Virus record (IMG/VR): IMGVR_UViG_3300035557_000069
Strand: one strand, 5' to 3'
Length of the DNA stretch: 64,000 nucleotides
Origin: a virus
Shown: piece by piece, positions 1-64,000 of the stretch
How positions within the stretch are numbered: the first letter of the stretch is position 1
Layout of the letters: the number at the start of each line of letters is the position of its first letter
Position numbers and translations under genes: made by a program
Notes under the pieces: generated by a model
What the model was told of the DNA's origin: nothing
Databases searched by the model: none
What the model saw: the letters and a program-made list of their open reading frames with translations, nothing else

Positions 1-3000
1 ATAAGTGAAACGACCAGTTCTACCAGCACCCTTTTCACTAGCACCACAAGTGAGCAGTGGGGGTGATGGTGGTACCGGTGGTGGTGGTGTAACGTCTGCG
101 GTTACACTGTTAGAAGAAACGACAATGTTCTGTGTTGAGGACGAAGATTTAACGTCTGTCTCTGTAACAGGTTTTATTGAGATTGTCGCTACTCTGGTCG
201 CGATAATTGTTCTTTCTGTTGATTGCGACATACCAGAAGCAATGTATTTTGTCTCTGCCGCTGTCGAAGGAGCCCGACCCGGGGAGTCGGCTAGTCTGAA
301 TACTCTCTCACCCGTTCTGAAACGAAGAACGTCACTATTAGGAATATGGAACAGACCAACGCAATCTCCATAAGCATTTGTTTCAATGCGCGATGGTTGA
401 TTGACGCCGCTTGTGGGAATAGCATCTCCAGCGATCCAGTTTCCATTGACAAACCACTGAAGAGTTTCGCCCGCCTCAAACTGCTCCGAGTTTGGATCCA
501 TAACGACAAAGATTCTATCGCCACGGAACGAGAGAATGCGAGCCTCTTTTGTGACAGAGCCAACAGTCTTGACCTTTTTTGCATCTCTGCTCAGAACAGC
601 AGTTGTAATCTCAACAGCAGGAGTACAATACTCGGTTACATTAAGACCATCAAACAAAGCACAAAGAGGTGTATTTGGCTTCATATTTCTGGAAGAAAAC
701 GCAACAAAGCGGGATCTGATAAAAGGAATGACCGATGTATCAACAACTCTTGTTCCCATGTCACGGGAAACAATAGAAGTCGCTGATGTTGAGATTTCCA
801 CACCAGTTCTATTCAAAGTTTCATTGACAGTGGTTGTCTGGTTGTTGGTTACAGCAGTCGTTGTTGTCTGAAGAATACGACCATCAACAGTAACATTAGA
901 AACAGTTACGTTAGTATTCAAGTCATCCGTAACAACCGTTCCTCTATTGACAGTCTGCCAATCATTCCAACGAACACCAACAGAGGCCGGATTATTAACG
1001 TTATCGACTAGAGTAGTATAAACATCATTCTCGCCGTTGACATTGATTACAACATCTGGTTTCTGGTAAGTCTCAACCCAAGTGTCGGTAGCAGGATTCA
1101 ACTGCATCTCACCATTCCACTTGAAAATAAGATATGGATTGAGATTAACCCAGAACGTTGCCCAAGGCTGTTCAAGACAAACAGCTTCGGTGTAAGGAAG
1201 ATAAACCAAATCACCCTTTTGAATAATGTTTGTTGGTGTTAGAGACGTATAACCAAACGAGAACGGCGCGAATCTTGGACGAAGAATACGATTCTCAGGA
1301 TCGATAGCGCAAGAGTAGTCCGGATTGTTTACATCACCCACCGAGTGTCCGGCAAACGAGTCGACCAGGATGCCGTTCTTGAAGCGTTCAATACCACCAT
1401 CATCCAAGAATGTTTCATCCTTAGCCTGCTTCTCTAGCAATGACAACGCGGTGTAGTACTCAACACGCTCAACACGCTTCTCAATCTTACCGATATCGCG
1501 CATAGTGTAACGGCGGTTATCAATATAGGTGAAAGTAACATCGGTTGCTTTGTCTGTGTATGCAGGCACACGAATGATATAGAGAGGCATTGCCTTTTCC
1601 ATATCTGTCGGCACAGCAGGATTTTCAGAAGGAACGCCCTTTACAACATAGAACTTTCTTTCTTGTGTTAGAACGAGTTTATCAACACGCGGGAGATAAT
1701 AGCTATAGTCTACCGTAACAATGCTGTCAGTGATGGCTGGAAATATACCAGTAATGGTTGTTGCACCATCGTCTCTTCTTGGACGGAAGTCTAAGCAATC
1801 ACGAAGATTATACTTCTCTCCAGTAGGAGAATTATAAACAGGAATATCAGTGTAATCCAAGTCAGTATATGAATCAACACTGAAGAAACCAGTCAATGAT
1901 GTAGCAGTAAAGTAATCGAAGTTGATTTCAAAGTTATCATAATCGGCATGAACAATATCTGCCAAAACGACCGAAGACTTCAACTGTACTGTGCCATGAT
2001 CATAAAACTCATCCCTTTGACCATTATCAAAGTCAAAGAAACCTGTGATATCAAGGTCTGGTAGAGGATCTACACCAGCAGTATCAACAGCATAGATGGA
2101 GTTAATACGATAACAATCGGATTTATTAAGAGAGATAAGATTGCTTGTTTTCGCTACAGTAAGAACCTGTCCGGTTACAAGATTTTTATCTCTCTGTAAA
2201 ACATTCGAAACACCAACCTTGGTATAGATATCAACAGTAACGTTAGAACCGGTAATGTTGATAGTGCGTTGTGTAGCCGAAGGCGCGGTAACGGACGTAA
2301 CAGGCACTTCAGCGCCAGAGGTTGTGTTAACAAGATAGAAATCGTTATTAGCAGTACTCAAGAATACTTGGTCAGCACTACCTGTGGCGATTGTTACTTG
2401 ACTGCCGCTGATAACAACATCCTGAAATGTCTTGTACGCTTGATATGAAGTATCAGAAACACCACCACTCAACAGAGTCTTGACTGTGGAGTTTGGAAGT
2501 GGTACAATTGCAGATTTACGATATGCTGTATAGAATACAGGCGTTTCCGCTGGCGCCTGTTGTGAATGCCATTCATTGGCATACCAAGTGCCCGACTTAA
2601 AGCTTACAATCTGCGGAATACCATACGTTGCTTCCATAGCAACGTCATAGACAAACAACTTAAACTTGTCAGCCGCGACCTTCTCAATTGCTCTAACGCG
2701 ACACTCACCAATCTTCGTTCCTGCTCCAGCCGCCGTGTCTTGAATATCAATGAGAATGTTACTTGCTAGGTCGGGAGGACTTGCGCCAGCCGGTGTCTCA
2801 ACAAAGAAATAGTTGCCGTGGTCAGCCTGAATCTGGCGACCACTCACAGTATTAAAGTCACGTGCCTTCTCAAGGTCAATGTTCGTGGTTGCAATCGTTT
2901 CGAACTCATAACCACGCACATATGCCTTGCCCGGCTCAAGCGCAAGAGTCAACAGGTCTGGATCCTCAAAGATATGCTCCTTGATTTTCAACCCGAAGTG

Positions 3001-3858
3001 GCGAACTGTGTAGTCACCGGACTCATCGTAGGTACGGCGGGCCAGTGTAGTTTCAAGGTCCGAGTAAGACGCGGAAGTAACGTCATAGACAAGCTGATTT
3101 TGAACGTAACGCGCAAGTTCAATGAACTCTCCTGTTACTGTAGCCGCCTCGTCCTCAACGTCAAACTCATATGCTGTAAGAGTAAGAGTGATACAATACC
3201 TATCGGCGCCCGGTGCCGCATAGTTATAGGAACCATTAGCGGGATCGAGGAGTGAGTTGTCAGTGAGACTGGAAACAATCGATTCTGTGATTTGGAGACC
3301 AACCTTAAGGTTAACAACATCACTATCCTCATAGAGAATAATCTTTTGTTCCTCGCAAAATACGAAGTAACCCTTGACGAAGAATACCGAATCGGGAATA
3401 GAGAAGAGTTTCGCTGTTCCTGTATAATCCGTAGTGTTTACAATAAAGAATTCATCACTATCAGCAGTGGTAATTTGTTCATTCTGTTGGAAATAGATAC
3501 CACCGTCATAGATGAAATACACTCTAGATGTTGACGTATCAATGTTTCTAACATAGAGAACTTTACCAGTTGCCCCCAAATCTTGACCTGTAATGGTCTT
3601 ATTGAGAAGAACAGAAGCATCCGGATCACTTACATCAATCCAACAAACGTCCGTCTTACTGGTTTTTCCTTCCAGTACAATAGAACCGTCCTTGAAGATG
3701 TGCGATCCAAATCTGGCGATTTGAGTCTGTAGAGCCGTTTGGAGTTGTGTTAACTCTCTCGCTTGAACGGCATACGATGGCTTAAAGAGAATCTTGAGAT
3801 AGTTCTTTGTACCATCGAAATCATCATAATACGGATTGGTATTTAAATTAATTGTCAT
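1..3858 (-). CDS. Large virion structural protein of the baseplate or tail-fibre module, partial. The N-terminus is in the window; the C-terminus runs off the left edge.
   Basis: ATG at 3858 sits 4 nt after the stop of the upstream 787-aa gene. The minus frame (plus-strand triplets starting at positions of 1 mod 3) shows no stop in the first ~1 kb I checked. The ORF track lists only small plus-strand ORFs here, which fits an omitted edge-truncated ORF. It lies in the late structural module. Confidence 0.55.
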   Translation of the reverse strand, partial: MTINLNTNPYYDDFDGTKNYLKILFKPSYAVQARELTQLQTALQTQIARFGSHIFKDGSIVLEGKTSKTDVCWIDVSDPDASVLLNKTITGQDLGATGKVLYVRNIDTSTSRVYFIYDGGIYFQQNEQITTADSDEFFIVNTTDYTGTAKLFSIPDSVFFVKGYFVFCEEQKIILYEDSDVVNLKVGLQITESIVSSLTDNSLLDPANGSYNYAAPGADRYCITLTLTAYEFDVEDEAATVTGEFIELARYVQNQLVYDVTSASYSDLETTLARRTYDESGDYTVRHFGLKIKEHIFEDPDLLTLALEPGKAYVRGYEFETIATTNIDLEKARDFNTVSGRQIQADHGNYFFVETPAGASPPDLASNILIDIQDTAAGAGTKIGECRVRAIEKVAADKFKLFVYDVAMEATYGIPQIVSFKSGTWYANEWHSQQAPAETPVFYTAYRKSAIVPLPNSTVKTLLSGGVSDTSYQAYKTFQDVVISGSQVTIATGSADQVFLSTANNDFYLVNTTSGAEVPVTSVTAPSATQRTINITGSNVTVDIYTKVGVSNVLQRDKNLVTGQVLTVAKTSNLISLNKSDCYRINSIYAVDTAGVDPLPDLDITGFFDFDNGQRDEFYDHGTVQLKSSVVLADIVHADYDNFEINFDYFTATSLTGFFSVDSYTDLDYTDIPVYNSPTGEKYNLRDCLDFRPRRDDGATTITGIFPAITDSIVTVDYSYYLPRVDKLVLTQERKFYVVKGVPSENPAVPTDMEKAMPLYIIRVPAYTDKATDVTFTYIDNRRYTMRDIGKIEKRVERVEYYTALSLLEKQAKDETFLDDGGIERFKNGILVDSFAGHSVGDVNNPDYSCAIDPENRILRPRFAPFSFGYTSLTPTNIIQKGDLVYLPYTEAVCLEQPWATFWVNLNPYLIFKWNGEMQLNPATDTWVETYQKPDVVINVNGENDVYTTLVDNVNNPASVGVRWNDWQTVNRGTVVTDDLNTNVTVSNVTVDGRILQTTTTAVTNNQTTTVNETLNRTGVEISTSATSIVSRDMGTRVVDTSVIPFIRSRFVAFSSRNMKPNTPLCALFDGLNVTEYCTPAVEITTAVLSRDAKKVKTVGSVTKEARILSFRGDRIFVVMDPNSEQFEAGETLQWFVNGNWIAGDAIPTSGVNQPSRIETNAYGDCVGLFHIPNSDVLRFRTGERVFRLADSPGRAPSTAAETKYIASGMSQSTERTIIATRVATISIKPVTETDVKSSSSTQNIVVSSNSVTADVTPPPPVPPSPPLLTCGASEKGAGRTGRFTY

Positions 3859-3862
3859 TGCC

Positions 3863-6226
3863 TTAGAACTTTATGTAGGTTTTAATAGTGATACTTTGAG
3901 TTTCACTAAAGGTGAATGGATTCTCTGTTGAGACATACAGTAAACTACCCGAGTATTTATCTATTTCTATCGGAGTTACCACGTAAGAAGAAATATAATT
4001 TCTAATCGGTTCTTCAACGGTTGACATATTACCAATAGGTAGAATGATATCGTTATCCAAAGGCATAAGATGAACTTCTTGCCCGTTCTTTTCGACAACA
4101 CGATATCTATTAACAGCCCCACCATCACCGGTTGTAATGAGAAGTTCGTCCTTATTCAAGCTTGTTGTTTGTGTAGAAGCATCAAACATTACTTTGTAGA
4201 GAGCAAAAGCACTTTGGTTTGCAAAAGACTTTCCTGTGAGCAAACTTCTAGGGTCTTTGATTATACCGAAGTGTCTAAAGTCCTGAATGATTTCATCACC
4301 CGCCAATTCGTTTCTCAATGGAGTATTGATAACAACTGTATCAGCAAACAGTTCTGAAGGTGCATCTGCGCCATGTCCAGATAGTGGTGGTAGAATGGCA
4401 TAAGCAAGGGCCAGTTCACTTGCTCTTGGTCCAGTAAGAAGAATGTTTGTGTGGTTCTCTGTTGTGTCTACAATCGTCACATCAGCATATGTGTAGCCTG
4501 AACCGTAGCTGGTCATGATAATATTTTCAAGTTCTCCCGTAGAACTAATTACGGGAGTTGCCGCGGCACCTGTACCATTTCCTGTAATAACAACAGAAAC
4601 ATTAGCGGGAGAGAGATAACCAGAACCCGGATGTGTCACCTTGATACAGAAGATTGAACCAGTACTAGGAACCTGTTCAATCACCGATTGGTCAGAGGTG
4701 TAATCCGACTGGGCAATTATACCTTTAACTTCTGCTCCAGAACCACTCATTGAGTCGGAGAGAACTGTTAGGAAAATATCAGTGTATCCCTCGCCTTTAT
4801 TCTCAACAATTACATCAACGATTTCTCCATTCTGAACAACAGGAACAAAGCTTGCTCCAATACCATCGCCCTGCGCCACAATCGTTGTGTCACCGTAGAA
4901 CTCATAATCTTGCCCCGGATCAAGAATGTTGACTTGAACAATGCTTCCTTCATACTCCACACAAGAAAGTAGAGCAGACGCATTACCGTAAATTCCTGTC
5001 CCAGTACCAACCACAGCTAATGTTGGTGCAGTTGTGTAGCCAGCGCCAGCATCTTCTATAACAACATCAAGTATGGCACCTGTTGTGTCGGATACAACGG
5101 CGATTAAGTTGGCTCCTCCAACATCAACATTGACGGCATCTGAAGTAGTATAACCTATACCACCCTCATCAATAACGATATTGGTGATTTGACCCGCTGT
5201 TATCTCAACATGCCCAACGGCGCCGAAGCCACCACCAGAGAAAACAACGGTTGCTCCTTTAGTGTATCCAGAACCCGGTGTGAGAACATTAACACCCAGA
5301 ATTGAACCATCTGTACCGACACTATCAATTTCTGCTGTTGCACCAGCGCCAGTTGTTGTGCCTGAAATAGTAATCGTAGTTTGGGGTATATCTTGATAAC
5401 CAGTACCACCAGCAATGACAATAGCATCATCGATAGTACCATTATTGTAGAAGGAGTCCGTCAATGCTTTCTGAACGGGAATATATTCTGGTGAACTAAA
5501 TCTATCATTCTTGAAAGAGGAAATAGAATACATGTATTTCCATACATAGATACCATTTCCTGCCCCTTGGTCAATAACAATAGGTTCAGTTGTTCTACTT
5601 GTTGGTTTAACTATTGAAGCGTACCCACCGCCATTACTCAAGCATTTATATACTTGGTTATCATCGGTAATTACATAGAAAGCTTTATCCCGCATGTCCT
5701 TCGTATGATCCCAACATTCGTAGATGGTACCGGAAGTCCAATCATATCTCTTGATAACTAAAGAAACGTCATTTGGAGATACTTGTTTGAGATAAACAAT
5801 CTCGGAGCGATACTTGCGATTTTCTTCCTCTGTCTCGGGAATGTAGTCGGGTGTGTAACCGAAACCACCCGAAGTGATAGTTACAGATAGAACACCACCA
5901 CAGGCGTTAATAGTCGCCACTGTTCCGGTTGCACCCAGACCACCATTCAATTCAGTAAATGTTACAGCAGAACCAACAACGTAATTCACGCCCGGTTCTT
6001 CTATAGTAACACCAGTTATAACACCATACTCAACAACCGCATGACCAATGGCACCAGTACCACCAGTAAATGACACTTCCACACCTGTTGGTGCATTATC
6101 GGGATTACCCCATGGTGCAACGCCGCCAAGATAATAGAAATATCTTGAACGCTGATACTGGAGGTCGTCTATAAACGTTTGAGCGTTTACAACGTTAAAT
6201 TGATGGCGAATAGATTTATGAGACAT
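3863..6226 (-). CDS. Repeat-containing tail-fibre or baseplate structural protein, 787 aa.
   Basis: The ORF track protein carries at least 8 degenerate repeats of ~45 aa, each with a G-x-G-Y-T/S core (GGFGYTPDY, GGTGYQDIP, GSGYTKGA, GGIGYTTSD, AGAGYTTAP, GEGYTDIF, GSGYLSPAN, GSGYTYADV). It is Gly/Thr/Val-rich, beta-rich, sits within the gp6/gp7 baseplate cluster and has no catalytic motifs. Confidence 0.6.
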   Translation of the reverse strand: MSHKSIRHQFNVVNAQTFIDDLQYQRSRYFYYLGGVAPWGNPDNAPTGVEVSFTGGTGAIGHAVVEYGVITGVTIEEPGVNYVVGSAVTFTELNGGLGATGTVATINACGGVLSVTITSGGFGYTPDYIPETEEENRKYRSEIVYLKQVSPNDVSLVIKRYDWTSGTIYECWDHTKDMRDKAFYVITDDNQVYKCLSNGGGYASIVKPTSRTTEPIVIDQGAGNGIYVWKYMYSISSFKNDRFSSPEYIPVQKALTDSFYNNGTIDDAIVIAGGTGYQDIPQTTITISGTTTGAGATAEIDSVGTDGSILGVNVLTPGSGYTKGATVVFSGGGFGAVGHVEITAGQITNIVIDEGGIGYTTSDAVNVDVGGANLIAVVSDTTGAILDVVIEDAGAGYTTAPTLAVVGTGTGIYGNASALLSCVEYEGSIVQVNILDPGQDYEFYGDTTIVAQGDGIGASFVPVVQNGEIVDVIVENKGEGYTDIFLTVLSDSMSGSGAEVKGIIAQSDYTSDQSVIEQVPSTGSIFCIKVTHPGSGYLSPANVSVVITGNGTGAAATPVISSTGELENIIMTSYGSGYTYADVTIVDTTENHTNILLTGPRASELALAYAILPPLSGHGADAPSELFADTVVINTPLRNELAGDEIIQDFRHFGIIKDPRSLLTGKSFANQSAFALYKVMFDASTQTTSLNKDELLITTGDGGAVNRYRVVEKNGQEVHLMPLDNDIILPIGNMSTVEEPIRNYISSYVVTPIEIDKYSGSLLYVSTENPFTFSETQSITIKTYIKF

Positions 6227-6239
6227 GAGGTCAATTCAA

Positions 6240-6698
6240 TTAGTTAATTGTTACGTTCCAGTTGATGGTCAGAATGTCAGAGGCACCCTTGTTGATGACC
6301 GAGAACACAGTGCGGCAAAGCATGGTACCAGCGGGGGTGCCATTGAAAACGCCAGCTTCTACGATAGCACCAGTACCAGTTCCGGCGGGGAAAGTACAGC
6401 TATACGTCACAGTGTTAGTCGCCACAGTACCACCAGCAACACCGCCATTGGTAGCCATTTCAAGTCTAGCTGCCTCAATAGACAGAGTGGTATTACCAGC
6501 GGCAGCCGCAGTGCTACCAGTACCAATAGCCATATGAGTCATCTGGGTGGGGCTACCAGAGTCCTTCATGCGCGATGCAATGAAGTTTTTACCAACAGTT
6601 ACGACAAGGTTATTTACCTCACGTAACTCTTTAAGATTGCCCGTCTCATCGAAAAGTGAGAGTGTAAGCGAGCCTGTTGCTTTTAGAAAGTCTTCCAT
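6240..6698 (-). CDS. Small structural-module protein of unknown function, 152 aa.
   Basis: Tightly packed between the gp7-like and repeat-protein genes, with SD-like ggataa upstream. Gly/Thr/Ala-rich beta-type composition. Confidence 0.4.
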   Translation of the reverse strand: MEDFLKATGSLTLSLFDETGNLKELREVNNLVVTVGKNFIASRMKDSGSPTQMTHMAIGTGSTAAAAGNTTLSIEAARLEMATNGGVAGGTVATNTVTYSCTFPAGTGTGAIVEAGVFNGTPAGTMLCRTVFSVINKGASDILTINWNVTIN

Positions 6699-6708
6699 TT
6701 TATTATCC

Positions 6709-8838
6709 TTATCCTAGTGTTAGTGTTTTCTCTATAGAGACGTAAGATCCTTCAGAGTAACTTTCTGCCTCATAGTAGATTTCTTCGAATGTAGTACCCG
6801 TATCTGCTGGAGTTGCAGTATCGGTTGTATTTTTATTTATGTCAGTTATTAAAGCATCAGAACCACTTATTGTATCCGTTGTGGGCACTTTCGTAACCAC
6901 TGTTGTTAGATATGGGAAAGTATCTTGATTATTTCTAACAACGATTGAGTCCAACAACAATGATGTAACAGTCTTAGAAAGACTATCGGAATTTTCTGCA
7001 TCTACCGTTAGATCCTCTAAGAGTTTAGTATTAACAAACTTGATTACTTCTGTTGCTGATCTTGTCTCAGTTAGGTTCTTGATTGCAACCAAAGAAGTAA
7101 TCAAGTCTTCTGGTAATACCTCATGTGGGTCCTCACCAAACTGAGGCAACACTTTAGTTATCCACAAGTCTGGATCAATATCAAATGCATCCAAGAACTC
7201 TGCATAGTAAGCTGTATCTTGCGAGATAGCACGAATAGCGGTATTCTCTGGAAGAACCAGAAGAGCAACCTTTGTTAGGTCACCAAAGAACTTCAACCCC
7301 GCGGGATGAATGAGATTCAGTGTACTTCTATATTCATCGATGCCTCTAAGTGTCTCTAATACATAAGAGAACATCTGATAGAAGTAATTATCTTGTAAGC
7401 GAATGTTAGGATTAGATAACTGTCCTTCATCAGACTGGAAGATACCACGATACTTAATAGCATAGTCGAATCTATAGAAGAGTGTTGTACGCGAAGCATA
7501 GTACTCTTCAACTGTTAAGTCCGGATCGATTAGCGTTGATGTATTTGCGGAACTACCAACACTTGTTTTGTTGAAGAAAGCAGTAACACCATTATAGTCT
7601 TGGGTGGTATATGCATTTTCGGCAGCTTCACCATAGTAAGAACTACTATCAATAATAGAAGTAACACCAAGAACGGAGTCTAAAACTAACGCGCCTTCCG
7701 CCTCATCTATATCAACAGTGTTATCAATGAAAGAGGTTATACCACTATCTACAGTTCCACTAAAAACCCATTCATCAGTTCTGTAGATATAAAGGTCACC
7801 AACATCAGCTACAACGTCCGTAATATATGCATCGTTATTATTTGGTGAAACCGGTAAATCCCCCGCAGTTGCCAGAACTCCCTTGATGGGTCTGTACAAA
7901 CTGGTAATGTCATATGTGACGTTTCCGGGTTTATTAGGATATGGCGAAACAACAACAAGTTGGTCTTCAGCGTGACCGCGACCATACTCATAGATTTCAA
8001 CCGCAGTCATCTCCCCGTTTGGACCAACGTCAACAACACGGGCTAATGAATCCTTTTCTTCTCCCTCAACAAAGAAAACCTGTCCTTTGCGCCAATCGCG
8101 TCCCGGTGTAATAATCTCAAGATAAGCGGGACTCTTGATTAGTTTACCACGATAGACAATAACGCCATTCTCAATAACGTCAATAATCTGTTCGCCATCT
8201 TCCAGTATCTCCTGAAATCCGTCGATACTATCAATATCAACCATCGTCTGGTCGACAATCTCAATTGTTTGAAAAGCGTTTTCATCTGTCTCAAAGACGA
8301 TGTTAGAGTTATTTCTATAGAAACAACGTGTCGTTTCGGCGTCTAGAATCTCGACTCTATCAACGTCAATGTAGAAGATACCGTTGGCATTCTCGACTTT
8401 AAGTTGGATATTGCTATTAATATCCATCTCACCGTATATTTGTCTAAGTGTGATGGAATTCTCAAAGAGCCAACGACCATCGGAAGCACGAAGAATGTTC
8501 TTACCTGGTTGACGTACAACAACAGCTTCGTTAAAGAAGATACGGAATAACAACTCAACAGCATTAACAGTGCCCTTTGAGTTATACAGATTGCGAATAA
8601 TCTTGATTAGCTTGCGGTCGTTAATTTGAGCAGTAGGAAACTTACTGGCAAACTCTTGGCGCAGGAAGAAAACAAAGTCTTCCGCACACAAGTCCACATC
8701 ACGTGCCTCATCAAACCTAATCGTATACTGGTCAAGAAACTTATAATAAGCCTCCATGAACTCAATAAACTTAGGATAATCGTTCCTGACAAAATCAGGA
8801 ACTTGATTATTAACAAGTAGTGACGTTTGTTTATTCAT
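6709..8838 (-). CDS. gp7: Baseplate wedge protein related to the C-terminal half of T4 gp7, 709 aa.
   Basis: N-terminal segments (PKFIEFMEAYYKFLDQ and KLIKIIRNLYNSKGTVNAVELLFRIFFNEAVVV) resemble T4 gp7 residues ~620-720 (SNFEAFCEAYIQYLSD and ARFFESRSYDFYSTKGIEASYKFLFKVLYNEEVEI) as I recall them. Its start overlaps the gp6 stop (ATGA), matching T4 gene order 6 then 7. Confidence 0.5.
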   Translation of the reverse strand: MNKQTSLLVNNQVPDFVRNDYPKFIEFMEAYYKFLDQYTIRFDEARDVDLCAEDFVFFLRQEFASKFPTAQINDRKLIKIIRNLYNSKGTVNAVELLFRIFFNEAVVVRQPGKNILRASDGRWLFENSITLRQIYGEMDINSNIQLKVENANGIFYIDVDRVEILDAETTRCFYRNNSNIVFETDENAFQTIEIVDQTMVDIDSIDGFQEILEDGEQIIDVIENGVIVYRGKLIKSPAYLEIITPGRDWRKGQVFFVEGEEKDSLARVVDVGPNGEMTAVEIYEYGRGHAEDQLVVVSPYPNKPGNVTYDITSLYRPIKGVLATAGDLPVSPNNNDAYITDVVADVGDLYIYRTDEWVFSGTVDSGITSFIDNTVDIDEAEGALVLDSVLGVTSIIDSSSYYGEAAENAYTTQDYNGVTAFFNKTSVGSSANTSTLIDPDLTVEEYYASRTTLFYRFDYAIKYRGIFQSDEGQLSNPNIRLQDNYFYQMFSYVLETLRGIDEYRSTLNLIHPAGLKFFGDLTKVALLVLPENTAIRAISQDTAYYAEFLDAFDIDPDLWITKVLPQFGEDPHEVLPEDLITSLVAIKNLTETRSATEVIKFVNTKLLEDLTVDAENSDSLSKTVTSLLLDSIVVRNNQDTFPYLTTVVTKVPTTDTISGSDALITDINKNTTDTATPADTGTTFEEIYYEAESYSEGSYVSIEKTLTLG

Positions 8839-10664
8839 TAGATTTTGATTGGTGTAAACTCGTATCTATTGCCCTTATAGATACGACCGTTGTTTGTTTC
8901 ATCAACAACCAATGAAACGGCTAGTTTTGCTACGTCAAGTTGAACAATCTGATTATTCATACTAACGATATCAGAAGAACTTGGATTGATGGTAAAGACA
9001 AAGGAACCAGTGGAGAGTCTTACGATGTTCAAGTTATTTATGACCATTCTACCGTGTTCATAATCAACTGTTCCTGTGTTACGTAGGTCATAACGAACAC
9101 CATTGATTAGTGTATAAAGCAACAAGTTACCTTGCGAATCATCATCGATATAGCAAACGTTACCGAAGTTATCAATGAAGAACGGTGTAGAAATGATAGA
9201 ACCAGCCTCAAACGGATTACCAATGTTGATATCATAGTTGGTAGCAACATTGTAAATCGGTGTCACTGTTCTATGCATCTTCATACGTGGCACACAGGAT
9301 GTGATACAAGGATCGACTTCCTCAACCTTTCTACTTACATAGGAACCACGAAGAATACGATTGAACTGTTGGAGTTCTGTGACATTCATATACAACATGG
9401 TACTAGTGATAGAGGTAATCAAATCACCCGCGGATTTTGCTGTAAGCGTTGGATCATAATAAGCAACAACATTCAATTCCACGTTGATGTATTCAGGATT
9501 GATGAACTCGGGAATAATCGTCACCATCTTATATGGATTGATATAGTCTGTGATAATATCCTGTTGCTCTTGATATGTCAGTGTCTTACCAGATGTTGTT
9601 TGCGCACTGATATACACCTTACCGTAAACGGGTGGTACCATCGTCTCACCACCCCAGACAGAAACAGCCTTGATAGACGAAACTCTATTCAGGATGAACG
9701 TTTCATAGTCCAAGGCAGTCACGATTCTGTTCTGTGAGGCATAGAAGTTCGGCGCGTTGTATCGAATCTCTTCTGTGGTCTCCGCTTCTCTACCACCATA
9801 AACAGCGGAAGTGATTGTCAAGTTTTCGATGGTGCCAGTACCGAGAGAGGGGCCCGTGTATGTGATATTGGAGATACCATTAGCACCGGATCCATTGGAA
9901 ACCATGTAGTTTGTGGTGATGATGTTACCATTAACTAGAGCCTTACCAAGAATACCATCACCGAAGGACAGTTCATACTCTCCGTTTTCCTTTTCGCCAA
10001 GATAATATACTTTGCTATTCTCGTCCACATCAGCGAAGTTTGAGACAGGTAGATAAGTCTCATAAAGAGTTGAAGGTGGTTCTTGAACGCGGACCGTTAA
10101 AGTCTCGGTATCAATGTTCGGGTTTGGCAGAATAAACGTGGTTGCGTTATCTACAGAAGAGTAGACAAAACGATTAATGATGGGACTGCCTTCGATAATC
10201 TCAACGTTTGAAAACTTGTAAACAGATGGATCAGTAGTATCGATGCCCGCCGTATAGTCCTGTGTTGTGTAGAAGGTATACTTTACACTGTCCTTGATGC
10301 CGGAAAATGTGGAATACTTGGGTAGAGTGATATATGGAACTGTTACATCAGCATTTGTAACAACGAAGTTTGCTGTGGTCTTGGCACAAGTATAACTTCT
10401 TGGTGTATAACCAAGTTCTTTGGCTCTGGAAACTACAGAGGAACGCTTGCTGGCAGTATCAAGGAAGGTTTCATTGATTGCCATGTTCGTATAGATGTTG
10501 TTGTAATATGTGTTTGCTGTTAGAATGTCCAACAGGATAGACATATTACTACCCTCAAAGTCATAGTCCGAGAATTGGCTTTGCCCCTTTAAAAACTCCT
10601 TGAGGCTCGCTTTGATTTCATCGAACTCCAGACTGCCTACTTGTATTTTTCTGTTAGTTGTCAT
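8838..10664 (-). CDS. gp6: Baseplate wedge subunit gp6, 608 aa.
   Basis: The N-terminal region (FLKGQSQFSDYDFEGSNMSILLDILTANTYY, SKRSSVVSRAKELGYTP) matches T4 gp6 (EFLDYDFEGSRLNVLCDLLAYNTLY, RSSVVQAAQDNGYLP). It lies between gp25 and gp7-like, as in T4-type phages. Confidence 0.75.
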   Translation of the reverse strand: MTTNRKIQVGSLEFDEIKASLKEFLKGQSQFSDYDFEGSNMSILLDILTANTYYNNIYTNMAINETFLDTASKRSSVVSRAKELGYTPRSYTCAKTTANFVVTNADVTVPYITLPKYSTFSGIKDSVKYTFYTTQDYTAGIDTTDPSVYKFSNVEIIEGSPIINRFVYSSVDNATTFILPNPNIDTETLTVRVQEPPSTLYETYLPVSNFADVDENSKVYYLGEKENGEYELSFGDGILGKALVNGNIITTNYMVSNGSGANGISNITYTGPSLGTGTIENLTITSAVYGGREAETTEEIRYNAPNFYASQNRIVTALDYETFILNRVSSIKAVSVWGGETMVPPVYGKVYISAQTTSGKTLTYQEQQDIITDYINPYKMVTIIPEFINPEYINVELNVVAYYDPTLTAKSAGDLITSITSTMLYMNVTELQQFNRILRGSYVSRKVEEVDPCITSCVPRMKMHRTVTPIYNVATNYDINIGNPFEAGSIISTPFFIDNFGNVCYIDDDSQGNLLLYTLINGVRYDLRNTGTVDYEHGRMVINNLNIVRLSTGSFVFTINPSSSDIVSMNNQIVQLDVAKLAVSLVVDETNNGRIYKGNRYEFTPIKI

Positions 10665-11053
10665 CGTACTCTTTTGAGGGCCACGTTAACTGTGAGTGGA
10701 CTTGTTGTATTGACTATGTTAAAGATGATGGTGATATCGGCGGAACTTTCGTCGGGATTAAATACCGTTCTTACATCAATAACACGGACTCGGGGTTCGA
10801 AGTTTGTAATAACGTCTCTAATCTCCTGGTTGATAACAGCTATCAATCCCGGCGTGATTAGTTCAAACATCATACCCATAACAGAAGAACCAATCTCTGA
10901 ATGAAACGCTCTTTCATAGTGCTTCGTGAGAATGAGGTTCTTCACGGCATTTTTAATAGCATTATCATCCGTCTTCACCATCAAATCACCGGTATTGGGA
11001 TGTGGTTCAAACGAAAGGTCGATATCTGTAAATGTACGTGTCTTAATAGCCAT
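10661..11053 (-). CDS. gp25: Baseplate wedge protein gp25 (gpW/lysozyme-like family), 130 aa.
   Basis: Size and pattern (IDLSFEP, KNAVKNLILT, ITNFEPRV) are typical of gp25/GPW. It overlaps the gp6 start by 4 nt. Confidence 0.75.
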   Translation of the reverse strand: MAIKTRTFTDIDLSFEPHPNTGDLMVKTDDNAIKNAVKNLILTKHYERAFHSEIGSSVMGMMFELITPGLIAVINQEIRDVITNFEPRVRVIDVRTVFNPDESSADITIIFNIVNTTSPLTVNVALKRVR

Positions 11054-11071
11054 ATTGTATTTATGTGTTTC

Positions 11072-13693
11072 TTAGTAAATCTTTGCGATAGTATAAACGT
11101 CTTTAGAGACTCTTGAGTGATTATTCATCGTAAATTGTTGCGGCGGCTTTCTGTTACCAGCAGAATTAAAGCTGATATGAATCCAACCCGGACCTGATGC
11201 ATACTCTAGCAACAACTGGTCATAAGGTACAAGCTTCTGAATCTCTAGACAGCGATAGTACAGGTCAGACCTTGACATTCCCGGGAAGGAGATATCCACT
11301 GCTTGTCCTTTGTTGTGTTGTGAAGTAGCGGTGCCCAAGCGAAGTCCAGAATTAATCTTGACATTAGAGTACTTCTCATAAATCGGGTCAAGAATATTTG
11401 TAGCCAGAGCCTTGAGATTGCAGTAAATCTGGTCAGCACGAAGCCCGTTCTGTTTGACAAGCTTTCTAGAACCATTGTCTGTGAGTTGTGCCAAGGTGAA
11501 ATACTTACTAATCTTCTCTTGATAGTTGAACGTGGTGGTGCCTTCTGGTATACCACACTCTCCCATCTTGACTTCTGCGTTGTTCTCTGTTGGTGCAACT
11601 TCCTCTGTGACAGGAGGCTTCTCTGTCAAGTCTTCTACAGTAGCAGTGCCCGACTCAATACGGGACTCTTTATGTGCTAGGATTTCTTCCTGTGTTCCGT
11701 CTTCTGGTGTCTCATAGAGCGCCGCTTCCTCATCACCACGCGAGTTAACAAGCAACTCACCAAGCTGTACTCTCTCACCACCAACAGCACTTGTAAACGG
11801 AGGTGAAGCTGGTGAGGCGGCACTTGCGGGGGTTGAGGCTCCAGAGTTTTGGAGTATGACTGGAGCATCGACCGCGTACTTCGCTCCACCCTGCACACTG
11901 AATAGCGCACCTGAGGAGAGACTGCAATTAGCACCAGACTTCACATTTGCGTTTGCACCTGCTTCAACGTTTGTATTGGCACCCGCCTTGATATCAATGT
12001 TCCCCGCAACGTTTAAACCAAAGTTACCACCGACATTGAGAGACATATTACCACCCGCGGTGAGCGTCAAGTCATCACCCGCATTGATAATAGCACTGTC
12101 ATGGACGTTGATTGTCGTTGTGCCATTGACTTCAATATCAAGGGTATCAGATACCTTTAAAGTCTTCGCACCCTCGACACAGACATGGGCATTACCCATA
12201 ACATGGACATATCCATTACGCTCTAGAATCGTATAATCATCACCAACAGTTCGTCTTACCATCGTTCCGTTGTGGTCAACTTCCCAGAACGTTCCCTTGG
12301 TATGATAGGTATGAATACGCTCATTACCAGGCGTATCATCCCATTCTTGCACATGTCCCGACTCGGATTGCCAGACGTTATTGAACGGATACTTGGCGTT
12401 GTATGGAGTCTTGGCTTGGTCCCATGCTCCAAAGGCACCGTTGGCGACTTCAACACCCTTATGCTCTGCCGTCTCCTTGAAGTAAACAATCGTGTTACGA
12501 ATGTTCTGGTGCCGTGCCAGTCTGTTTGTATCAGGTTCATTCAAGTGTGTGGTCAGTGGATACTTATTGTTCGGGTCCTTGAAGCCTAATTGACCGTTAA
12601 ATCTCTTGCGCGTATAGAGTGCGGAAGATGTTGTGGCAGGATTAGATTCAGCAACACCACCCGGAGCGTTCTTAATGGCTTCGTCTTGCGCCGCCATACT
12701 CTGTGGCGTCTCTGTAATGGAACCGTCTTTTTGAGGAATACCATCTTTAAGGAACCAAGTCTGCTCTGCCTTACGGCGATTGCGAAGACCCTTTTCAACA
12801 GAAGAGCCTGCGCGAATCTTGAAGGTAAGAAGATAGTCGGCCGCCTTTTGGTATTCCCCAGCGTTTAAACCAGACTCATTTACAAATTGTTTAACACCAC
12901 CTCCACCTGCATTATAAGCAAGGTCAACGAGTGCATCATACATTGACTGAGTGATAGGAACACGAACAGCGTTCTTTACAGCAGGTTCAAACTCTTTCTT
13001 CAACTTATATTGAAACAAGTCTTCCGCTTGTGCAACTGTCAGTGGTGCTGTATTTGCTGTAACGGGAGAGTTGTCTTTTAAGTACGTATTACCAACACCG
13101 ATAGTCCACTTACCCTCCGATGGGTTCTTGGGATTATCATTGTATGGATAAATCAAACCATCATTTCTTCGTCTCTGATAACCACCTTCATTCTTGGCAA
13201 GTTGTGTGGCACCTGCCGCGGAGATGCTGAACTCTTTTGCTGACTTGACTGGAATACCATCAGTGACGGCTTGAAGTTGTTCCTTCTCTTCTTTTTCTGT
13301 CTTTGGAGGAGGTTCTTCCGCCGGTGGTGGTGTGGGCTCCTGGACGTTTGATTGGTTGTTCAATAGTTCAAACGACTCTAGAGGTGGTTGTGTAGACTGT
13401 GGAATGCCTCCGAATGTACCAACAACGAAGGGCATTTGTTGATCGGGATCGATGAACTGAATAGCAACCCAAGTTCCCTCAACAACACCAACGGGCGCAT
13501 GACCTATTCCAGTCATTGCACCTGAAGTGGTGGGTTGTATCTTGTATGCCCAAGGCAGGTCTTCTGTCGGTAGCAGTGCCTTGTCGTGGGTGTGGAGTCC
13601 TAGTATACGAACTTTTACACGCCCAAGCATCAGAGGATCATTTCTGTCCTCTACACATCCAAGATAGAAACTAGGTATTTTCTGTATATTCAT
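11072..13693 (-). CDS. gp5: Baseplate central spike and cell-puncturing protein gp5-like, 873 aa. Domains in order: OB, GH24 lysozyme, beta-helix, then an extra C-terminal M15 (LAS) peptidase domain.
   Basis: The N-terminal OB-domain motif DPLMLGRVKVRILGLHTHDKALLPTEDLPWA matches gp5/VgrG OB. The lysozyme region NEGGYQRRRNDGLIYPYND..WTIGVGNTY ... DALVDLAYNAGGG resembles T4 lysozyme ([21 protein letters not shown]). V-x-G-x repeats (LNVGGNFGLNVAGNIDIKAGANTNVEAGANANV) form the beta-helix. The C-terminus (SQHNKGQAVDISFP...GPGWIHISF) is a VanY/M15-type zinc-peptidase signature. Confidence 0.8.
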   Translation of the reverse strand: MNIQKIPSFYLGCVEDRNDPLMLGRVKVRILGLHTHDKALLPTEDLPWAYKIQPTTSGAMTGIGHAPVGVVEGTWVAIQFIDPDQQMPFVVGTFGGIPQSTQPPLESFELLNNQSNVQEPTPPPAEEPPPKTEKEEKEQLQAVTDGIPVKSAKEFSISAAGATQLAKNEGGYQRRRNDGLIYPYNDNPKNPSEGKWTIGVGNTYLKDNSPVTANTAPLTVAQAEDLFQYKLKKEFEPAVKNAVRVPITQSMYDALVDLAYNAGGGGVKQFVNESGLNAGEYQKAADYLLTFKIRAGSSVEKGLRNRRKAEQTWFLKDGIPQKDGSITETPQSMAAQDEAIKNAPGGVAESNPATTSSALYTRKRFNGQLGFKDPNNKYPLTTHLNEPDTNRLARHQNIRNTIVYFKETAEHKGVEVANGAFGAWDQAKTPYNAKYPFNNVWQSESGHVQEWDDTPGNERIHTYHTKGTFWEVDHNGTMVRRTVGDDYTILERNGYVHVMGNAHVCVEGAKTLKVSDTLDIEVNGTTTINVHDSAIINAGDDLTLTAGGNMSLNVGGNFGLNVAGNIDIKAGANTNVEAGANANVKSGANCSLSSGALFSVQGGAKYAVDAPVILQNSGASTPASAASPASPPFTSAVGGERVQLGELLVNSRGDEEAALYETPEDGTQEEILAHKESRIESGTATVEDLTEKPPVTEEVAPTENNAEVKMGECGIPEGTTTFNYQEKISKYFTLAQLTDNGSRKLVKQNGLRADQIYCNLKALATNILDPIYEKYSNVKINSGLRLGTATSQHNKGQAVDISFPGMSRSDLYYRCLEIQKLVPYDQLLLEYASGPGWIHISFNSAGNRKPPQQFTMNNHSRVSKDVYTIAKIY

Positions 13694-13771
13694 TCAAAAC
13701 TCTAAGAATAACTTGACAGACACTATTGTTAATAGTATAGTAACTGTGTTGGTTAGAGATAAGGTAAAAGT

Positions 13772-15067
13772 TTAAGCAACTTGTTCTACTGGTGTCTGTA
13801 TAGTATCTTTTGCTAATTCAAGAAAGGTAAGGTGTCTGGTACCGGTGATATCGTGAGTTACACTGGTGATTAAGTATCTACCAGAAAGAACCTTATCTGT
13901 TACATCAGTCTCTTCCTTTGAAACACTCCTATCCTGATACACAATCAAGTCAACTGTTCTCCCCACCGTATAGTCCAAACGCCCCAAGACCTCAATCGTA
14001 GTCACCAAGGACTCTGTTCTCTTCAAGAGAGACATTCTTTGGAGACCATGATCGATGGGTAGCACAGGACTATTCTTATACAACTCTTTGTGGATGATCT
14101 GAGTTTTCATCTGTCCGTAAGGATGAAACTGCATCAGATTGCCCATTGTCTCATTCTCATTGAGTTGGACTTTCTTGAAGTCATCCTTACCAACGCGAGC
14201 CGCGAAGTTCAGAATCTTATTCTGGATATCAAAGTGATAGACGGCACCACCATAGTAGCCTTGTTGTAGTCTCTCTATGTAGTCATAGAAAACGGGCGTG
14301 GACATATCCAGAACCTTCTGATATTCCGCTTGGATATTCTCTACCGATTTCTCTTGTCTAGACGCTTGGTCTTTCTTGAAAATCTGGATAGGAACGCCCG
14401 AATATAGAGCATCAATAGAGGCAAAGATAAACCCTTCGTTTCCCTCAAAGAATACATAATTCGGATTATTATTATAGTTAATGGCTCTGAGGGCACAGTA
14501 ATAAATGTTCTCTATAGGTGTCCAGAAGTTTGAAGTATAGATTTCGTCGTTAGTGGTAGGCTCAATCGCCACATTCTTATTGGTCTTCAAGCCTGTGTTT
14601 GTGCTGATTAACGTCTTGACGGTATCCGAAATCTTTCCTTTAAACGTCTGACTAATTTTTGTATTCATATCCACATAGGCCTCAATCGACATAAAGTGGA
14701 GTGTGAACATAACTTTCTTTTCTGCCGCGTTCTCACGTCCTTCCATCTTATAGAGGTGGAAGATATTTTCGCGTCTCATATCAAAGTCATCACTACGGGG
14801 CGTCTCAATATCCAAGACTAGAAGTTCCTCACCAATCAAAGGAAACGCTTGACCAAGAGCCGTTGTATCAGTCAGTGTAATAGCACCCGTGATAAACGGA
14901 CACATAATGTTCTCATAGATGACAATCTTGGAAATCAGATTGGTTACATCCACTCTGCGATTGTTTGCTATGATGATGGCTGAGTTTATCTTAATAGAAC
15001 CAGGCTCAAACTTTTCCGCATTGGAAGATGTTTGTGCTGGATCTGTTACGACGGTATTATCACTCAC
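13772..15067 (-). CDS. Baseplate hub protein, possibly gp27-like, 431 aa.
   Basis: It lies between gp53 and gp5. The segment NNRRVDVTNLISKIVIYENIMCPFITGAITLTD loosely resembles the T4 gp27 N-terminus ([32 protein letters not shown]) as I recall it. Its start overlaps the gp53 stop. Confidence 0.4.
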   Translation of the reverse strand: MSDNTVVTDPAQTSSNAEKFEPGSIKINSAIIIANNRRVDVTNLISKIVIYENIMCPFITGAITLTDTTALGQAFPLIGEELLVLDIETPRSDDFDMRRENIFHLYKMEGRENAAEKKVMFTLHFMSIEAYVDMNTKISQTFKGKISDTVKTLISTNTGLKTNKNVAIEPTTNDEIYTSNFWTPIENIYYCALRAINYNNNPNYVFFEGNEGFIFASIDALYSGVPIQIFKKDQASRQEKSVENIQAEYQKVLDMSTPVFYDYIERLQQGYYGGAVYHFDIQNKILNFAARVGKDDFKKVQLNENETMGNLMQFHPYGQMKTQIIHKELYKNSPVLPIDHGLQRMSLLKRTESLVTTIEVLGRLDYTVGRTVDLIVYQDRSVSKEETDVTDKVLSGRYLITSVTHDITGTRHLTFLELAKDTIQTPVEQVA

Positions 15068-15624
15068 ACGATATCCTTAAAGTTTCTCAAGACCAATGTC
15101 AAGAGTTGTTTACTCAAGACCTTGATTTGGCGTCTTGACTCATTCATACTTAGTTCATAATCATAAGCGTAAATGGGATAGGCATCGGCAGACAGTTCCA
15201 GTTCCAGTGTTGTTAAATCACCATCATTGGAATTATACAAGGAAGGAGCAGTGGTACCATTTCCATTACTATCTTTATAACCCACTATTGTTCGCATAGC
15301 AGTTTCAACGGAACCATATTTCTCGGTGATATATCTATCAAACACCTCTGTTGACATAATGAAATCTTTACGATAATCATAGATATCATTCAAGAGCATA
15401 ATAATCCAGTTATAGTGCGGCGAACCATAAAGCTTTTCAGAAATAATCTCTGGTGTATCACCATCTTGAATATGATAGTAATCATAGAGAGTGATATTGT
15501 CCAAGACCTCTTTCTTGAAACGAATATTGGTGGTTATATCAACAAGCTTGACATATTCAGCGGGTCTCTTATAACCCGGAGGTGAAACTTGATAGATAAT
15601 TCTAGGAAAGTTCTTAAAGTACAC
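15064..15624 (-). CDS. gp53: Baseplate wedge subunit gp53, 186 aa.
   Basis: EKLYGSPHYNWIIMLLNDIYDYRKDF resembles T4 gp53 ANAIYGNPQLYWVLLMCNDNYDPYYGW. C-terminal RRQIKVLSK resembles T4 LRQIKIIAK. Size matches (T4: 196 aa). Confidence 0.75.
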   Translation of the reverse strand: MYFKNFPRIIYQVSPPGYKRPAEYVKLVDITTNIRFKKEVLDNITLYDYYHIQDGDTPEIISEKLYGSPHYNWIIMLLNDIYDYRKDFIMSTEVFDRYITEKYGSVETAMRTIVGYKDSNGNGTTAPSLYNSNDGDLTTLELELSADAYPIYAYDYELSMNESRRQIKVLSKQLLTLVLRNFKDIV

Positions 15625-15627
15625 TTG

Positions 15628-16728
15628 TTAGAACCCTTTATCAATAGAATCCTTGGTGTGAATACCAAGTTCTTGGAACGTCAAAGAGACGCGAATATAG
15701 TTAGGTACACCATTACTATGAGTGACCCATTGGCCTTCTGGTGTATAGTTGACGTTCATATCCTTTAGTACACACGTACCAACTCTGAAGACATATTCAT
15801 TTTCTGTGCCTGTGTCCGTGTAGAATGTGATATCAAACTCGGAAGGATAAACGAAGGTAAATCTATCTTCAGCCAAAAACTCTGGATGCATATGGTACTT
15901 GAACGTCTTAATAATACCTTTGATGGTCGCCGCTTCAGCCGCGGTCTTGGGATAAAACGTGTAGTCAATATCAAAAGACCTGAAGTTAACACCACTGAAA
16001 ATCATTTCCTTCTTGGTGTTAGCCGCTAGACCAGTGGCAGCCGAGACAGCACCAGAATCTGCGGCATTCGAAAGACCAAGCGCGGCACCAGCCGCAATGC
16101 TTGAGGCTGTTCTAGAACTGGTATTATTCAATGTATCGATGGGATTAGATACGGCACCACCAAGACGATTAATCAAGTCATACATCATTGTGCTAGTCGC
16201 ATCCCATTCCATAGAGTAGCGACTAACAAGAGTGTTGGGCATGGGTAGCTGAATGGCATTCTTGAGACGTTTGGTTTCTCTGGTAGCCGTACCCGCAACG
16301 AGATAAGGAATGGACGTGGCAGCGGCAACAGCGCCGCCCGCGATACCACCCTTAGCTATATTCGATGCCCCTTGAGCCTCTTTACCACCAAGAAAAGCAC
16401 TGAGAGAAAACTTAGATACAGCTCCCACAACGGCGCCACCCACGACCTGATTAGACGCCACCTTTTCAGCAGAGAGATTGGCGTTCTTGGCTCTTTGTTC
16501 AGTCAGAACCATATTAGCTTTTTCTCTCTCAAATGGATCTAACTCAACGATGGGTTGTGTTGTTGCTGCCTTGGAGTTTTGCTGAACATTGATGTTAAAT
16601 AGAACCCACGATTTACCATATGTTGCCGCATTGTTACCAAACAAATCAGCAGGATATGTGGTAAATTCCACATCATACTTGCTGTTTTGTGTTCCACCTT
16701 TCGATGTGAGGGCGTTAAAGTCTGCCAT
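15628..16728 (-). CDS. Baseplate tail-tube junction protein of the gp19-fold family (gp48/gp54-like), 366 aa.
   Basis: The C-terminus (EYVFRVGTCVLKDMNVNYTPEGQWVTHSNGVPNYIRVSLTFQELG) resembles the tail-tube-family C-terminus (T4 gp19 ...IKGLWPTNVGELQLDWDSNNEIQTFEVTLALDYWE). It is the first gene of the leftward late operon that begins at the divergent promoter region. Confidence 0.45.
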   Translation of the reverse strand: MADFNALTSKGGTQNSKYDVEFTTYPADLFGNNAATYGKSWVLFNINVQQNSKAATTQPIVELDPFEREKANMVLTEQRAKNANLSAEKVASNQVVGGAVVGAVSKFSLSAFLGGKEAQGASNIAKGGIAGGAVAAATSIPYLVAGTATRETKRLKNAIQLPMPNTLVSRYSMEWDATSTMMYDLINRLGGAVSNPIDTLNNTSSRTASSIAAGAALGLSNAADSGAVSAATGLAANTKKEMIFSGVNFRSFDIDYTFYPKTAAEAATIKGIIKTFKYHMHPEFLAEDRFTFVYPSEFDITFYTDTGTENEYVFRVGTCVLKDMNVNYTPEGQWVTHSNGVPNYIRVSLTFQELGIHTKDSIDKGF

Positions 16729-16741
16729 TTGTTTTCCTGTA

Positions 16742-16748
16742 CTAAATA
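16742..16748 (+). promoter_or_regulatory. Late-promoter-like motif CTAAATA, 30 nt upstream of the plus-strand gene at 16778.
   Basis: It resembles the T4 late -10 TATAAATA. It forms a perfect inverted pair with the minus-strand copy at 16764-16770 inside a 49-bp divergent intergenic region. Confidence 0.35.
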
Positions 16749-16763
16749 GATAGAGTTCTACTA

Positions 16764-16770
16764 TATTTAG
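16764..16770 (-). promoter_or_regulatory. Late-promoter-like motif CTAAATA on the minus strand, 36 nt upstream of the leftward structural operon that starts at 16728.
   Basis: Plus strand reads TATTTAG. Mirror partner of 16742-16748. Confidence 0.35.
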
Positions 16771-16777
16771 CGAGTTT

Positions 16778-17224
16778 ATGGCAAGAAATTATTCACAGGG
16801 GATATATAAGCCCATTAATCCACAGAAATATGAAGGCGATGTTAATAACATTGTCTATAGGAGTTCATGGGAGAAACGCTTCTTTATCTGGTGTGATACT
16901 AATCCTTCTGTTGTTGGTTGGTCATCCGAAGAAACTGTAATACCATATGTTTGCGGGACAGACAAGACATGGCATAGATACTTCGTTGATGCCAAGCTTA
17001 AAATCAAAGACTTGGATGGTAAGATTGGTACGTTTCTTGTTGAAATAAAACCCTATAAAGAAACACAGAAGCCTGAGTTTAAGGGCAGAAAAACCAAACA
17101 GTATTTAACAGAGTGTTTAACTTACGTGAAGAACCAAAGTAAATGGGCATATGCCAAGAATTATGCGCAAGAGCGTGGCATGAAGTTCATCATTATCACA
17201 GAGAAAGAACTAGGAATAAAGTAA
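16778..17224 (+). CDS. Conserved virion-morphogenesis protein, possibly a gp4-like head-completion protein with a TnsA-like nuclease fold, 148 aa.
   Basis: Size matches T4 gp4 (150 aa). The pattern HRYFVDAKLKIKDLDGKIGTFLVEIKPYKE resembles the Y-x-PDF...E-x-K core I recall for gp4. It is divergent from the gp53 operon, as gp4 is in T4. Weak. Confidence 0.35.
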   Translation: MARNYSQGIYKPINPQKYEGDVNNIVYRSSWEKRFFIWCDTNPSVVGWSSEETVIPYVCGTDKTWHRYFVDAKLKIKDLDGKIGTFLVEIKPYKETQKPEFKGRKTKQYLTECLTYVKNQSKWAYAKNYAQERGMKFIIITEKELGIK

Positions 17225-17827
17225 ATGGCAGTCAAGTCTCCCCTTGAAAAGATTTTAGATAAACATCACGTAGAACTCGGTCAACTAAGAACGAGTTCCG
17301 CAGGATGGTTTCAAGAACAGGTCAAGGCGATGACTTCCAATATTGGTATCAGACGCCCGGAAAACCTTATGCGTGGGGACCAGGCCGATAAATCCAACAA
17401 AATCTTCCCTGGCAATATGTACATGTTCATTTATGATCCGAAGTATAAAGAGACACTTCCTTATTATGACGTATTTCCTCTGGTGTTTCCTTTCAGTGAA
17501 GTCAAGGGTGGCTTCTATGGTATCAATCTTCACTATCTTCCTTATACACTCCGCGCTCAACTAATGGGGTCATTGCTGGAACTGAGAGACTCCACTGGTA
17601 CCGAGAAAGCGAAACTTCGCTTGTCTTGGGCAAAGCTTAATGCTATCTCAAAACATAAACTCATTCAACCGTGTGTGAAGCATTATCTTTATCCACACGT
17701 TCAAACCACATTTAAGAAAATAGACCACTCGGACTGGGCGACTGCGATGTTGTTACCCGCCGAGAAGTTCACTAAGGCAAACGTTATGCAAGTTTGGGCA
17801 GATTCAATTAGAAAGGTTAGCAAATAA
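17225..17827 (+). CDS. Hypothetical virion-module protein, 200 aa.
   Basis: Its start abuts the upstream stop (TAAATG). No motif recognised. Confidence 0.4.
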   Translation: MAVKSPLEKILDKHHVELGQLRTSSAGWFQEQVKAMTSNIGIRRPENLMRGDQADKSNKIFPGNMYMFIYDPKYKETLPYYDVFPLVFPFSEVKGGFYGINLHYLPYTLRAQLMGSLLELRDSTGTEKAKLRLSWAKLNAISKHKLIQPCVKHYLYPHVQTTFKKIDHSDWATAMLLPAEKFTKANVMQVWADSIRKVSK

Positions 17828-19089
17828 TGGCTGGGTTTTCATACTCGGATTTTGTCGCATTCGTCAAAGAGGATGGACTGTCCAAGCAAAATAGATTTTA
17901 CATTGAGTTGGCTGTACCAACGAGCATGACACAGTATAGATACAGACCAGCGGAAATGCTCTGTAAAGGTGTATCTATTCCAAGCGTTCAGATTGCATCA
18001 CAACCACTCCGTATTACGGGTGAAGTACTAGAAGCGCCGTATGATAGAACGTTTAGTGGCGCTTCCTTTCAGTTTTATTGTGATAGAAAACTATCCGTAA
18101 AGATGTTCTTTGATATCTGGTTCAATAAAATCCAAAGCACCAACTCAAGAATTGTTGGTTACTACAGTGATTTCATTTCTCCAGAGATTAAAGTTCACGT
18201 ATTGGACAAGAATAACACCGTTAATCATACGATTATTCTGTATGAGGCTTATCCAAAATCGATAGGTACATTGATGGTCGACCATGATTCACCAACGGTA
18301 ATGCTCTTAGATGTACAGTTCGAATACAAATACTATGATACCGAAGGCGTTATTGGTGATACATCAACTGGCGCCGCCGATACTATTATCTCTGATGGTA
18401 TTGCCAGTACCTCAATCAATTCGATGAATAACAAAGTGTGGTTATTGGATGCCCTCCTTGGTAAAGAGCAACCATATACGTTGATGAATGACTTGACCTC
18501 ACAGATAAACTCTTGGGTATCTGGAGCCAACGATTTAATTGGTACGTCTGCCATTGATATGTTTAATACTGGCACTACTGCCGTTAATACACTAGTCGAA
18601 CAAACACAGACTACATTAACAACTGCGCCGGATGCCGTGACATACGAAAAGATTAATCCCGTCCTCGGTGTGTTTAATCAAACAGTGAACGAAGCAGTGG
18701 ACAGAAGTATCAAGTATGTGCAGAACAACGCGGGCTCCATTATCAATACGGCAGTCAATGCTACTATTTCTGGTGGTGCCTTACCTGACATGTCAAACAT
18801 TATGGCTATCGCAGAGAATGGTTTAGAGTATGCAAAGTCGGAGGCAATTAACATCGGAACTGGTATGATTTTCGATGCTACCTCTACCGCTACATATGCG
18901 ATTTACGAAGGTCCGACGGGGCCTGATGATGAAACGCCTTACACAGAACCACCCGCGACTGTTAATAAAGTCAATGCCACTATGAGCGCAACTCAAGCAA
19001 CATCTAATGCCATCCTTAATACGGCTGTTAGTACTGTTTATAATACATCAGTAACAGCATTAAATAAAGCCATTGCACGTATTGTATGA
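17827..19089 (+). CDS. Tail-tube-fold baseplate protein of the gp19/gp48/gp54 family, 420 aa.
   Basis: DRTFSGASFQFYCDRKLSVKMFFDIWFNKI resembles T4 gp19 DRTFDDWTVTVMNDEAHDARQKFVDWQSI. LDVQFEYKYYD resembles gp19 C-terminal FEVTLALDYWE. Confidence 0.6.
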   Translation: MAGFSYSDFVAFVKEDGLSKQNRFYIELAVPTSMTQYRYRPAEMLCKGVSIPSVQIASQPLRITGEVLEAPYDRTFSGASFQFYCDRKLSVKMFFDIWFNKIQSTNSRIVGYYSDFISPEIKVHVLDKNNTVNHTIILYEAYPKSIGTLMVDHDSPTVMLLDVQFEYKYYDTEGVIGDTSTGAADTIISDGIASTSINSMNNKVWLLDALLGKEQPYTLMNDLTSQINSWVSGANDLIGTSAIDMFNTGTTAVNTLVEQTQTTLTTAPDAVTYEKINPVLGVFNQTVNEAVDRSIKYVQNNAGSIINTAVNATISGGALPDMSNIMAIAENGLEYAKSEAINIGTGMIFDATSTATYAIYEGPTGPDDETPYTEPPATVNKVNATMSATQATSNAILNTAVSTVYNTSVTALNKAIARIV

Positions 19090-19472
19090 AAGTAAGAAAC
19101 ACCACAAGTACAACTGAATACATCAAGGCAGACGAACATTGGTTAAATAGCCATTGGCGTCCAACAATGGGTTGGACTTATATTGCTATTTGTTTATTTG
19201 ATTTTATACTAGCCCCCATTTTTACATTTTGGTTCTTTGGGAAAACGGGGCAAGAGTTTGTTGCTTGGAAAGCATTAACAATGTCCGATGGTGGACTATT
19301 TCATCTATCAATGGGAGCTATCTTGGGTATCACGGCTTGGAGTCGTGGTCAAGAAAAGATAAGTAGGTATAGATATGGCGGATACAATGACTACAATGAA
19401 AGACAAGATTATGGCCAATATGACCAAGGAAACACAGCCGACTATCGTGACTCCCTTGGACAAGACAGATAA
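19086..19472 (+). CDS. Small membrane protein with two predicted TM helices, 128 aa.
   Basis: Hydrophobic stretches GWTYIAICLFDFILAPIFTFWFF and LFHLSMGAILGITAW. Embedded in the structural operon. Confidence 0.4.
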   Translation: MKVRNTTSTTEYIKADEHWLNSHWRPTMGWTYIAICLFDFILAPIFTFWFFGKTGQEFVAWKALTMSDGGLFHLSMGAILGITAWSRGQEKISRYRYGGYNDYNERQDYGQYDQGNTADYRDSLGQDR

Positions 19473-19920
19473 TGCCTTGAGTGAAGTGTTCAATACAGAA
19501 CCCATGGTGATTCGTCCCGACTCAAAGGATATTCTGGTTCAACCAAGTAACCCAACTGAGTCAGAGCCAGTAGATGCCTTGATTGAGGTTGATGCGAATG
19601 GTGCCCGTGGTAATCTCTACCAACTTCTCCAACAGGGGCAAGATGCTTTGACTTATGCGATTGACTTAGCCAAGCAGTCAGATAAGCCCTCGGCGTTCGA
19701 AGCTGTTTCCAATATGATTAAAACTCTAGCAGAGACGAATATGCAACTCCTCGACCTTCTAGAGAAGAAACAGAAGTTAACACGAACTAGCAATGGTAAG
19801 ATTACCAAGGAAGAGGCCTCAGGGCAGGCACCACCGGCTCAGGTTACAAACAATTCGATATTCGTTGGGTCGACCGCAGAGTTGGCCAAGATGTTAGACA
19901 AAATGAAAGGTGGAGAATAA
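19375..19920 (+). CDS. Acidic hypothetical protein, 181 aa as tracked. The true start is probably one of the internal Mets.
   Basis: It overlaps the preceding ORF by ~100 nt in another frame, and several Mets lie within its first 16 codons. Its stop overlaps the next start (TAATGG). Confidence 0.4.
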   Translation: MADTMTTMKDKIMANMTKETQPTIVTPLDKTDNALSEVFNTEPMVIRPDSKDILVQPSNPTESEPVDALIEVDANGARGNLYQLLQQGQDALTYAIDLAKQSDKPSAFEAVSNMIKTLAETNMQLLDLLEKKQKLTRTSNGKITKEEASGQAPPAQVTNNSIFVGSTAELAKMLDKMKGGE

Positions 19921-20618
19921 TGGGATTACCAATCCAGAAACATGCGATTTATAGTATTAAGGTACCATCAACAGGAAAGACGTTTCAATATAAACCCTTC
20001 ACGGTTCGCGAAGAAAAGGTCCTAGCACTAGCGCAAGAGTCAAAAGAAGATGCTGTTATTTACAACGGTATTGTTTCTGTCTTGAATGAGTGTTTTGGGA
20101 ACAAGTTGGATGCTACTGCTCTAGCTGTATTTGATGTTGAATACCTTCTGACACAAATTAGGGCAAAGGCTGTTGGCGAACTGGTTAACTTTCGTCTGGC
20201 TTGTGACAAAGATCCAGCCCACGAAAGAACACCATACGTTTTGGATGTTAGTAAACTGGAAGTCATAGTACCTGAGAAACACAACAAAAAAATCCATCTA
20301 TTCGGTGAAGTTGGTGTTGTAATGAGATATCCAACTTTAGGTGAGATGGTTAAGTTTGAGAAGGCAGATGATGTGGATTCCACAATCATGTGTATTGATT
20401 ACATCTATGAGGGTAATGAGATATATCAAGCAAAAGACCAAACACCAGATGAATTGAGAGTGTTTGTTGAAGCATTGAGTAAGAAGCAACTTGAGAAGAT
20501 AGAGGATGATTTCTTTAAGTCAATGCCATACTTTGAAGCCAAACTTGTTTGGGACTGTATGATTTGTAAACATCACCACGAAAAGGTTATTAAGGGTCTA
20601 CACAATTTTTTTACCTAA
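19920..20618 (+). CDS. Hypothetical baseplate/tail-module protein, 232 aa.
   Basis: Dense operon packing. No catalytic motif. Confidence 0.45.
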   Translation: MGLPIQKHAIYSIKVPSTGKTFQYKPFTVREEKVLALAQESKEDAVIYNGIVSVLNECFGNKLDATALAVFDVEYLLTQIRAKAVGELVNFRLACDKDPAHERTPYVLDVSKLEVIVPEKHNKKIHLFGEVGVVMRYPTLGEMVKFEKADDVDSTIMCIDYIYEGNEIYQAKDQTPDELRVFVEALSKKQLEKIEDDFFKSMPYFEAKLVWDCMICKHHHEKVIKGLHNFFT

Positions 20619-20668
20619 CTCTCTCCCATATCAGTCTCCATGACTTCTATAAGACTAACTTTCTGTTG

Positions 20669-20803
20669 ATGTACTTACACAAGTTTAGTTTGACTGAATT
20701 GGAAGACATGTTGCCTTGGGAGAGAGATGTGTACTTGGCACTCCTTGATAACTATATCGAAGAACAACGTATTAAGAAAGAAAAGAGTATAGGTGCCCTG
20801 TAA
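20669..20803 (+). CDS. Small ORF of 44 aa (MYLHKFSLTELEDMLPWERDVYLALLDNYIEEQRIKKEKSIGAL), translationally coupled (TAATG) to the tape-measure-like gene. Possibly an assembly chaperone.
   Basis: Read directly from the sequence. It is below the ORF track's 60-aa cutoff. In-frame ATGs at 20669 and 20708. Confidence 0.3.
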   Translation: MYLHKFSLTELEDMLPWERDVYLALLDNYIEEQRIKKEKSIGAL

Positions 20804-22905
20804 TGGCCGATAACAAACTCAAGTTCAAGACAGCTAAGGAATTTAACGAGTTCCTTAGTAGACTCCCCGAAGCAAACAGAGAGAAGATTCTGGAGCAACT
20901 CAATGAAGAGAAGCCCTCGGACTCTCCTGTTACTCCGCCTGTTGATCCTGTTAAACAAGAAATCGATAGCCGTATGGAACAAGTCAGAGAAGAAAAGACT
21001 GCTATGTTTCGTGAGAAGGGTATCATCGGTGAAACGGAAGAACTGTCGGATGACTTGATTAAAACACTCATGGGTGTTCCAACAACGGAGTCAATGGCAG
21101 CCATCGATGACTTGGTCCGTGCGGCTGAGAACCGAATGGCGACCTACGATGATTATGTTGCAGAGACTTATAAGAAAGCGAATGAACATCTTCGTGAGCA
21201 AGGCGTTATTAGTGAGGACGAAACGTACACCCCCGAACAGATTAGAGAGTTGGTTGGCTTCAAGGAACGCACTACAGAGATAATGACTGAGGGTGAAAAG
21301 GAAACGATAACAGAGAAAACGATTGAAAATACTGCTGAGAAGATTGTTGAGAAGGTATTCCAGAAGGAACAAGGTAAAAAGCAGAAAGAAGAGAAAGAGC
21401 GCAAGTCTTTATCCCTAGAGGACCTCCAACAGGAACTTGTAGCACTAGAACGCAGACGCTTAGAAGGTGTTTCTGATGTTGCGGCAAAACGCGAGGAAGC
21501 TGTTATCGGTGAACCCAAGAAGAAAGGTGCTAAACAGTATCTAAAGAATGTTGCCCGCGGGTTCTTCATGGGTGAAGAGTATGCCGATAAGAAAGAAAGA
21601 CAAGCCAAGGAAGCCCAACTAGAAAAGAACAAGCTTGACAAGTTTGTGGAGATTGAACAGTCATTTAATCCAACTGCAACAAGAGAAGAGTTGGAGAGTA
21701 AGTATAATAGACAGAATGAAATAACCAAACAACTTGAGGAAAAAGACAAGGAAATTTCCGAGTATAGTAAACTCGGCGTGGGTGATGAGGACTTAAAGCA
21801 AACTAGAGCATACAAGGAAAAGATTGCACTGTCCAAAGAGATGGCAGAGATGGGTACAAAGACGTTCTCCCAATTTGCCAAGAAGAGTGATAAGGAACAG
21901 TATTACGAAGACCTCCAGAGTAAACTTCAACCAACAGAGGAAGAGAAAACAGAAGCAGAGGTAGACGCTCAAGAAAATCTTGAAGTTCTAAAAGAGCAGA
22001 CAGAGATTAGTGGAGAGCAACTGGAACTCTTCAAGGAAGAGACAGAGAAAAACGATGTGTTTCGAACCGCGATGTTGGCAGCCCTGGCGGGTGGTGTTTT
22101 ATCGGGAAACAATACACCGAGTGTCGATATTGACTTGCCTGGTAGCAAGAGTAAGAAGCCGGGTCTGTTGAGCAGAGCGGGTAATGCCATCAAGAGCGCC
22201 GGCAAAGGTGCCATGGGCGGCTTGACGAAGCTGGGTGGTCTATCGGGTGGTGGTGCGGCTATGGGAGCCGCGACATTAGCGGCTGGAGCGGCAGCAGGTT
22301 ACGGTGTTTATCAAGCAGGTCAGGCGGTCCTCACGGGAAGGTCAGACGTTGGTGACTGGTTCAAGAAAAACGTTTACGACTCTGGTAAAGTCACAGATAG
22401 CGAAAAGGAAGCAACGAAGAAAGCAGACATTGAAAAGCTTGAAAAGCTTAATGTGGAGAGACAAGCGCAAGGTAAGAAACCTCTTGACATTGACTATGAA
22501 ACGGGTATGGTAAAGTCTGGAGTATCTAGTATCACAGCGGCACCTACTGCTATTGATAAAAAGACAGGTAAAGAAACATCACTAACACCAACTAATGAAG
22601 TGTCCCAAGTGTCAACTACTCCAACGGGTCCTGCGGCATCCTCCGTTGTACCTGAACCCATTTCACCTGTTGGTCAAACTAAACCAATGCTTCAATCATC
22701 TGCAAAGTTAGCAGAGAGTACAGACCCATTGATTGGTGCTGCCGAGACGATTGGTAAAAACATCAAAGTAAACGTACCCGCACCGATTGTCCAAAACGCT
22801 GGTGGTGGGGGGAAAGATAGGGTGGTTAGTACACCATTCTCACAACGAATCAAAAATCAAGAACCATCCATCTCAACGTATATCCGAGAGAGATATCTAC
22901 CATAA
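20803..22905 (+). CDS. Coiled-coil, E/K-rich tail-length tape-measure-like protein (gp29-like hub/ruler), 700 aa.
   Basis: Long heptad-like E/K-rich helical region, then a hydrophobic segment (AMLAALAGGVLSG) and a Gly-rich C-terminus. It is the last gene of the plus-strand structural block. Confidence 0.5.
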   Translation: MADNKLKFKTAKEFNEFLSRLPEANREKILEQLNEEKPSDSPVTPPVDPVKQEIDSRMEQVREEKTAMFREKGIIGETEELSDDLIKTLMGVPTTESMAAIDDLVRAAENRMATYDDYVAETYKKANEHLREQGVISEDETYTPEQIRELVGFKERTTEIMTEGEKETITEKTIENTAEKIVEKVFQKEQGKKQKEEKERKSLSLEDLQQELVALERRRLEGVSDVAAKREEAVIGEPKKKGAKQYLKNVARGFFMGEEYADKKERQAKEAQLEKNKLDKFVEIEQSFNPTATREELESKYNRQNEITKQLEEKDKEISEYSKLGVGDEDLKQTRAYKEKIALSKEMAEMGTKTFSQFAKKSDKEQYYEDLQSKLQPTEEEKTEAEVDAQENLEVLKEQTEISGEQLELFKEETEKNDVFRTAMLAALAGGVLSGNNTPSVDIDLPGSKSKKPGLLSRAGNAIKSAGKGAMGGLTKLGGLSGGGAAMGAATLAAGAAAGYGVYQAGQAVLTGRSDVGDWFKKNVYDSGKVTDSEKEATKKADIEKLEKLNVERQAQGKKPLDIDYETGMVKSGVSSITAAPTAIDKKTGKETSLTPTNEVSQVSTTPTGPAASSVVPEPISPVGQTKPMLQSSAKLAESTDPLIGAAETIGKNIKVNVPAPIVQNAGGGGKDRVVSTPFSQRIKNQEPSISTYIRERYLP

Positions 22906-22910
22906 AGAGA

Positions 22911-22966
22911 AAGCCCCTGTGATTAGCAGGGGCTTTCGTTCTAGAAAAACATACTACTTTTTCTAG
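22911..22966. terminator. Bidirectional intrinsic terminator made of two adjacent hairpins. It sits between the convergent 700-aa gene (plus) and gp32 (minus).
   Basis: Hairpin GCCCCTG-tgattag-CAGGGGC is followed by TTTCGTTCT. Hairpin CTAGAAAAA-catactac-TTTTTCTAG follows it. The 22970 stop of gene 32 lies immediately to the right. Confidence 0.6.
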
Positions 22967-22969
22967 CTT

Positions 22970-23899
22970 TTAGTCTTCGTCAACAATCGACCTGAAGTAA
23001 GACATTTCATCATCAACATCCCCTTCATCAGAGGGAGTCACTGCCTGAGCAACGGGTTCAGCCTTAGCGCGAGCCTTGGGTTCCGCTTTGACTCGCTCTT
23101 TCTGAACGAAAGCGGGTGCATCATCTTCGTCCAGTGAGGTGTTTTCAGCACGAGGAACAGAGGTGCCCGAGAGAACCGAATCAAGTTTCTTTTTCAGTTC
23201 ATCGTAACTCTTGAAGTTCTTCGCATTGACCAACTCATTGAGGTCATGGCGGGCATTCATAACGTTGAGGATAGTTTCCTCATCATCAGAAATGGGACCT
23301 GGCGCATCGAATTCCGACTGGTCAAAGTTGGCATAACCTTCGACCTTGCGCATACGCAGACGGAAGTTGGCACCAGTGAAGGGATTGAAGATATCGCAAG
23401 GTTTGATATCTTCGAAGGCAGGAAGCATCTTGTCCTTGATTTTCTCAAAGACTTTCTTGCCATACTTGAAGATGAAGACCTTGCCTTCATTCTCGGGGTG
23501 TTTCGGGTCAGAAATGACCAGAACGTTGGAGTAGAAGGACAGCTTACGCTTACGCTGGCGCGCAATGTCCTTATCGGAGTCCAAGCCGCTGTTCCAAAGA
23601 GCGTTGCAATGCTCAACAACGGGGTCTTCTTTGTTGATGGTGGTGAGACAGTTTTCGATGTACCACTTACCAGTAGGACCTTGGAAGCCGTGAGTGTACA
23701 GCTTGACCCACGGATTATCTTCATCGTTGATAGCCGGGAGGAAACGAATAACGGCAGACCCGTTACCGGTCTTGTCGCCCTCAAGTTTCCACATGCGGGC
23801 ATCATCGTAGGAGTTGGTGCTGTTCTGCTTTTCGATTGCCTTAGCAATCTTTTCGAGGGAGGAAGTTTTGCGCATTGCGCGGAGTTGTGCTAGATCCAT
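22970..23899 (-). CDS. gp32: Single-stranded DNA-binding protein gp32, 309 aa.
   Basis: WKLEGDKTGNGSAVIRFLP...GKWYIENC...ENEGKVFIFKYGKKVFEKI and the acidic C-terminal tail (DEGDVDDEMS) match T4 gp32 (WKLKLDNAGNGQAVIRFLP...GKWYIETC...ENEGKVFKYRFGKKIWDKI). Confidence 0.9.
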   Translation of the reverse strand: MDLAQLRAMRKTSSLEKIAKAIEKQNSTNSYDDARMWKLEGDKTGNGSAVIRFLPAINDEDNPWVKLYTHGFQGPTGKWYIENCLTTINKEDPVVEHCNALWNSGLDSDKDIARQRKRKLSFYSNVLVISDPKHPENEGKVFIFKYGKKVFEKIKDKMLPAFEDIKPCDIFNPFTGANFRLRMRKVEGYANFDQSEFDAPGPISDDEETILNVMNARHDLNELVNAKNFKSYDELKKKLDSVLSGTSVPRAENTSLDEDDAPAFVQKERVKAEPKARAKAEPVAQAVTPSDEGDVDDEMSYFRSIVDED

Positions 23900-23965
23900 G
23901 TGTATTCTCTTTTCGCTTTAGTTTGTGGCATTACGCCTATTACGCTTTTTTTGAAACGCTTTGTA

Positions 23966-24124
23966 TTACTTGATTTTGTAAAGTAGTTCAAGGTCCTCTT
24001 CATCATAATCATTTTCGTCAAACAGTTTACCGCGTTTGGGCTGGTCCGCAAGCATACCTTTACCCGGTACGTTGAGGCAATGTTTACGCTTCTTATCGTA
24101 AACGTGCCCATCGTTCTTACTCAT
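23966..24124 (-). CDS. Small ORF of 52 aa (MSKNDGHVYDKKRKHCLNVPGKGMLADQPKRGKLFDENDYDEEDLELLYKIK) between genes 59 and 32.
   Basis: Read from the sequence. Its ATG overlaps the gp59 stop by 8 nt. Below the track cutoff. Confidence 0.3.
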   Translation of the reverse strand: MSKNDGHVYDKKRKHCLNVPGKGMLADQPKRGKLFDENDYDEEDLELLYKIK

Positions 24125-24722
24125 TTCCACTCCTTTCTTTCAGGACTCGCCTGAATTTTTGTTCATCAATCACGATGAAGGACTGGAGTTTCTTGATTTT
24201 CAGAAACTCTTTCTTCCAAAGAGGCAGTCCTTCCATCCACAACGGTATGAAGTTCATTAACCTATCAAGTATGGCGACCGTTTCAATATGTATCTTACCA
24301 CTGAGGGTAAGCTGAAATAAGGTTGGAACGCCGTTGACTTCAAATAAATCTTTGAACTCTCTGTTGTGGTCTTCACAATGTATATTTAGATAAACTATAT
24401 CATCTGAAAAGGTCTTCGTCAAGCTTTGTCTAATTTTCTGCCACTTGTTATGAAGACTGAATGCCCGGTCAATATCATTAAACGGATAGTCATTACCATA
24501 GGCAAAGTTGGCGACTAGAACACTAGCGACTTGTTGGGGATTGTCACACTTCTTTCCGAATGCGGCAATAAGAGATTTGTCATTGCGCTTCTCCAACTGC
24601 TCTTTATTGGCGTTCTTAAACTTCCCGTTGCCCTTCACCGCATCGAAGGACACAGAAGAGAAATGTGCCTTCAATGCCATATAAAGCTGGAGTGTTTTAA
24701 CGGGGTCGGTGGGCATTCTCAT
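24117..24722 (-). CDS. gp59: gp59, loader of the gp41 replicative helicase, 201 aa.
   Basis: MRMPTDPVKTLQLYMALKAHF, LVANFAYG and KIHIETVAILDRLMNFI resemble T4 gp59 (LRMP..KSVYKLYLMIKQH, LVANQDAW, IISFETFILLDSFLNII). Adjacent to gene 32, as in T4. Confidence 0.8.
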   Translation of the reverse strand: MRMPTDPVKTLQLYMALKAHFSSVSFDAVKGNGKFKNANKEQLEKRNDKSLIAAFGKKCDNPQQVASVLVANFAYGNDYPFNDIDRAFSLHNKWQKIRQSLTKTFSDDIVYLNIHCEDHNREFKDLFEVNGVPTLFQLTLSGKIHIETVAILDRLMNFIPLWMEGLPLWKKEFLKIKKLQSFIVIDEQKFRRVLKERSGNE

Positions 24723-25162
24723 TTGCCTAACTCATAGTCCTCTAGGTCTTCAAACTTGGCATCCATATATCTGATGATTTCAACCATATCTTCATCACCA
24801 GCGGCGATTGCACGATTGATGCATTCTTCAACCTCCGTGGGGACACAATAAAACTCTGTTCGCCACTGGGTGCTTAACCACTCTTTACGTCTAGCAACAG
24901 TCGTATTGGTAGCATCCAAGACTACAGTATCGTGTCCTGCTAGAAAGAGCGCACGAACCATATTCTTGGCCATCGCCCAAACCATGGGTTCAGCGGGAGC
25001 ATAAAACTTCTGCCCATGAAGCGCCACCCGGATTGAATCGGGATTGACGATGGGTACTCCTATTCTCTTTGAGATTGTTGATTTCCCAGAATACGGTAAC
25101 CCGACCATACAGATTAGTGTCTTGGTGAAGTAACCAAGTTCATCAACCTTTAGAACTGTCAC
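24719..25162 (-). CDS. P-loop NTPase, a small nucleotide/polynucleotide-kinase-like protein (AAA_33-type), 147 aa.
   Basis: Walker A motif GLPYSGKST near the N-terminus. Confidence 0.5.
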   Translation of the reverse strand: MTVLKVDELGYFTKTLICMVGLPYSGKSTISKRIGVPIVNPDSIRVALHGQKFYAPAEPMVWAMAKNMVRALFLAGHDTVVLDATNTTVARRKEWLSTQWRTEFYCVPTEVEECINRAIAAGDEDMVEIIRYMDAKFEDLEDYELGK

Positions 25163-25422
25163 ATATCCTCCAACGATGGTTGGGCACGAAGCATACCCAT
25201 TTCGGCAAACTCAATCGCCAGTTTATCTTTGAGTTGACGATTGACCAGTGTTGCTACCTTGTCATAGTCCACATCGTTGTTCTCACAGTACTCAATGAGA
25301 ACCGTCGAACAGTTGGACTTGGTCTTAATCGCTTGCTTCTCAATAAACAGACTGAAATCGTTAGGCGACTTGAACATTTTCTTTTTTGGTGTAGAAGTTG
25401 ATAAGGTCGATAGCTTCATCAT
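25159..25422 (-). CDS. Hypothetical protein. The true start is likely the internal Met at ~25377, which removes the overlap with the upstream ORF.
   Basis: ORF track. Overlaps the 90-aa ORF by 62 nt if the first ATG is used. Confidence 0.35.
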   Translation of the reverse strand: MMKLSTLSTSTPKKKMFKSPNDFSLFIEKQAIKTKSNCSTVLIEYCENNDVDYDKVATLVNRQLKDKLAIEFAEMGMLRAQPSLEDM

Positions 25423-25633
25423 ATTTTTGATATTCCTTCATCTTTGCGCGATATAGTTTCCATTCAGGAGTGTCCAATTTCTCCAGTGAAAGACGCCCGC
25501 TGTGGTCTTCGAGGAAGCGGTCAAAGAACTTGTCCAATTTACGGATTTCCGTCTGGAGTTCTTTCTTGAGGGTAAGCAGACACATACCCTTGTTCGCCAT
25601 AGTCTGAATCTGTTTCTCGAGGTCGTTCAACAT
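25361..25633 (-). CDS. Hypothetical protein, 90 aa.
   Basis: ORF track. Charged helical composition. Confidence 0.4.
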   Translation of the reverse strand: MLNDLEKQIQTMANKGMCLLTLKKELQTEIRKLDKFFDRFLEDHSGRLSLEKLDTPEWKLYRAKMKEYQKYDEAIDLINFYTKKENVQVA

Positions 25634-25701
25634 AATAAGTCTCCGTTAGATGTTGGTTATTTGATTTAAGTGTACAACACCATTAAACGAAAGTCAAGCG
25701 A

Positions 25702-26295
25702 TTAATTTAGGTCCTTGATGTGGTCAATGATACCGTAAGCCTTCGCTTCCTTCGGTGTCAAGTAAACATCGGTAGGAGGCAGAAGGATTTCACGGATTTT
25801 CTTTTCGTCCAAGCCAGTGCATTTCTTGTAATGCTCAATGACTTTTCTATCGGTAAGCTGAAACTCTTTCATAACTGCCAGCAGTTCGTGGTGCTTGCCG
25901 ATGGAGCCACCTGAGTATTGATGGGACATAATGGTGGTGTTATTAGTGCAGAAACGCCTGCCTTTAGAACCAGACATAACAATCATTGTACCAGCAGAAG
26001 CGATTTCACCCAGACCCACGGTGCTGATGGGGATATTGGAGCCGCGCATAATGTCAATGAGTGCCCAAGCCGCGGAGAGGAGCCCACCCGGACTACAGAC
26101 CAAGAGAGTCAGTGTTTCTGGTTTCTCTTCCGCAAAGTTTGCTTCGATGATCCACTCAATCGTGGGTTTTACCGTGTCATAATTTATTTCATCCATCAAC
26201 AGCGAGTAAGACTGCCCCGAGGGCTGAACGTTGAACATCTTTGCTATGTTTCCGAACATATGTCCAGATGATTTTGGTCGAATAGATTTGGTCAT
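25702..26295 (-). CDS. clpP: ClpP-like serine protease subunit, 197 aa.
   Basis: Catalytic-triad context: GEIASAGT (Ser), MSHQYSGG (His; compare MIHQPLGG) and EAKAYGIID (Asp region). Length is typical of ClpP. Confidence 0.7.
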   Translation of the reverse strand: MTKSIRPKSSGHMFGNIAKMFNVQPSGQSYSLLMDEINYDTVKPTIEWIIEANFAEEKPETLTLLVCSPGGLLSAAWALIDIMRGSNIPISTVGLGEIASAGTMIVMSGSKGRRFCTNNTTIMSHQYSGGSIGKHHELLAVMKEFQLTDRKVIEHYKKCTGLDEKKIREILLPPTDVYLTPKEAKAYGIIDHIKDLN

Positions 26296-26504
26296 TCGTT
26301 TTCCTTTATGATTTTGATAGCACGTTTCAGTACGTAGTTTTCTTCCGATAAGCGTTCACATCTATCTTCAAGATTACAAAGATGCCTGATGATGTTTTCA
26401 AAAGCCGCCTTGTCAATGGGCTTTCTTTTAAGAGCATTTTTTACATCAAAAATATCATCTTGTAGACTCATATAGTATTCCTTAATGTGTAATATAATGA
26501 GCAT
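26292..26504 (-). CDS. Hypothetical small protein, 70 aa.
   Basis: ORF track. Overlaps the clpP start by 4 nt. Confidence 0.35.
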   Translation of the reverse strand: MLIILHIKEYYMSLQDDIFDVKNALKRKPIDKAAFENIIRHLCNLEDRCERLSEENYVLKRAIKIIKENE

Positions 26505-26547
26505 AAAGCGGGTTTATGAGCATTATAATATACATTATGATTGGGCG

Positions 26548-26590
26548 GTAGAACTTCAATGGCTTTCGCCTCCATTCTACCGCCCCTATC
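26548..26590. other. Strong 11-bp inverted repeat (GGGCGGTAGAA ... TTCTACCGCCC) with a 21-nt loop.
   Basis: Read from the sequence between the tandem-repeat block and the start of the 70-aa gene. Candidate terminator or RNA element. Confidence 0.5.
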
Positions 26591-26639
26591 CTTGTCTTTC
26601 TTACGTATCAACTTCATACGACTTCGAAGACTTTTACTC

Positions 26640-26853
26640 AATAAGTTAAGTTATATTTTAGTTAGAGTGTGGTACTTCTCGCACACTGTTCAGCGAGTTA
26701 AGCTAGCCATAGTCGCGTTTCATAAGTGCCTCCATCACCAATTAGCAATAAGTTAAGTTATATTTTAGTTAGAGTGTGGTACTTCTCGCACACTGTTCAG
26801 CGAGTTAAGCTAGCCATAGTCGCGTTTCATAAGTGCCTCCATCACCAATTAGC
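26640..26853. repeat. Perfect tandem duplication of a 107-bp unit (copy 1 26640-26746, copy 2 26747-26853).
   Basis: Both copies are identical at every position I compared. Each unit contains the imperfect hairpin AGTGTG-gtacttctcg-CACACT and, on the minus strand, GGAGG-N6-ATG followed by a 6-codon ORF (MKRDYG*). Confidence 0.9.
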
Positions 26854-26887
26854 TTAGTGTTGAACGGATATGTGAAACAATCTGTCC

Positions 26888-27013
26888 TTAGGCAACCAAT
26901 GCCTTACATTTAGGACAGAGAAAGTTGTGACCACCACGGTCGCAATGAACCTGACCAATGTTACCCTTCCAACCACACTTCTTACACTCAATCTTTTCTT
27001 TTTCGTAACTCAT
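26888..27013 (-). CDS. Zinc-ribbon mini-protein of 41 aa (MSYEKEKIECKKCGWKGNIGQVHCDRGGHNFLCPKCKALVA).
   Basis: Read from the sequence. Two CxxC pairs. Its ATG overlaps the upstream stop (ATGA). Below the track cutoff. Confidence 0.35.
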   Translation of the reverse strand: MSYEKEKIECKKCGWKGNIGQVHCDRGGHNFLCPKCKALVA

Positions 27014-27345
27014 ACAACAGGCTCAACCTTCACGCTTAGAGTAATATCAACATAGTAATAAGTGGCAACATGACTACCAAATAAACCAACCTTTGCTTTC
27101 CAAGAACTAGCGCCTGGTTGATGGAAAAGTTCTGGCCACGTCTCTGGTATTAATTTATTAAGATTTGCCGCCGCCTTCACTTGAGCATCATCAAGAAAAC
27201 GTTTGCGTTCGGTTTCTTCCTGCGCTGTTAAAAACAGACCCCTCTTCTTAGGATATTCAACAGTGGGATGATGGAACTCGTTAATAGCCGCGACGACCTC
27301 GGGGATATGGTCGACAAACAGCTTATATCGCTTTTTGAGAATCAT
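27010..27345 (-). CDS. Hypothetical protein, 111 aa.
   Basis: ORF track. Confidence 0.45.
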   Translation of the reverse strand: MILKKRYKLFVDHIPEVVAAINEFHHPTVEYPKKRGLFLTAQEETERKRFLDDAQVKAAANLNKLIPETWPELFHQPGASSWKAKVGLFGSHVATYYYVDITLSVKVEPVV

Positions 27346-27515
27346 AACAGACCAGCCTTAATGTCTCTCTTTTTCAAGTCACGGGCAATCTCAACGTCAC
27401 ACCAGTGAAACGAATCGGGATCAGCAATTTCGATGACTCTTTTGAGAAAAGCAGTGGCGTTCGGAGAATCGGAGTACTTGTCAAGAGTGCTTTCGATATC
27501 GTAGTATTTCGTCAC
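27342..27515 (-). CDS. Small protein of ~57 aa that more likely starts at GTG 27515 (V-T-K-Y-Y-D...).
   Basis: AAAGGAG sits 6 nt upstream of an in-frame GTG and directly downstream of a PeSL-type promoter. The track's longer ORF (to 27566) would run across that promoter. Confidence 0.35.
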   Translation of the reverse strand: MTKYYDIESTLDKYSDSPNATAFLKRVIEIADPDSFHWCDVEIARDLKKRDIKAGLL

Positions 27516-27580
27516 TGGTTTCTCCTTTGGGTTTGTCTCAATCACAAATATACTATACAACACCAAACCAGAGAAGTCAA
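27516..27580 (-). promoter_or_regulatory. Early sigma70-type promoter cassette of the PeSL-like family: -35 TTGACT (27575-27580), 17-bp spacer, -10 TATAGT (27552-27557), conserved leader and SD.
   Basis: Minus strand reads TTGACTtctctggtttggtgttgTATAGTatatttgtgattgagacaaacccAAAGGAGaaacca-GTG. Confidence 0.6.
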
Positions 27581-27589
27581 CAGAAATCT

Positions 27590-28237
27590 TTACACACCGA
27601 ATCTTTTTTCGTACTCACGACGAAGGGATAGGAAGCCACCAATCCATGTGTCTCGGCGCTCTTGGAAAACTTGTGGTTCATCATCGTCAACAGCAATGAT
27701 GATGACAAGTTGATTGATGGGTTTGGCGTAGAGTTCTTCCCACATAACAGCATAGGCTGCCGCTTGCATAAAGTAGTGGTGAATGGTTTCCATCTTCTTG
27801 CGCTTCGTGGAGGTCTTGAAGTCAATAACAGACAGACGATTACCATACTGGGCAAAACAGTCCGCAGTACCAGCCGCACGAAGATACTTGGAATAGAGTG
27901 GAACTTCCAAGCCATAGACCGTGGTGATGTTATTCAGAACGGGTTTAATGGAGTTCCAAATCTCTCTGTCAAACATATTCGGCTTGACTTCATCGTTCTT
28001 TAGGTAAGACTCACAGAGGTTGTGGATACGGGTACCACGACTACCTGCGCGGGCACCAATCTTAGTAGCTTCCTCTGCACCAACACGTTCTTTCCATTCA
28101 GCAATAGAAGTCTCGTTGTGAATAGAGGTGATGGTTGTTACAGAGGGTAACAGAAGCCCCTCGCAGTCGTAATATCGCTTACCGTCTTGCTCCACTCGCG
28201 GTAATCTTTTTGCCTTGACGGGTTGATAATCAAACAT
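27590..28237 (-). CDS. PD-(D/E)xK nuclease of the RecB/Cas4-like PDDEXK_1 family, 215 aa.
   Basis: Motif LSVIDFKTS (compare IIDYKTG) and the C-terminal QAAAYAVMWEE Q..Y motif. Confidence 0.55.
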   Translation of the reverse strand: MFDYQPVKAKRLPRVEQDGKRYYDCEGLLLPSVTTITSIHNETSIAEWKERVGAEEATKIGARAGSRGTRIHNLCESYLKNDEVKPNMFDREIWNSIKPVLNNITTVYGLEVPLYSKYLRAAGTADCFAQYGNRLSVIDFKTSTKRKKMETIHHYFMQAAAYAVMWEELYAKPINQLVIIIAVDDDEPQVFQERRDTWIGGFLSLRREYEKRFGV

Positions 28238-28841
28238 TTAGAATCCTAAGAGCCTTTTCATAGATTTGTTGGCGATGGGGTAGACCGTTGGTACCACCGT
28301 TTATTCTCTTCGTGAGAAGAACGAAGTTACCAGAGTCACAGAGGGGATTCAGATTGTTAACTTCCCAGAACCACCCAGCACTTAGTATAGCATTCTCCGG
28401 TATCAAAAGCAAGTCGGGGTCTAAGACCAATCTATCGTCGCTGAACAAGTATGTGGAACATCTCCCATAGTTGTTCTTACCCGTTACTTGAAGTATTCCA
28501 CGACCACGATACCTATAACCATCCCCAGACTCAGGAGGACCGTTTCCCATACGATTTCCATAGACAAGATTACCTATCTTTGCTGGCTTTCTAGAATAGT
28601 CAGCCGCCATACCCTCGCTCTTGAAATACTTTGGGAAGACTCTCAATAGGGCTTGGGCAGAATAGTTCAAGTTCTCTTCCAGAACATTAAAGCCCGCGGA
28701 CTCATGACCACACTGAGCCAAGAATGCGGCAACTCTCTTTGGTGTATTGATATCAAAACACGAAAGAAAGCGTTCAAGTTCGGCAGACCAGATGCCGGGT
28801 TGTCTGCACTCAGGAAGAACTTCTGCTACCGGTATTTGCAT
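28230..28841 (-). CDS. Glycoside hydrolase family 19 lysozyme (chitinase-like), a candidate endolysin, 203 aa.
   Basis: GH19 signatures AAFLAQCGHESAGF and GRGILQVTGKNNY. Downstream of a TATAAATA late promoter. Confidence 0.7.
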   Translation of the reverse strand: MQIPVAEVLPECRQPGIWSAELERFLSCFDINTPKRVAAFLAQCGHESAGFNVLEENLNYSAQALLRVFPKYFKSEGMAADYSRKPAKIGNLVYGNRMGNGPPESGDGYRYRGRGILQVTGKNNYGRCSTYLFSDDRLVLDPDLLLIPENAILSAGWFWEVNNLNPLCDSGNFVLLTKRINGGTNGLPHRQQIYEKALRILNV

Positions 28842-29077
28842 TAGCTAAACCAGACCTTCTGGTCCTCCGCAACGTATTCATCATCGCAAGACGAATACTT
28901 GGTGTGTGTTGGTAACGCCATCAAAACATCACCAAGACATGGCTTGTATGTGTCTAGAGAACTATACCAGACATTCTGACAATCTCTACACTCAATCAAT
29001 TCTCTAGAAAATCCATCGGAATGAAGACTCAACACAACAGCCTTCGTACTACCACAATTTGGACAATTTACTACCAT
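28841..29077 (-). CDS. Zinc-ribbon protein, 78 aa.
   Basis: CPNCG ... CRDCQ pattern. It is the first gene after the late promoter at 29107-29114. Confidence 0.4.
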   Translation of the reverse strand: MVVNCPNCGSTKAVVLSLHSDGFSRELIECRDCQNVWYSSLDTYKPCLGDVLMALPTHTKYSSCDDEYVAEDQKVWFS

Positions 29078-29106
29078 CTTCTTTTCTCTCTTTCTCTTAT
29101 TATTTG

Positions 29107-29114
29107 TATTTATA
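29107..29114 (-). promoter_or_regulatory. T4-type late promoter TATAAATA (minus strand), ~29 nt upstream of the Zn-ribbon/GH19 lysozyme gene pair.
   Basis: Plus strand reads tatttata at 29107-29114. Exact match to the T4 late -10 consensus. Confidence 0.55.
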
Positions 29115-29116
29115 CG

Positions 29117-29141
29117 AAAAAGCGGGGGATTTCTCCCCCGC
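29117..29141 (-). terminator. Rho-independent terminator after phoH.
   Basis: Minus strand reads GCGGGGGA-gaaa-TCCCCCGC followed by TTTTTCG, 6 nt after the phoH stop. Confidence 0.7.
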
Positions 29142-29146
29142 TAGAG

Positions 29147-29923
29147 TTAACAGCGTTTGTCTTCGTATTCCATCTTTGCTATGATGTATTCTTTTACCCT
29201 TTGGCTTCGTACTATATCATCAACGTCAAACTCAACCTTGAAATTCCCTTCCATACGGTGAGTGATATCAAAGAACTGTTTAAGTCCTGATTTGTCGTTG
29301 TTCTTTGTTAAGTCTGTTTGTCTATAGTCACCACACCAAACAATCTTGGAGTTATCACCCACACGGGTCATGACCGTATCAAGTTCTTGGAAGTTCATAT
29401 TCTGGCATTCGTCCACAATGATAATCGTGTCATTGAATGAGGTGCCACGCATAAAGGATGTGGACATAAATTCCACTTGTCCTTGCTCTTCCAGACGTTG
29501 CCAAGCATCGGACCTATCAAAGAGCATTTCACAGATTTGTTGATACGGTTGCTTGAAGATACTCATTTTTTCGTCGGCGTGACCTGGTAGAAATCCCATG
29601 TCTCTTGACTGAACAGACGACCTAACAACGACAACCTTGCGGAAACTATTGCTTCGGTCTAATACTTCTTCCAGTGCTTTGTAAAGAGCGCAAAAGGTCT
29701 TACCAGTGCCGGCGACACCATGGAGCGTGATAAAGTCATATCCTTGACGATAAGCGTCAAAGAACGTTTTTTGATTTTGTGTGAGTGGTGAAAACGTTTT
29801 AAGTTGGTCTATCTTTAGGACCTTAGGTTGTTTAGGTACAGCAAAAAGTTGTGCCTTTTGCTTCTTTGGTTGTTCGTTGATATCAAATACGTTTTGCTTC
29901 TTTGCCTGTTTATTTCTGGCCAT
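29147..29923 (-). CDS. phoH: PhoH-like ATPase, 258 aa.
   Basis: Walker A GVAGTGKT. IIVDECQN and GDYRQTD are typical PhoH motifs. Confidence 0.85.
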   Translation of the reverse strand: MARNKQAKKQNVFDINEQPKKQKAQLFAVPKQPKVLKIDQLKTFSPLTQNQKTFFDAYRQGYDFITLHGVAGTGKTFCALYKALEEVLDRSNSFRKVVVVRSSVQSRDMGFLPGHADEKMSIFKQPYQQICEMLFDRSDAWQRLEEQGQVEFMSTSFMRGTSFNDTIIIVDECQNMNFQELDTVMTRVGDNSKIVWCGDYRQTDLTKNNDKSGLKQFFDITHRMEGNFKVEFDVDDIVRSQRVKEYIIAKMEYEDKRC

Positions 29924-29953
29924 TAACTAATCCTTTACGGAGATTAGTTGCGC

Positions 29954-30418
29954 TTAAAAAAGCACCTCGCACAATATAGTAATCGGGGTAATGATTATCT
30001 GAAACGCTATAATCAGACTCACTAAACCCCAAGGCCATTGCCAGATACGCCAAATGCCGTATACCCAACTGCCCGTTGGCATTACATATAGATTATGATT
30101 ATTCATTATGTGCGCAACATAGACATAGATACCGATTGGTATCGCGGTTAAGATAGCAGTAAGAATAACAACTATTCCGTCAATTTGTGTGAAGTTGAGC
30201 GCAACCAGCCACTTCAAGATATAGAAGTATAAGACTGGATAGAAACCATACACAAAGAAATCCATTAAGTCAAAAAGAATGCCGTTACTCTCGACAATTT
30301 CAAGTCCTTTGACCTCACCTCTTTCTTTTGCAATCTGGGAGTCAACGCGGCCATCGATGTATTGCTTGGCCAAGTATCCCGCTAGTAATGTCTTCGCATC
30401 GATTTTCATAGTAATCAC
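29954..30418 (-). CDS. Polytopic membrane protein with ~4 TM helices, 154 aa.
   Basis: Hydrophobic segments FFVYGFYPVLYFYILKWLVAL, IVVILTAILTAIPIGIYVYVA and GLVSLIIAFQIIITPITIL. Confidence 0.45.
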   Translation of the reverse strand: MITMKIDAKTLLAGYLAKQYIDGRVDSQIAKERGEVKGLEIVESNGILFDLMDFFVYGFYPVLYFYILKWLVALNFTQIDGIVVILTAILTAIPIGIYVYVAHIMNNHNLYVMPTGSWVYGIWRIWQWPWGLVSLIIAFQIIITPITILCEVLF

Positions 30419-30657
30419 CTTATCTGTTTCTTCAATCCCTCGCCGCCGGGAGTACGTTCAGCGATGGAATGAAGCACATCACGAAAGCCACTGTCGATTT
30501 TCTTTACACCTAGGCGAACGGGATCGCCAACAGCGGGAGCCTCGACACATATTTCCAATTCTGGATGGTCTTTTTTGAAGGGGGCTAACTCCGCAATTTT
30601 CATGCGGAGTTCAGTCAGTTCGCCAGTTTCAATATTCTTAAACATGTAGGTAGGCAT
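30415..30657 (-). CDS. Hypothetical protein, 80 aa.
   Basis: ORF track. Start overlaps the upstream stop. Confidence 0.4.
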   Translation of the reverse strand: MPTYMFKNIETGELTELRMKIAELAPFKKDHPELEICVEAPAVGDPVRLGVKKIDSGFRDVLHSIAERTPGGEGLKKQIR

Positions 30658-30680
30658 AATGTTCCTTGAGATCAGTTCTA

Positions 30681-31037
30681 TTATTTAGCTTTCCGACCCG
30701 CTAAGGACTTCTGATGATTGAGCAGGCGCAACGCATTCTTACGCTCACGGTTCTCCTTGGCAGCGTCAATATACTTCTGCTGTACTTCCGCGGGGATACG
30801 GTCACGAAGCTTGACCTTGGGACGAACCTTGCGGAGTGCTTTGCGAAGAAACGCCTGCCCTGACCCCGGACCGTTGATGGCTTCCACATACTCCATCATC
30901 TGGGCGAGTGCCGTGATATCTTCGTCATTATCATAGACGTTCTTCAACTCAACTTCGCCTGTGGTGATACCAGCCTCGGCAAGTTCTTGGGCCAGCACCT
31001 CATCCGTTGTTACGATTTTCATTTCTTGGTCTTGCAT
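30681..31037 (-). CDS. Hypothetical protein, 118 aa.
   Basis: ORF track. Confidence 0.4.
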   Translation of the reverse strand: MQDQEMKIVTTDEVLAQELAEAGITTGEVELKNVYDNDEDITALAQMMEYVEAINGPGSGQAFLRKALRKVRPKVKLRDRIPAEVQQKYIDAAKENRERKNALRLLNHQKSLAGRKAK

Positions 31038-31406
31038 TTAAGCCTCCAAATCATCGGGGTGAATGTTAAAAACCTTGGGAACCAATACCTTCAAAAGTTT
31101 TCTTACTTCTGAAAGTTTTTCTTCAAGAGCAATAATCCTTGCTTGTTCATCGGTGATACCAAGAGCATACTTGTTGTTAGCTGCCTCATATGCATCATCA
31201 GTGACATACGAAAGTTCACCGAAACCACTAAGACTGTAACCAATCAACTGGGCAAACTGAATGCGGTCTTCCTGTGGAAAATCAACAACAGCCAAATCGT
31301 TCAAGTCGATGTTTCCGTGGTCCAAAAGATACTGAACCAGCTTGTTCCCCTTGAAGCGAATCGTCCCAACGTCCGTGAGATAGAGGGGCTGAATTGGTTG
31401 CATCAC
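31038..31406 (-). CDS. Hypothetical protein, 122 aa.
   Basis: ORF track. Confidence 0.4.
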   Translation of the reverse strand: MMQPIQPLYLTDVGTIRFKGNKLVQYLLDHGNIDLNDLAVVDFPQEDRIQFAQLIGYSLSGFGELSYVTDDAYEAANNKYALGITDEQARIIALEEKLSEVRKLLKVLVPKVFNIHPDDLEA

Positions 31407-31906
31407 TTCACTCCTGTACTGTTATAGGCACCAGTGCCGCGTTCTGTTTCATTAAGTTCTTCGACCATCTGGAAATCAGCGTGAAATACCATGGTGAAAA
31501 CACCTTGGGCAATCCTCTCGCCTGGCTCAAAGAATACTGGCTTATGTGAGAAGTTATACACGATAACACCCACCTCACCACGATAGCCACTATCAACAGT
31601 GCCGGGACTATTAGCGACGATGAAACCCTTCTTTAGGGCAGAACCCGACCGGGTACGAACTTGCATCTCCCAACCAGTGGGCACAGCCACTTTGATGCCC
31701 GTGGGAATAACAGCGACACCACCCGCCGCAATAATCCACTTGTCATAACCAGCAAGTTTCATATCAGCGGGCAATTCGGCTGCCCTCAAGTCATAACCCG
31801 AGTCACCCGGCATAGCAAGTTCAAGAGGATTCCCAACATAGTTGTCAAGATAAACAATCTTAACGGGAAGTCTGTTTGGATACATTATATCTCCTTGGGT
31901 GGACAA
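31403..31906 (-). CDS. dut: dUTP diphosphatase (trimeric dUTPase), 167 aa.
   Basis: Motifs AGYDKW/GDSGYDL, GTVDSGYRGE and RIAQG match dUTPase motifs 1-4. Confidence 0.8.
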   Translation of the reverse strand: MSTQGDIMYPNRLPVKIVYLDNYVGNPLELAMPGDSGYDLRAAELPADMKLAGYDKWIIAAGGVAVIPTGIKVAVPTGWEMQVRTRSGSALKKGFIVANSPGTVDSGYRGEVGVIVYNFSHKPVFFEPGERIAQGVFTMVFHADFQMVEELNETERGTGAYNSTGVK

Positions 31907-32247
31907 ACAATCCTCAGAATGGCAGAGAGTTGTTCTGGTTTAAATGGTTTTTGGAGCCAAGCAGAAGCACCACACGTTTTCGCTTGTTCTTTGCCAACTG
32001 TTGTTAACATCAGAATTGGTGTGAATCTATAACCAGGTGTTTTTCTTAGTTCCTGGCAGAGAGTACAACCATCCATATTCGGCATGTTTAAATCAGTAAT
32101 AATGAGGTCAAACTTGTGTTCTTTGGCAAGACGTAGCGCCATGACACCATCACTTGCTTCCATGACTTTATAGCGCATCTCTGTTAGAGTCATATTTATA
32201 ACGCTTCTAACTGTAGCAGAATCATCAACAACTAAAACCAATTTCAT
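31885..32247 (-). CDS. Stand-alone CheY-like response-regulator receiver (REC) domain protein, 120 aa.
   Basis: All phospho-acceptor pocket residues are present: VVDDS (D12/D13), IITDLNMP (D57), LMLTT (T87), LQKPF (K109). Confidence 0.75.
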   Translation of the reverse strand: MKLVLVVDDSATVRSVINMTLTEMRYKVMEASDGVMALRLAKEHKFDLIITDLNMPNMDGCTLCQELRKTPGYRFTPILMLTTVGKEQAKTCGASAWLQKPFKPEQLSAILRIVCPPKEI

Positions 32248-33560
32248 TTCTTTACTCGTTTGAATGGAATGTTGTCGATGGAGTCAGCTTCGTCTTTATC
32301 AAACCTACGACCAAGAAAGCGCGGAAGATAGAGAGACCATTTAGCATCATTCGTCTTGGCTTTAATTCTCTCGTTGTACGCGACTTCAACGATTGACCCT
32401 TTCCACTCAGAGAAAGGAATGTCTCGGTCTTTATCAGAGAGTCCCGAACCAACAGAGACTTCAACTAAACCATCAGAAGAGACACACTCAAGGGAACCGA
32501 TTTTGCCGGCATACTTACCAGTACCCTCAAGATAACCAACCACTTGGAGATCGCAGGTGATGACGCCCTTGTACTTGATTTGCGTCTTAGACCGCTTACC
32601 TTCCCAGACGTTTTTCTTGTCCTTGAGGATAGTGCCCTCTTCGCCACCTTCATACAACTCGGTGAAGTGCTTGTAGGCTTCTCGCTCGTTGTTTACAATC
32701 TTCGTGTTAACGATAGAGAAATTATAACGTTTGTTGGAGCATTTGTCAACCAACAATCTTAGACGATCCTCATAGGGTGTGGCGCAATAACCCGCGTTCC
32801 AGTCGGCAATCGGAATGATATCGAAGATGATGAAGTGAACCCGTTTAGCGACTTCATAGGGCAGAGTGCCGTGAATGGCTTTGTTGATTAGACCATTTCC
32901 CTTCTTACGGTCCATCAGCTTACCATCGCCTTCAACGACTACCAGTTCCCCATCCAACACATAGTCAGTACCAAAGTCATCAGCAAGACCAGCGTTAAAC
33001 ATATCGTGAAGGTCAAACGGTCGTCCATTCGAGGAGTGGAGTACAAACGCCCCGTTAATCGGGATTGCCTGACACCTCGACCCATCAACCTTGGTCTGAC
33101 TGTATGCGGGGAATGTGATATTCTTAATACTCTTTTCGTCATAAGCAGTCGCCTTCATAACAGGAAACTCGGGAATGAGGTTGGGCCAAATCTCATTGAC
33201 AGTAGACTCGGCCACACCACACTTCGGATCCTTAGCAATGATACGCTTGATAAGTTCACCTGTATCTTCACTTGCTATATTGAGGATGGTGTTCAAGTAA
33301 TTAATTGCGGCAGTACCAGTGACTTGCCGAGTGGACAAAGCACCCAACATATTCATGGCATCATAATCTGTTAGAGTTGATACCGGATTATACAGATACT
33401 TCGGTATCTTTTTGATGTAGAAGTTGGTGAACGGATCCAGTGCCAGCTTGAAGAACAGTTTGAGTTCCTCGTTCATACCATATCGACCGAGAATAAGTTT
33501 CTTCTCATTACGGCTGGCAGTAGCGGCAAGTTCATTCAGAATGTCAAGGTTTGTTTTCAT
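32244..33560 (-). CDS. ATP-dependent DNA ligase (T4 gp30-like), ~438 aa from the Met at 33560.
   Basis: Adenylation motif TKVDGSRC (KxDG). From the internal Met, the N-terminus MKTNLDILNELAATASRNEKKLIL parallels the T4 ligase start MILKILNEIASIGSTKQKQAIL. The track ORF extends 38 codons further upstream, which is probably not used. Confidence 0.8.
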   Translation of the reverse strand: MKTNLDILNELAATASRNEKKLILGRYGMNEELKLFFKLALDPFTNFYIKKIPKYLYNPVSTLTDYDAMNMLGALSTRQVTGTAAINYLNTILNIASEDTGELIKRIIAKDPKCGVAESTVNEIWPNLIPEFPVMKATAYDEKSIKNITFPAYSQTKVDGSRCQAIPINGAFVLHSSNGRPFDLHDMFNAGLADDFGTDYVLDGELVVVEGDGKLMDRKKGNGLINKAIHGTLPYEVAKRVHFIIFDIIPIADWNAGYCATPYEDRLRLLVDKCSNKRYNFSIVNTKIVNNEREAYKHFTELYEGGEEGTILKDKKNVWEGKRSKTQIKYKGVITCDLQVVGYLEGTGKYAGKIGSLECVSSDGLVEVSVGSGLSDKDRDIPFSEWKGSIVEVAYNERIKAKTNDAKWSLYLPRFLGRRFDKDEADSIDNIPFKRVKK

Positions 33561-34008
33561 ACCAAACAGGCCTTTCACGATTTTTCCAAGTAGCGATATG
33601 CCGCTTGGCACCATTATAATAGTTGCGATAGGATTGAACAGCGTCTTGTGTCTTGTATTCGTCGGGCATTGCAAGGGCGAACGGAGTTAACCCACTGTCT
33701 GAAATGCGTGGCAACGGTAGATTGGCCGCGACCACAAACGACTTGTGAACTTTACCGTACCTGTAATTATACTCTGTTTGTAACTCACTTGTCAAGTCAC
33801 GAAGATAAAGCCAGTTAGATAGGGAAGCACGACACCATTTGGCGCAGGGGTGATTTTGGTGAGTCACCCGATATCCTTCGTTGATGCCGGATAGGCGAAC
33901 GGTGGTAGACAGAAGTTGCGCGTACTCCGTAATCATCTTGACCACATGCTTATCAAGATGGGCTTGAGCGCACAACGTTTTGTCCTCGTCAAGGAGAAAG
34001 ATGTTCAA
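33544..34008 (-). CDS. Possible pyrimidine-dimer DNA glycosylase (T4 endonuclease V/DenV-like), 154 aa.
   Basis: The N-terminal MNIFLLDEDKTLCAQAHLDKH and the C-terminal TWKNRERPVWYEN loosely parallel T4 DenV (MTRINLTLVSELADQHL ... AQRPTWYKYYG) as I recall it. Confidence 0.35.
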   Translation of the reverse strand: MNIFLLDEDKTLCAQAHLDKHVVKMITEYAQLLSTTVRLSGINEGYRVTHQNHPCAKWCRASLSNWLYLRDLTSELQTEYNYRYGKVHKSFVVAANLPLPRISDSGLTPFALAMPDEYKTQDAVQSYRNYYNGAKRHIATWKNRERPVWYENKP

Positions 34009-34286
34009 AAGTGCCTCTTATAGACATGGAAGACCAGACCACAGTCAAGGAAGAATGTACCGAAGTACTCTCGACTCACACCCATATCATACACGATTTC
34101 CTGCCCCGTGGCAAATATTTCAAAGTAACGGGGAACAGTTTTCTCTTCCGGGTCGATTTCTGCCCACAGATAGGCCTTGTTCCCTTGAGCATGAACAGTC
34201 AAGAGATTAGCAAATTGCGGAAGGTCGATTTTGCAGAGGTTGGTGTTACCCTCAGGCTTCAAGTGATACTTATAGATCACACTCAT
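34005..34286 (-). CDS. Hypothetical protein, 93 aa.
   Basis: ORF track. Confidence 0.4.
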   Translation of the reverse strand: MSVIYKYHLKPEGNTNLCKIDLPQFANLLTVHAQGNKAYLWAEIDPEEKTVPRYFEIFATGQEIVYDMGVSREYFGTFFLDCGLVFHVYKRHF

Positions 34287-34397
34287 AATTTACCTCACCT
34301 GGGACCGGTAGTACCTTCCCAGTTGCGAAGGTCGAAGTAAGCAATAACGGCACTCAAGATGAAGATGCCAACAAACCACCAAATCATTTTTATCTCC

Positions 34398-34607
34398 TTA
34401 AGCCACGATGTTGAAGTGGAAGTGGATGCCGTTCGAGGCAGCATCAGCACCGACGAAAATCGGGAAGCAACGACCCTCTTTCGTCCAAGCAGTGAAGAAA
34501 CGAACGTGACCCGTCACCTCGAAGTTGAGAGCCTTAGCAACAGCCTTCAACATATTCGCTTCGTTGGCGTAGGTCTTGGTGGGCGTCACTTCAACATGAT
34601 TCAACAT
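34398..34607 (-). CDS. Hypothetical small protein, 69 aa.
   Basis: AGGAGG SD. Directly downstream of a PeSL-type promoter. Confidence 0.45.
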   Translation of the reverse strand: MLNHVEVTPTKTYANEANMLKAVAKALNFEVTGHVRFFTAWTKEGRCFPIFVGADAASNGIHFHFNIVA

Positions 34608-34675
34608 TAGAAAGCCTCCTGGTTAGTGTTTCTCAATTACAGATACACTATACAAGAGGCTGAGGTTAATGTCAA
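34608..34675 (-). promoter_or_regulatory. Early promoter cassette of the PeSL-like family: -35 TTGACA (34670-34675), N17, -10 TATAGT (34647-34652).
   Basis: Minus strand reads TTGACAttaacctcagcctcttgTATAGTgtatctgtaattgagaaacactaaccAGGAGGctttctaATG. Confidence 0.6.
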
Positions 34676-34694
34676 CAGAAAAAAGAGAGGGGCG

Positions 34695-35138
34695 TTACTT
34701 TTTCTCCCACCAAAAATCAATCCACTCGGAGTTTAACCGCTTGTCGATTTTTCGGCCGAAGAAATCCACGGGTACATGATTTCCTTGATTGTATACACAA
34801 CAGACAATATCCACTTGGTCGCGAGTGCATTCCCATTGCTCTAGAACCTCTTCAACGGTCTTACCAGTGTCAACATACTCGCAGACAAGCAGGATTTTCG
34901 CGCCAGCTTTAATCACGGCTTTAAGTGCTTCGTTATGCTCACGTAACTTTTCTTGATGACACCAATAGAGCAGGGTGGGTCTAGAGTGACGACCACAAAG
35001 CTTATGAGATAGAATGATAGAGGGGACACATCCACCCTTAACCAATCCAACAATGCGGTCATACTTCTTACCACATGCCCTAATCTCCCAAGCGATACGT
35101 TCTATATCCTCGGAGAAATCTTGAAAAGTGTATTCCAT
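34695..35138 (-). CDS. Type I phosphoribosyltransferase, HPRT-like PRPP-binding motif, 147 aa.
   Basis: ILLVCEYVDTGKTV matches the PRPP-binding loop (VLIVEDIIDTGKT). Confidence 0.5.
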   Translation of the reverse strand: MEYTFQDFSEDIERIAWEIRACGKKYDRIVGLVKGGCVPSIILSHKLCGRHSRPTLLYWCHQEKLREHNEALKAVIKAGAKILLVCEYVDTGKTVEEVLEQWECTRDQVDIVCCVYNQGNHVPVDFFGRKIDKRLNSEWIDFWWEKK

Positions 35139-35154
35139 GGTCAGCCTTAAAACA

Positions 35155-35436
35155 TTATTTTCTTGTGCTGTACATATTATTTAGGAACTTTTCAGTCTGT
35201 GAAATATAACGTTGTTGATCCTCAGTGAGAGGTGGATTGCTGGCTTTCAAGCGAGTCAAACAAAACAAGGCACCGTTCATCTGCTGAAACACGAAGTTTG
35301 TGCCGTTGTCGCGAAACTGGTTGAATCTTTTCAACAGAACACCATCAGGAACACCCGCTGTAGCAAGTTTCAGGATAGTCTGCTCCGCGTTGTATTCTGG
35401 TTTCTTTGTGTTAAAATCAAACGACAGTTGTTCCAT
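35155..35436 (-). CDS. Hypothetical protein, 93 aa.
   Basis: ORF track. Confidence 0.4.
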   Translation of the reverse strand: MEQLSFDFNTKKPEYNAEQTILKLATAGVPDGVLLKRFNQFRDNGTNFVFQQMNGALFCLTRLKASNPPLTEDQQRYISQTEKFLNNMYSTRK

Positions 35437-35723
35437 TATAGCTCCTCCAAGGCGTTATCAAACCATTCATTTTCGTCATAGAGGGCAATCCTCTTCTCCT
35501 GCATTGTGACTTCACCAAAGAACTTGCGGGGATTACCACACATACAACATTTGGAACTACCACAGTTCAAGGCATGCCGCTTGGCAAGACGATGGGGTTC
35601 TTCAACGATACTGGGTCGACCGTTGTAGATGTACAGAAGTTTCTTGGCGATACCAAGCTGTTTACGAATGTGATTCTTCTTTTGTCTGATCCGCGACTGG
35701 CGTTTCCGTTTCTCCGTGAACAT
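35436..35723 (-). CDS. Hypothetical basic protein with a CCMCG motif, 95 aa. Overlaps the next ORF by 62 nt.
   Basis: ORF track. One of the two overlapping ORFs may have a shorter real extent. Confidence 0.3.
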   Translation of the reverse strand: MFTEKRKRQSRIRQKKNHIRKQLGIAKKLLYIYNGRPSIVEEPHRLAKRHALNCGSSKCCMCGNPRKFFGEVTMQEKRIALYDENEWFDNALEEL

Positions 35724-35955
35724 CGACCTCTCCTTGGTAGTTTACTCCTGCGATCCGAACACAACCATATTGGGCCTGACTGTCAAAACATTTATGAGTG
35801 AAAAACTTGGTCTTTCCACCGTTGAAAATCGACCAGGCGCCCTTTTCGGAACTAGCGTGATAGCGACTTAATAACTTAACGGGTTCAACAAGGACCAACA
35901 AACCACAAGCTGAACACTTCCATTGGACTTGATACTTATAAAATCTCTCAGCCAT
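35662..35955 (-). CDS. Cys-containing hypothetical protein, 97 aa.
   Basis: ORF track. Contains CSACG and a few further Cys. Confidence 0.35.
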   Translation of the reverse strand: MAERFYKYQVQWKCSACGLLVLVEPVKLLSRYHASSEKGAWSIFNGGKTKFFTHKCFDSQAQYGCVRIAGVNYQGEVDVHGETETPVADQTKEESHS

Positions 35956-36673
35956 GCACCACCCCCGTTGACTCTATATCAAAGATTTCTTGGATTGCTT
36001 GCGCTATTGCAACAGCAAGTTCTCTGTGTTCCTGTTGTGTTCCTTCGTCCGTTCTAACATCAATGTAGTGAATGAATGAACGAATTGTTCCCTGCACATA
36101 CAGGCGGCTGGGTGTACAACCCTCGGGTAGAACGCACCTTGCTTGCTCTTTTGCAATCCCGTTATCAAGTGCCCACTGATACACTTGTTTGGCATGTTCA
36201 ATCAGGGCTTTCTGTCTGTCAATGAAACGGGATTGAATACTAACGTGGTCTAGATTACAGGGGTCAAGTGGGACACTCTTCTGCCTGTTCTTGGGGTCCT
36301 GCATTCGTGCTTCGCGAATAACGAACTCCATTTGTGTTGGGTCCGCATATCGCTGGCTGAACTCTTGAAAGGTGAATGACCTGTGCCTCAAGAGTTGTCT
36401 GGCAATGTCTCTCGTTGTTTCAATCTCAACAGTGATTGAACACATTTCAAAAGGAGAGAAGTGTTTATGTTTTAATAGATAATCTATTAGTTTTTCTGAT
36501 GTATCTTTGTTGAGTTGATTTGTTGGATTGCTAATTCTAGCGCAATACGCTATAAGTTCTTTTATGGACTGTATGCCCGTTTTCTCAAAGAACTCTTCGA
36601 TGGGTTGTGAGTAACAGACCAACGATGCCCGCATGTTTTCATACCTTTCAAAGTTGTATGGATCCATACACAT
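35948..36673 (-). CDS. thyX: Flavin-dependent thymidylate synthase ThyX, 241 aa.
   Basis: ThyX signature RHRSFTFQEFSQRY (RHR-x7-S-x-RY). Confidence 0.85.
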   Translation of the reverse strand: MCMDPYNFERYENMRASLVCYSQPIEEFFEKTGIQSIKELIAYCARISNPTNQLNKDTSEKLIDYLLKHKHFSPFEMCSITVEIETTRDIARQLLRHRSFTFQEFSQRYADPTQMEFVIREARMQDPKNRQKSVPLDPCNLDHVSIQSRFIDRQKALIEHAKQVYQWALDNGIAKEQARCVLPEGCTPSRLYVQGTIRSFIHYIDVRTDEGTQQEHRELAVAIAQAIQEIFDIESTGVVHG

Positions 36674-36703
36674 TTTTTACGGATCCATACAATTATTTGT
36701 ACA

Positions 36704-36937
36704 TTACTCCACGGGTGTAGTGGGAGTAACCTGCGGAATTGCCTGACCACGAATCTTACCAATGAGATCCGCGACACGCACATAAGGACCGGCTGCCAGC
36801 GCATCAAGCGCCAGGTTGACTTCATCAACAGTCAGAACAAGGGTGATTAGCTTTGGCTCAACGACTTCCTGAGTATTCTCTTCTTTTCCTTCTGTCATCT
36901 TCTTACCTTTCATGGTTACAACGTTATTTTTCTTCAT
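36704..36937 (-). CDS. Small protein translationally coupled to the radical-SAM gene, 77 aa. Possible partner, RRE-like (RiPP-recognition-element) or substrate.
   Basis: Overlaps the rSAM stop by 14 nt. Lys-rich N-terminus, then LITLVLTVDEVNLALDALAAGPYVRVADLIGKI. Confidence 0.4.
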   Translation of the reverse strand: MKKNNVVTMKGKKMTEGKEENTQEVVEPKLITLVLTVDEVNLALDALAAGPYVRVADLIGKIRGQAIPQVTPTTPVE

Positions 36938-37985
36938 CTGTTTTGATCCATTTCAGTTCTGCTGAGGATGTGGTTGTTATGTGTGAATCTCGAAAACCCG
37001 GCGGATACGTCTGTACTGCATACATCATAACTTGATTGTCCATCCACGGTGGTCTGATGTTATCACTTTGTTTTGGGAATGGTGTTTCAATCGGTTGTAG
37101 TCTCATTATCTTTTGAACCAGAGACGGGGATTGTTCAAAACACACACGATTGCAATGGTCCTTACAACACTTGGGTGTACCAAATCGCCAATCACGGAAA
37201 CCAGTCTCCCAGATTTGCCCCATGCTTTCCTTTAGGAGATTGCCTTGAACCGGCGCATCCGTCCAAGAAACCATAGACAGACAAGGAATAACATCGCCGT
37301 TGCAAAGAACACCCAGAGAAGACATTCCCGCGCCGCAGGCACCGCCGTTAAAGTTGTCAGCAACAATAACATCTTTGTATCCCTTCATGGCACTATTAAT
37401 CTTATCACACAACGTCTTGGTTGCATACTCGGATTCATAGATGGCGTTAGAGTTTTTGTCTTTGTACATGGTCAACTGAATCTGCCAAAGCAACCCCCTC
37501 TGCTGAACAACGTCAAAGATGGTTTCAAACATCCATAGATTTGTTTTGTTGAAGTTGGTGATGATGGTCGGGCGATACTTGGTATCCTTGAAGTACTTCG
37601 TATACAGTTCACACTCTCGTTCGGTGTTAATAGAGACGCCGATACCATCATAAAGGTCAAGAATGGCACCCCACTCGGATTCACCATAGGGCATAGAACC
37701 ATCGGTCTTAGGCAAAGACTGGGGATTAACCAAAATCTTCGACTTGATACCTTTACATTTGAAGATATCGGTAATTTCGTAGTGTGCTTTCCAAGGTACA
37801 AGCATAGGATCACCACCAGAAATATTCACCTCTTTGGGTGGATACTTAGCAATCGCTTGTGCAATCTCAGCATACTTTTCGGGATCACGCGACACTCTTA
37901 TTCCATGTTCCTTGGAACCACAATAGTCACAGTTGTTGGTGCATCGGTCGGTAATCTCCCAGATTACTTCATTCAGTCTAATCAT
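36924..37985 (-). CDS. Radical SAM enzyme with a C-terminal SPASM/twitch-type auxiliary Fe-S domain, 353 aa.
   Basis: CxxxCxxC cluster CTNNCDYC. Gly-rich SAM motif ISGGDP. C-terminal GGACGAGMSSLGVLCNGDVIPC ... CCKDHCNRVC matches the SPASM Cys pattern. Confidence 0.75.
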   Translation of the reverse strand: MIRLNEVIWEITDRCTNNCDYCGSKEHGIRVSRDPEKYAEIAQAIAKYPPKEVNISGGDPMLVPWKAHYEITDIFKCKGIKSKILVNPQSLPKTDGSMPYGESEWGAILDLYDGIGVSINTERECELYTKYFKDTKYRPTIITNFNKTNLWMFETIFDVVQQRGLLWQIQLTMYKDKNSNAIYESEYATKTLCDKINSAMKGYKDVIVADNFNGGACGAGMSSLGVLCNGDVIPCLSMVSWTDAPVQGNLLKESMGQIWETGFRDWRFGTPKCCKDHCNRVCFEQSPSLVQKIMRLQPIETPFPKQSDNIRPPWMDNQVMMYAVQTYPPGFRDSHITTTSSAELKWIKTDEEK

Positions 37986-38025
37986 TATTTTCTCCTTAGT
38001 TAAAACGGGGAAGTAGCCCAGTTAA

Positions 38026-38334
38026 TTACGACTCTAGCTTGTCAATTATTGACAACATCTTTTTGGCAACTTCTGTTTGTACTTCAATTGAGGGTCCCTT
38101 TTCACACCGATAGATGGAAGTGAGAACCTCAAGGTTACGCCGATACATCTCCTGCTCTGCTACTTTCTTATTAAGGGGAATCCAGATTTCCCTCTCTTCC
38201 ATGTCTTTTGCATGGGTCTCTGTTGCTTGTTTGAGGTTGTGTTCCTCAAATTGTAATTCCAACGATTTTTGTTCCATATAGTACCTTTCTATTCTTCGTC
38301 TTCCCCAACGAAGTTCATAGGGGCTACTTCCCAC
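38026..38334 (-). CDS. Hypothetical protein, 102 aa.
   Basis: ORF track. Confidence 0.35.
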   Translation of the reverse strand: MGSSPYELRWGRRRIERYYMEQKSLELQFEEHNLKQATETHAKDMEEREIWIPLNKKVAEQEMYRRNLEVLTSIYRCEKGPSIEVQTEVAKKMLSIIDKLES

Positions 38335-38345
38335 ACCGTATATAG

Positions 38346-38627
38346 CTATTTTGGTAAAGTCTCTGGATTGAAGGTTGGAGTCCCGAACAACAGTCGCTTG
38401 TATTCACCTTCATAGTATTGCGCATTCTCTCTAAGCTGTTTGTTCATCTCCCGAAGTTCTTCTAGCTTTTCGATGACTTCCCTAATAGTATCGACATTGT
38501 ACGTTTGGAGGAGCATCAAGGGTACGTCTTTACCCTTGTAACATTGATTCGTTGTATGGTTACAACGGAATTTCAGTATAGCAATGATTTCATTTATCAA
38601 TGGACAAGTCTGTTCCACTTTGTTCAT
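38346..38627 (-). CDS. Hypothetical protein, 93 aa.
   Basis: ORF track. Confidence 0.35.
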   Translation of the reverse strand: MNKVEQTCPLINEIIAILKFRCNHTTNQCYKGKDVPLMLLQTYNVDTIREVIEKLEELREMNKQLRENAQYYEGEYKRLLFGTPTFNPETLPK

Positions 38628-38961
38628 CTTTACTCTGCTTTCGTCTGGGATACATGGGAGGTTCTGGAAAGTACATCCAGTGTGTAATCTCTTCTAGAAC
38701 AGGCATCCAAGAAACACCACCCTTCATACTAATGGTCATCTGAATGAAGTCACATTCTGGTGCCTCGGGAGAGTCATAGTATTCGGAGATGGGATTACCG
38801 TTTCTGTCCTTAGTCTTTGAGTAGTGACCAGCGCGGACAGTGTAACCTTTGCCGGGTCTAATCTCTTCATAAACGTGGTCGAACTCGGCTACTAATACGG
38901 AGACGCCGTACTTGCCCTCAGGGATTTCAGGCAGTCTCTTACTAACGGGAATCCATCTCAT
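38590..38961 (-). CDS. Hypothetical protein, 123 aa.
   Basis: ORF track. Confidence 0.35.
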   Translation of the reverse strand: MRWIPVSKRLPEIPEGKYGVSVLVAEFDHVYEEIRPGKGYTVRAGHYSKTKDRNGNPISEYYDSPEAPECDFIQMTISMKGGVSWMPVLEEITHWMYFPEPPMYPRRKQSKDEQSGTDLSIDK

Positions 38962-39213
38962 TTATTTGAACCTCAGAATGCCCATCGGTGTTATGTCTGA
39001 AAGTGTGAACTCCTCTAAAAACCTATCTCTTTCGGTATCAGTAACTATGACGACCTGCCAGCCCGCGGGCTCCGTGCGTGGTACCATTACGAATGATAGA
39101 CGATCCCCCTCTTGATAGACTCTACCAAATACCGAACGTGACTGCATCGCTACCGCTTGCTCCTTCAACAGAGGAGCGCCGAACTTAGTATCAAGAATAT
39201 GTTCTGTTTTCAT
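38962..39213 (-). CDS. Hypothetical protein, 83 aa.
   Basis: ORF track. Confidence 0.35.
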   Translation of the reverse strand: MKTEHILDTKFGAPLLKEQAVAMQSRSVFGRVYQEGDRLSFVMVPRTEPAGWQVVIVTDTERDRFLEEFTLSDITPMGILRFK

Positions 39214-39214
39214 A

Positions 39215-39826
39215 TTAGTCCCACCAACCCCTCATATGCCCGAGATTTTTAATGAACAGCTTCCAGACCTTTTCGTCCATCGCCGCCGCCTTGTACATAC
39301 CGACGCGATACTCCTCATTCTGCTCTTCGGTACGTTTATCTATAAGAGAGTATAACACCGGAATACCATAGGAGTCAACCTGGCAGACCTCACTTTCTAA
39401 GTCATTCTTGACGCCATGCTTCTCTTGCATCTCAAGATAGTTCTTCACAGCATATGTTTCGTCGCGGTGCATTTCAAGCAATCTACGGGTCCATTTGATT
39501 CGCTTGGCGTCTCTCTTGGCACTAGCAGACATAGTATTGGGACCCTCAAAGAACCGTTGCATTTCTTCAAGTTGTTTGTCCATAATCCGTAGCAGATAGT
39601 CGTGGTCAAAAACATCAGTGTTCCAGATGATACCCTTCCAAATCCAGAAGTTACGAACACCGCGCTTCAAGGCGTACCAAGGATGAAACACCAACTCGTC
39701 CCAGATTTTACACCAGTGTCTATAAGCGTCCTGCTTAGATGCTTTTCTGGACGGGTGTTTCAAGAGAACGAATAGTTCCTCAAACATCCACTTGAACTCA
39801 TACCATGCCCTTCTGATTGCGCCCAT
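39215..39826 (-). CDS. Trp-rich hypothetical protein, 203 aa.
   Basis: ORF track. Confidence 0.4.
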   Translation of the reverse strand: MGAIRRAWYEFKWMFEELFVLLKHPSRKASKQDAYRHWCKIWDELVFHPWYALKRGVRNFWIWKGIIWNTDVFDHDYLLRIMDKQLEEMQRFFEGPNTMSASAKRDAKRIKWTRRLLEMHRDETYAVKNYLEMQEKHGVKNDLESEVCQVDSYGIPVLYSLIDKRTEEQNEEYRVGMYKAAAMDEKVWKLFIKNLGHMRGWWD

Positions 39827-39962
39827 TTATTTTTGCCTTCCATTAACTTTTTTTAAGAAAAACTAGTGAAATGTTACTATATAATAATGAGAGAACATTA
39901 ACAATCATTAACGAAAGGGAACCACCATGTTCACTAAAAAGTTCAAAGACTATCTCCGCGAC

Positions 39963-40805
39963 TCATACATCATTGTCATCCTGATTATCTTGGGTGCATT
40001 TGCAACCATCAGCGCAATCCTCATAGCCTGGCCCGCAATCGCATATCTTGGTGCGAAACTGTTCTAATTGACCAAAGCGTTTCTCAAAGCCGGGAGTGTT
40101 CTGTCCTAGCTTGAGAACGTCCCAATACAGACCAACAACGTTGTCCAAGAACTGGTCATCATAGTGCATATGCCCATGGTACCACTTTTTGAAGCCCGAA
40201 TTGTTTCTGATTTCAAGAAACATATCATTCAAATGTTGCGCAACCAAGTCCCCCGTCTTAGCACTTGAAGACTCAAACGGACTCATACGTGGCATGGCTC
40301 TCAGAGGTGGTACATGGGTGATGACATAGTTGATGGCCTTACTGCTCCGAATGTTGCTCCAAGCGAGGTCTAGTTCCTGCTCGTTAGGATACTCTCTAGC
40401 CCACCAAGAGATATCTTCGGTGCGGTATTGCTTGTCAATAGACAGACCACCACCAAACACGAATACAGTATCATCACCAAACGTGTAAATGTTTCCACGA
40501 CGAAGATGATAGATTTCACCCCTTTCGGTCTTGACTACACCGACCGGTCCACCGAACTTCTCTTCAACTTCGAGGCGGTCAACCATATCGAAGTTCTCAT
40601 GGTTGCCGTCCACGAAGCAAGTGGTCCAAGGCTTCTCAGCCAGCCAATCCAACCAGTATCGTTCTTCCTTTGTATTAGCCCAAAGACCACCGAAGTCGCC
40701 AGCAATGATGACAACATCCTCTTTAGTCAAAAGGGTGCCTTGTGGAAAGTTGTCTGTGGTGAATCTATGAAAATCACCATGTGTGTCGCCTGTAATGTAG
40801 ACCAT
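39963..40805 (-). CDS. Calcineurin-like metallophosphoesterase with a Cys-rich C-terminal tail, 280 aa.
   Basis: Metallophosphatase motifs GDTHGD, GDFGG, GNHE and GHMHY. Confidence 0.7.
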   Translation of the reverse strand: MVYITGDTHGDFHRFTTDNFPQGTLLTKEDVVIIAGDFGGLWANTKEERYWLDWLAEKPWTTCFVDGNHENFDMVDRLEVEEKFGGPVGVVKTERGEIYHLRRGNIYTFGDDTVFVFGGGLSIDKQYRTEDISWWAREYPNEQELDLAWSNIRSSKAINYVITHVPPLRAMPRMSPFESSSAKTGDLVAQHLNDMFLEIRNNSGFKKWYHGHMHYDDQFLDNVVGLYWDVLKLGQNTPGFEKRFGQLEQFRTKICDCGPGYEDCADGCKCTQDNQDDNDV

Positions 40806-40806
40806 A

Positions 40807-41430
40807 TTAGTTAATCCATTTCAGAGTGGTGTTACCCTTAAATCCCTTTTCCCAGACAAACCAAGCATAACAGACAGCAGAGCCGCCATCATCGTCTGGT
40901 AGAAACTCACCGTTCTTCCTACAAGCAATCCTTGATGATGAAACATAGATTGTCTTGGGTGGTGCGTGTTCAAACAACATCTTTCGTTTCTTACCCTCAC
41001 AGAAGGTCAGCTTTAGAAACATCGCTACCTTGTAACCGGGTGCCACGATATCCAACGACCTCTCTATAAACTCTTGAGCGAACTTATAGGGTGGGTTGGT
41101 GATAATGTGTATCTTCTGATTGAGGTCAACATCAAAGTCAAACGTGTAAAGGAAGTCCCGAACTTCATCCAACTTGAATGTGCGTTCAATGATATCTGTA
41201 GCCTTGACTTCATAACCCTTTTCGCGAAAGACGTTGACTAGATGCCCCTCTCCAGCCGCGGGTTCCCAAATTGGCCCATTGAACTCCTCCACTTGAAGTA
41301 GAATTTCCGCCGCTATTGGATCTGTAGCATAAAAGTCTCTTAACTCTCTTTCCTCGTCCGTATGCGAGGACGCGCCAAGCGTTGTATAAATCGCTCGGCG
41401 ACCTGAACCTACCCAGTCTTTCTTACTCAT
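40807..41430 (-). CDS. DNA methyltransferase with an NPPY catalytic motif, probably N6-adenine, 207 aa.
   Basis: SAM-binding EPAAGEGHL and catalytic ITNPPY. Confidence 0.65.
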   Translation of the reverse strand: MSKKDWVGSGRRAIYTTLGASSHTDEERELRDFYATDPIAAEILLQVEEFNGPIWEPAAGEGHLVNVFREKGYEVKATDIIERTFKLDEVRDFLYTFDFDVDLNQKIHIITNPPYKFAQEFIERSLDIVAPGYKVAMFLKLTFCEGKKRKMLFEHAPPKTIYVSSSRIACRKNGEFLPDDDGGSAVCYAWFVWEKGFKGNTTLKWIN

Positions 41431-41711
41431 GCAAGTGCGTTAGCAATCCTATCTTTCAGTTCTTGGTTCTCTTTGCGTAAGCGTTGAACCTCTTCGACCC
41501 ACCATGGATTAGGTGATACCATATTGTGCCTACAAGCGGGGTTCTTACAGAAGAACGATGCCCTGTCCCACATTGCACCCCATACCTCTGTTTCCTTGGC
41601 ATAGAGTGCTTTCTTGGTAAGCATATGTAGATACTTAGCATCAGTGACAATGGAAATATCCACCATCATACTAACATTTTCTGTACTACATTTAGGGCAT
41701 TTAAATCCCAT
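41427..41711 (-). CDS. Zinc-ribbon protein, 94 aa.
   Basis: CPKCS ... C..NPAC pattern. Confidence 0.4.
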   Translation of the reverse strand: MGFKCPKCSTENVSMMVDISIVTDAKYLHMLTKKALYAKETEVWGAMWDRASFFCKNPACRHNMVSPNPWWVEEVQRLRKENQELKDRIANALA

Positions 41712-41713
41712 AA

Positions 41714-41983
41714 CTATTCTTCCGTTTTATACATAATCTGGTCTTCTCGTTCATCCAGAAAGTATATCAATTCACGCGCTTCCCTGTATATTCTCATAGT
41801 TGTCACCATAGAACACGATTGTTTTGTGTGTTTTCTTTCGAATGCATCAACCATTGCGCGAGTGACCTCACAATGGTTCACGGTCTTACAGGACAAAATA
41901 GTCTTGAGAACTTTCCTGGCGTCCAACTTGATTTCATCTGTTTTAAAGAACATACTATCTCCTAGTTGAATTGAGACTGCCAT
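41714..41983 (-). CDS. Hypothetical protein, 89 aa.
   Basis: ORF track. Confidence 0.4.
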   Translation of the reverse strand: MAVSIQLGDSMFFKTDEIKLDARKVLKTILSCKTVNHCEVTRAMVDAFERKHTKQSCSMVTTMRIYREARELIYFLDEREDQIMYKTEE

Positions 41984-42090
41984 AGAAAGTCTTGATATTC
42001 GTTCTCGAGGAGTTCCAAGAAGAACGTATCGATTTCATCAATGGCGGCAAGTTCGCCACGCTCGTCCTCCGAGAGATATGTATCTTCCAA
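41962..42090 (-). CDS. Unlisted acidic mini-ORF of 42 aa with a TTG start (LEDTYLSEDERGELAAIDEIDTFFLELLENEYQDFLWQSQFN).
   Basis: Read from the sequence. AAGGAG sits 7 nt upstream of TTG. Protein-like composition. Confidence 0.3.
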   Translation of the reverse strand: MEDTYLSEDERGELAAIDEIDTFFLELLENEYQDFLWQSQFN

Positions 42091-42092
42091 GA

Positions 42093-42281
42093 TTAGACTC
42101 CTTCGTAAACGATTTCGTTAGAACGACCGCTTTCTTTGCCGAGGTAGTAGGCGAACATATCAGCATGGGCCAAGGCGGAACGACCGTGGAAGTCTGCTTT
42201 CGCCGTGATTTCTTCGCCCTTGGTGACCAGCACAACAACAGCCTCGGGGGAGATTTTCTTGACCAGAATCATCTTAGGCAA
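42093..42281 (-). CDS. Hypothetical protein, 62 aa.
   Basis: ORF track. Preferred over the overlapping basic ORF 42038-42238. Confidence 0.35.
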   Translation of the reverse strand: MPKMILVKKISPEAVVVLVTKGEEITAKADFHGRSALAHADMFAYYLGKESGRSNEIVYEGV

Positions 42282-42633
42282 TTCCTTTCAGGTAGCCGTA
42301 GGGGAGATTGTAGGTGTATTCGAAGTAGTCATCATCGTGCATCAAGTATTCATCGTTTTCAGCTTGACGGAGCCAGCGAAGAGCAGTCGCTTTGTCTTCC
42401 GCACCCGAGGCGATCATGGTGGTCAAGAGAACTTCGAAGCGATTGACCGCCTCGTTCCGCATTTCCTTTTCGCGTTCGATTTCCGCGTCAAGGTCGACCA
42501 GAAGAGCGTCCCAGATGGCTTGCTTCTCTTCCGGTGTCGCATCATCAGCATAGAAGCGACCACCACGGGGACGAAAGCCATAAGCATCTTTGTGGAGGTC
42601 AGAGTAGATGTTTTCGTCGTAGGTGAAAGTCAT
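42274..42633 (-). CDS. Hypothetical protein, 119 aa.
   Basis: ORF track. Confidence 0.45.
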   Translation of the reverse strand: MTFTYDENIYSDLHKDAYGFRPRGGRFYADDATPEEKQAIWDALLVDLDAEIEREKEMRNEAVNRFEVLLTTMIASGAEDKATALRWLRQAENDEYLMHDDDYFEYTYNLPYGYLKGIA

Positions 42634-42635
42634 TA

Positions 42636-42722
42636 CTTGCTCACTTTCGCTTTAGCCGGGAGGTAGGAAAGAAGACAGGGAATGAAGAAGCCGAGCAACA
42701 TCACGATTTCGTATTTCATAGA
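42636..42722 (-). CDS. Hydrophobic peptide of 28 aa (MKYEIVMLLGFFIPCLLSYLPAKAKVSK). It is the first gene after a PeSL-type promoter.
   Basis: Read from the sequence. AAGGAG sits 6 nt upstream. Confidence 0.3.
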
Positions 42723-42781
42723 GTCTCCTTGGTTAGCGTCGATTACAGATACATCTTACACCAACCAAGAAGTTGTGTCAA
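42723..42781 (-). promoter_or_regulatory. Early promoter cassette of the PeSL-like family: -35 TTGACA (42776-42781), N17, -10 TAAGAT (42753-42758).
   Basis: Minus strand reads TTGACAcaacttcttggttggtgTAAGATgtatctgtaatcgacgctaaccAAGGAGactctATG. Confidence 0.6.
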
Positions 42782-42784
42782 CAC

Positions 42785-43132
42785 TTATTTTTGTTCGGGA
42801 CGTGTTTTCATCATTTTTTCTGCGATTGTCCAAGCTAACTTACAACGGTCTTCGTTGTTGCCCGCTCCAGCATAGTCTTTGTAGCAAGAGAGAATGCCTT
42901 GGAGGGCGCCTAGGGCGAACTGGTCCCTGAGGCGGGTTTCATACTGCTCTTGATTCAACTCATGGTTCTTCCGATTGCGTTCGGCTTCCTCTTCCGCCAG
43001 CACCATCAGCTTGTCAACCATTTCGCCCAAGAGACGCCTGTTCTGCTCCTCAAGGCGCTTGGCATGGGCTTCATTCAAACGATTAATCTCTTCAATGTAT
43101 CTGTCAAGGTCAGTCACGGGGATCCTCCTCAC
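42785..43132 (-). CDS. Hypothetical protein, 115 aa.
   Basis: ORF track. Confidence 0.4.
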   Translation of the reverse strand: MRRIPVTDLDRYIEEINRLNEAHAKRLEEQNRRLLGEMVDKLMVLAEEEAERNRKNHELNQEQYETRLRDQFALGALQGILSCYKDYAGAGNNEDRCKLAWTIAEKMMKTRPEQK

Positions 43133-43334
43133 CGGGTTCCAGTTTCTCTTCCAAGAGGTTTACACCCCTTCGCATCATATGAACTTCTGTAGCCCAAGGA
43201 TAGTGTTTTAAACAACCTAGTGCCCGTTGTCTAATCGTCTTGGGTATTCTGGGGTATTTGGTGAAGTCGGCAATGTCATAAAGAAACTGCCTGACTTCAT
43301 CAATAGACCTTGCTCTTTCCGCGGGTGTTGTCAT
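43110..43334 (-). CDS. Hypothetical protein, 74 aa.
   Basis: ORF track. Confidence 0.35.
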   Translation of the reverse strand: MTTPAERARSIDEVRQFLYDIADFTKYPRIPKTIRQRALGCLKHYPWATEVHMMRRGVNLLEEKLEPGEEDPRD

Positions 43335-43924
43335 TGTTCACCCTTCTGTTCCAACAACTCAATCCGCTTGTTCAAGTACCACTGGGCTTTCTTAAGGTCT
43401 TCAAGATACTTGTTCGGGTCTTTCTTACCAGCCCGAGAAACGTACTTGATGACGTTGCCGAGAAAGTAGTCCTTGTCCAATCCCCAAGCAATGATGACCT
43501 TAACTGTCTCATAGACGTTGTTGATGCCGCCGTAGTGCGCGGGACTATTGACTGGATCAGTTGCGATAATATCTTTACCTGCCCAACTTGCGGAGGGCTT
43601 TTGTGCTTGACTCATAGAGTATATACGCTCCTTATATCTGTAGTATTCTTCAAACTTCAAAGCCGAGGGTCCGACTAAATCAAAAGAACTGATAATGTGT
43701 TCTAAACCATACTCAAAAATGTCCATGTAGTGGCCAAAATCTACGAGACTATGGGCCATCAACAGATCGTTATCGTAAAAGAAATCATTTGCCTCATTGT
43801 AGCAAATGACATGGTCCCCGTTATAGAGAATGGTATCACATCGTTTATCTATAAACTCAGTAAGTGCATACTCTAAACAGTTCATTGTTTCCTCACACAG
43901 GCGGGGCAAGCAACATACAACCAT
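43331..43924 (-). CDS. DUF3310-type phage protein, 197 aa.
   Basis: The C-terminal half SPAHYGGINNVYETVKVIIAWGLDKDYFLGNVIKYVSRAGKK...DLKKAQWYL matches the DUF3310 signature. Confidence 0.5.
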   Translation of the reverse strand: MVVCCLPRLCEETMNCLEYALTEFIDKRCDTILYNGDHVICYNEANDFFYDNDLLMAHSLVDFGHYMDIFEYGLEHIISSFDLVGPSALKFEEYYRYKERIYSMSQAQKPSASWAGKDIIATDPVNSPAHYGGINNVYETVKVIIAWGLDKDYFLGNVIKYVSRAGKKDPNKYLEDLKKAQWYLNKRIELLEQKGEQ

Positions 43925-44295
43925 CCACCCTTTTGCATCGTTCCACGTTCGCCGCAGTTCTCACACGTTATAGCTGAAAGAGAGGATGCCATATCGATAA
44001 CACCAGCGGTGTATTCATCACCGCCGTTGTAATATATTCGCAAGGTGCCGAACTTCTCTTTGACTTGAACAAAGACCACGGGCATGTACTCGGTGGTGTC
44101 AACACCACTTTCCTTATACCGCGTCTTCCACTTTTCGTGTTGGGCTATACAGTCGCAAGCATTCCAGAGAATATCAAACCAACCATCACCATGAGTACAT
44201 CCCCAACACATACACGTTTCTTGGGGTGTCTTTTCGTGTTGCTGAAAGATAGATGGAAACTCTTTGTATAACTTTTCTTCTAGTTCTTTTCTCAC
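43882..44295 (-). CDS. Cys-rich hypothetical protein, 137 aa.
   Basis: CMCWGC ... CDC ... CENCG ... CPAC. Confidence 0.4.
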   Translation of the reverse strand: MRKELEEKLYKEFPSIFQQHEKTPQETCMCWGCTHGDGWFDILWNACDCIAQHEKWKTRYKESGVDTTEYMPVVFVQVKEKFGTLRIYYNGGDEYTAGVIDMASSLSAITCENCGERGTMQKGGWLYVACPACVRKQ

Positions 44296-44573
44296 TTGTA
44301 TTCCTCGCTGATACGGAATGAATGAATCAAGTCCCGCCGCACGGTGTAACTGCCCTTATTGTAAGGGATAGTGAATGTCGGGGATTGAGGTCGACAATGA
44401 TACCATTTGACGAAATCCCTCCACGGCAACGCCAACGAACCCCTCTCAGGCACTTTGCAGGCATAGCTAACTGTAGAACCCACCGTGAAAAATATGTACA
44501 GGGCAGATTCGCGTTGTCTAACTATCGGACTCGCTACAGGACCGTCTTTCTTCTTGGGTGGCCAGAGTGCCAT
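44292..44573 (-). CDS. Hypothetical protein that probably starts at the internal Met (MALWPP...), ~93 aa.
   Basis: The track ORF (to 44669) overlaps the next ORF by 150 nt, and its N-terminal 32 residues are low-complexity. Confidence 0.3.
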   Translation of the reverse strand: MALWPPKKKDGPVASPIVRQRESALYIFFTVGSTVSYACKVPERGSLALPWRDFVKWYHCRPQSPTFTIPYNKGSYTVRRDLIHSFRISEEYK

Positions 44574-44778
44574 CAGTTTTCTCCTCAATGAAGGTTTCAA
44601 GTGCTTTGATGACTGCCCACTCAATGAGCAGTTCATTAAGTTTCTGTTCTGGTATGTTACGCTTGGCAAAGTCGAGTAGCGCGTTGTACTCTTCCTCCGT
44701 GAAGTCGCATTCCCAGTTGACTGTTGCCGACTCTGTTTCCTTTAGTATTTCCATGATATTCCTAATGCAGAAGCGCAC
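44518..44778 (-). CDS. Hypothetical acidic protein, 86 aa.
   Basis: ORF track. Confidence 0.35.
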   Translation of the reverse strand: MRFCIRNIMEILKETESATVNWECDFTEEEYNALLDFAKRNIPEQKLNELLIEWAVIKALETFIEEKTDGTLATQEERRSCSESDS

Positions 44779-45035
44779 CGAAATCGGTCGTTCTTTTTAA
44801 ACAGATGGTCATTTAGCTTGAACTCTTTCAAGACGTAATCACCATTCCAGCCACCTTCCCAAGTCTGAATGAACCCGGTTTCTTTGAGATACATTCGGAG
44901 GGCATGGAAGGCGGGATGGTCCACCTGCGTCTGTGTTGTGCAGAATGTTCCTAGACAATCCGTGTATCCATATTCAACGGTCACGGAAGTTAGGAACTCG
45001 GGTCTAACTGTGAAGATTGGTATATTCTTAGTCAT
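44742..45035 (-). CDS. Hypothetical protein, 97 aa.
   Basis: ORF track. Confidence 0.35.
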   Translation of the reverse strand: MTKNIPIFTVRPEFLTSVTVEYGYTDCLGTFCTTQTQVDHPAFHALRMYLKETGFIQTWEGGWNGDYVLKEFKLNDHLFKKNDRFRCASALGISWKY

Positions 45036-45318
45036 TGATGATTAGTACATTCACACCCAGTAGCTTGAAGCGGTCGGTCGAACCCAGAACAGCGAAGCGA
45101 TAACCAGCAACCTCACCATCGGGAGTGCGGTCAACGGTCTCAAGAAAGAATTGGACTTCCTTACCCGTCAAGTGACTTTCCAGAGTGATGGTATCAACGA
45201 ACTTACCGAAACGAAGCCCGCGTTCAACATTAAGCTTCCCGCCAGGCAACTCAGACAGTTCAGCGACGAAAGTTTTGGTGGTCGGGTTGAACGTGAACAG
45301 ACTGGTCGACAGACTCAT
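45028..45318 (-). CDS. Hypothetical protein, 96 aa.
   Basis: ORF track. Confidence 0.35.
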   Translation of the reverse strand: MSLSTSLFTFNPTTKTFVAELSELPGGKLNVERGLRFGKFVDTITLESHLTGKEVQFFLETVDRTPDGEVAGYRFAVLGSTDRFKLLGVNVLIIND

Positions 45319-45590
45319 TTCAGAAACTCCTTGATTTTGTAGTTCCAGACGGTGTATTTGGCAGTCTTGATATTCAAGTTGAAACCGTAGTTGATACGAT
45401 CATGAGCAGTTTCGTGAATGTAACTGTCAGCAAGGCCAACTTCGACCAGTTTGTCTAGACGATAGCGAGTTTGGGAAACAGTCAAACCCAAGTGTTTTGC
45501 CCAATCGCGAAGAGAAAGCGATTTGCTTTCCGCATCCTCAAAGAGAAAAACGTTTTCTCGGACGATACTTTCAACAGTAATCTTGGGCAT
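45315..45590 (-). CDS. Putative winged-helix DNA-binding protein, 91 aa.
   Basis: HTH-like LSLRDWAKHLGLTVSQTRYRLDKL. It is the first gene after a PeSL-type promoter. Confidence 0.4.
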   Translation of the reverse strand: MPKITVESIVRENVFLFEDAESKSLSLRDWAKHLGLTVSQTRYRLDKLVEVGLADSYIHETAHDRINYGFNLNIKTAKYTVWNYKIKEFLK

Positions 45591-45652
45591 TGTGTCTCCT
45601 TGGTTGGTGTCGATTACATATACATCCTACACCAACCAAGGAGAGAAGTCAA
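45591..45652 (-). promoter_or_regulatory. Early promoter cassette of the PeSL-like family: -35 TTGACT (45647-45652), N17, -10 TAGGAT (45624-45629).
   Basis: Minus strand reads TTGACTtctctccttggttggtgTAGGATgtatatgtaatcgacaCCAACCAAGGAGacacaATG. Its 12-bp inverted repeat CTCCTTGGTTGG/CCAACCAAGGAG spans the spacer and the SD. Confidence 0.6.
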
Positions 45653-45658
45653 CCATTA

Positions 45659-45892
45659 TTATATAATCAGCGGAGATTTTTCTTCTTGGGGTTCCGCCGA
45701 CCAAGGCATACGGGGGCGACCACAGCTTGCACACACGAAGATTTGGACGGGTTGCTCAATATCTTTGCTTGATCCCACCATGACTCCGGGCACTCGTTTG
45801 ATGATGACAGCATCCCCGAAATAGGGACAACCACACTCACAGGTGATGTTTTCACACTGGGAGATATCCATCTTAACCGACATTTTATCCAT
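45659..45892 (-). CDS. Zinc-ribbon protein, 77 aa.
   Basis: CEC..C ... CASCG. Confidence 0.4.
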   Translation of the reverse strand: MDKMSVKMDISQCENITCECGCPYFGDAVIIKRVPGVMVGSSKDIEQPVQIFVCASCGRPRMPWSAEPQEEKSPLII

Positions 45893-46060
45893 TTCTCAAT
45901 TCTCTTTCTATGTAATAGTGTGTTGAAATTGGCACAACAAAGAAACTAATGATATAAACAAACCAAAAGGGAATAACGTGCCACGATAGGTGCATTATGA
46001 ACAGAAAGAGAAATGCAATGATTATTCCCAAGAGTTGACAAAACATATATTCTTGCCACT

Positions 46061-46486
46061 TCATTCCAACGTCTCCCTCTCAAGCATATACGTTTTGTCA
46101 GTACAGACGATTGAGCATCTTTCCTGCTTGAACATGGTCATCAACAAATGTGCTATAGAATATGCATCATTCTTGATATGTTGAATAGACTTTGGAAATC
46201 GGGGATATTGAATGAGTTCAACACACACGCCGGGTTCTTGACCGCCTGTATAGACAAAGTTGATATCAGTTATATTGCAACCAAGACCTACTTCGTCACA
46301 ATACATCCTGACCCAATAGATAGCCTCATGATACTGATGTGTTCCTCCATTATATCCTTCTCTTCGCCCCACAAACACTCTAGCCGAAAATGTCTCACTT
46401 GTCTTCATAGGAAGGTTCTTTCTCTTGAAACTCACACGTACCTCTTTCGAGGAGGCAACCATAGTGAGAGGTATTGGGAACGTCAA
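46061..46486 (-). CDS. Hypothetical protein, 141 aa.
   Basis: ORF track. Confidence 0.4.
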   Translation of the reverse strand: MTFPIPLTMVASSKEVRVSFKRKNLPMKTSETFSARVFVGRREGYNGGTHQYHEAIYWVRMYCDEVGLGCNITDINFVYTGGQEPGVCVELIQYPRFPKSIQHIKNDAYSIAHLLMTMFKQERCSIVCTDKTYMLERETLE

Positions 46487-46737
46487 CCATCAACTCTTCT
46501 ATCAGACGTTTCTTGAACTTCTGATAGAGATATTCAATCTCGGAGTCTCTCATATACGGGAAGAGTTCTCAAGCAAGTCGGCAACGCTTGTCGTAAACGC
46601 GGCGACAATACGTCCGCGGGCTTCAATACACGCCACACTCAAACTACCGTTATATCTTGCTGGTTGAAAAGCGAGAAGTTGGTTTTCAAAGTAATTGACT
46701 GCCTTAGCAACTTCCTCTATTTGCCTTGCTGAAAGCA

Positions 46738-47070
46738 TTATAGTCCTCCTAGATACGCCACAAGCGCAATCGTTAGAATGTGTGAAATGTTATCAACGAT
46801 GATGATTGACCAAGGGTAGCAAGGTCCAGTAGCGAACTTCTCACTACCCTTGGCTTTCATAAACCACATAACAACGTTTGTTCTATCAACGATGTAGTGT
46901 TGTCCTGCGATAATTGATAGTTGCCACCAATTGAAACCACAGAACAGGAAGGGCAACATATAGGTTAAAACGTGGATGGCGCAATGAAAGCTTGAGGACT
47001 TTTTGTTTTGCGCCATCCAGTCATTCTGGATGATATAGTCCCCGATTAGATGGGCATATATCCAGTGCAT
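46738..47070 (-). CDS. Small integral membrane protein, 110 aa.
   Basis: Hydrophobic segments. ORF track. Confidence 0.45.
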   Translation of the reverse strand: MHWIYAHLIGDYIIQNDWMAQNKKSSSFHCAIHVLTYMLPFLFCGFNWWQLSIIAGQHYIVDRTNVVMWFMKAKGSEKFATGPCYPWSIIIVDNISHILTIALVAYLGGL

Positions 47071-47080
47071 AGTGTATTCC

Positions 47081-48008
47081 TTACTTCGTCACATCGATGA
47101 AGGGCATCGGAGCATTCCCACCCATATACGCGGGTAGCTTACCATCCCACTTCTCAATAGCTTTCAGTTGCACGTATTCCTTACCACCCTGCTTCTGAAT
47201 AGCCTCTGCCTGAATGCGAATCTGTTCTGCCTCTGCTTCTGCCATCGCTACCTTCTGCTCGGCTTCGACCTTCACACGCTCAAGGTCATTTCGTGCCTTC
47301 ATAGCTTGCTGTTCGGCAGTCTGCTTTGCTTCAATAGCGGCATTGAACGATTGTGAGAAGTGGAAGTTTGTAATCTGAATGTCTTCCACGACCACGTTAT
47401 ACTCAGAGATAGACCGACGGAGGGCAGCCGCAATCTCATTCTTTACAGCTTCACGCATGGAAAGCAATTGCTCAGCAGAATACTTCGCTACGACTGCCTT
47501 TACAACCTCTTGAATACGTGGAGCGATAATCTTGTTCTCAACGTCTGTACCGATGGTGGAATAAATCTCCGACAGTTTGTTTTCATTGAGGTGATAGTTC
47601 AACGCTACCTCAGTATCAACATTTTGAAGGTCTTTCGTGCCAGCGTTTCGCCGGCGCTTGTGCTTTCTGTGTCTTTACGTCAATGAACACAATGCGGTCA
47701 CGAATAGGTACTCGGAAGTTCAGACCAGAACTAGCAACATTGGAAACAGAGCCGAACGATAGAACGACCGCGCGTTGACCAGCATCAACAGTGTAGAAAC
47801 AGTTGGTTGCCACCATAATCAGCAATCCCGCAAGGATGCCGAAGAGTAGATAGCGAACCTTCAACGGAAACACGAACGGCGTCTCCGCTCGTTTGGAAGT
47901 GGGAAGAGCATTGTATTCTGCTTTCTCTTCAATATACGCCCACACATAAAAACCAATACCCAACAACACAAGCACAATCACGAGGATATTCACGACCAAA
48001 GCCAACAT
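47081..48008 (-). pseudogene. SPFH/band-7 (prohibitin/HflK/C-like) membrane-protein gene split by a +1 frameshift near 47640 into ORFs 47616-48008 (TM plus SPFH N-terminus) and 47081-47602 (SPFH C-terminus).
   Basis: The upstream ORF ends ...VDAGQRAVVLSFGSV...NFRVPIRDRIVFIDVKTQKAQAPAKRWHERPSKC*. The next frame continues with the canonical TKDLQNVDTEVALNYHL...RIQEV...NVVVEDIQITNFHFSQSFNAAIEAKQTAEQQA (SPFH core plus C-terminal coiled coil). Junction read directly from the sequence. Confidence 0.6.
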
Positions 48009-48033
48009 TATCTTGTTTCCTTTCTGTTAGGGG

Positions 48034-48249
48034 TTAATCTTCAAATTGCTCAAGCCTAAAAACAGAGTTTGCACAAACAACCTTCGGTATGAGAATAGTG
48101 TTTCCACTACAATCATAAAAGGTCTTGTAACCTTGACCCGCGTTCTTTAGACGTTCAATAGTACGTTCCAATTCAACGTCATCCAACTTTTCTGGTTTAC
48201 TGTAAAATGTACCAACCGGCGTAAACGCCACTATCCTGAACTTTCTCAT
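48034..48249 (-). CDS. Hypothetical protein, 71 aa.
   Basis: ORF track. Confidence 0.35.
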   Translation of the reverse strand: MRKFRIVAFTPVGTFYSKPEKLDDVELERTIERLKNAGQGYKTFYDCSGNTILIPKVVCANSVFRLEQFED

Positions 48250-48251
48250 TT

Positions 48252-48440
48252 CTATTCCTTAGCGAAAGAGGTGCAACCTGGCGCCCAGTTCGCCTTGAAG
48301 TCAATCTTGGCCATACGGCGATCAACGTCATATGCCCACGATGCCTTACAGAAACCAACTGGAGCCTGACCGAAGTCGAGATTTTTACATTCGTAGCAAG
48401 TACGATCGGTCGGAGTCTTTTCAGCGTCGAGAATGGTCAT
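48252..48440 (-). CDS. Cys-containing small protein, 62 aa.
   Basis: ORF track. CYECK ... C ... C. Confidence 0.35.
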   Translation of the reverse strand: MTILDAEKTPTDRTCYECKNLDFGQAPVGFCKASWAYDVDRRMAKIDFKANWAPGCTSFAKE

Positions 48441-48441
48441 C

Positions 48442-48663
48442 TTAGGCTCCGCAGTATTCCGAGAGAAGGAACTTGGCCCGGTTCAGAGTCTTCCGGGCGG
48501 CTTCAACATCACCCATCGCCATTTCTTCCTGAGCATCGCTCAAGAGCGACATAACGACAAACGAAGCCCCGTTATGCTTGAACCCGAAAGTCATCTCAAC
48601 CGCTTTTGCATAGGCAGTGATATCTTCACACCCAAACATCTCAAGCATCGCTTCTTTCGTCAT
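48442..48663 (-). CDS. Hypothetical protein, 73 aa.
   Basis: ORF track. Confidence 0.35.
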   Translation of the reverse strand: MTKEAMLEMFGCEDITAYAKAVEMTFGFKHNGASFVVMSLLSDAQEEMAMGDVEAARKTLNRAKFLLSEYCGA

Positions 48664-48702
48664 CTCAGTTCCTTTCGTGGTGGGAGTGTCAACTACAGTT
48701 AC

Positions 48703-48731
48703 AATATACAGTAAAGCGTGGTGACTGTCAA
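48703..48731 (-). promoter_or_regulatory. Sigma70-type promoter: -35 TTGACA (48726-48731), N17, -10 TATATT (48703-48708). It is embedded in a 9-bp inverted repeat (GCGTGGTGA ... TCACCACGC) that, read on the plus strand, is followed by TTTTTTG.
   Basis: Read from the sequence. It may double as a terminator for plus-strand read-through. Confidence 0.5.
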
Positions 48732-48842
48732 GAAAAATCTTTCAATCACCACGCTTTTTTGTTTTGGCGGAGGACTTTGGCGCAACCCGCTTATCTCGCG
48801 ACTTCCACGGAGCCCGGTTATTTCATCCACCAGCCTGAATTG

Positions 48843-50228
48843 TTAGATAACAACCTCGTACTTGCTGACAGTGTTCAGCATAACATTACGTGGATTAGTA
48901 ATGTCGCCAGAAAGTACACCCTTAAGGACCTGCGGGCTGTAACCACCAATCAACGCGGTGTTACCGTCGTTGCGGAGAACAGGTAGATTGGAACCACGCC
49001 CGTTCACGTTCCAGAACACAACAGCCGGCATCTTGTAACCGGAAGCCTCATACTGCTTACGGATACGATGATAGGTCGAGTCATCCGCCCCATTGATACA
49101 ACCATCGAACTGCATATCCGAAACAATCAGGATAGCATCAGGTAGTTCCGACTGGTCAAGACGGTTCTTCACTGCCGTGTTGAGGATGGTAGCGAACACT
49201 GCATCCAGATTAGTGTTCATACCCCATTCCGAACGCTCAATATAGTGCATCTTCTGCCCGAGCGTGGTGTACTTGGAAATGTCCTTGAACTCAGGACGCT
49301 CGGAGAACGTCACGAACTGGTTCTTGAACTGACCCTCATTGCGTTCAGCACAATAGATACCCAGACCAACAGCAATATCGATTGCCTGAATAGACCCCGA
49401 GACCGGCGTGAACATGGAACCAGAAACGTCGATGACAGGCAGAATGTTACGTTGCTTGCCTTCGAACAGGTCAGGAAGAGCATTCCACTGAACATCCGCG
49501 GAAGCATTGTGTTGACGGAGACCACGGACGATATCGTGGGGGAATACAGCACCCGCCTTGATAGTGTCCTTACCTTCCTTCACACGATTGATGAAGGCAA
49601 CAAAACGCTCGTTGTCGTTACGTCCGAACGCCTTACCGTAGCGAGACATAGCCACAGAAGGGACCGAGGAATACTTGATAACATCCCAACGCTTCGCGCA
49701 CATGTCCTGCTCAACAGTCCTGGACAGACCAACAATCAGCTTACGGAAGCGAGACTCGGAGAGACCCATTTCCTTCGCCAGCTTGAAGAACGAAGCCTTA
49801 CGGCGTGGAACCCACTTTGCCGCCAGACCATTGCCTTCGCGAAGAGCGTTAGCATAGACACGGATCGCGTTAGCCTCACAAGGAGTACCAACGAGTTCCA
49901 GAACGTCATCCCAACGACCGTACTTCGGCACCAGGTCGATGTTGCGATTGACGTAGGTAGGATGGGTGTTAGCCAGATACTTGAGAGCCTTACGGAAGGC
50001 AGAACGCTCCCCCGCGCCGCCGCGGCAGTCACGACCCCAGAACACGACCTGCAGGGCAGTCTTCGCGTCTTCGGTCAGAGCCGAACGAAGGTCATTGGTG
50101 ATATCCTCACGACGGTACTGAACCATCTTGAAGAACAGATCCACGCATGGATCAAGGGAGGAACGATTGGTGACCGAACCGTTTTCGGTCAGAGTGGTGT
50201 TGTTGACGGCATTGAACAGAGTGGACAT
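48843..50228 (-). CDS. von Willebrand factor A domain protein with an ~250-aa helical N-terminal DUF2828-like region, 461 aa.
   Basis: MIDAS motif ILPVIDVSGSMFTP (DxSxS). The N-terminal VVFWGRDCRGGAGERSAFRKALKYLANTHP is typical of the DUF2828 family as I recall it. Confidence 0.65.
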   Translation of the reverse strand: MSTLFNAVNNTTLTENGSVTNRSSLDPCVDLFFKMVQYRREDITNDLRSALTEDAKTALQVVFWGRDCRGGAGERSAFRKALKYLANTHPTYVNRNIDLVPKYGRWDDVLELVGTPCEANAIRVYANALREGNGLAAKWVPRRKASFFKLAKEMGLSESRFRKLIVGLSRTVEQDMCAKRWDVIKYSSVPSVAMSRYGKAFGRNDNERFVAFINRVKEGKDTIKAGAVFPHDIVRGLRQHNASADVQWNALPDLFEGKQRNILPVIDVSGSMFTPVSGSIQAIDIAVGLGIYCAERNEGQFKNQFVTFSERPEFKDISKYTTLGQKMHYIERSEWGMNTNLDAVFATILNTAVKNRLDQSELPDAILIVSDMQFDGCINGADDSTYHRIRKQYEASGYKMPAVVFWNVNGRGSNLPVLRNDGNTALIGGYSPQVLKGVLSGDITNPRNVMLNTVSKYEVVI

Positions 50229-50635
50229 GATATGTCACCTTTCATAATAAGCTGGCTGGTCTTGGACAGTTTAAAGTGATATCCATCACTTGCGGTCGGA
50301 TGACCTTCTCAGTAGGAGAGTTGCTGAACCCAGCCATGGGTTAACGTTCTGAGTGTACTTTCTTTTCCAGTAGTATGAATGGTAGTTAAGTTGCTGTAGA
50401 CACTCACTTTAGCCAAGATGAAGCTGTTCTGGATGGTTTATCGATACCGTGTGTTCAGTCATACCGATAGATGGCGTTATTGCCAATTACTTCATTGCCG
50501 ATAGGTTAGATGTTTCTCTTAGCCATGTCTTTAAGTAGTAGTAATTGCTGTACCCATCCAAGGTTTATTTGTTGCTCTTCAATACATAGACACTATAACA
50601 TCACCATTTTTTCGTGTCAAACTTTCTCTAAAAAA

Positions 50636-50938
50636 TTAATTTAATTGTACATTTCCCGAACCTGTAACGACTACACCAACGGGGCATCCCGCTACAGGGT
50701 CAGACATTCGTCCTGCGCCACGCGAAGAAATCTGGACGTTCGGCGAAAACCCCACCATAAGAGTTGGATGACCGCAAGTGCAAATTGCCATATCACCTGC
50801 ACGAACCGTGCCCAGATTGTTGGTCAAAACAGTAGTATCGCCGGTGATGAAGAAACCCACAACACCGCGGCAGGTCGGATCAGCATGGCAACAACACACC
50901 GCGGTGACAATATCACCAACTCTAGCTTGACCTAACAT
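50636..50938 (-). CDS. PAAR-repeat spike-tip protein (T4 gp5.4-like), 100 aa.
   Basis: Repeated PAAR-type motifs RVGDIVTAVCCCH..., TVRAGDMAICTCGHP and AGRMSDPVAGCPVG. Size is typical. Confidence 0.7.
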   Translation of the reverse strand: MLGQARVGDIVTAVCCCHADPTCRGVVGFFITGDTTVLTNNLGTVRAGDMAICTCGHPTLMVGFSPNVQISSRGAGRMSDPVAGCPVGVVVTGSGNVQLN

Positions 50939-51645
50939 TAGATGACGCCCGGAGTAATGATACTCATAACTTCGGCAAGAGTACCCGTGGCATTCTGTCC
51001 GAACGCAACATATGCATAAGAACTGATGAAAGCCATTGCACTAGCATTAGCCGAGACCTCACCGCTTCCGGTAGTCTCAAACGTAGCAGTCAACGTGGCG
51101 ATATCCGCAACAAGAGCCTCGTGGAGTGGTGTAAAGTTCTCTAGAAGATAACCAACGTCCGGACCTTCACCAATTTCCGGCTGATTGGCAATCAACGCGG
51201 CAAACTCCGCCTCATAGCTTGAGTATATAGCCACTTCGCTGGCTTGATAGTCGGCATCGAAAGTTTTTGTACCCAGAAACATATAGGTACTTTGTTCAGC
51301 AACTGGCGGCAGACCATCTAGATTGTTAACCTCATTCTGAACATTAGTGGCGGATGACAGAAACATCAACTTGGTTTTATAAGCATCATTTGCCAACCAA
51401 GTATTGTTATAATGGTCAAGATATACTTCTTTTAACAATTCAAGGGCAGCCAGAACCTCAGCCTTCTCAACGGAGATATCAACAGGCGTCTCAATGGGTT
51501 CTGGATCACCAATCATCTCATAAACGTAAATCGTTTCATAAGTGGTATTAGCAACAGTCTTTAACGCATCAATCGCGGTAAAGATAGCTGTATACGGATT
51601 GGAGACTGGATTACCAGAGGCATCTATTTTATCAGAGTAAGACAT
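50938..51645 (-). CDS. Hypothetical protein co-transcribed upstream of the PAAR gene, 235 aa.
   Basis: AGGAG SD. Its stop overlaps the PAAR start. Confidence 0.45.
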   Translation of the reverse strand: MSYSDKIDASGNPVSNPYTAIFTAIDALKTVANTTYETIYVYEMIGDPEPIETPVDISVEKAEVLAALELLKEVYLDHYNNTWLANDAYKTKLMFLSSATNVQNEVNNLDGLPPVAEQSTYMFLGTKTFDADYQASEVAIYSSYEAEFAALIANQPEIGEGPDVGYLLENFTPLHEALVADIATLTATFETTGSGEVSANASAMAFISSYAYVAFGQNATGTLAEVMSIITPGVI

Positions 51646-51655
51646 GGAGACTCCT

Positions 51656-51831
51656 AAAAGGGTAACCCGTTTTTTTCTGTTTCCAAGACAAAACGGGTAA
51701 AATCTCAGTCGCGGTTAAGCGGCAAGGGCAAAGTCATACTCGCCTTTTATTGCTTTTGTCTGATATACGGCCATGACATTCCGGACTGTCCATCTTCGTA
51801 CTTGTTACCCAGTCGAAACCTTGGCACCCCC
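51656..51831 (-). ncRNA. ssrA: tmRNA (ssrA) 5' acceptor piece: acceptor 5' strand GGGGGUG (51831-51825), spacer CCAAG, D-loop analogue GUUUCGACUGGG (51819-51808), then a downstream region ending in an intrinsic terminator hairpin (51665-51698 plus a U-tract).
   Basis: Read from the sequence. Spacing and sequence match the E. coli tmRNA 5' end GGGGCUG-AUUCU-GGAUUCGACGGG. GGGGGUG pairs with the 3' strand CACCUCC at 51931-51937, with a G3·U wobble. The terminator is ACCCGUUUU...AAAACGGGU plus CUUUU. Confidence 0.55.
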
Positions 51832-51926
51832 ATCAACAGCATACTAGCAGAAGCCTCTAATCTCGCCCCAGTGGGCATAACACATGGCCTCAGTGCCCCG
51901 ATGTGTCCGGGATGATAGTATGCTCT

Positions 51927-52010
51927 TGGTGGAGGTGGCGGGATCGAACCCGCGTCCTAAGCACCTTTCGGTTGACTTCATACAGTCATATTGCTATTTA
52001 GTTATTACTA
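51927..52010 (-). ncRNA. ssrA: tmRNA (ssrA) 3' piece: T-arm, acceptor 3' strand and ACCA end (core 51927-51957), with short hairpins upstream. It lies 95 nt upstream of the 5' acceptor piece, so the gene looks circularly permuted (two-piece). The upstream boundary is uncertain.
   Basis: Minus strand reads GGAC-GCGGG-UUCGAU-CCCGC-CACCUCC-A-CCA. The E. coli tmRNA 3' end is GGACGCGGGUUCAACUCCCGCCAGCUCCACCA. A73 discriminator. No canonical tRNA 5' half lies within 100 nt upstream. Confidence 0.55.
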
Positions 52011-52328
52011 GAAACGTATTTCGTGATCAACAAGTGGTCCAAGATACTTGTTAATATCAGGATAAGTGCGAATAGTTTTCCACTCACACCACCTCGGTTT
52101 ATGATATCCTCGTTCCGCGTGTTCACTAGTATCAGAAAGATACTCAAACAGGGCGGCGACCATAAGAATCATAAACGGATGGGTCTTTCTATTCACATTA
52201 TGATGTTTATTAAACTGTGAAAGATACGCTCTTCCAGTATCACAATGAGCCACAGTTGTGCAGGACTTCACAACCTTTATGACTTTTTTCAAGTCCGAGT
52301 GTGCTTTACAGTTGTCATAGAAACTCAT
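52008..52328 (-). CDS. ORF of 106 aa that ends in three consecutive stops (UAG UAA UAA), ~50 nt before the tmRNA T-arm. It may be a protein gene and/or may contain the tmRNA tag reading frame.
   Basis: ORF track. SD AAGGAA upstream. The triple-stop reading is from the sequence. Confidence 0.3.
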   Translation of the reverse strand: MSFYDNCKAHSDLKKVIKVVKSCTTVAHCDTGRAYLSQFNKHHNVNRKTHPFMILMVAALFEYLSDTSEHAERGYHKPRWCEWKTIRTYPDINKYLGPLVDHEIRF

Positions 52329-52748
52329 TGTTCGTTCCTTTCATAATGAAGAATAAACACCGTATTACGCACCCCCGTAACCACAGCCTCTTTAAACCCA
52401 ATACATAACTTTCTTTACTTTAATGTGTATTGGAGAAGTAGGACCCATTGAACTCTCTGGATGCTTTATGTGCTTACGTAACAACATCTTACGACTTGGC
52501 GAAGCTAGACCCTTTTAGTTCTATAAGTATAGGGTCAATTCAGATTGTTCGGACACGGTGTTTATAAACTTGCTATTAAATCACCTCTAGTGGGCAGAAA
52601 TCCGGAAAATGTCTGATAAAGACCTTTTGGTGTGGCAACTCTTTCAGTTGCTGGTCATGGGCGCAACACTCAACCGAACTTTGATTGAGAATGAAATATG
52701 GGCACCTCGATGAACACCCACCCAAGGGAATAGTCACCTTGCGTTGTG

Positions 52749-52952
52749 TCATACGAACGTTTTATCCTGACAGTCTTGACAGATACCAGAAATCAAAAAC
52801 TCTTTACGGGAAATAGCGTCACGAAATTCCGTAGCTGATTTGCCGCAGAACATACAAGTGTTCTGGCTCAACGTCTCGGTGAGAGTTTTACCGAACGTCT
52901 CTTTGGCAAAACCATCGATGAATGCTTGCATTTCAGGCGTCTTCTGGCTCAT
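52749..52952 (-). CDS. Small Cys-containing protein, 67 aa from the Met at 52952 (MSQKTPEMQAF...).
   Basis: GAGGAG sits 8 nt upstream of the ATG at 52952. The track's longer N-terminal extension is low-complexity. CMFCGK ... CQDCQ. Confidence 0.4.
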   Translation of the reverse strand: MSQKTPEMQAFIDGFAKETFGKTLTETLSQNTCMFCGKSATEFRDAISRKEFLISGICQDCQDKTFV

Positions 52953-53111
52953 ACATATTCTCCTCTTCGATTTGAAAGGCTTCGCGTTTCTCTTTCCGGC
53001 GGGCAGTGCGGAACATCTCGCGGCGCTTTCCGGGCGGCGGGGCGCAACATGGACAGTTCCAACCACCAACACCCACTTTGAGAAACTTCAAGTATCGTTT
53101 TCGTTCCATAA

Positions 53112-53683
53112 TTAGAACCCTTTCACCATTGGGTACTGATTGAACGCCTTGGCAAGCAACTCAAAATCATCAGTCAGTTCCGGGTTAGCAACTTCAACGT
53201 TATTGACGTTGACCCAGACGACCTCGGCCCATTTATTGTTGAGGTCTTTCAAACCATCAACAGCCACACCGAGAGTCTTCACAAGCGAGTAACCGAAGCG
53301 GCGTTCACCTTCCCAGAAGACAACACCCTTGGTACCTTTCTTGACCTTACGACCCGCGACGACCACGACTTCGGAGCCCTTGCGAACGCGGTGGGCGCGT
53401 TCAAGGTCTTCCGATTTCAGTTTGCGAAAAGCGAGTTCACGTTTATGCGCGGCATACTTCGCCTTGACTTCATCCGTCGCGTCAATCTTGCACGAAACAT
53501 CGCCGCAACCGAAGCGAGTGCTGTAGACAATACGCGACTCAGGCGCGTTTTTCTCTTTGTTCCAGACAATCACAAGTTCGTCCCAGTCATCATACCACGA
53601 CTGGTGACCAGTCTCAAGAACAGCGCCCTCAAACTCAACAATCTTTTCGCCAGTTTCGTGATTGGTGTAAATGACGGGCATTG
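53112..53683 (-). CDS. Hypothetical protein, ~189 aa from the Met at 53683 (MPVIYTNHETGEK...).
   Basis: The PeSL promoter and AAGGAGAGACTCA-ATG fix the start at 53683. The track ORF extends 17 codons upstream, across the promoter. Confidence 0.45.
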
Positions 53684-53745
53684 AGTCTCTCCTTGGTTGG
53701 CGTCGATTACAGATACATCTTACACCAACCAAGGAGACTTGTCAA
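53684..53745 (-). promoter_or_regulatory. Early promoter cassette of the PeSL-like family: -35 TTGACA (53740-53745), N17, -10 TAAGAT (53717-53722). Its 12-bp inverted repeat spans the spacer and the SD.
   Basis: Minus strand reads TTGACAagtCTCCTTGGTTGGtgTAAGATgtatctgtaatcgacgCCAACCAAGGAGagactcaATG. Confidence 0.65.
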
Positions 53746-53755
53746 CAACTATTTT

Positions 53756-55180
53756 TCACAAAATGGGTTTATTTGCGTTCTCCCGAATCTTCTCAAAGTT
53801 AGTCAAGGCAACAAACGGCTCATACAGTTTCTTCGTCATAGTGTAGACCAAGTTCAGGATAATCTTGTCTTCCCAATTCTGGTCATCCAGACGAACGGTT
53901 TTTGCCTTGCCTTCCTCGTCCTCCACGACAGTGAGGCGACCACGTTTGCTTTCTTTGCCCGGTGCTTCCTTGAAAACATCAATCCATTTACCATTGACAA
54001 GCAGGGCGCAACACTTCATGGCGAATCCGTAGGTGTCGCGGTTAACGTGTTGGAGCAGGGCACCACCCATCCCGAATGCTACGTTGTCAGCACTGAAACC
54101 TGCCCACTTGAGAGTAGCTAGGATTTCGTTGATGCTGGCTTTGTTGATGCCGTCTCCTTGAATAACGCGAACATAAGGAGGAAGCACTTTGTAACCCTTG
54201 CTGTTCCGAGTGGTACCAAACTTCTCTGCAAGGATTTCAACACAACGGCGTACGGTCGGAGCGGGGTCCCCCGAGTCCGGACGAATAACCAGAGTACCAC
54301 CAACTGCGCCGAGGGCTTCAACATCTGCCTTCAACTCGGTACCCCAGAGTTCACAAGCCTTGAAGATATCGTAGCTGTCCGAAACAACAGCCACAAGCTT
54401 GCCAGGACCGCCGTATTGTTTCAGCATATTGCGGTATGCTTCAACTTCGTTGTCTTTACCCCAACTGGTGATGGTGCTATGTTCAGCCGCAGGAATACTG
54501 AACCCTGCCATCTCTGCACCGTAGTAGTGATTGGCATACTGAACACCCTCAACAGTGTCCGAGCCGAGAAAGTTTACAAGGTGAGCCGCACCGCCGATAC
54601 CAGCAGTTTCACCCGAAGAGCAACCACGACCACCGAAGTCATGGAGTTTGAATGCGACTTGCTCTTGAACGTCACTGGTCCGCTCAAGGAAGTCTTTGAT
54701 GACTTTCTTGCAGTCATAACTTACAGTGGCGACCGAAGACGGGTACCAGATGGCGCGAAGTAGAGCCGTTTCGAGGAAGTTCACGATCCAAAAGCACACA
54801 GGATCAGTACAACATATCGTAAGTAAGCAATTACGATTTTTAATAACAGTTCCTTCAGGTAAAGCCTTGATAGTGACAGGCATATATCCTTTATACTCGG
54901 TTAGTATATACTCAAATCCTTGTTTATTGAAAGGAACCCCATGTGCTTTACAGAACAGTTCAGCCTCTTCAATATCAGCTTGAGTAATCGGGGTGAGTAG
55001 ATAGTCCTTGATGAACATCTGTAATCCAAAGAACACAAGATGATCTCCTCCTCTCGCTTCAATATACGATTGCATCCCCTCGGCTCCCGGAGGATATTGT
55101 CCTTGATGTTCAGTGTTATTGATACCGATTGAATGCGAGAATTTGTATGAATCGGTGGATAGTAGGATATTTCTTTTCAT
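53756..55180 (-). CDS. nadV: Nicotinamide phosphoribosyltransferase (NadV/Nampt), 474 aa.
   Basis: Length and motifs (STDSYKFSH N-terminus, IRPDSGDP, GDGI) are typical of Nampt. Confidence 0.85.
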   Translation of the reverse strand: MKRNILLSTDSYKFSHSIGINNTEHQGQYPPGAEGMQSYIEARGGDHLVFFGLQMFIKDYLLTPITQADIEEAELFCKAHGVPFNKQGFEYILTEYKGYMPVTIKALPEGTVIKNRNCLLTICCTDPVCFWIVNFLETALLRAIWYPSSVATVSYDCKKVIKDFLERTSDVQEQVAFKLHDFGGRGCSSGETAGIGGAAHLVNFLGSDTVEGVQYANHYYGAEMAGFSIPAAEHSTITSWGKDNEVEAYRNMLKQYGGPGKLVAVVSDSYDIFKACELWGTELKADVEALGAVGGTLVIRPDSGDPAPTVRRCVEILAEKFGTTRNSKGYKVLPPYVRVIQGDGINKASINEILATLKWAGFSADNVAFGMGGALLQHVNRDTYGFAMKCCALLVNGKWIDVFKEAPGKESKRGRLTVVEDEEGKAKTVRLDDQNWEDKIILNLVYTMTKKLYEPFVALTNFEKIRENANKPIL

Positions 55181-55223
55181 AGTAAGTCTCCCTTACTTTG
55201 GTGATGGTGAGTTGTCTATCAAC

Positions 55224-55754
55224 TCACTTATTGAATTGGTGTTTATAAGCCCGTTCTAACCAGATTTTCCATTGCTCTAAACTATGTTCTTTCTTGGAGT
55301 AGTTACAAGCAGAACAACATGGTACAACGTTATCTAGTGTGTAACCCTTGTTATTATCTACCCTATCAATACCGTTATACAGCAACGTATCATAGACCAT
55401 TCTCATTTCTGTGTTCGGTACTGTACCACAATAGTAGCATGACTGTTGCGTAATGTCAACCACATTTTGTAGTGTAAGTTCGAATAATATACCTCTCTTC
55501 TTGGCACCGCTTACGTAACGTCTGTACAACTTTCGTTTGAGACCCATTTGGTCGGGGAATCGACGATTTGGTCTAGGTGGTGAACAATCTTTACACGCCA
55601 GGCGTATTGAGTTACGTAAATCCGTAATATGTGCGTATCTAACACCACCACACTCACACTGACATACCCACTTCTTACGTTCATTATCAAAGTATGTCAG
55701 TGTGAGTTTTCCATATTTCTCGCCGCTTGTTGCTGAGTTATTTGTTCTTGCCAT
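55224..55754 (-). CDS. HNH family endonuclease, a probable free-standing homing endonuclease, 176 aa.
   Basis: N-terminal Cys4 zinc finger (CQCECGG ... CKDC). HNH core CYYCG ... GIDRVDNNKGYTLDNVVPCCSACNYSK. It sits between the two NAD-salvage genes. Confidence 0.7.
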   Translation of the reverse strand: MARTNNSATSGEKYGKLTLTYFDNERKKWVCQCECGGVRYAHITDLRNSIRLACKDCSPPRPNRRFPDQMGLKRKLYRRYVSGAKKRGILFELTLQNVVDITQQSCYYCGTVPNTEMRMVYDTLLYNGIDRVDNNKGYTLDNVVPCCSACNYSKKEHSLEQWKIWLERAYKHQFNK

Positions 55755-55958
55755 TTTGTGTCCGTTTCCAAATAAGTATTTTTATGATTACACTTATTTA
55801 GTAACAGTCACTTTTCTAGGCCTCACTCCTTTTCGGTAATCAGGCTCAACTGCCCACAAGCGGCGCCGGCGGCAACTTCGGCTTCTGTAGCGATAGCAAC
55901 AGCGAAGTCAAAACCGGCTTCTTTAAGTTCCTGAGCGATTTTCTCCATGGTATTCTCC

Positions 55959-56762
55959 TTAGATAATGTTAGTTGTGGTAATGATGCCGGCGCCCAGCCC
56001 ATTCTGGTCGCTAATCTCATTACGATTGATTGGTGATAGCTTGATGAAGAAATACTTTGGGTCAAAATACCTCTTGAGTTTGTCAATGTCAAAGTCCGCT
56101 TCATCGACCAGTGTAAGATTCACAGTGGTCTTCAACTTGCTTTTGGTGCGAATCTGACCAAGTTCTTCAATGGTCATCAGATTGTTCACTGGAATAAGTT
56201 CACGCCTGCGGTCTTCATCTAGTGAATGAAGACTAATCTGGAGCGTGATGTTGTCCTTAATCCAAGAGAAGTCCGACCCCCTAACGCCGATAGTGCTGAT
56301 ATAGTGATGAAACAGAATATCATTTCTGTGTTGCTGGAACATATCAATAGCTTTCCTGACTTCATCAATATTCAGAAAAGGCTCACCCATGCGAGTATAG
56401 TTAATCTTGAGTTCCTTGGGATGTTCGAAGCCAAGAGAATCCAAGAATTCCTCGTTCTTCTCAAGCATAACAAACTTGACTTGGTCTGTAATCTCCTTAG
56501 CAGTAAGATTGCGCCAGCCCTTCATCTGCCCAGTGGCGCAGAACTTACATCCAACAGGACAACCGGACATAGTGGACACACCAATCATCCAGCGTTCTGC
56601 TCTGGAGCCGATATTACCATCCCGCAACGCATTGGTGCCGTTGACACACTCCTTGGTATAGTAAGGCAGAAATGTGTCCGTAGTCTCAATCAGTCGCCCG
56701 TCTTCCAGTTCAAGACAGTAGACGGATCCGTTTGTGAAATGTCGGCTTCGTAGTTCTTTCAT
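55959..56762 (-). CDS. Radical SAM enzyme with an RlmN/Cfr-type cluster motif, N-terminally minimal, 267 aa.
   Basis: CPVGCKFCATG matches the RlmN/Cfr CxxGCxFCxTG pattern. GEPFLN is present. The ~60-aa N-terminal RNA-binding domain of RlmN is absent. Confidence 0.55.
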   Translation of the reverse strand: MKELRSRHFTNGSVYCLELEDGRLIETTDTFLPYYTKECVNGTNALRDGNIGSRAERWMIGVSTMSGCPVGCKFCATGQMKGWRNLTAKEITDQVKFVMLEKNEEFLDSLGFEHPKELKINYTRMGEPFLNIDEVRKAIDMFQQHRNDILFHHYISTIGVRGSDFSWIKDNITLQISLHSLDEDRRRELIPVNNLMTIEELGQIRTKSKLKTTVNLTLVDEADFDIDKLKRYFDPKYFFIKLSPINRNEISDQNGLGAGIITTTNII

Positions 56763-56764
56763 CG

Positions 56765-57796
56765 TTAAATTCCTAGCAAGTCGGTAATGATATCGTAGTG
56801 ATCCTCAAAAAGACGGTCGGGCTCCAGTTCCGAGATGGGCAGCCAGAAAGCCTTCTCCGCATCATCGGCGCCTTTGACTCGCGGCAGGTCACCACAGTTC
56901 GGTAGTTCAATGAGGAATGCGTTAGTCACAGTACGTCCGCGAAGACTACGTTCAGGAGCATCATACACCTTCTGGCGCTTGATACAACCCCTCAGGACGG
57001 GCATGGGAACCTTAATCTTAGTCTCTTCACGAAGTTCCCGAAGCATACCATCAATAAGCGTTTCCTCTTGATTGAGAAAGCCACCCGGCAAGGCATACAG
57101 TCCTTTACCCGGTTCTGCCCGGCGCTTCACCAGCAGAATATGACCAGACTGAATGACAACAGCATCCGTGGTCAGAAATGTCACGGGATAAGGAGCAACA
57201 GCCCATGACTCTTTATATCCCTTGATGTAGAAATACTCCTGAACCAGTTGCTTGAACTCCGGTGTTTGAGTAAAGCCTTGGAGATACTGGAACACGGTCG
57301 GTGGTACAAACTTCTCAAAGTAATCAAACTTGAAGTATCTATCACGCAAGGCGGTGGCGTGAAGATGGCTCAGTTCTTCATCAAAGCCCGCGGGCGAGAT
57401 GAAATGCCACTGCGGGAACATATCGATGTACCAACTGGTGTAGTCTTCCTTGTTACCCGTGATAGCGATACTCCCAAAGTCCGGATCGCCGTTGTCGGAA
57501 AGGATGACTTGGTCCACCACGTTCTGTACATGCATGGCCCATTTCTGGTCATTGTAGGTGAAGTCGTTGAGATAACCATACAGAACGCGGCTATCGTTAT
57601 CAGTGACGCCTCGAATCATAGACACACGTTCACTAGCAGTGAACGGGTTCTTGATTGTACGAGGACGATTAGCCGTGCCGATTAAGACAATGACCTTCTC
57701 GGAGTACTTCAAGGCGTTTTCTAGAATAGCTTGATGGTTCTTGTGGAAGGGCTGAAATCGCCCGATGAATACGCAATACTTGTGTTTTTTAAGCAT
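56765..57796 (-). CDS. natV: Bifunctional NMN adenylyltransferase/Nudix hydrolase (NatV-like), 343 aa.
   Basis: N-terminal nucleotidyltransferase motif CVFIGRFQPFHKNHQ. C-terminal Nudix box GGFLNQEETLIDGMLRELREETKIK. Confidence 0.85.
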   Translation of the reverse strand: MLKKHKYCVFIGRFQPFHKNHQAILENALKYSEKVIVLIGTANRPRTIKNPFTASERVSMIRGVTDNDSRVLYGYLNDFTYNDQKWAMHVQNVVDQVILSDNGDPDFGSIAITGNKEDYTSWYIDMFPQWHFISPAGFDEELSHLHATALRDRYFKFDYFEKFVPPTVFQYLQGFTQTPEFKQLVQEYFYIKGYKESWAVAPYPVTFLTTDAVVIQSGHILLVKRRAEPGKGLYALPGGFLNQEETLIDGMLRELREETKIKVPMPVLRGCIKRQKVYDAPERSLRGRTVTNAFLIELPNCGDLPRVKGADDAEKAFWLPISELEPDRLFEDHYDIITDLLGI

Positions 57797-57821
57797 AATG
57801 GACTCCCCATTAAGATATGAT

Positions 57822-57845
57822 AGTGAGGCGTCTTTCGCCTCACAC
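57822..57845 (-). terminator. Terminator-like hairpin (GTGAGGCG ... CGCCTCAC) followed by a late-promoter-like CTAAATA (57826-57832), just upstream of natV.
   Basis: Read from the sequence. Confidence 0.4.
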
Positions 57846-57866
57846 TTCTATTTAGTTTAAAATGAA

Positions 57867-58157
57867 TTACTCGTCCAAGAACGGATCTATAACACCAGTC
57901 ATTCGGCGCAATTGATATGTACACTCATTCGTGGTTTCTTTGCCGAGAGACACGGATTTACCATAGCACCTCGTTGTTTCTTTGTCGTGGCCGATAACAC
58001 AAAATCCAGCACCGATGATATCATCTTTGGTCTTGCCAATATTTCGGGTCATTTGATCATGAGATATAAAATCTGGAAACACAACTAGGGTGTCCAGCCG
58101 ACCAACACCCGTATTCAAATCACGAACGAAAATGTATTTCAATTCACTCACAGTCAT
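57867..58157 (-). CDS. Hypothetical protein, 96 aa.
   Basis: ORF track. Confidence 0.35.
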   Translation of the reverse strand: MTVSELKYIFVRDLNTGVGRLDTLVVFPDFISHDQMTRNIGKTKDDIIGAGFCVIGHDKETTRCYGKSVSLGKETTNECTYQLRRMTGVIDPFLDE

Positions 58158-58493
58158 TTATCCTTTAGTGGCTTTGGCTTCCGCCTCTTCCATGAGTTGG
58201 CGCCAGTATTTCAGAATGCGCGGTTTCTTACCGGGTGCCGCGCTCTGCCAGAACGTAAGTTGTTTAGTTGAGAGGCGTCCCATCTTCTGATAGTAGACCG
58301 CCATCGAAGAACCGATTTCAGCGTGGGCTGGCATGAAACCTCGCCCGTTGTGTTCGACCGTGGCACCCATGACTTGCTCTGATGCCGTTTGACGATTGTG
58401 AAGATGAACCAATGCGCGCCCAACTGCAACCATACCTACCGCGTCTTTGCGCATCAGAACAGTCTCAATTTTGGTGCGAAGGTCTTTGTTCAT
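58158..58493 (-). CDS. Hypothetical protein, 111 aa.
   Basis: ORF track. Confidence 0.4.
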   Translation of the reverse strand: MNKDLRTKIETVLMRKDAVGMVAVGRALVHLHNRQTASEQVMGATVEHNGRGFMPAHAEIGSSMAVYYQKMGRLSTKQLTFWQSAAPGKKPRILKYWRQLMEEAEAKATKG

Positions 58494-58629
58494 TTCTTGG
58501 CAGCCTCAACGATTTTGTTAAACGTCTTGTTAGAAACGGTACGAACACCACAGACGCGGCAGGGAAAGGTTTCAAGAACCTTGGTACCACAACAGAGACA
58601 TTTGACTTTCTTGAGGTCAGCACTCATTA
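58490..58629 (-). CDS. Unlisted zinc-ribbon mini-protein of 45 aa (MSADLKKVKCLCCGTKVLETFPCRVCGVRTVSNKTFNKIVEAAKK). Its stop overlaps the next ATG.
   Basis: Read from the sequence. Confidence 0.3.
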
Positions 58630-58632
58630 GCG

Positions 58633-58753
58633 AGCCGCTTTCTCTTTAAGCAGGGCGATGTTGGAATTGACTTCTTTCGTCGCTTTTTGGGCGGGGACTT
58701 TGGTGACTTTACCACCACGCTTCAAGAACTCTTCAACGCTTTCGATTTTCATT
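58633..58753 (-). CDS. Unlisted mini-protein of 40 aa (MKIESVEEFLKRGGKVTKVPAQKATKEVNSNIALLKEKAAR). It is the first gene after a PeSL promoter.
   Basis: AAAGGAG sits 8 nt upstream. Read from the sequence. Confidence 0.3.
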
Positions 58754-58820
58754 TTGTGGTCTCCTTTGGGGTTAGCGTCAATCACAAATACACTATACAC
58801 CAGAAGGAGACCACTGTCAA
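58754..58820 (-). promoter_or_regulatory. Early promoter cassette of the PeSL-like family: -35 TTGACA (58815-58820), N17, -10 TATAGT (58792-58797).
   Basis: Minus strand reads TTGACAgtggtctccttctggtgTATAGTgtatttgtgattgacgctaaccccAAAGGAGaccacaaaATG. Confidence 0.6.
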
Positions 58821-58832
58821 CAACAAAATACC

Positions 58833-59117
58833 TTATTCCACTTTTTTCTTTCGTACTCGCTTGGGCTTGACTTCCGGTGGTTGGGGCTCCTCAGCGATTT
58901 TTTGCTCCGGTTTGGTAGCTGTCTCTAGGGCAGTCTTCAAATCGGCAACACAATTCTCATAGAATACCACATCCTCCCGCCAGTGCTTTTTCAACTCGGC
59001 ATTCTGAGAGGTCAGTTCGTTCTCAATATCTTGGAGTTTGAGAACGTTATTCCGATACACCAAGATCCCAATAACGAAACCAATAGCGATACCCACAAAA
59101 AACGCGATAAAACTCAT
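58833..59117 (-). CDS. Type-II membrane protein with an N-terminal TM helix and a coiled-coil ectodomain (spanin- or FtsB-like architecture), 94 aa.
   Basis: FIAFFVGIAIGFVIGILVY, then a heptad-like LKLQDIENELTSQNAELKK and a Lys-rich tail. Confidence 0.4.
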   Translation of the reverse strand: MSFIAFFVGIAIGFVIGILVYRNNVLKLQDIENELTSQNAELKKHWREDVVFYENCVADLKTALETATKPEQKIAEEPQPPEVKPKRVRKKKVE

Positions 59118-59130
59118 TCTTTCTTCTCCT

Positions 59131-59715
59131 TTACATGGACCCGGTAATATAGTTGTATATAGACTTCCAGTTTTTCACAACAGGGCACCCCGTGTGGTGC
59201 ATATTGTGTTGATGCTCGACCAAAATACCAGTCAGTCCAATGTCCATGCCAACTTGAACGTTCTGAATGTGGTCTTCAATCCAATAGCATTCTGAATCAC
59301 GATACTCTTCTAGGGCTTCGTCTTTATCAGCACCCGTATCAAGAATAATAAACTTATCGAAAGTCGTTTCACCAAACAGCTTCCGAAGGTTCTTGATTCT
59401 AAGTTCCCCCGCATATCGGTCGGTCGATAGCGAGGTGATAACATGGAAAATGTATCCGTGTTGTTCGTGAAGTTTTTTCACATAATGAACAGAGTCACGG
59501 AACGGCGGGAGGAAACCAATAGCGGCAGACTCGTTAAACATGCGGACGAGGTTGCGCTTCTCACCTTGAGGAATTCCATACTGATCCTCAATGCGATAGA
59601 ACAGCTTGTGGTTATCACAAACCTTATATCCCTGTTTAGCCATCCAAGTATGAAAAGCGAACTCCCAGTCCAGAAGTACACCATCACAGTCTGTCAAAAT
59701 CAATTTGTTGTTCAT
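59131..59715 (-). CDS. HAD-superfamily phosphatase, 5'(3')-deoxyribonucleotidase (NT5C)-like, 194 aa.
   Basis: Motif I LILTDCDGVLLDWE (DxDGV, NT5C-type). Confidence 0.55.
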   Translation of the reverse strand: MNNKLILTDCDGVLLDWEFAFHTWMAKQGYKVCDNHKLFYRIEDQYGIPQGEKRNLVRMFNESAAIGFLPPFRDSVHYVKKLHEQHGYIFHVITSLSTDRYAGELRIKNLRKLFGETTFDKFIILDTGADKDEALEEYRDSECYWIEDHIQNVQVGMDIGLTGILVEHQHNMHHTGCPVVKNWKSIYNYITGSM

Positions 59716-59955
59716 TCAATATAGCCTTTGCTTGGGTGTAGAAACTGCTTTTGGTTGGTAAACGGGACGATAGACTTCACTCATATTGTTATCACACCTC
59801 GGACAACCAACATCCTTGAACTCTAGACTATTCCACTCAACATCGGATATGGCATAGTTACAGATACCACATTGATAGTGGTCGACCTTATTATGTACCG
59901 AACAAGGTAGGGTTGTTTCATCGTAGCATCTACAACCATCTTTACTTGGAAACAT
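59716..59955 (-). CDS. Cys-rich small protein, 79 aa.
   Basis: CRC ... C ... CGIC ... CPRC. Confidence 0.35.
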   Translation of the reverse strand: MFPSKDGCRCYDETTLPCSVHNKVDHYQCGICNYAISDVEWNSLEFKDVGCPRCDNNMSEVYRPVYQPKAVSTPKQRLY

Positions 59956-60084
59956 TTTTTACCTTCTTTTTGTGATTCTTGATGTATTCAATGATGGCCT
60001 TGTTAACACACTTGGAACACAATCGATCCTCATCCGGATCGTATATCGTTGCTCCACAAACATCACACCCGCAAAATCCCATGA
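59944..60084 (-). CDS. Unlisted zinc-ribbon mini-protein of ~46 aa (MGFCGCDVCGATIYDPDEDRLCSKCVNKAI...).
   Basis: Read from the sequence. Confidence 0.25.
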
Positions 60085-60085
60085 C

Positions 60086-60376
60086 TCACCTCTTCATTCG
60101 TTCTAGTTGACCACATAAAACAACAATCGCGGCATCAATTGCATTATTCCAGATAACAGTTTCTTCCTTCTCATATTGAGAAACAAGTCGGGCATACGCT
60201 TGGCGGAGTTTCTCGTTTTCCTGCTCCAGAGGTGACTTCTGTTTCTCCTCTTCATCGCACCATTCACAAGGAAAGCTTTGTGTTTTAATGCCGTTAGCTA
60301 CGGTACAGTTTTCGTCGTTATACTTACATCCATGAATGATGCAACAATGCTCGGTATGAACGTCTTTTTCACTCAT
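60086..60376 (-). CDS. Cys-rich protein, 96 aa.
   Basis: HCCIIHGC ... C ... CEWC. Confidence 0.35.
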   Translation of the reverse strand: MSEKDVHTEHCCIIHGCKYNDENCTVANGIKTQSFPCEWCDEEEKQKSPLEQENEKLRQAYARLVSQYEKEETVIWNNAIDAAIVVLCGQLERMKR

Positions 60377-60583
60377 TTATTCAATCCTCGTGATAATGTT
60401 GAAGTCTGTATCAACAGATTGTCCAACGTCTAACGCTAGAACATAATCTTCCCAGAACCAACGACTGTCCATGGTCGACCCCTTCTTTGTGTACTCACTT
60501 GTCAACCAATGCGGAGCATTATATTCGGAGAAGATTTCTGGCTTCGTCTTAAAAAACTTATGTTGCATCGAAAATCGTTTCAT
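60377..60583 (-). CDS. Hypothetical protein, 68 aa.
   Basis: ORF track. Confidence 0.3.
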   Translation of the reverse strand: MKRFSMQHKFFKTKPEIFSEYNAPHWLTSEYTKKGSTMDSRWFWEDYVLALDVGQSVDTDFNIITRIE

Positions 60584-60862
60584 TCAATCCTCGTATTGCT
60601 CATAGAGCCGACCATCCTCTAATGGTGTTGTCCAGATGAACGTGCCCTTTATGGGCTGAACATAAGATGGAAATCTACCGTCAAGTTTAAACCCGGCAAT
60701 CAACAGGGCTTCTCTGTCAATGTTGTTCGGGTCAACTATTGCAGAGGCTATTAACTTTTTATCCGCGATAGTCATCACAAACGAGACTGCCGCGCACCAC
60801 CAGGTTGCCATGCTTCGTACAAAGTAGACAAGGCGGCACAGCATCACCACGAAGACCAACAA
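60584..60862 (-). CDS. Hypothetical protein. Its N-terminal 30 codons as tracked are doubtful.
   Basis: ORF track. An alternative Cys-rich frame overlaps its 5' part. Confidence 0.3.
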   Translation of the reverse strand: MLVFVVMLCRLVYFVRSMATWWCAAVSFVMTIADKKLIASAIVDPNNIDREALLIAGFKLDGRFPSYVQPIKGTFIWTTPLEDGRLYEQYED

Positions 60863-61372
60863 ACTTGGAGTAGAAGCAGGTCGTACAGCAGTCGGATTCC
60901 CTCAGATTGGGTGGATTAGGCGTACTCACACTTCCTCCTTCGGCTCGGCATTCTTATGCTTCACCTTGCGATTGTACTTGGTTGAGGTATGCGGACCACC
61001 TTTAGGCGGCACGGGAATGCGTATCAAAGCTTGAAATCTATTTTTCATCGTCTTTTAGCCTTGAAGTTGAGGGCAGCGTTATAACCTGCCACGAAAGAAA
61101 CCAGAGAGGGAACACCAGCACCAGAATAACACTTTTTGTAGGCAATCCATGCCTTGTAGACTTCGTGGCTGGAAGTTCTGTAATCTTTCTCGATCATATC
61201 TTCTCCACTCGGTAGGTACTCTTCACGCCGATTTTCTTGTAGTACTCGTTGAGTATTTCACAGTTAACAAAAGCCGCAATCTCACTGTCATATTGTACAA
61301 TGGTTTCAGTCTCGTTGTCAACTATAAAATGAGTTTCACCAGCCTTGGGCTTAACTTTGAGGGGATTATTCA

Positions 61373-61573
61373 TCAGAACAACTCCAGGTTCCAGTGTTCA
61401 GCGATATCATTTCGGTACTGGTTGAAATCAATCATCTCACCATTTCGCCTCAGTACCCATTTACCATTCATGGGATTGCCATTGGGAGTTTTACCATACT
61501 CTCGTTCAAGAGTCATATTGTGAGTGATATTCTCATATCTCTCAACACCATCCTTCAACCCCATGTTGAGCAT
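61373..61573 (-). CDS. Hypothetical protein, ~67 aa from an internal Met. The track's 99-aa version overlaps the next ORF.
   Basis: ORF track, with start adjusted. Confidence 0.3.
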   Translation of the reverse strand: MLNMGLKDGVERYENITHNMTLEREYGKTPNGNPMNGKWVLRRNGEMIDFNQYRNDIAEHWNLELF

Positions 61574-61580
61574 TCTAATT

Positions 61581-61796
61581 CTAATTTTGGCCATGCTTTT
61601 CACTCCAAGGTTTCGGGTCATAGCTACATGCCATACAGGGTCGAATACCATCCTCTTTAGCGTCTTGCTCACTCATAGTAGTAGAAACAAGAGGCTTACC
61701 GTTCACCGTACCGTTCAGACAGGAGCAGTCTGAATCTTTATGGTACTTTTTACTCATTCGACCAGTGTAAGGTGAAACAGACACAATGACTTTCAT
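61581..61796 (-). CDS. Cys-containing small protein, 71 aa.
   Basis: CSC ... CMAC. Confidence 0.35.
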   Translation of the reverse strand: MKVIVSVSPYTGRMSKKYHKDSDCSCLNGTVNGKPLVSTTMSEQDAKEDGIRPCMACSYDPKPWSEKHGQN

Positions 61797-61883
61797 AGTT
61801 ATTCCTTTAATATCTCATTTCTTCCTAACACAGTTACTATACTAGGTCCACAATAGGTTGTCAAGAGAAATCTTTAGAGTTCC

Positions 61884-61912
61884 AAAAGAAAAAGCCCGCT
61901 TTAGGCGGGCTT
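61884..61912 (-). terminator. Rho-independent terminator overlapping the stop of the 90-aa gene.
   Basis: Minus strand reads GCCCGCC-uaaa-GCGGGC followed by UUUUUCUUUU. Confidence 0.65.
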
Positions 61913-62173
61913 CGTTTCGTAGGCGCAGTCGGCACAGCACCACGCTCTTTTGTCTCCTGTGAAACCTTCTCCACAGGTACGGCAGCGGCACGTGTAGTCG
62001 CCTGGTGCCCAACCTCTTTCTAAGACAGGAGGACGGGTGTCACCATTAGTAAGGCACTGCTCCATGAATGTCTTGTGTTTTTTGTTTCCAAATATGCGTT
62101 CCCAGTTCTCTTCATATACATCATGGGGAACACTAAACGGTCTTGGTTTAGATCCCTTTCCATTCTGACTCAT
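61901..62173 (-). CDS. Cys-rich (likely Zn-binding) small protein, 90 aa.
   Basis: CRCRTCGEGF ... CCADC. Confidence 0.4.
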   Translation of the reverse strand: MSQNGKGSKPRPFSVPHDVYEENWERIFGNKKHKTFMEQCLTNGDTRPPVLERGWAPGDYTCRCRTCGEGFTGDKRAWCCADCAYETKPA

Positions 62174-62324
62174 ACATCAAACTCCTTAATACGTTTTAAT
62201 GCCTTTGAACCATCACATATGTCCTCAAGAGGATGCTTGGGAGTCTGTAGTTGTAGCCCAAGGAGATACGTATTCAACTCAAATATTACACCGTTCACCT
62301 CAAACGTGGGTTTATCTTCCCCAC

Positions 62325-64000
62325 TCATACGGCGCATTGACCTCCCGCGCAAGCTTGTTCACCTTGTAAATCTGTGTTGTCATCCCGTTCTATAACTTTC
62401 TTTATATCAATGTCGTGCATAAACGACATAAGACGGTCATACTCTTCTTTACTACAATCTTCGAAGGGAGCCTGTGGATAGTCGTGACCATCGTAAGGAA
62501 GAACTGAGATGCCATTATAGAACTCACGATTGTTCCACATCCACTTAGCGACTCTATCCCATTCGTGTTGCTTGATAGAGATAGTGCAAGAGACGTTGTG
62601 ATGATTGGCACCCGTCCTATAACCAGGTCTGACCCACTCTGTATTGAACTTCTTAACACGCTCAAGCAAGTCCATGACCTTCTCATTGCGAAGGATAGAA
62701 CCTTCTGGAGCTTTCTGTGGGAACGAGATAACAGACTCCAAATGTGGTTTGAACTTACAATCTTCCACCAACTCCGGAAAGTTCTCACTCATATAATGGA
62801 ATAGGGCTTCATTCTTTCCGACTCGCACTCGACGGATATAGTAGTCGTTGTGCCATGCGTGAATACCCGAGGAAGAGCCGACCACTAAAGACGATGTACC
62901 AGACGGCTTAACTGTCGTTGTTCTAGCCGCCGGCTGAATGTTCAGAAGATAAGCATACTTCCCGTTCGTTACTCTGACAACCTCGGCTGCCTCGCGAAGG
63001 TCTAGCTTGAGTACAGCACCCGAGGCAATACCAGTCATACCCACACCAATCAACGCCTCCTTGTCTGTGGTGTCTTTCCAGATGTTTCTCAAGTAGTGAA
63101 AGTTAGTGTATGCGGCTTGGAGAGTTCCAATAACTGCCGCGGCCTCGCAACGGTCATTGAGGTCCTTCTGGTCTTCAACATCGGAGACATTGACCTCTGT
63201 AAGATTACAGAACTGGTAAGGGTTCAAAGAGATTTCGCAACAGGGGTTGGTGAATACGTCCTTGTCGTTTGTCCAATAGAAACCGGGCTCACCCGCACCA
63301 GAGTTTTTGACAACTTCCCAAAGCTTCTGGAATTCTTCTTCTGTGACTTCACCGCGTGGTAGCACAACAGAGTTGTTTGACCTACCGCGTTGGGGGTTCA
63401 GTTCGTACCAAGAGTTTGTCTTACAGTAAAGCATATCAAGATCATCGCGGTCAAATCCACAAATCATGGCTGCCCGACGAATACCACCAGCTAGAACAGC
63501 GTCGGCAATGAAGCAACACATATCATAGACTTCTAGACTAGTGAGTTGGCGTCCGATGGCTCCGTTGAGAATAGAGCGCAAACGTTCAATGCAAATCTTG
63601 AGCGGATCGGGTCCAGGTGCCTTGCCACCAGATGTGACAAGACGGGCACCTTTCGGACGGATATCGCGGTAGTCAAACTCGGGATTAGACTTGCCCTTGG
63701 TATACGCTTTAATCAGGACCTTGATAGCATCCGCCCAACCTTCAATGCTATCACCAATCAGATAACGGCGTGGTCTGTCTGTTGGTCCGACGATAACAGG
63801 TAGCTTGCTGATATGATGCTTCTGAACAGAGAAACCAACACCCGTACCACCCAGAAGCAAAAACATCAGTTCTGCAAAGGCGAACGGATGCTCCATGGGC
63901 ATATAGGCGCAATTGAAAATCCTAGAATTGGAAATCTCAATAGGAGTACCAGCAAACTGCATTGACCTCATAGAGGGAAGCACTTTGCGTGGTATGATGA
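62325..64000 (-). CDS. Ribonucleotide reductase catalytic (large) subunit, partial. Its N-terminus lies beyond the right edge.
   Basis: Active-site motif NPCCEISL (N-x-C-x-E at the radical site). LGGTGVGFS. Redox-Cys region IFNCAYMP. C-terminal Cys pair (ACAGGQCAV). About 220 N-terminal residues expected for NrdA/NrdJ are missing, which fits truncation at 64000. Confidence 0.65.
   Translation of the reverse strand, partial: IIPRKVLPSMRSMQFAGTPIEISNSRIFNCAYMPMEHPFAFAELMFLLLGGTGVGFSVQKHHISKLPVIVGPTDRPRRYLIGDSIEGWADAIKVLIKAYTKGKSNPEFDYRDIRPKGARLVTSGGKAPGPDPLKICIERLRSILNGAIGRQLTSLEVYDMCCFIADAVLAGGIRRAAMICGFDRDDLDMLYCKTNSWYELNPQRGRSNNSVVLPRGEVTEEEFQKLWEVVKNSGAGEPGFYWTNDKDVFTNPCCEISLNPYQFCNLTEVNVSDVEDQKDLNDRCEAAAVIGTLQAAYTNFHYLRNIWKDTTDKEALIGVGMTGIASGAVLKLDLREAAEVVRVTNGKYAYLLNIQPAARTTTVKPSGTSSLVVGSSSGIHAWHNDYYIRRVRVGKNEALFHYMSENFPELVEDCKFKPHLESVISFPQKAPEGSILRNEKVMDLLERVKKFNTEWVRPGYRTGANHHNVSCTISIKQHEWDRVAKWMWNNREFYNGISVLPYDGHDYPQAPFEDCSKEEYDRLMSFMHDIDIKKVIERDDNTDLQGEQACAGGQCAV

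What the first reader, a model, noticed from the sequence alone, without database searches (positions are those of the whole stretch)
31885..32247. Stand-alone phosphorylatable CheY-like receiver domain encoded by the phage
The 120-aa protein has every residue of the receiver phospho-acceptor pocket (DD, D57-equivalent, T87, K109) but no output domain. It sits in the nucleotide-metabolism and replication cluster and overlaps dut. A phage receiver could act as a phosphate sink or decoy for host histidine kinases or the chemotaxis phosphorelay. Phage-encoded single-domain response regulators are not commonly described.
Basis: partly seen in the sequence, partly recalled or inferred. Interest (0 to 1): 0.65.

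Follow-up and report, generated by a model that had tools for sequence, protein, structure and literature searches.

The report
Phage-borne CheY-type receiver protein
A T4-like phage carries a complete bacterial CheY-type signalling protein, captured from a CheA-linked chemosensory pathway and altered only on its output face; it probably diverts phosphate from the host kinase, but no experiment has tested this.

Summary
ORF 31885-32247 (-) encodes a 120-aa stand-alone receiver (Pfam PF00072, E 4.9e-27; AF2 pLDDT 93). All five active-site residues are present: D8, D9, D52, T82, K100.

It sits between DNA ligase and dUTPase in a T4-like myovirus, joined to both by overlapping stop/start codons (ATGA, TAATG).

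It is a true CheY, not a generic receiver.
- The best solved relative is Vibrio cholerae CheY4 (TM 0.90, 45% identity).
- In 66 of 80 bacterial genomes the closest homologue lies directly upstream of cheA. In 40 of 80 a STAS gene is adjacent, the cheS-cheY1-cheA layout whose CheY1 is the proven phosphate sink in Sinorhizobium.

The gene looks lineage-specific. The nearest phage relative has ligase-ATGA-dut with no receiver, and I found no kinase, Hpt or STAS gene in the window.

Divergence from cellular homologues is confined to residues 83-99 (α4 face): 32% identity against 69% within the family, plus a unique 4-residue deletion.

A phosphate sink or decoy for host CheA is the best reading, at about 0.4. 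It is unproven.

CheY-like genes are already annotated in a few phages, with no function tested. I rate this a new member of a known kind, of moderate interest.

The parts
31885..32247 (-). Gene for the 120-aa single-domain receiver (CheY4/CheY1-type CheY)
   Evidence: ORF. Pfam PF00072 E 4.9e-27. AF2 pLDDT 93.2 with (beta-alpha)5 topology. Foldseek top hit V. cholerae CheY4 4HNR, TM 0.90, rmsd 1.3.
32221..32226 (-). Codons for D8-D9, the metal-binding acidic pair
   Evidence: GATGAT read. Invariant in 60 homologues.
32092..32094 (-). Codon for D52, the predicted phospho-acceptor aspartate (motif ITDLNMPNMDG)
   Evidence: GAT read. Invariant in 60/60. Same number as D52 of V. cholerae CheY4 (PMC3774744).
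32002..32004 (-). Codon for T82 (conserved Thr at the end of beta4)
   Evidence: ACA read. Conserved in at least 90% of homologues.
31948..31950 (-). Codon for K100 (conserved Lys at the end of beta5, followed by P101)
   Evidence: AAA read. Invariant.
31951..32001 (-). Residues 83-99: beta4-alpha4 loop, alpha4 and beta5. This is the only strongly diverged part. It carries a 4-residue deletion, T+2 E->V, G->A at 96 and V->Q at 99. W97, the switch aromatic, is kept.
   Evidence: Identity to 59 homologues is 0.32 against 0.69 among homologues (sd 0.05, min 0.48); other regions have ratios of 0.73-1.07. The deletion is seen in none of the 59. The gap is also present against CheY4 in phmmer.
32244..33560 (-). 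ATP-dependent DNA ligase gene. Its TGA stop overlaps the receiver's ATG (ATGA at 32244-32247).
   Evidence: Pfam PF01068 + PF14743. 438-aa gene call in the twin contig L004. Sequence.
31403..31885 (-). dUTPase gene. Its ATG shares one base with the receiver's TAA (TAATG, 31883-31887); GGAG lies 8 nt upstream.
   Evidence: Pfam PF00692. 160-aa gene call in L004. Sequence.
32721..32749 (-). Perfect sigma-70 consensus (TTGACA-17-TATAAT) inside the ligase gene, about 475 nt upstream of the receiver start. Possibly an early-type promoter.
   Evidence: 12/12 match. It is a consensus match only; function is inferred.
33766..33795 (-). Second perfect sigma-70 consensus (TTGACA-18-TATAAT), upstream of the ligase gene
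   Evidence: 12/12 match. Consensus match only.
29121..29142 (-). Strong terminator-like hairpin after phoH. Likely end of the transcription unit that contains ligase, receiver and dut.
   Evidence: 9-bp stem with 7 GC pairs and a T run. Inferred.

Best explanation
**What it is (confidence about 0.95).**
- It is a host-derived single-domain response regulator of the CheY4/CheY1 clade. In bacteria these CheY proteins are encoded immediately upstream of the kinase CheA, often next to a small STAS protein (CheS).
- It was inserted between the ligase and dUTPase genes of a T4-like phage.
- It is probably co-translated with them from early-type promoters.

**How it most likely works (inferred; the confidence of 0.4 given for this explanation refers to this mechanism).**
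- The phage carries no kinase of its own in the window. The protein would therefore be phosphorylated on D52 by the host's CheA-P, or by acetyl phosphate.
- Made in quantity early in infection, it would compete with the host's own CheY proteins for phosphoryl groups. That would make it a phosphate sink or decoy.
- This would silence or reset the host's CheA-dependent output, whether motility bias or the poorly understood stress-linked output of Aer2/STAS-type systems.
- The alpha4-beta5 face, which cellular CheYs use to bind their targets, has been remodelled. This fits a protein that still takes phosphate but no longer delivers the normal signal.

**Shown versus inferred.**
- Shown: fold, active-site residues, family, gene context, lineage-specific presence, localised divergence.
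- Inferred: phosphorylation, donor, sink behaviour, benefit to the phage.
For: - **True receiver.** PF00072 over the full length. All five catalytic residues plus P at D+4 and an aromatic at K-3 are present. This meets the definition of a true receiver rather than a pseudo-receiver in PMC12632262.
- **Structure.** The AF2 model has pLDDT 93.2.
- **Best solved relatives.** V. cholerae CheY4 entries 4HNR/4H60: phmmer E 8.1e-25; Foldseek TM 0.90, rmsd 1.3, 45% identity.
- **Gene context of homologues.**
  - Among the 80 closest named-genome loci, cheA is directly downstream in 66, a STAS gene is adjacent in 40, and some che gene lies within 4 kb in 78.
  - Examples with Pfam or PGAP annotation: Brumicola (RsbU-STAS-CheY-CheA-CheW-CheW-MCP-CheR-CheD-CheB), metagenome contigs, a Rhizobium plasmid and an Aeromonas plasmid.
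- **Literature on the family.**
  - In S. meliloti, the cheS-cheY1-cheA CheY1 is the sink, and CheS raises its affinity for CheA about 100-fold (PMC4214558, PMC8225110, PMC12654446).
  - CheY4 does not bind FliM and was proposed to be a sink (PMC3774744).
- **No partners in the phage window.** No CheA, Hpt, HisKA, HATPase, STAS, CheW, CheR or CheD homologue was found. The small neighbouring ORFs have no signalling domain.
- **Lineage-specific.**
  - The closest relative, with a ligase 70% identical, has ligase-ATGA-dut and no receiver.
  - More distant relatives lack it too.
- **Host-derived.** The protein nests inside the bacterial family in a neighbour-joining tree, with terminal branch 0.235 against a family median of 0.111.
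- **Localised divergence.** It is confined to residues 83-99.
- **Expression signals.** Coupled stop/start codons and two perfect sigma-70 consensus sites lie upstream.
Against: - No experiment or computation here shows phosphorylation, a donor or a sink effect.
- The host is unknown, so it is unknown whether it has a matching CheA/CheS system.
- Only 64 kb of the phage genome was seen. T4-like relatives found here run to about 160-176 kb. A kinase or partner could be encoded elsewhere.
- The beta4-alpha4 loop also touches Hpt/DHp partners in some solved complexes (my own knowledge). The deletion could therefore weaken kinase docking rather than output.
- T+2 changes from E to V. Positions D+2 and T+2 set phosphorylation and dephosphorylation rates (PMC12632262). 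A hydrophobic T+2 could slow dephosphorylation, which would make a poor catalytic sink and a better stoichiometric trap or stable switch.
- Nine deviations at conserved columns and a low GC3 would also fit a recently acquired gene under relaxed constraint.
- Deleting or overexpressing the CheY homologues of V. cholerae systems I and III gave no detectable phenotype (PMC11940527). The pathway's output is itself unknown.
Confidence: 0.4

Rival explanations
1. Phosphorylation-dependent switch with a new target. The phage protein is phosphorylated by host CheA and so reads the host's chemosensory, oxygen or energy state. It then uses its remodelled alpha4-beta5 face to bind a phage or host protein and tune infection, for example replication or lysis timing.
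For: The active site and the switch residues T82 and W97 are intact. Change is concentrated on the face that receivers use for output, while the rest of the protein stays within the family range. That pattern is expected for retargeting. The gene is co-transcribed with replication and nucleotide genes.
Against: No candidate partner was identified. The neighbouring small ORFs have no recognisable domains. No second phage allele is available to show that the new face is conserved.
Confidence: 0.22
2. Phosphorylation-independent inhibitor. The protein binds and sequesters host CheA, or the CheA-CheS complex, stoichiometrically and blocks signalling without turnover of phosphate.
For: Family members bind CheA-CheS very tightly; S. 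meliloti CheY1 binds about 100-fold better when CheS is present (PMC4214558). Overall family similarity is retained outside residues 83-99. The T+2 E->V change may alter the reaction kinetics (PMC12632262).
Against: All five catalytic residues are strictly kept. A pure binder would not need them. Alpha1, a main kinase-docking helix, has the second-lowest identity ratio of the seven regions compared (0.73).
Confidence: 0.13
3. Neutral passenger. The gene was picked up recently, has no role for the phage, and is beginning to decay.
For: It is present in one lineage only. It deviates at 9 of 49 highly conserved family columns, against a mean of 1.6 for homologues, and carries a unique deletion. 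Its GC3 of 0.325 is the second lowest of 76 genes.
Against: The ORF is intact with an unambiguous start. The predicted fold is confident. Every catalytic residue is kept, and divergence is confined to one surface instead of being spread evenly. Overlapping stop/start codons on both sides suggest integration into the operon. The best homologue is only 58% identical (59% in the MAFFT alignment), which argues for long residence or fast evolution rather than a very recent pick-up.
Confidence: 0.2
4. Assembly chimera or bacterial contamination, so not a phage gene.
For: The contig comes from a metagenome, and the protein is bacterial in origin.
Against: Phage genes flank it on both sides with overlapping codons. 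T4-like baseplate, tail, gp32, RNR and NAD-salvage genes span the window. A second assembly (L004, 9,183 bp) is 100% identical over the same gene order, although it may derive from the same sample.
Confidence: 0.01

Closest known systems
Vibrio cholerae CheY4 (VCA1096, che cluster III / F7-type Aer2 system; PDB 4H60, 4HNR)
   Same: It is a single 120-aa receiver with the same residue numbers for D9, D52, N54 and T82. Trp sits at the switch position. It is the best sequence and fold match among solved structures. It is encoded next to cheA, with RsbU/RsbV(STAS) genes in the same cluster (PMC10107281; the Brumicola example).
   Different: Identity is only 45%. The phage protein lacks four residues of the beta4-alpha4 loop/alpha4, the segment that changes most between free and sulfate-bound CheY4 (PMC3774744). 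It has V instead of E at T+2. It is encoded with no che genes around it.
Sinorhizobium meliloti / Agrobacterium fabrum CheY1 (phosphate-sink CheY of the cheS-cheY1-cheA operon)
   Same: Half of the closest homologues share the STAS-CheY-CheA gene order. The published A. fabrum CheY1 positions W102 and V104 fit the family consensus GW-I-V-K (PMC8225110). This is the experimentally established example of a CheY that drains phosphate through CheA (PMC4214558).
   Different: I could not obtain the CheY1 sequence to compare directly. The phage protein has Q where CheY1 and the family have V (E. coli V108 position) and a shortened alpha4. No CheS or CheA is encoded in the phage window.
CheY-like auxiliary genes of Alteromonas phages V22 (gp30), A5 (gp11) and P24
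   Same: These are phage-encoded proteins consisting essentially of a receiver domain. They are annotated as class II auxiliary metabolic genes, and their function is untested (PMC7289586, PMC10579305).
   Different: Similarity is at fold level only: V22 protein A0A6C0R1B8 gives TM 0.85 and 19% identity. They are 147-149 aa and lie in the host-recognition (tail fibre) module, not the replication module. They represent an independent acquisition.
Escherichia coli CheY
   Same: The fold, the five catalytic residues and the DxNMPNMDG motif are shared.
   Different: Identity is 34%. E. coli CheY is the outgroup to the family in the tree. The FliM-binding positions A90/K92 fall in the deleted segment, and V108 is Q in the phage protein (positions from PMC8225110).

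Membership tests
True receiver domain (PF00072), as opposed to a pseudo-receiver | (beta-alpha)5 fold | tested here: met
   The AF2 model has pLDDT 93.2 with five strands and five helices in order. 596 PDB matches have E<=0.001, and the 50 best listed are nearly all receiver domains.
True receiver domain (PF00072), as opposed to a pseudo-receiver | All five active-site residues: the DD pair, the phospho-acceptor D, T/S and K (definition in PMC12632262) | tested here: met
   D8, D9, D52, T82 and K100 are present. D8, D9, D52 and K100 are invariant and T82 is kept in at least 90% of 60 homologues.
True receiver domain (PF00072), as opposed to a pseudo-receiver | Is actually phosphorylated on the aspartate | not testable with these tools
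   Needs biochemistry: acetyl phosphate or CheA-32P.
CheY (chemotaxis-type single-domain response regulator) | Single receiver domain with no output domain | tested here: met
   120 aa. The Pfam match covers residues 4-111 and no other domain is found.
CheY (chemotaxis-type single-domain response regulator) | Encoded with, and phosphorylated by, CheA | tested here: inconclusive
   Homologues: cheA is directly downstream in 66 of 80. Phage copy: no che gene anywhere in the 64-kb window. Phosphotransfer itself is not testable.
CheY (chemotaxis-type single-domain response regulator) | Binds the flagellar switch protein FliM when phosphorylated | not testable with these tools
   The closest solved relative, CheY4, does not bind FliM (PMC3774744). 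In the phage protein the FliM-contact region of alpha4 is partly deleted and the V108 equivalent is Q.
CheY4/CheY1 clade (STAS-associated CheY upstream of cheA) | Nests within the clade by sequence and is closest to its solved member | tested here: met
   50-59% identity to clade members. It lies inside the clade in the NJ tree, with E. coli CheY and two other phage CheYs outside. CheY4 is the top PDB hit.
CheY4/CheY1 clade (STAS-associated CheY upstream of cheA) | Clade signature in beta4-alpha4-beta5: TTES....GK.AGA(T/S)GW(I/L)VKPF | tested here: not met
   The phage has TTVG----KEQAKTCGASAWLQKPF. That is a 4-aa deletion plus E84V, S85G, G89A, A92C, G96A and V99Q at columns conserved in at least 85% of the family. 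Regional identity is 0.32 against 0.69.
Phosphate-sink response regulator | Receives phosphoryl groups from the same kinase as an output regulator and lowers that regulator's phosphorylation | not testable with these tools
   This rests only on analogy with S. meliloti CheY1 (PMC4214558) and the proposal for CheY4 (PMC3774744).
Alteromonas-phage CheY-like auxiliary gene family (V22 gp30) | Sequence homology beyond the shared receiver fold | tested here: not met
   19% identity in the structural alignment. tblastn identity to Alteromonas phages is 28-29%.

The most novel reading that the evidence does not exclude
A lytic T4-like phage uses a captured, output-face-remodelled CheY to hijack the host's CheA phosphorelay during infection. 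It would either drain phosphate to shut the pathway off or read the pathway to time its own development. This would be the first demonstrated case of a virus interfering directly with bacterial chemosensory phosphotransfer.
Probability: 0.3. Interest if true: 0.7.

Novelty: new member of a known kind. Interest (0 to 1): 0.45.

Why it matters
Phages are known to tamper with host transcription, metabolism, pili and quorum sensing. My literature searches found no tested case of a phage protein acting inside a two-component or chemotaxis phosphorelay.

This gene makes a clean test case:
- It is small and has every catalytic residue.
- It belongs to the CheY clade that contains the textbook phosphate sink.
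- It differs from all cellular relatives on one surface only.

If it drains or reads host CheA, that would show a new layer of host takeover. It might also give a handle on the still-unknown output of Aer2/STAS-type chemosensory systems.

If it does nothing, it is one more sporadic host gene in a large phage.

Tried and rejected
- **Close phage relatives in GenBank.** Megablast of 8 kb around the gene against 50,697 phage records found nothing.
- **Receiver hits in that phage collection.** tblastn of the receiver gave 158 records, all below 41% identity. Many listed hits look like host-contaminated contig sets or prophages. The real phage hits (Alteromonas phages, a spring virome contig, a 735-kb megaphage) are 27-29% identical.
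- **IMG/VR scans with single proteins.** Scans with the receiver and with the ligase found no relatives.
- **IMG/VR scan with PhoH.** It gave 38 related T4-like loci. None has a receiver within the flanks held. They are not syntenic, so this is weak evidence.
- **Non-receiver flavodoxin-like family.** Rejected by Pfam, NCBIfam and fold search.
- **Pseudo-receiver.** Rejected, because all five residues are present.
- **Defence-system component.** Rejected; PADLOC gave only marginal hits at E about 4e-4.
- **Phage-encoded partner.** phmmer with CheA, STAS, CheW, MCP, CheR, CheD, SpoIIE, histidine kinases and GGDEF-EAL proteins against all window ORFs hit only the receiver itself. Pfam on ten small neighbouring ORFs found no signalling domain.
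- **Donor or host from the nearest homologues.** This failed. Identity plateaus at 50-59% across Desulfuromonadota, Sphingomonadales, Ignavibacteria, Acidobacteria and others.
- **Direct comparison with S. meliloti CheY1.** Not possible: the key paper (PMC3294773) is not held and I did not have the sequence.
- **dN/dS.** Cannot be computed, because the only second copy is 100% identical.

Full report
**1. The observation**

The minus-strand ORF 31885..32247 encodes 120 residues:

MKLVLVVDDSATVRSVINMTLTEMRYKVMEASDGVMALRLAKEHKFDLIITDLNMPNMDGCTLCQELRKTPGYRFTPILMLTTVGKEQAKTCGASAWLQKPFKPEQLSAILRIVCPPKEI.

- Pfam assigns residues 4-111 to PF00072 Response_reg across the whole profile (E 4.9e-27, 94.7 bits against a cut-off of 30.2). 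No second domain is found.
- NCBIfam matches only the receiver part of many regulators. None of the listed family matches reaches its own cut-off, so no named equivalog applies.
- I read the catalytic codons from the DNA: D8-D9 at 32221-32226, D52 at 32092-32094, T82 at 32002-32004, and K100 at 31948-31950, followed by P101.
- P56 (D+4) and W97 (K-3, the switch aromatic) are also present.
- Under the definition in PMC12632262, a receiver with all five residues is a true receiver and not a pseudo-receiver.
- An AlphaFold2 model built on 60 homologues has mean pLDDT 93.2 and the expected five strands and five helices.

**2. Setting**

The window is a T4-like myovirus.
- It encodes baseplate wedge and hub proteins, a tail tube and gp32.
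- It also encodes ribonucleotide reductase, nicotinamide phosphoribosyltransferase plus an NMN-adenylyltransferase/Nudix protein, PhoH and ThyX.
- Its gp32 is only 47-48% identical to the nearest deposited phages, which are marine cyanomyoviruses. Megablast of 8 kb around the gene finds no deposited phage.

The receiver gene lies between an ATP-dependent DNA ligase and a dUTPase.
- Its ATG overlaps the ligase stop (ATGA).
- Its TAA shares a base with the dut ATG (TAATG), with GGAG 8 nt upstream.
- An independent gene call on a second contig uses the same starts.
- Two perfect TTGACA-17/18-TATAAT matches lie upstream on the same strand, one of them inside the ligase gene.
- A strong terminator-like hairpin follows phoH.
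- These signals suggest early, host-sigma-70-driven expression in one unit with replication genes. This is an inference from consensus matches.

A 9,183-bp contig from another assembly is 100% identical over this region. This argues against a chimera, although it may come from the same sample.

**3. Which receiver it is**

In a search of 5.8 billion proteins, the only hit above 58% BLASTP identity (59% in the MAFFT alignment) is the protein itself. Thousands of 119-123-aa bacterial single-domain regulators follow at 50-59% identity.

Their gene context is consistent.
- In Brumicola the order is RsbU-like phosphatase, STAS, CheY, CheA, CheW, CheW, globin/PAS chemoreceptor, CheR, CheD, CheB.
- In two metagenome contigs the order is MCP, STAS, CheY, CheA.
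- In the 80 best loci from named genomes, cheA starts directly downstream in 66, a STAS gene is adjacent in 40, and some che gene lies within 4 kb in 78.
- PGAP-annotated plasmids show the same layout.

The best solved relative by sequence and by fold is V. cholerae CheY4 (phmmer E 8.1e-25; TM 0.90, rmsd 1.3, 45% identity).
- CheY4 belongs to che cluster III, an F7-class Aer2 system that also contains RsbU/RsbV (PMC10107281, PMC11940527).
- CheY4 does not bind FliM, and its authors suggested it may be a phosphate sink (PMC3774744).

The STAS-CheY-CheA order matches cheS-cheY1-cheA of S. meliloti and A. fabrum.
- There CheY1 is the experimentally shown sink, and CheS raises CheY1's affinity for CheA about 100-fold (PMC4214558, PMC8225110, PMC12654446).
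- The published A. fabrum CheY1 positions W102 and V104 fit the family consensus.
- I could not compare the sequence directly.

A rough neighbour-joining tree places the phage protein inside this bacterial family, next to a Desulfuromonas-like group. Its terminal branch is long (0.235 against a family median of 0.111). E. coli CheY and two other phage CheYs fall outside the family.

**4. What is special about the phage copy**

D8, D9, D52 and K100 are invariant across 60 sequences, and T82 is kept in at least 90%. The phage protein nevertheless deviates at 9 of 49 columns that are at least 85% conserved in the family. Homologues deviate at a mean of 1.6 and a maximum of 7.
- Six of the nine deviations lie in residues 84-99. 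A 4-residue deletion found in none of the 59 homologues lies there too.
- The gap also appears against CheY4 in an independent phmmer alignment.

| Region | Phage identity to homologues | Identity among homologues |
|---|---|---|
| Residues 83-99 | 0.32 | 0.69 (sd 0.05, minimum 0.48) |
| Each of the other six regions | ratio to family mean 0.73-1.07 | (reference) |

The affected segment is the beta4-alpha4 loop, alpha4 and beta5.
- This is the segment that rearranges between free and sulfate-bound CheY4 (PMC3774744).
- It contains the E. coli FliM-contact positions A90 and K92 (in the deleted stretch) and V108 (Q99 in the phage protein) (PMC8225110).
- T+2 changes from E, found in 98% of the family, to V. 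T+2 influences phosphorylation and dephosphorylation kinetics and Y-T coupling (PMC12632262).

In short, the pocket is kept and the output face is rebuilt. Whether this reflects adaptation or local decay cannot be decided from a single allele.

**5. Origin**

- The closest relative I found has a ligase 70% identical and a dut 59% identical. There the ligase is followed directly by dut with the same ATGA overlap, and no receiver lies between them.
- Relatives with ligases 52-54% identical lack the receiver too.
- None of 38 PhoH-related T4-like IMG/VR loci has one in the flanks held, although these loci are not syntenic.
- Gain in this lineage is therefore the parsimonious reading.
- The gene's GC3 is 0.325, the second lowest of 76 genes (mean 0.466, sd 0.066). 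The nearest bacterial homologue genes are GC-rich. The true donor is probably unsampled.

**6. Partners**

phmmer with CheA, STAS, CheW, MCP, CheR, CheD, SpoIIE, two histidine kinases, a hybrid kinase, a sigma-54 regulator and a GGDEF-EAL protein hit only the receiver among all window ORFs of 40 aa or more. Ten small neighbouring ORFs have no signalling domain. PADLOC gives nothing meaningful. Any phosphodonor must therefore be of host origin, or be encoded outside the 64 kb seen.

**7. Mechanism**

Best-supported reading, at about 0.4: the protein is an early-expressed phospho-acceptor that competes for host CheA-P, acting as a sink or decoy. It would switch off or reset a host chemosensory output.

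The rivals are:
- a phosphorylation-dependent switch with a new target through the remodelled face (0.22);
- a neutral passenger gene (0.20);
- a phosphorylation-independent CheA/CheS binder (0.13);
- an assembly artefact (0.01).

The steps shown are fold, residues, family, context, lineage-specific presence and localised divergence. Everything about phosphate flow and benefit to the phage is inferred.

**8. Novelty**

Phage CheY-like genes are rare but not new.
- V22 gp30, A5 gp11 and P24 of Alteromonas phages were called class II auxiliary genes, with no functional test (PMC7289586, PMC10579305).
- Phages of ammonia oxidisers are reported to carry CheY, CheR and MCP genes (10.64898/2026.05.02.722434).
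- BFVD holds about 28 viral receiver folds, mostly from giant eukaryotic viruses.
- An IMG/VR scan for NMPNMDG-type CheYs returned six loci. One is a 172-kb contig with flagellin, FlaG and CheY. Another is a 359-kb contig with a canonical gamma-proteobacterial-type CheY.
- The present gene is an independent capture from a different CheY clade, 19% identical to V22's protein.

I rate it a new member of a known kind, of moderate interest (0.45). The sink-clade ancestry and the surface-restricted divergence make it a good experimental target.

Noticed in passing
window 51645-52043 (-): The phage encodes a two-piece (permuted) tmRNA. ARAGORN calls tmRNA* with the tag GEYDFALAA. Rfam RF04321 tmRNA_permuted scores 104.6 bits (cut-off 47) at 51715-51987. 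RF01850 beta_tmRNA scores 82.4 bits, just under its cut-off of 84, over its full length. Two-piece tmRNAs have been reported in marine and aquatic phages (PMC9004378). From my own knowledge, the ...FALAA ending and the beta_tmRNA match hint at a beta/gamma-proteobacterial host.
   Followed up: partly
L131 4036-8354 (IMGVR_UViG_3300026484_000295, 172 kb): A large viral contig encodes a full flagellin (Flagellin_N + Flagellin_C), a FlaG protein and a 119-aa canonical CheY within 4 kb of one another, next to a CCA-adding/poly(A) polymerase-type enzyme. This is a second, unrelated set of motility and chemotaxis genes in a phage.
   Followed up: partly
L132 7986-8381 (IMGVR_UViG_3300015606_001334, 359 kb): A jumbo-phage contig carries a 131-aa CheY whose residues from about 55 onward are nearly identical to E. 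coli CheY (DWNMPNMDG...VTAEAKKENIIAAAQAGAS), next to a PP-loop (TilS-like) enzyme.
   Followed up: partly
window 32721-32749, 33766-33795, 34647-34675 (-): There are two perfect (12/12) sigma-70 consensus promoters and one at 11/12, all on the coding strand and two of them inside coding sequence. The total number of promoter-like sites is no higher than in shuffled sequence. By my estimate, however, two perfect matches in 10 kb are far more than chance would give. They may be T4-style early promoters.
   Followed up: no
window 20803-22905 (+): A 700-aa ORF has no PHROG match. It lies in the stretch with the strongest GC skew (+0.18) and AT skew (+0.20) in the window.
   Followed up: no
window 53756-57796 (-): This is an NAD-salvage module: nicotinamide phosphoribosyltransferase (474 aa), a 267-aa protein of unknown function, and a cytidylyltransferase/Nudix (NadR/NadM-like) protein (343 aa).
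   Followed up: no
window 36924-37985 (-) and 34695-35138 (-): A radical SAM/SPASM protein (353 aa) lies beside ThyX. A weak phosphoribosyltransferase-like protein (147 aa, below the Pfam cut-off) is also in the replication cluster.
   Followed up: no
window 3863-6226 and 6709-8838 (-): The large baseplate-wedge/fibre-like genes have among the lowest GC3 values in the window (0.31 and 0.35). Together with the receiver gene they are compositional outliers, which may mark horizontally exchanged modules.
   Followed up: no

What the first reader, a model, noticed from the sequence alone, without database searches (positions are those of the whole stretch)
36704..37985. Radical-SAM/SPASM enzyme with a translationally coupled 77-aa partner, next to thyX
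SPASM-domain radical SAM enzymes typically modify peptides or proteins (RiPP maturases, anSME) and usually work with a small partner such as a precursor or a PqqD-like RRE. The 77-aa ORF overlapping the enzyme's stop could be that partner. This is a candidate small modification system in a T4-type phage with no assigned function.
Basis: inference. Interest (0 to 1): 0.55.

Follow-up and report, generated by a model that had tools for sequence, protein, structure and literature searches.

The report
Stand-alone phage radical SAM enzyme
The radical SAM enzyme gene is real, but the small gene overlapping its end is an unrelated neighbour; the enzyme belongs to a large uncharacterised family found in big uncultivated phages, whose only constant companion is a tyrosine-motif tail on the protein itself.

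Summary
A 353-aa radical SAM + SPASM-type ORF (36924-37985, minus strand) is overlapped by 14 nt by a 77-aa ORF (36704-36937), followed by thyX, in a phage with a T4-type baseplate.

- About 15 independent homologue loci in large phages have no related small ORF and no thyX. The pairing survives only in one syntenic sister phage, and there without overlap.
- The 77-aa protein belongs to a separate phage mini-protein family found in small phages that lack the enzyme.
- It is predicted to be a helical hairpin, has no Cys, and is not PqqD/RRE-like.
- Start/stop overlaps are routine in this genome (34 of 87 same-strand pairs).

The enzyme is an orphan. It lacks an RRE, lacks the canonical CX2CX5CX3C SPASM motif (so it is twitch-like), and reaches no curated family cutoff. 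It has no conserved neighbour, no match in cultured phages, and almost none in cellular genomes.

Its distinctive feature is a hypervariable Pro-rich C-terminal tail with 1-6 copies of [V/T/I]-x-[V/M/L]-Tyr-[Gly/Ala]-Val, where Tyr is never replaced.

My best inference, unproven, is a peptide-directed enzyme that acts on its own tail.

The parts
36924..37985 (-). 353-aa radical SAM enzyme of the SPASM/twitch branch, in a family found almost only in phages
37920..37943 (-). CX3CX2C motif (C15, C19, C22) that binds the SAM-cleaving [4Fe-4S] cluster
   Evidence: Invariant in 44 aligned homologues; motif located at 37943
37140..37337 (-). Auxiliary Fe-S domain (residues 217-282). Conserved Cys are C217, C235, C274 and C278, plus C273 in >=90% of homologues. 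The pattern is CC-x3-C, not CX2CX5CX3C
   Evidence: Pfam SPASM match 217-278; conserved columns; 0 of 120 homologues carry CX2CX5CX3C; weak profile alignment to the BtrN twitch domain
36927..37139 (-). Hypervariable, Pro-rich C-terminal tail (residues 283-353). Residues 303-353 are mostly predicted disordered
   Evidence: pLDDT <50 for 303-307, 309-317 and 328-353; tail comparison across 120 homologues
37014..37031 (-). The single copy here (V-M-M-Y322-A-V) of the family's tail motif [V/T/I]-x-[V/M/L]-Y-[G/A]-V
   Evidence: Y322 is invariant in alignment A1. Homologues carry 1-6 copies. In this context Tyr occupies the position 190 of 190 times, never Phe or Trp
36704..36937 (-). 77-aa gene: a real phage mini-protein and an unrelated neighbour of the enzyme. 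The conserved ~45-aa domain is residues 30-72 (36722-36850)
   Evidence: 57 family representatives including the query itself; helical hairpin, pLDDT 84; not co-conserved with the enzyme
35948..36673 (-). thyX (flavin-dependent thymidylate synthase), an adjacent gene with no detectable link to the enzyme
   Evidence: Pfam Thy1 E 7e-44. thyX lies near the enzyme only in the window and the syntenic sister phage L001/L002

Best explanation
The 353-aa gene encodes a stand-alone radical SAM enzyme of the SPASM/twitch branch. It belongs to a large, uncharacterised family found almost only in big uncultivated phages. The 77-aa ORF and thyX are only neighbours.

The one element that always travels with the catalytic domain is part of the same polypeptide. 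It is a variable, proline-rich C-terminal tail carrying 1-6 copies of a strict [V/T/I]-x-[V/M/L]-Tyr-[Gly/Ala]-Val motif.

Proposed mechanism (inferred, not shown):
1. The N-terminal [4Fe-4S] cluster (C15/C19/C22) reductively cleaves SAM to a 5'-deoxyadenosyl radical.
2. That radical abstracts a hydrogen from a residue of the Tyr-Gly/Ala-Val motif in the enzyme's own tail, either in cis or between enzyme molecules.
3. A single auxiliary cluster (C217, C235, C274, C278) takes up the electron.
4. The product is a modified tail, for example a Tyr-to-Val three-residue cyclophane crosslink, or epimerisation or dehydrogenation of the Val.

Fusing the substrate to the enzyme would explain why there is no RRE domain, no leader peptide gene and no conserved partner gene.

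Confidence breaks down as follows:
- Enzyme class, and 'the 77-aa ORF is not a dedicated partner': about 0.9.
- 'Peptide-directed rather than small-molecule-directed': about 0.5.
- 'Its own tail is the substrate': about 0.3.
For: Shown:
- Domains and motifs.
- No conserved neighbour among 13 non-redundant homologue loci clustered at BLAST level, and none in two further contexts.
- The 77-aa family and the enzyme occur independently in both directions.
- The CX3CX2C motif starts at residue 15, so there is no N-terminal RRE, and no PqqD hit.
- All 120 listed homologues have a tail. Every intact one has at least one motif. The only two proteins with truncated tails are disrupted genes: an IS605/TnpB insertion with the tail displaced downstream, and an AAA-to-TAA nonsense codon.
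- Motif statistics: 278 occurrences, V/T/I at -3 (80%), V at +2 (91%), G or A at +1 (92%), Pro-rich flanks, spacing mode 10-13 aa.
- Tyr fills the position 190 of 190 times, although Phe is half as common as Tyr in the tails.
- Recent tandem duplication of a unit in L015.
- Three in-frame motif copies occur in IMG/VR only in tails of this family.

Precedent:
- Radical SAM/SPASM maturases act on repeated short motifs: TVGG and TIGSVS (PMC10878394), and multiple aromatic-X-X motifs in triceptides (PMC11499958).
Against: - No chemistry was tested.
- AlphaFold2 gives the tail low confidence (pLDDT 35-54), and I could not inspect coordinates to see whether the motif approaches the active site.
- No radical SAM enzyme with a fused substrate is known to me.
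- Some tails end in a CxC...CxxC zinc-ribbon (P0007, P0008, P0016, P0037). That looks more like a docking or tethering appendage than a released peptide.
- No protease, exporter or cleavage site is evident.
- An invariant Tyr could instead ligate an auxiliary cluster, as Tyr339 does in TigE. An enzyme's own C-terminal tail can also occupy a substrate groove as a regulatory element, as in TigE and SkfB (PMC10878394).
- The window protein has only one motif copy.
Confidence: 0.4

Rival explanations
1. Small-molecule, nucleotide or sugar chemistry. The enzyme is a twitch-type radical SAM enzyme like BtrN, BlsE, viperin or MoaA. It modifies a metabolite, nucleotide or DNA base during infection. 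The Tyr tail is a lid, an auxiliary-cluster ligand or an autoinhibitory element.
For: - Only 4-5 conserved auxiliary Cys and no CX2CX5CX3C motif, so it is twitch-like (definition in PMC5715301).
- The profile aligns weakly to the BtrN twitch domain.
- The gene sits in a nucleotide-metabolism region: thyX, dUTPase/dCD, a phosphoribosyltransferase and DNA ligase.
- No precursor gene or RRE is present.
- Tyr ligation of an auxiliary cluster has precedent (PMC10878394).
Against: - thyX and the other nucleotide genes are not near the enzyme in any other lineage.
- Up to six selectively maintained motif copies, with linkers of 16-83 aa, are hard to reconcile with a lid or ligand.
- Matches to viperin models cover only the generic N-terminal ~90 residues and are far below cutoff: 27 bits against 180.
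Confidence: 0.25
2. Trans-acting protein modifier, anSME-like. The enzyme modifies a host or phage protein encoded elsewhere. The repeated Tyr motifs are short linear docking motifs that add a beta-strand and recruit the target, a reductase or a chaperone with avidity.
For: - Variable copy number in a disordered, Pro-flanked tail is typical of linear binding motifs.
- Zinc-ribbon endings in some homologues suggest tethering.
- There is no conserved neighbour.
Against: - No other ORF in the 64-kb window carries clustered motifs.
- No candidate target was identified.
- Strict Tyr with never Phe is unusual for a purely hydrophobic beta-strand docking motif.
- NCBIfam gives no anSME-class assignment; the best family score is 31.6 bits against a cutoff of 425.
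Confidence: 0.2
3. The enzyme and the translationally coupled 77-aa protein form a two-gene peptide-modification system, with the small protein as precursor or PqqD-like RRE.
For: - The genes are adjacent on the same strand with a 14-nt overlap.
- The pair is retained in the sister phage L001/L002.
- SPASM-type enzymes commonly work with small partners (general knowledge; PMC5715301).
Against: - The sister phage is syntenic across the whole 10-kb region, so retention there is uninformative, and the overlap is lost there.
- About 15 other enzyme loci lack any 77-aa-family ORF, even at HMM E<=10.
- Eight 77-aa-family loci lack the enzyme.
- The predicted helical hairpin has no beta-sheet, there is no PqqD Pfam hit in 58 members, and there is no PDB fold match.
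- The protein has no Cys. Its conserved positions (N41, P51, V55, Q65, Q69) do not resemble a core peptide.
- 39% of same-strand gene pairs in the window overlap.
Confidence: 0.05

Closest known systems
Triceptide synthases (3-residue cyclophane-forming radical SAM/SPASM enzymes, e.g. ChlB, HaaB, HtkB)
   Same: - Same radical SAM core plus C-terminal Fe-S domain.
- Their substrates carry one to several aromatic-X-X motifs, with YDR native for ChlB (PMC11499958). This has the same form as the repeated Tyr-Gly/Ala-Val here.
   Different: - Triceptide systems have a separate precursor gene with a leader. The solved ChlB entry is a complex of the enzyme with that leader region.
- Here there is no RRE and no precursor gene, and the motifs are fused to the enzyme.
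- The family lacks the CX2CX5CX3C motif.
- Sequence identity is only about 14%.
- No crosslink has been demonstrated.
anSME (anaerobic sulfatase-maturating enzyme)
   Same: - It has no RRE.
- It acts directly on a short motif within a protein.
   Different: - anSME has a full seven/eight-Cys SPASM domain with two auxiliary clusters (PMC5715301). This family conserves only 4-5 Cys.
- No sulfatase-type target was identified.
- No NCBIfam membership.
Twitch-domain enzymes (BtrN, SkfB, MoaA)
   Same: - A shortened SPASM domain that lacks CX2CX5CX3C and probably binds one auxiliary cluster (definition in PMC5715301).
- The profile aligns weakly to the BtrN twitch region.
   Different: - BtrN and MoaA act on small molecules. 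SkfB has an RRE and a neighbouring precursor gene.
- None has a repeated Tyr-motif tail.
- None is phage-restricted.
TvgB/TigE cyclopropylglycine synthases
   Same: - Radical SAM/SPASM enzymes that modify a Val or Ile in each copy of a short repeated motif (TVGG, TIGSVS).
- TigE's own C-terminal tail lies in a substrate groove, and a Tyr ligates its Aux I cluster (PMC10878394).
   Different: - They have an N-terminal RRE, a separate precursor gene and a full SPASM domain.
- Their diagnostic GYW motif was not searched for here.
- The repeats here are in cis.
Borosin-type fused enzyme-substrate proteins (OphMA); recalled from my own knowledge, not tested
   Same: The architectural idea is the same: a catalytic domain followed by a C-terminal tail that is its own substrate.
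   Different: The chemistry is entirely different (SAM-dependent N-methyltransferase, fungal or bacterial). There is no homology. This is a lead only.

Membership tests
Radical SAM superfamily (PF04055) | CX3CX2C cluster motif and a Pfam score above the gathering cutoff | tested here: met
   C15-x3-C19-x2-C22 is invariant in 44 sequences. PF04055 scores 38.4 bits against a cutoff of 29.5. The (beta/alpha)6 core is predicted with pLDDT >90.
SPASM domain (PF13186), sequence-model membership | Pfam SPASM model above the gathering cutoff | tested here: met
   29.9 bits against a cutoff of 21.5, residues 217-278.
Full SPASM subfamily (two auxiliary clusters) | Seven-Cys motif that includes CX2CX5CX3C | tested here: not met
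   0 of 120 family members contain CX2CX5CX3C; the usual pattern is CC-x3-C. Conserved Cys are C217, C235, C274 and C278, plus C273. The definition is taken from PMC5715301.
Twitch-type radical SAM enzymes | Shortened SPASM domain lacking CX2CX5CX3C and binding a single auxiliary cluster | tested here: inconclusive
   The sequence pattern fits, and there is a weak profile alignment to the BtrN twitch domain (E 0.001). The number of clusters cannot be determined without Fe/S analysis or EPR.
RiPP maturase system (radical SAM + RRE + precursor) | RRE domain (winged helix-turn-helix, 3 strands + 3 helices), fused or as a discrete PqqD-like protein | tested here: not met
   The enzyme begins at the cluster motif (residue 15) and has no PqqD hit. 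The 77-aa protein is a two-helix hairpin with no Pfam hit and no PDB fold match.
RiPP maturase system (radical SAM + RRE + precursor) | A precursor peptide gene co-conserved next to the enzyme | tested here: not met
   There is no conserved neighbour in 13 non-redundant loci. The 77-aa family HMM finds nothing in the other enzyme loci. No downstream ORFs carry the tail motif.
Triceptide synthases (3-CyFE) | [quoted passage not shown] | not testable with these tools
   [not shown]
PqqE / PqqD | NCBIfam TIGR02109 above cutoff; a PqqA/PqqD partner | tested here: not met
   20.8 bits against a cutoff of 381. No PqqD-like protein was found. The Foldseek match to PqqE is general fold similarity only (TM 0.54, 14% identity).
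Viperin / pVip | Full-length match above the curated cutoff | tested here: not met
   NF038283 scores 27 bits against a cutoff of 180, covering residues 7-93 only. The PADLOC pVip match covers only residues 8-94.
Phage 45-aa helical-hairpin mini-protein family (unnamed), for the 77-aa ORF | Domain consensus IxLxLTxDEVNxxLxALxxxPYxxVAxLIxKIRxQAxPQ | tested here: met
   phmmer finds 56 representatives besides the query itself, with E down to 1e-7. Nearly invariant columns are N41, P51, V55, Q65 and Q69. The family HMM scores the window ORF at E 3e-24, though that ORF is one of the sequences the HMM was built from.

The most novel reading that the evidence does not exclude
This phage-associated family would be the first radical SAM maturase whose substrate is fused to the enzyme. 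The catalytic domain would install a Tyr-centred modification on each Tyr-Gly/Ala-Val unit of its own C-terminal tail. One candidate is a triceptide-like Tyr-to-Val cyclophane. That would make it a one-gene, leader-less and RRE-less RiPP-like system carried by large phages, with copy number tuned by tandem duplication.
Probability: 0.25. Interest if true: 0.8.

Novelty: new variant of a known kind. Interest (0 to 1): 0.45.

Why it matters
The finding as written is not a new two-gene system. Adjacency and start/stop overlap in tightly packed phage genomes should not be read as functional coupling.

What remains is a sizeable family with these properties:
- at least 189 protein clusters at 90% identity;
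- almost entirely from phage or metagenome contigs of up to 455 kb;
- no match in 50,697 deposited phage genomes at tblastn E<=1e-3;
- only 3 hits in a pattern-limited scan of 185,579 species genomes.

It is a radical SAM enzyme with an unusual architecture and no known function.

If the tail is the substrate, three things follow:
- It would extend RiPP-type radical chemistry to a single-polypeptide format.
- It would give phage biology a new class of self-modified proteins or peptides.
- It would be directly testable with one recombinant protein and mass spectrometry.

If instead the enzyme acts on a metabolite or a host protein, it is a widespread and unexplored phage auxiliary function.

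Tried and rejected
- **Similarity to deposited phages.** Megablast of the region and tblastn of the enzyme found no match, so there is no annotated relative to borrow from.
- **Word-indexed search with the 77-aa protein.** It returned only itself. The exhaustive phmmer search was needed to reveal the family.
- **Locus search with 77-aa alignments A2 and A4.** I replaced them with a degenerate DNA pattern for KIRGQAxPQ.
- **Conserved neighbours of the enzyme.**
  - None was found by BLAST clustering.
  - Metallophosphoesterase genes recur near the enzyme in five contexts, but only three belong to one subfamily. Such genes are, to my knowledge, common in large phages, so I treated this as unproven.
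  - ThiF, RtcB, AAA_33 and GIY-YIG neighbours are sporadic.
- **Stand-alone peptides carrying the tail motif.** A synthetic multi-motif protein query found nothing. A three-motif DNA pattern in IMG/VR gave four in-frame hits, all in tails of this family, and seven out-of-frame hits, about what I estimated for chance.
- **Naturally split enzyme and tail genes.** The only two tail-less homologues are an IS605 insertion and a nonsense mutant.
- **Glycyl-radical activase idea (YG motif).** Rejected, because Ala replaces Gly in 42% of motif copies.
- **Promoter and terminator scan.** It showed nothing that separates or joins the three genes.
- **Literature searches.** Searches for phage or jumbo-phage radical SAM/SPASM enzymes found no description of this family.
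- **Fusion in P0037.** It carries an N-terminal DUF7919. This is a single case and was not informative.
Full report
**1. The observation**

- A 353-aa ORF lies at 36924..37985 on the minus strand.
- A 77-aa ORF lies at 36704..36937; its ATG is 14 nt upstream of the larger ORF's stop.
- A 241-aa ORF lies at 35948..36673.

Pfam assigns Radical_SAM (E 1.9e-9) and SPASM (E 6.7e-7), both above their gathering cutoffs, to the 353-aa protein. It assigns Thy1/ThyX (E 7e-44) to the 241-aa protein and nothing to the 77-aa protein.

The window carries T4-type baseplate, hub-lysozyme and tail-tube genes, so 'T4-type phage' is reasonable. An identical copy of the enzyme is recorded on a 69-kb JGI contig.

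**2. Is the 77-aa ORF the enzyme's partner?**

The 77-aa ORF is a real gene. Its homologue in the closest related phage (L001/L002) is 46% identical. An exhaustive phmmer search of 1.84 billion representatives found 56 relatives besides the query itself at E<=1e-3, most of them 47-140 aa long. They share a ~45-aa domain with the consensus IxLxLTxDEVNxxLxALxxxPYxxVAxLIxKIRxQAxPQ, and some proteins carry two copies.

Four lines of evidence argue against a partner role.

*Co-occurrence fails in one direction: the enzyme occurs without the small ORF.*
- The enzyme has 189 homologues.
- I held flanks for L003, 17 IMG/VR loci, L029, L030 and others.
- tblastn with all window neighbours, BLAST clustering of all flanking ORFs, and a profile HMM of the 77-aa family searched at E<=10 all agree. 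The small ORF and thyX lie next to the enzyme only in the window and in L001/L002.
- That phage is syntenic with the window over the whole ~10-kb region, so retention there says nothing about function. In it the small ORF starts 30 nt after the enzyme's stop.
- The gene downstream of the enzyme in the other lineages is 51 to 269 aa long, and these genes are unrelated to each other.

*Co-occurrence also fails in the other direction: the small ORF occurs without the enzyme.*
- 77-aa-family members occur in Thiohalocapsa phage LS06-2018-MD04, in an uncultured 34-kb phage, in Pseudomonas phage phiGM22-3, and on five IMG/VR contigs of 8-47 kb.
- There they sit next to tail-fibre, holin, small-terminase, homing-endonuclease or Hsp20 genes.
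- None of these loci has an enzyme homologue in the held flanks.
- No deposited phage genome matches the enzyme at tblastn E<=1e-3.

*Fold and composition do not fit.*
- AlphaFold2 with a 57-sequence alignment (pLDDT 84) predicts a coil for residues 1-36, then helices 37-48 and 52-70, with no beta-sheet.
- An RRE is a winged helix-turn-helix with three strands and three helices (PMC10878394).
- Foldseek finds no PDB match. None of 58 family members hits PqqD or any other Pfam family convincingly.
- The protein has no Cys.

*The overlap is not informative.* 34 of 87 same-strand neighbour pairs in the window overlap.

**3. What the enzyme is**

The CX3CX2C motif (C15, C19, C22) is invariant. It starts 15 residues from the N-terminus, so there is no fused RRE.

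AlphaFold2 (pLDDT 83) gives a (beta/alpha)6 core, a beta-hairpin/helix auxiliary domain, and a tail from residue ~303 that is mostly below pLDDT 50.

Structural neighbours are enzymes of the SPASM/twitch branch.

| Search | Matches |
|---|---|
| Foldseek | The same set, at TM ~0.55 and 12-16% identity |

The enzyme therefore groups, by a modest margin, with peptide/protein-modifying enzymes.

It reaches no curated family cutoff. The best NCBIfam score is 31.6 bits against a cutoff of 425. PqqE scores 20.8 against 381, and viperin 27 against 180.

Although the Pfam SPASM model matches, none of 120 family members has the CX2CX5CX3C motif; the pattern is CC-x3-C. Only C217, C235, C274 and C278, plus C273 in >=90% of members, are conserved. 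By the definition quoted in PMC5715301 this is a twitch-like domain, probably with one auxiliary cluster. That is an inference. The family profile aligns weakly to BtrN's twitch region.

**4. Distribution**

Homologues are about 40% identical to the window protein and come from metagenomic and viral contigs of up to 455 kb. In IMG/VR they sit on contigs of 80-372 kb, which are large or jumbo phages.

A pattern scan of one genome for each of 185,579 bacterial and archaeal species found only three candidates. One lies on an 18-kb contig of a Paceibacterota MAG, and I did not check whether that contig is viral.

The family is thus essentially restricted to phages and is uncharacterised. I found no description of it in the literature held.

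**5. The feature that does travel with the enzyme**

After the CCKDxC motif every homologue has a hypervariable, Pro-rich tail of about 40-180 aa in intact proteins. The tail carries 1-6 copies of a short motif.

From 278 occurrences:
- position -3 is V, T or I in 80%;
- position -1 is V, M, L or A in 80%;
- then Tyr;
- position +1 is G (50%), A (42%) or S (6%);
- position +2 is V (91%);
- the flanks are Pro-rich;
- the most common spacing is 10-13 residues.

In the context [VTI]x[VMLAIY]-X-[GA]V, X is Tyr in 190 of 190 cases. Phe is nevertheless half as frequent as Tyr in the tails overall, and the pattern occurs once in all the catalytic cores.

The window protein has one copy, V-M-M-Y322-A-V. 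Y322 is the only invariant column outside the catalytic domains.

Further observations on the tail:
- The distance from CCKD to the first motif ranges from 16 to 83 residues.
- L015 shows a recent tandem duplication of a unit.
- The only two homologues with truncated tails are damaged genes. One is split by an IS605-type TnpB/Y1 transposase insertion, with the motif-bearing remainder downstream. The other is cut by an AAA-to-TAA change, with the motif still in frame beyond it.
- A DNA pattern for three in-frame motifs found, across IMG/VR, only tails of this family plus about the number of out-of-frame hits I estimated for chance.
- No other ORF in the window has clustered motifs.

**6. Mechanism**

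Shown:
- a radical SAM enzyme with a twitch-like auxiliary domain;
- no RRE;
- no conserved partner gene;
- an obligatory repeat-bearing Tyr tail.

Inferred: the simplest reading that accounts for all four is that the tail is what the enzyme works on. The 5'-deoxyadenosyl radical would abstract a hydrogen within the Tyr-G/A-Val unit, and the auxiliary cluster would accept the electron.

The form of the motif (aromatic, small residue, beta-branched residue, repeated) matches substrates of known radical SAM/SPASM maturases:
- triceptide synthases crosslink the aromatic ring to C-beta of the third residue on aromatic-X-X motifs, often several per precursor, and ChlB's native motif is YDR (PMC11499958);
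- TvgB and TigE modify Val or Ile in repeated TVGG and TIGSVS units (PMC10878394);
- radical SAM epimerases target Val or Ile (my own knowledge).

I put this at about 0.3.

The alternatives are serious.
- The Tyr could ligate the auxiliary cluster, or the tail could be a pseudo-substrate lid. Both have precedent in TigE and SkfB. The true substrate would then be a small molecule or nucleotide.
- The motifs could be docking elements for a target protein acting in trans.
- Zinc-ribbon endings on some tails and the low AlphaFold confidence for the tail count against a simple 'released peptide' picture.
- I could not inspect model coordinates, so the position of the motif relative to the active site is untested.

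**7. Verdict**

The enzyme class and its lack of an assigned function are right. The 77-aa partner and the idea of a two-gene system are not supported, and adjacency to thyX is incidental.

What is really there is an orphan radical SAM family, restricted mainly to phages, with an unusual cis tail of strict Tyr motifs. I rate it a new variant of a known kind with moderate interest. The interest would rise sharply if the tail proves to be a fused substrate.

Noticed in passing
window 55959-56762 (-), with 56765-57796 (-) and 53756-55180 (-): A second radical SAM gene is present: 267 aa, motif CPVGCKFC, PF04055 E 3e-8, no SPASM domain. It sits between an NMN-adenylyltransferase/NUDIX fusion and a nicotinamide phosphoribosyltransferase, so the phage encodes at least two radical SAM enzymes. 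This one is embedded in an NAD-salvage cluster.
   Followed up: partly
L042 3001-6519; L043 1157-2240: Two homologues of the enzyme are disrupted in their tails. In L042 an IS605-type element (TnpB on the opposite strand, plus a Y1 transposase) is inserted at the start of the tail, and the Tyr-motif remainder is encoded about 2.4 kb downstream. In L043 a Lys codon has become TAA. A TnpB gene is also present on the L043 contig. IS200/IS605 elements therefore occur in these phage genomes.
   Followed up: partly
homologues P0007, P0008, P0016, P0037 (C-termini); P0037 N-terminus: Some family members end their Tyr-motif tail with a CxC...CxxC zinc-ribbon-like segment. P0037 additionally has an N-terminal DUF7919 domain fused to the enzyme.
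   Followed up: no
window 39963-40805 (-); L001 2950-3726; L003 12081-12713; L017 7921-8667; L030 4221-4988: A calcineurin-like metallophosphoesterase gene lies within a few kb of the enzyme in five contexts, and is directly adjacent in L017 and L030. Only three of the five belong to one subfamily, so this may be coincidence.
   Followed up: partly
window 31885-32247 (-): A 120-aa stand-alone response-regulator receiver domain (PF00072, E 5e-27) is encoded between a dUTPase/dCTP-deaminase-like gene and the DNA ligase. This struck me as an unusual phage gene.
   Followed up: no
L023 4001-4168; L027 3001-3153; L028 ~2968-3174; L044 8491-8706; L048 5689-5916: In small podophage-like genomes the 77-aa-family mini-protein recurs at the junction of the tail-fibre, holin and small-terminase genes. 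In phiGM22-3 the match overlaps an ORF annotated 'putative terminase small subunit'. Its function is unknown, but this position is a lead.
   Followed up: partly
window 48843-50228 (-): A 461-aa protein matches DUF2828 + DUF7788 and phrog_850, which is annotated 'RNA-binding protein'. It was not examined further.
   Followed up: no
window 20803-22905 (+): A 700-aa ORF just downstream of the tail-tube and other plus-strand structural genes has no PHROG or Pfam match.
   Followed up: no
window 34695-35138 (-): A 147-aa phosphoribosyltransferase-like protein (PF00156, E 3e-5, just below cutoff) is 79% identical in the sister phage and lies in the same block as thyX.
   Followed up: no
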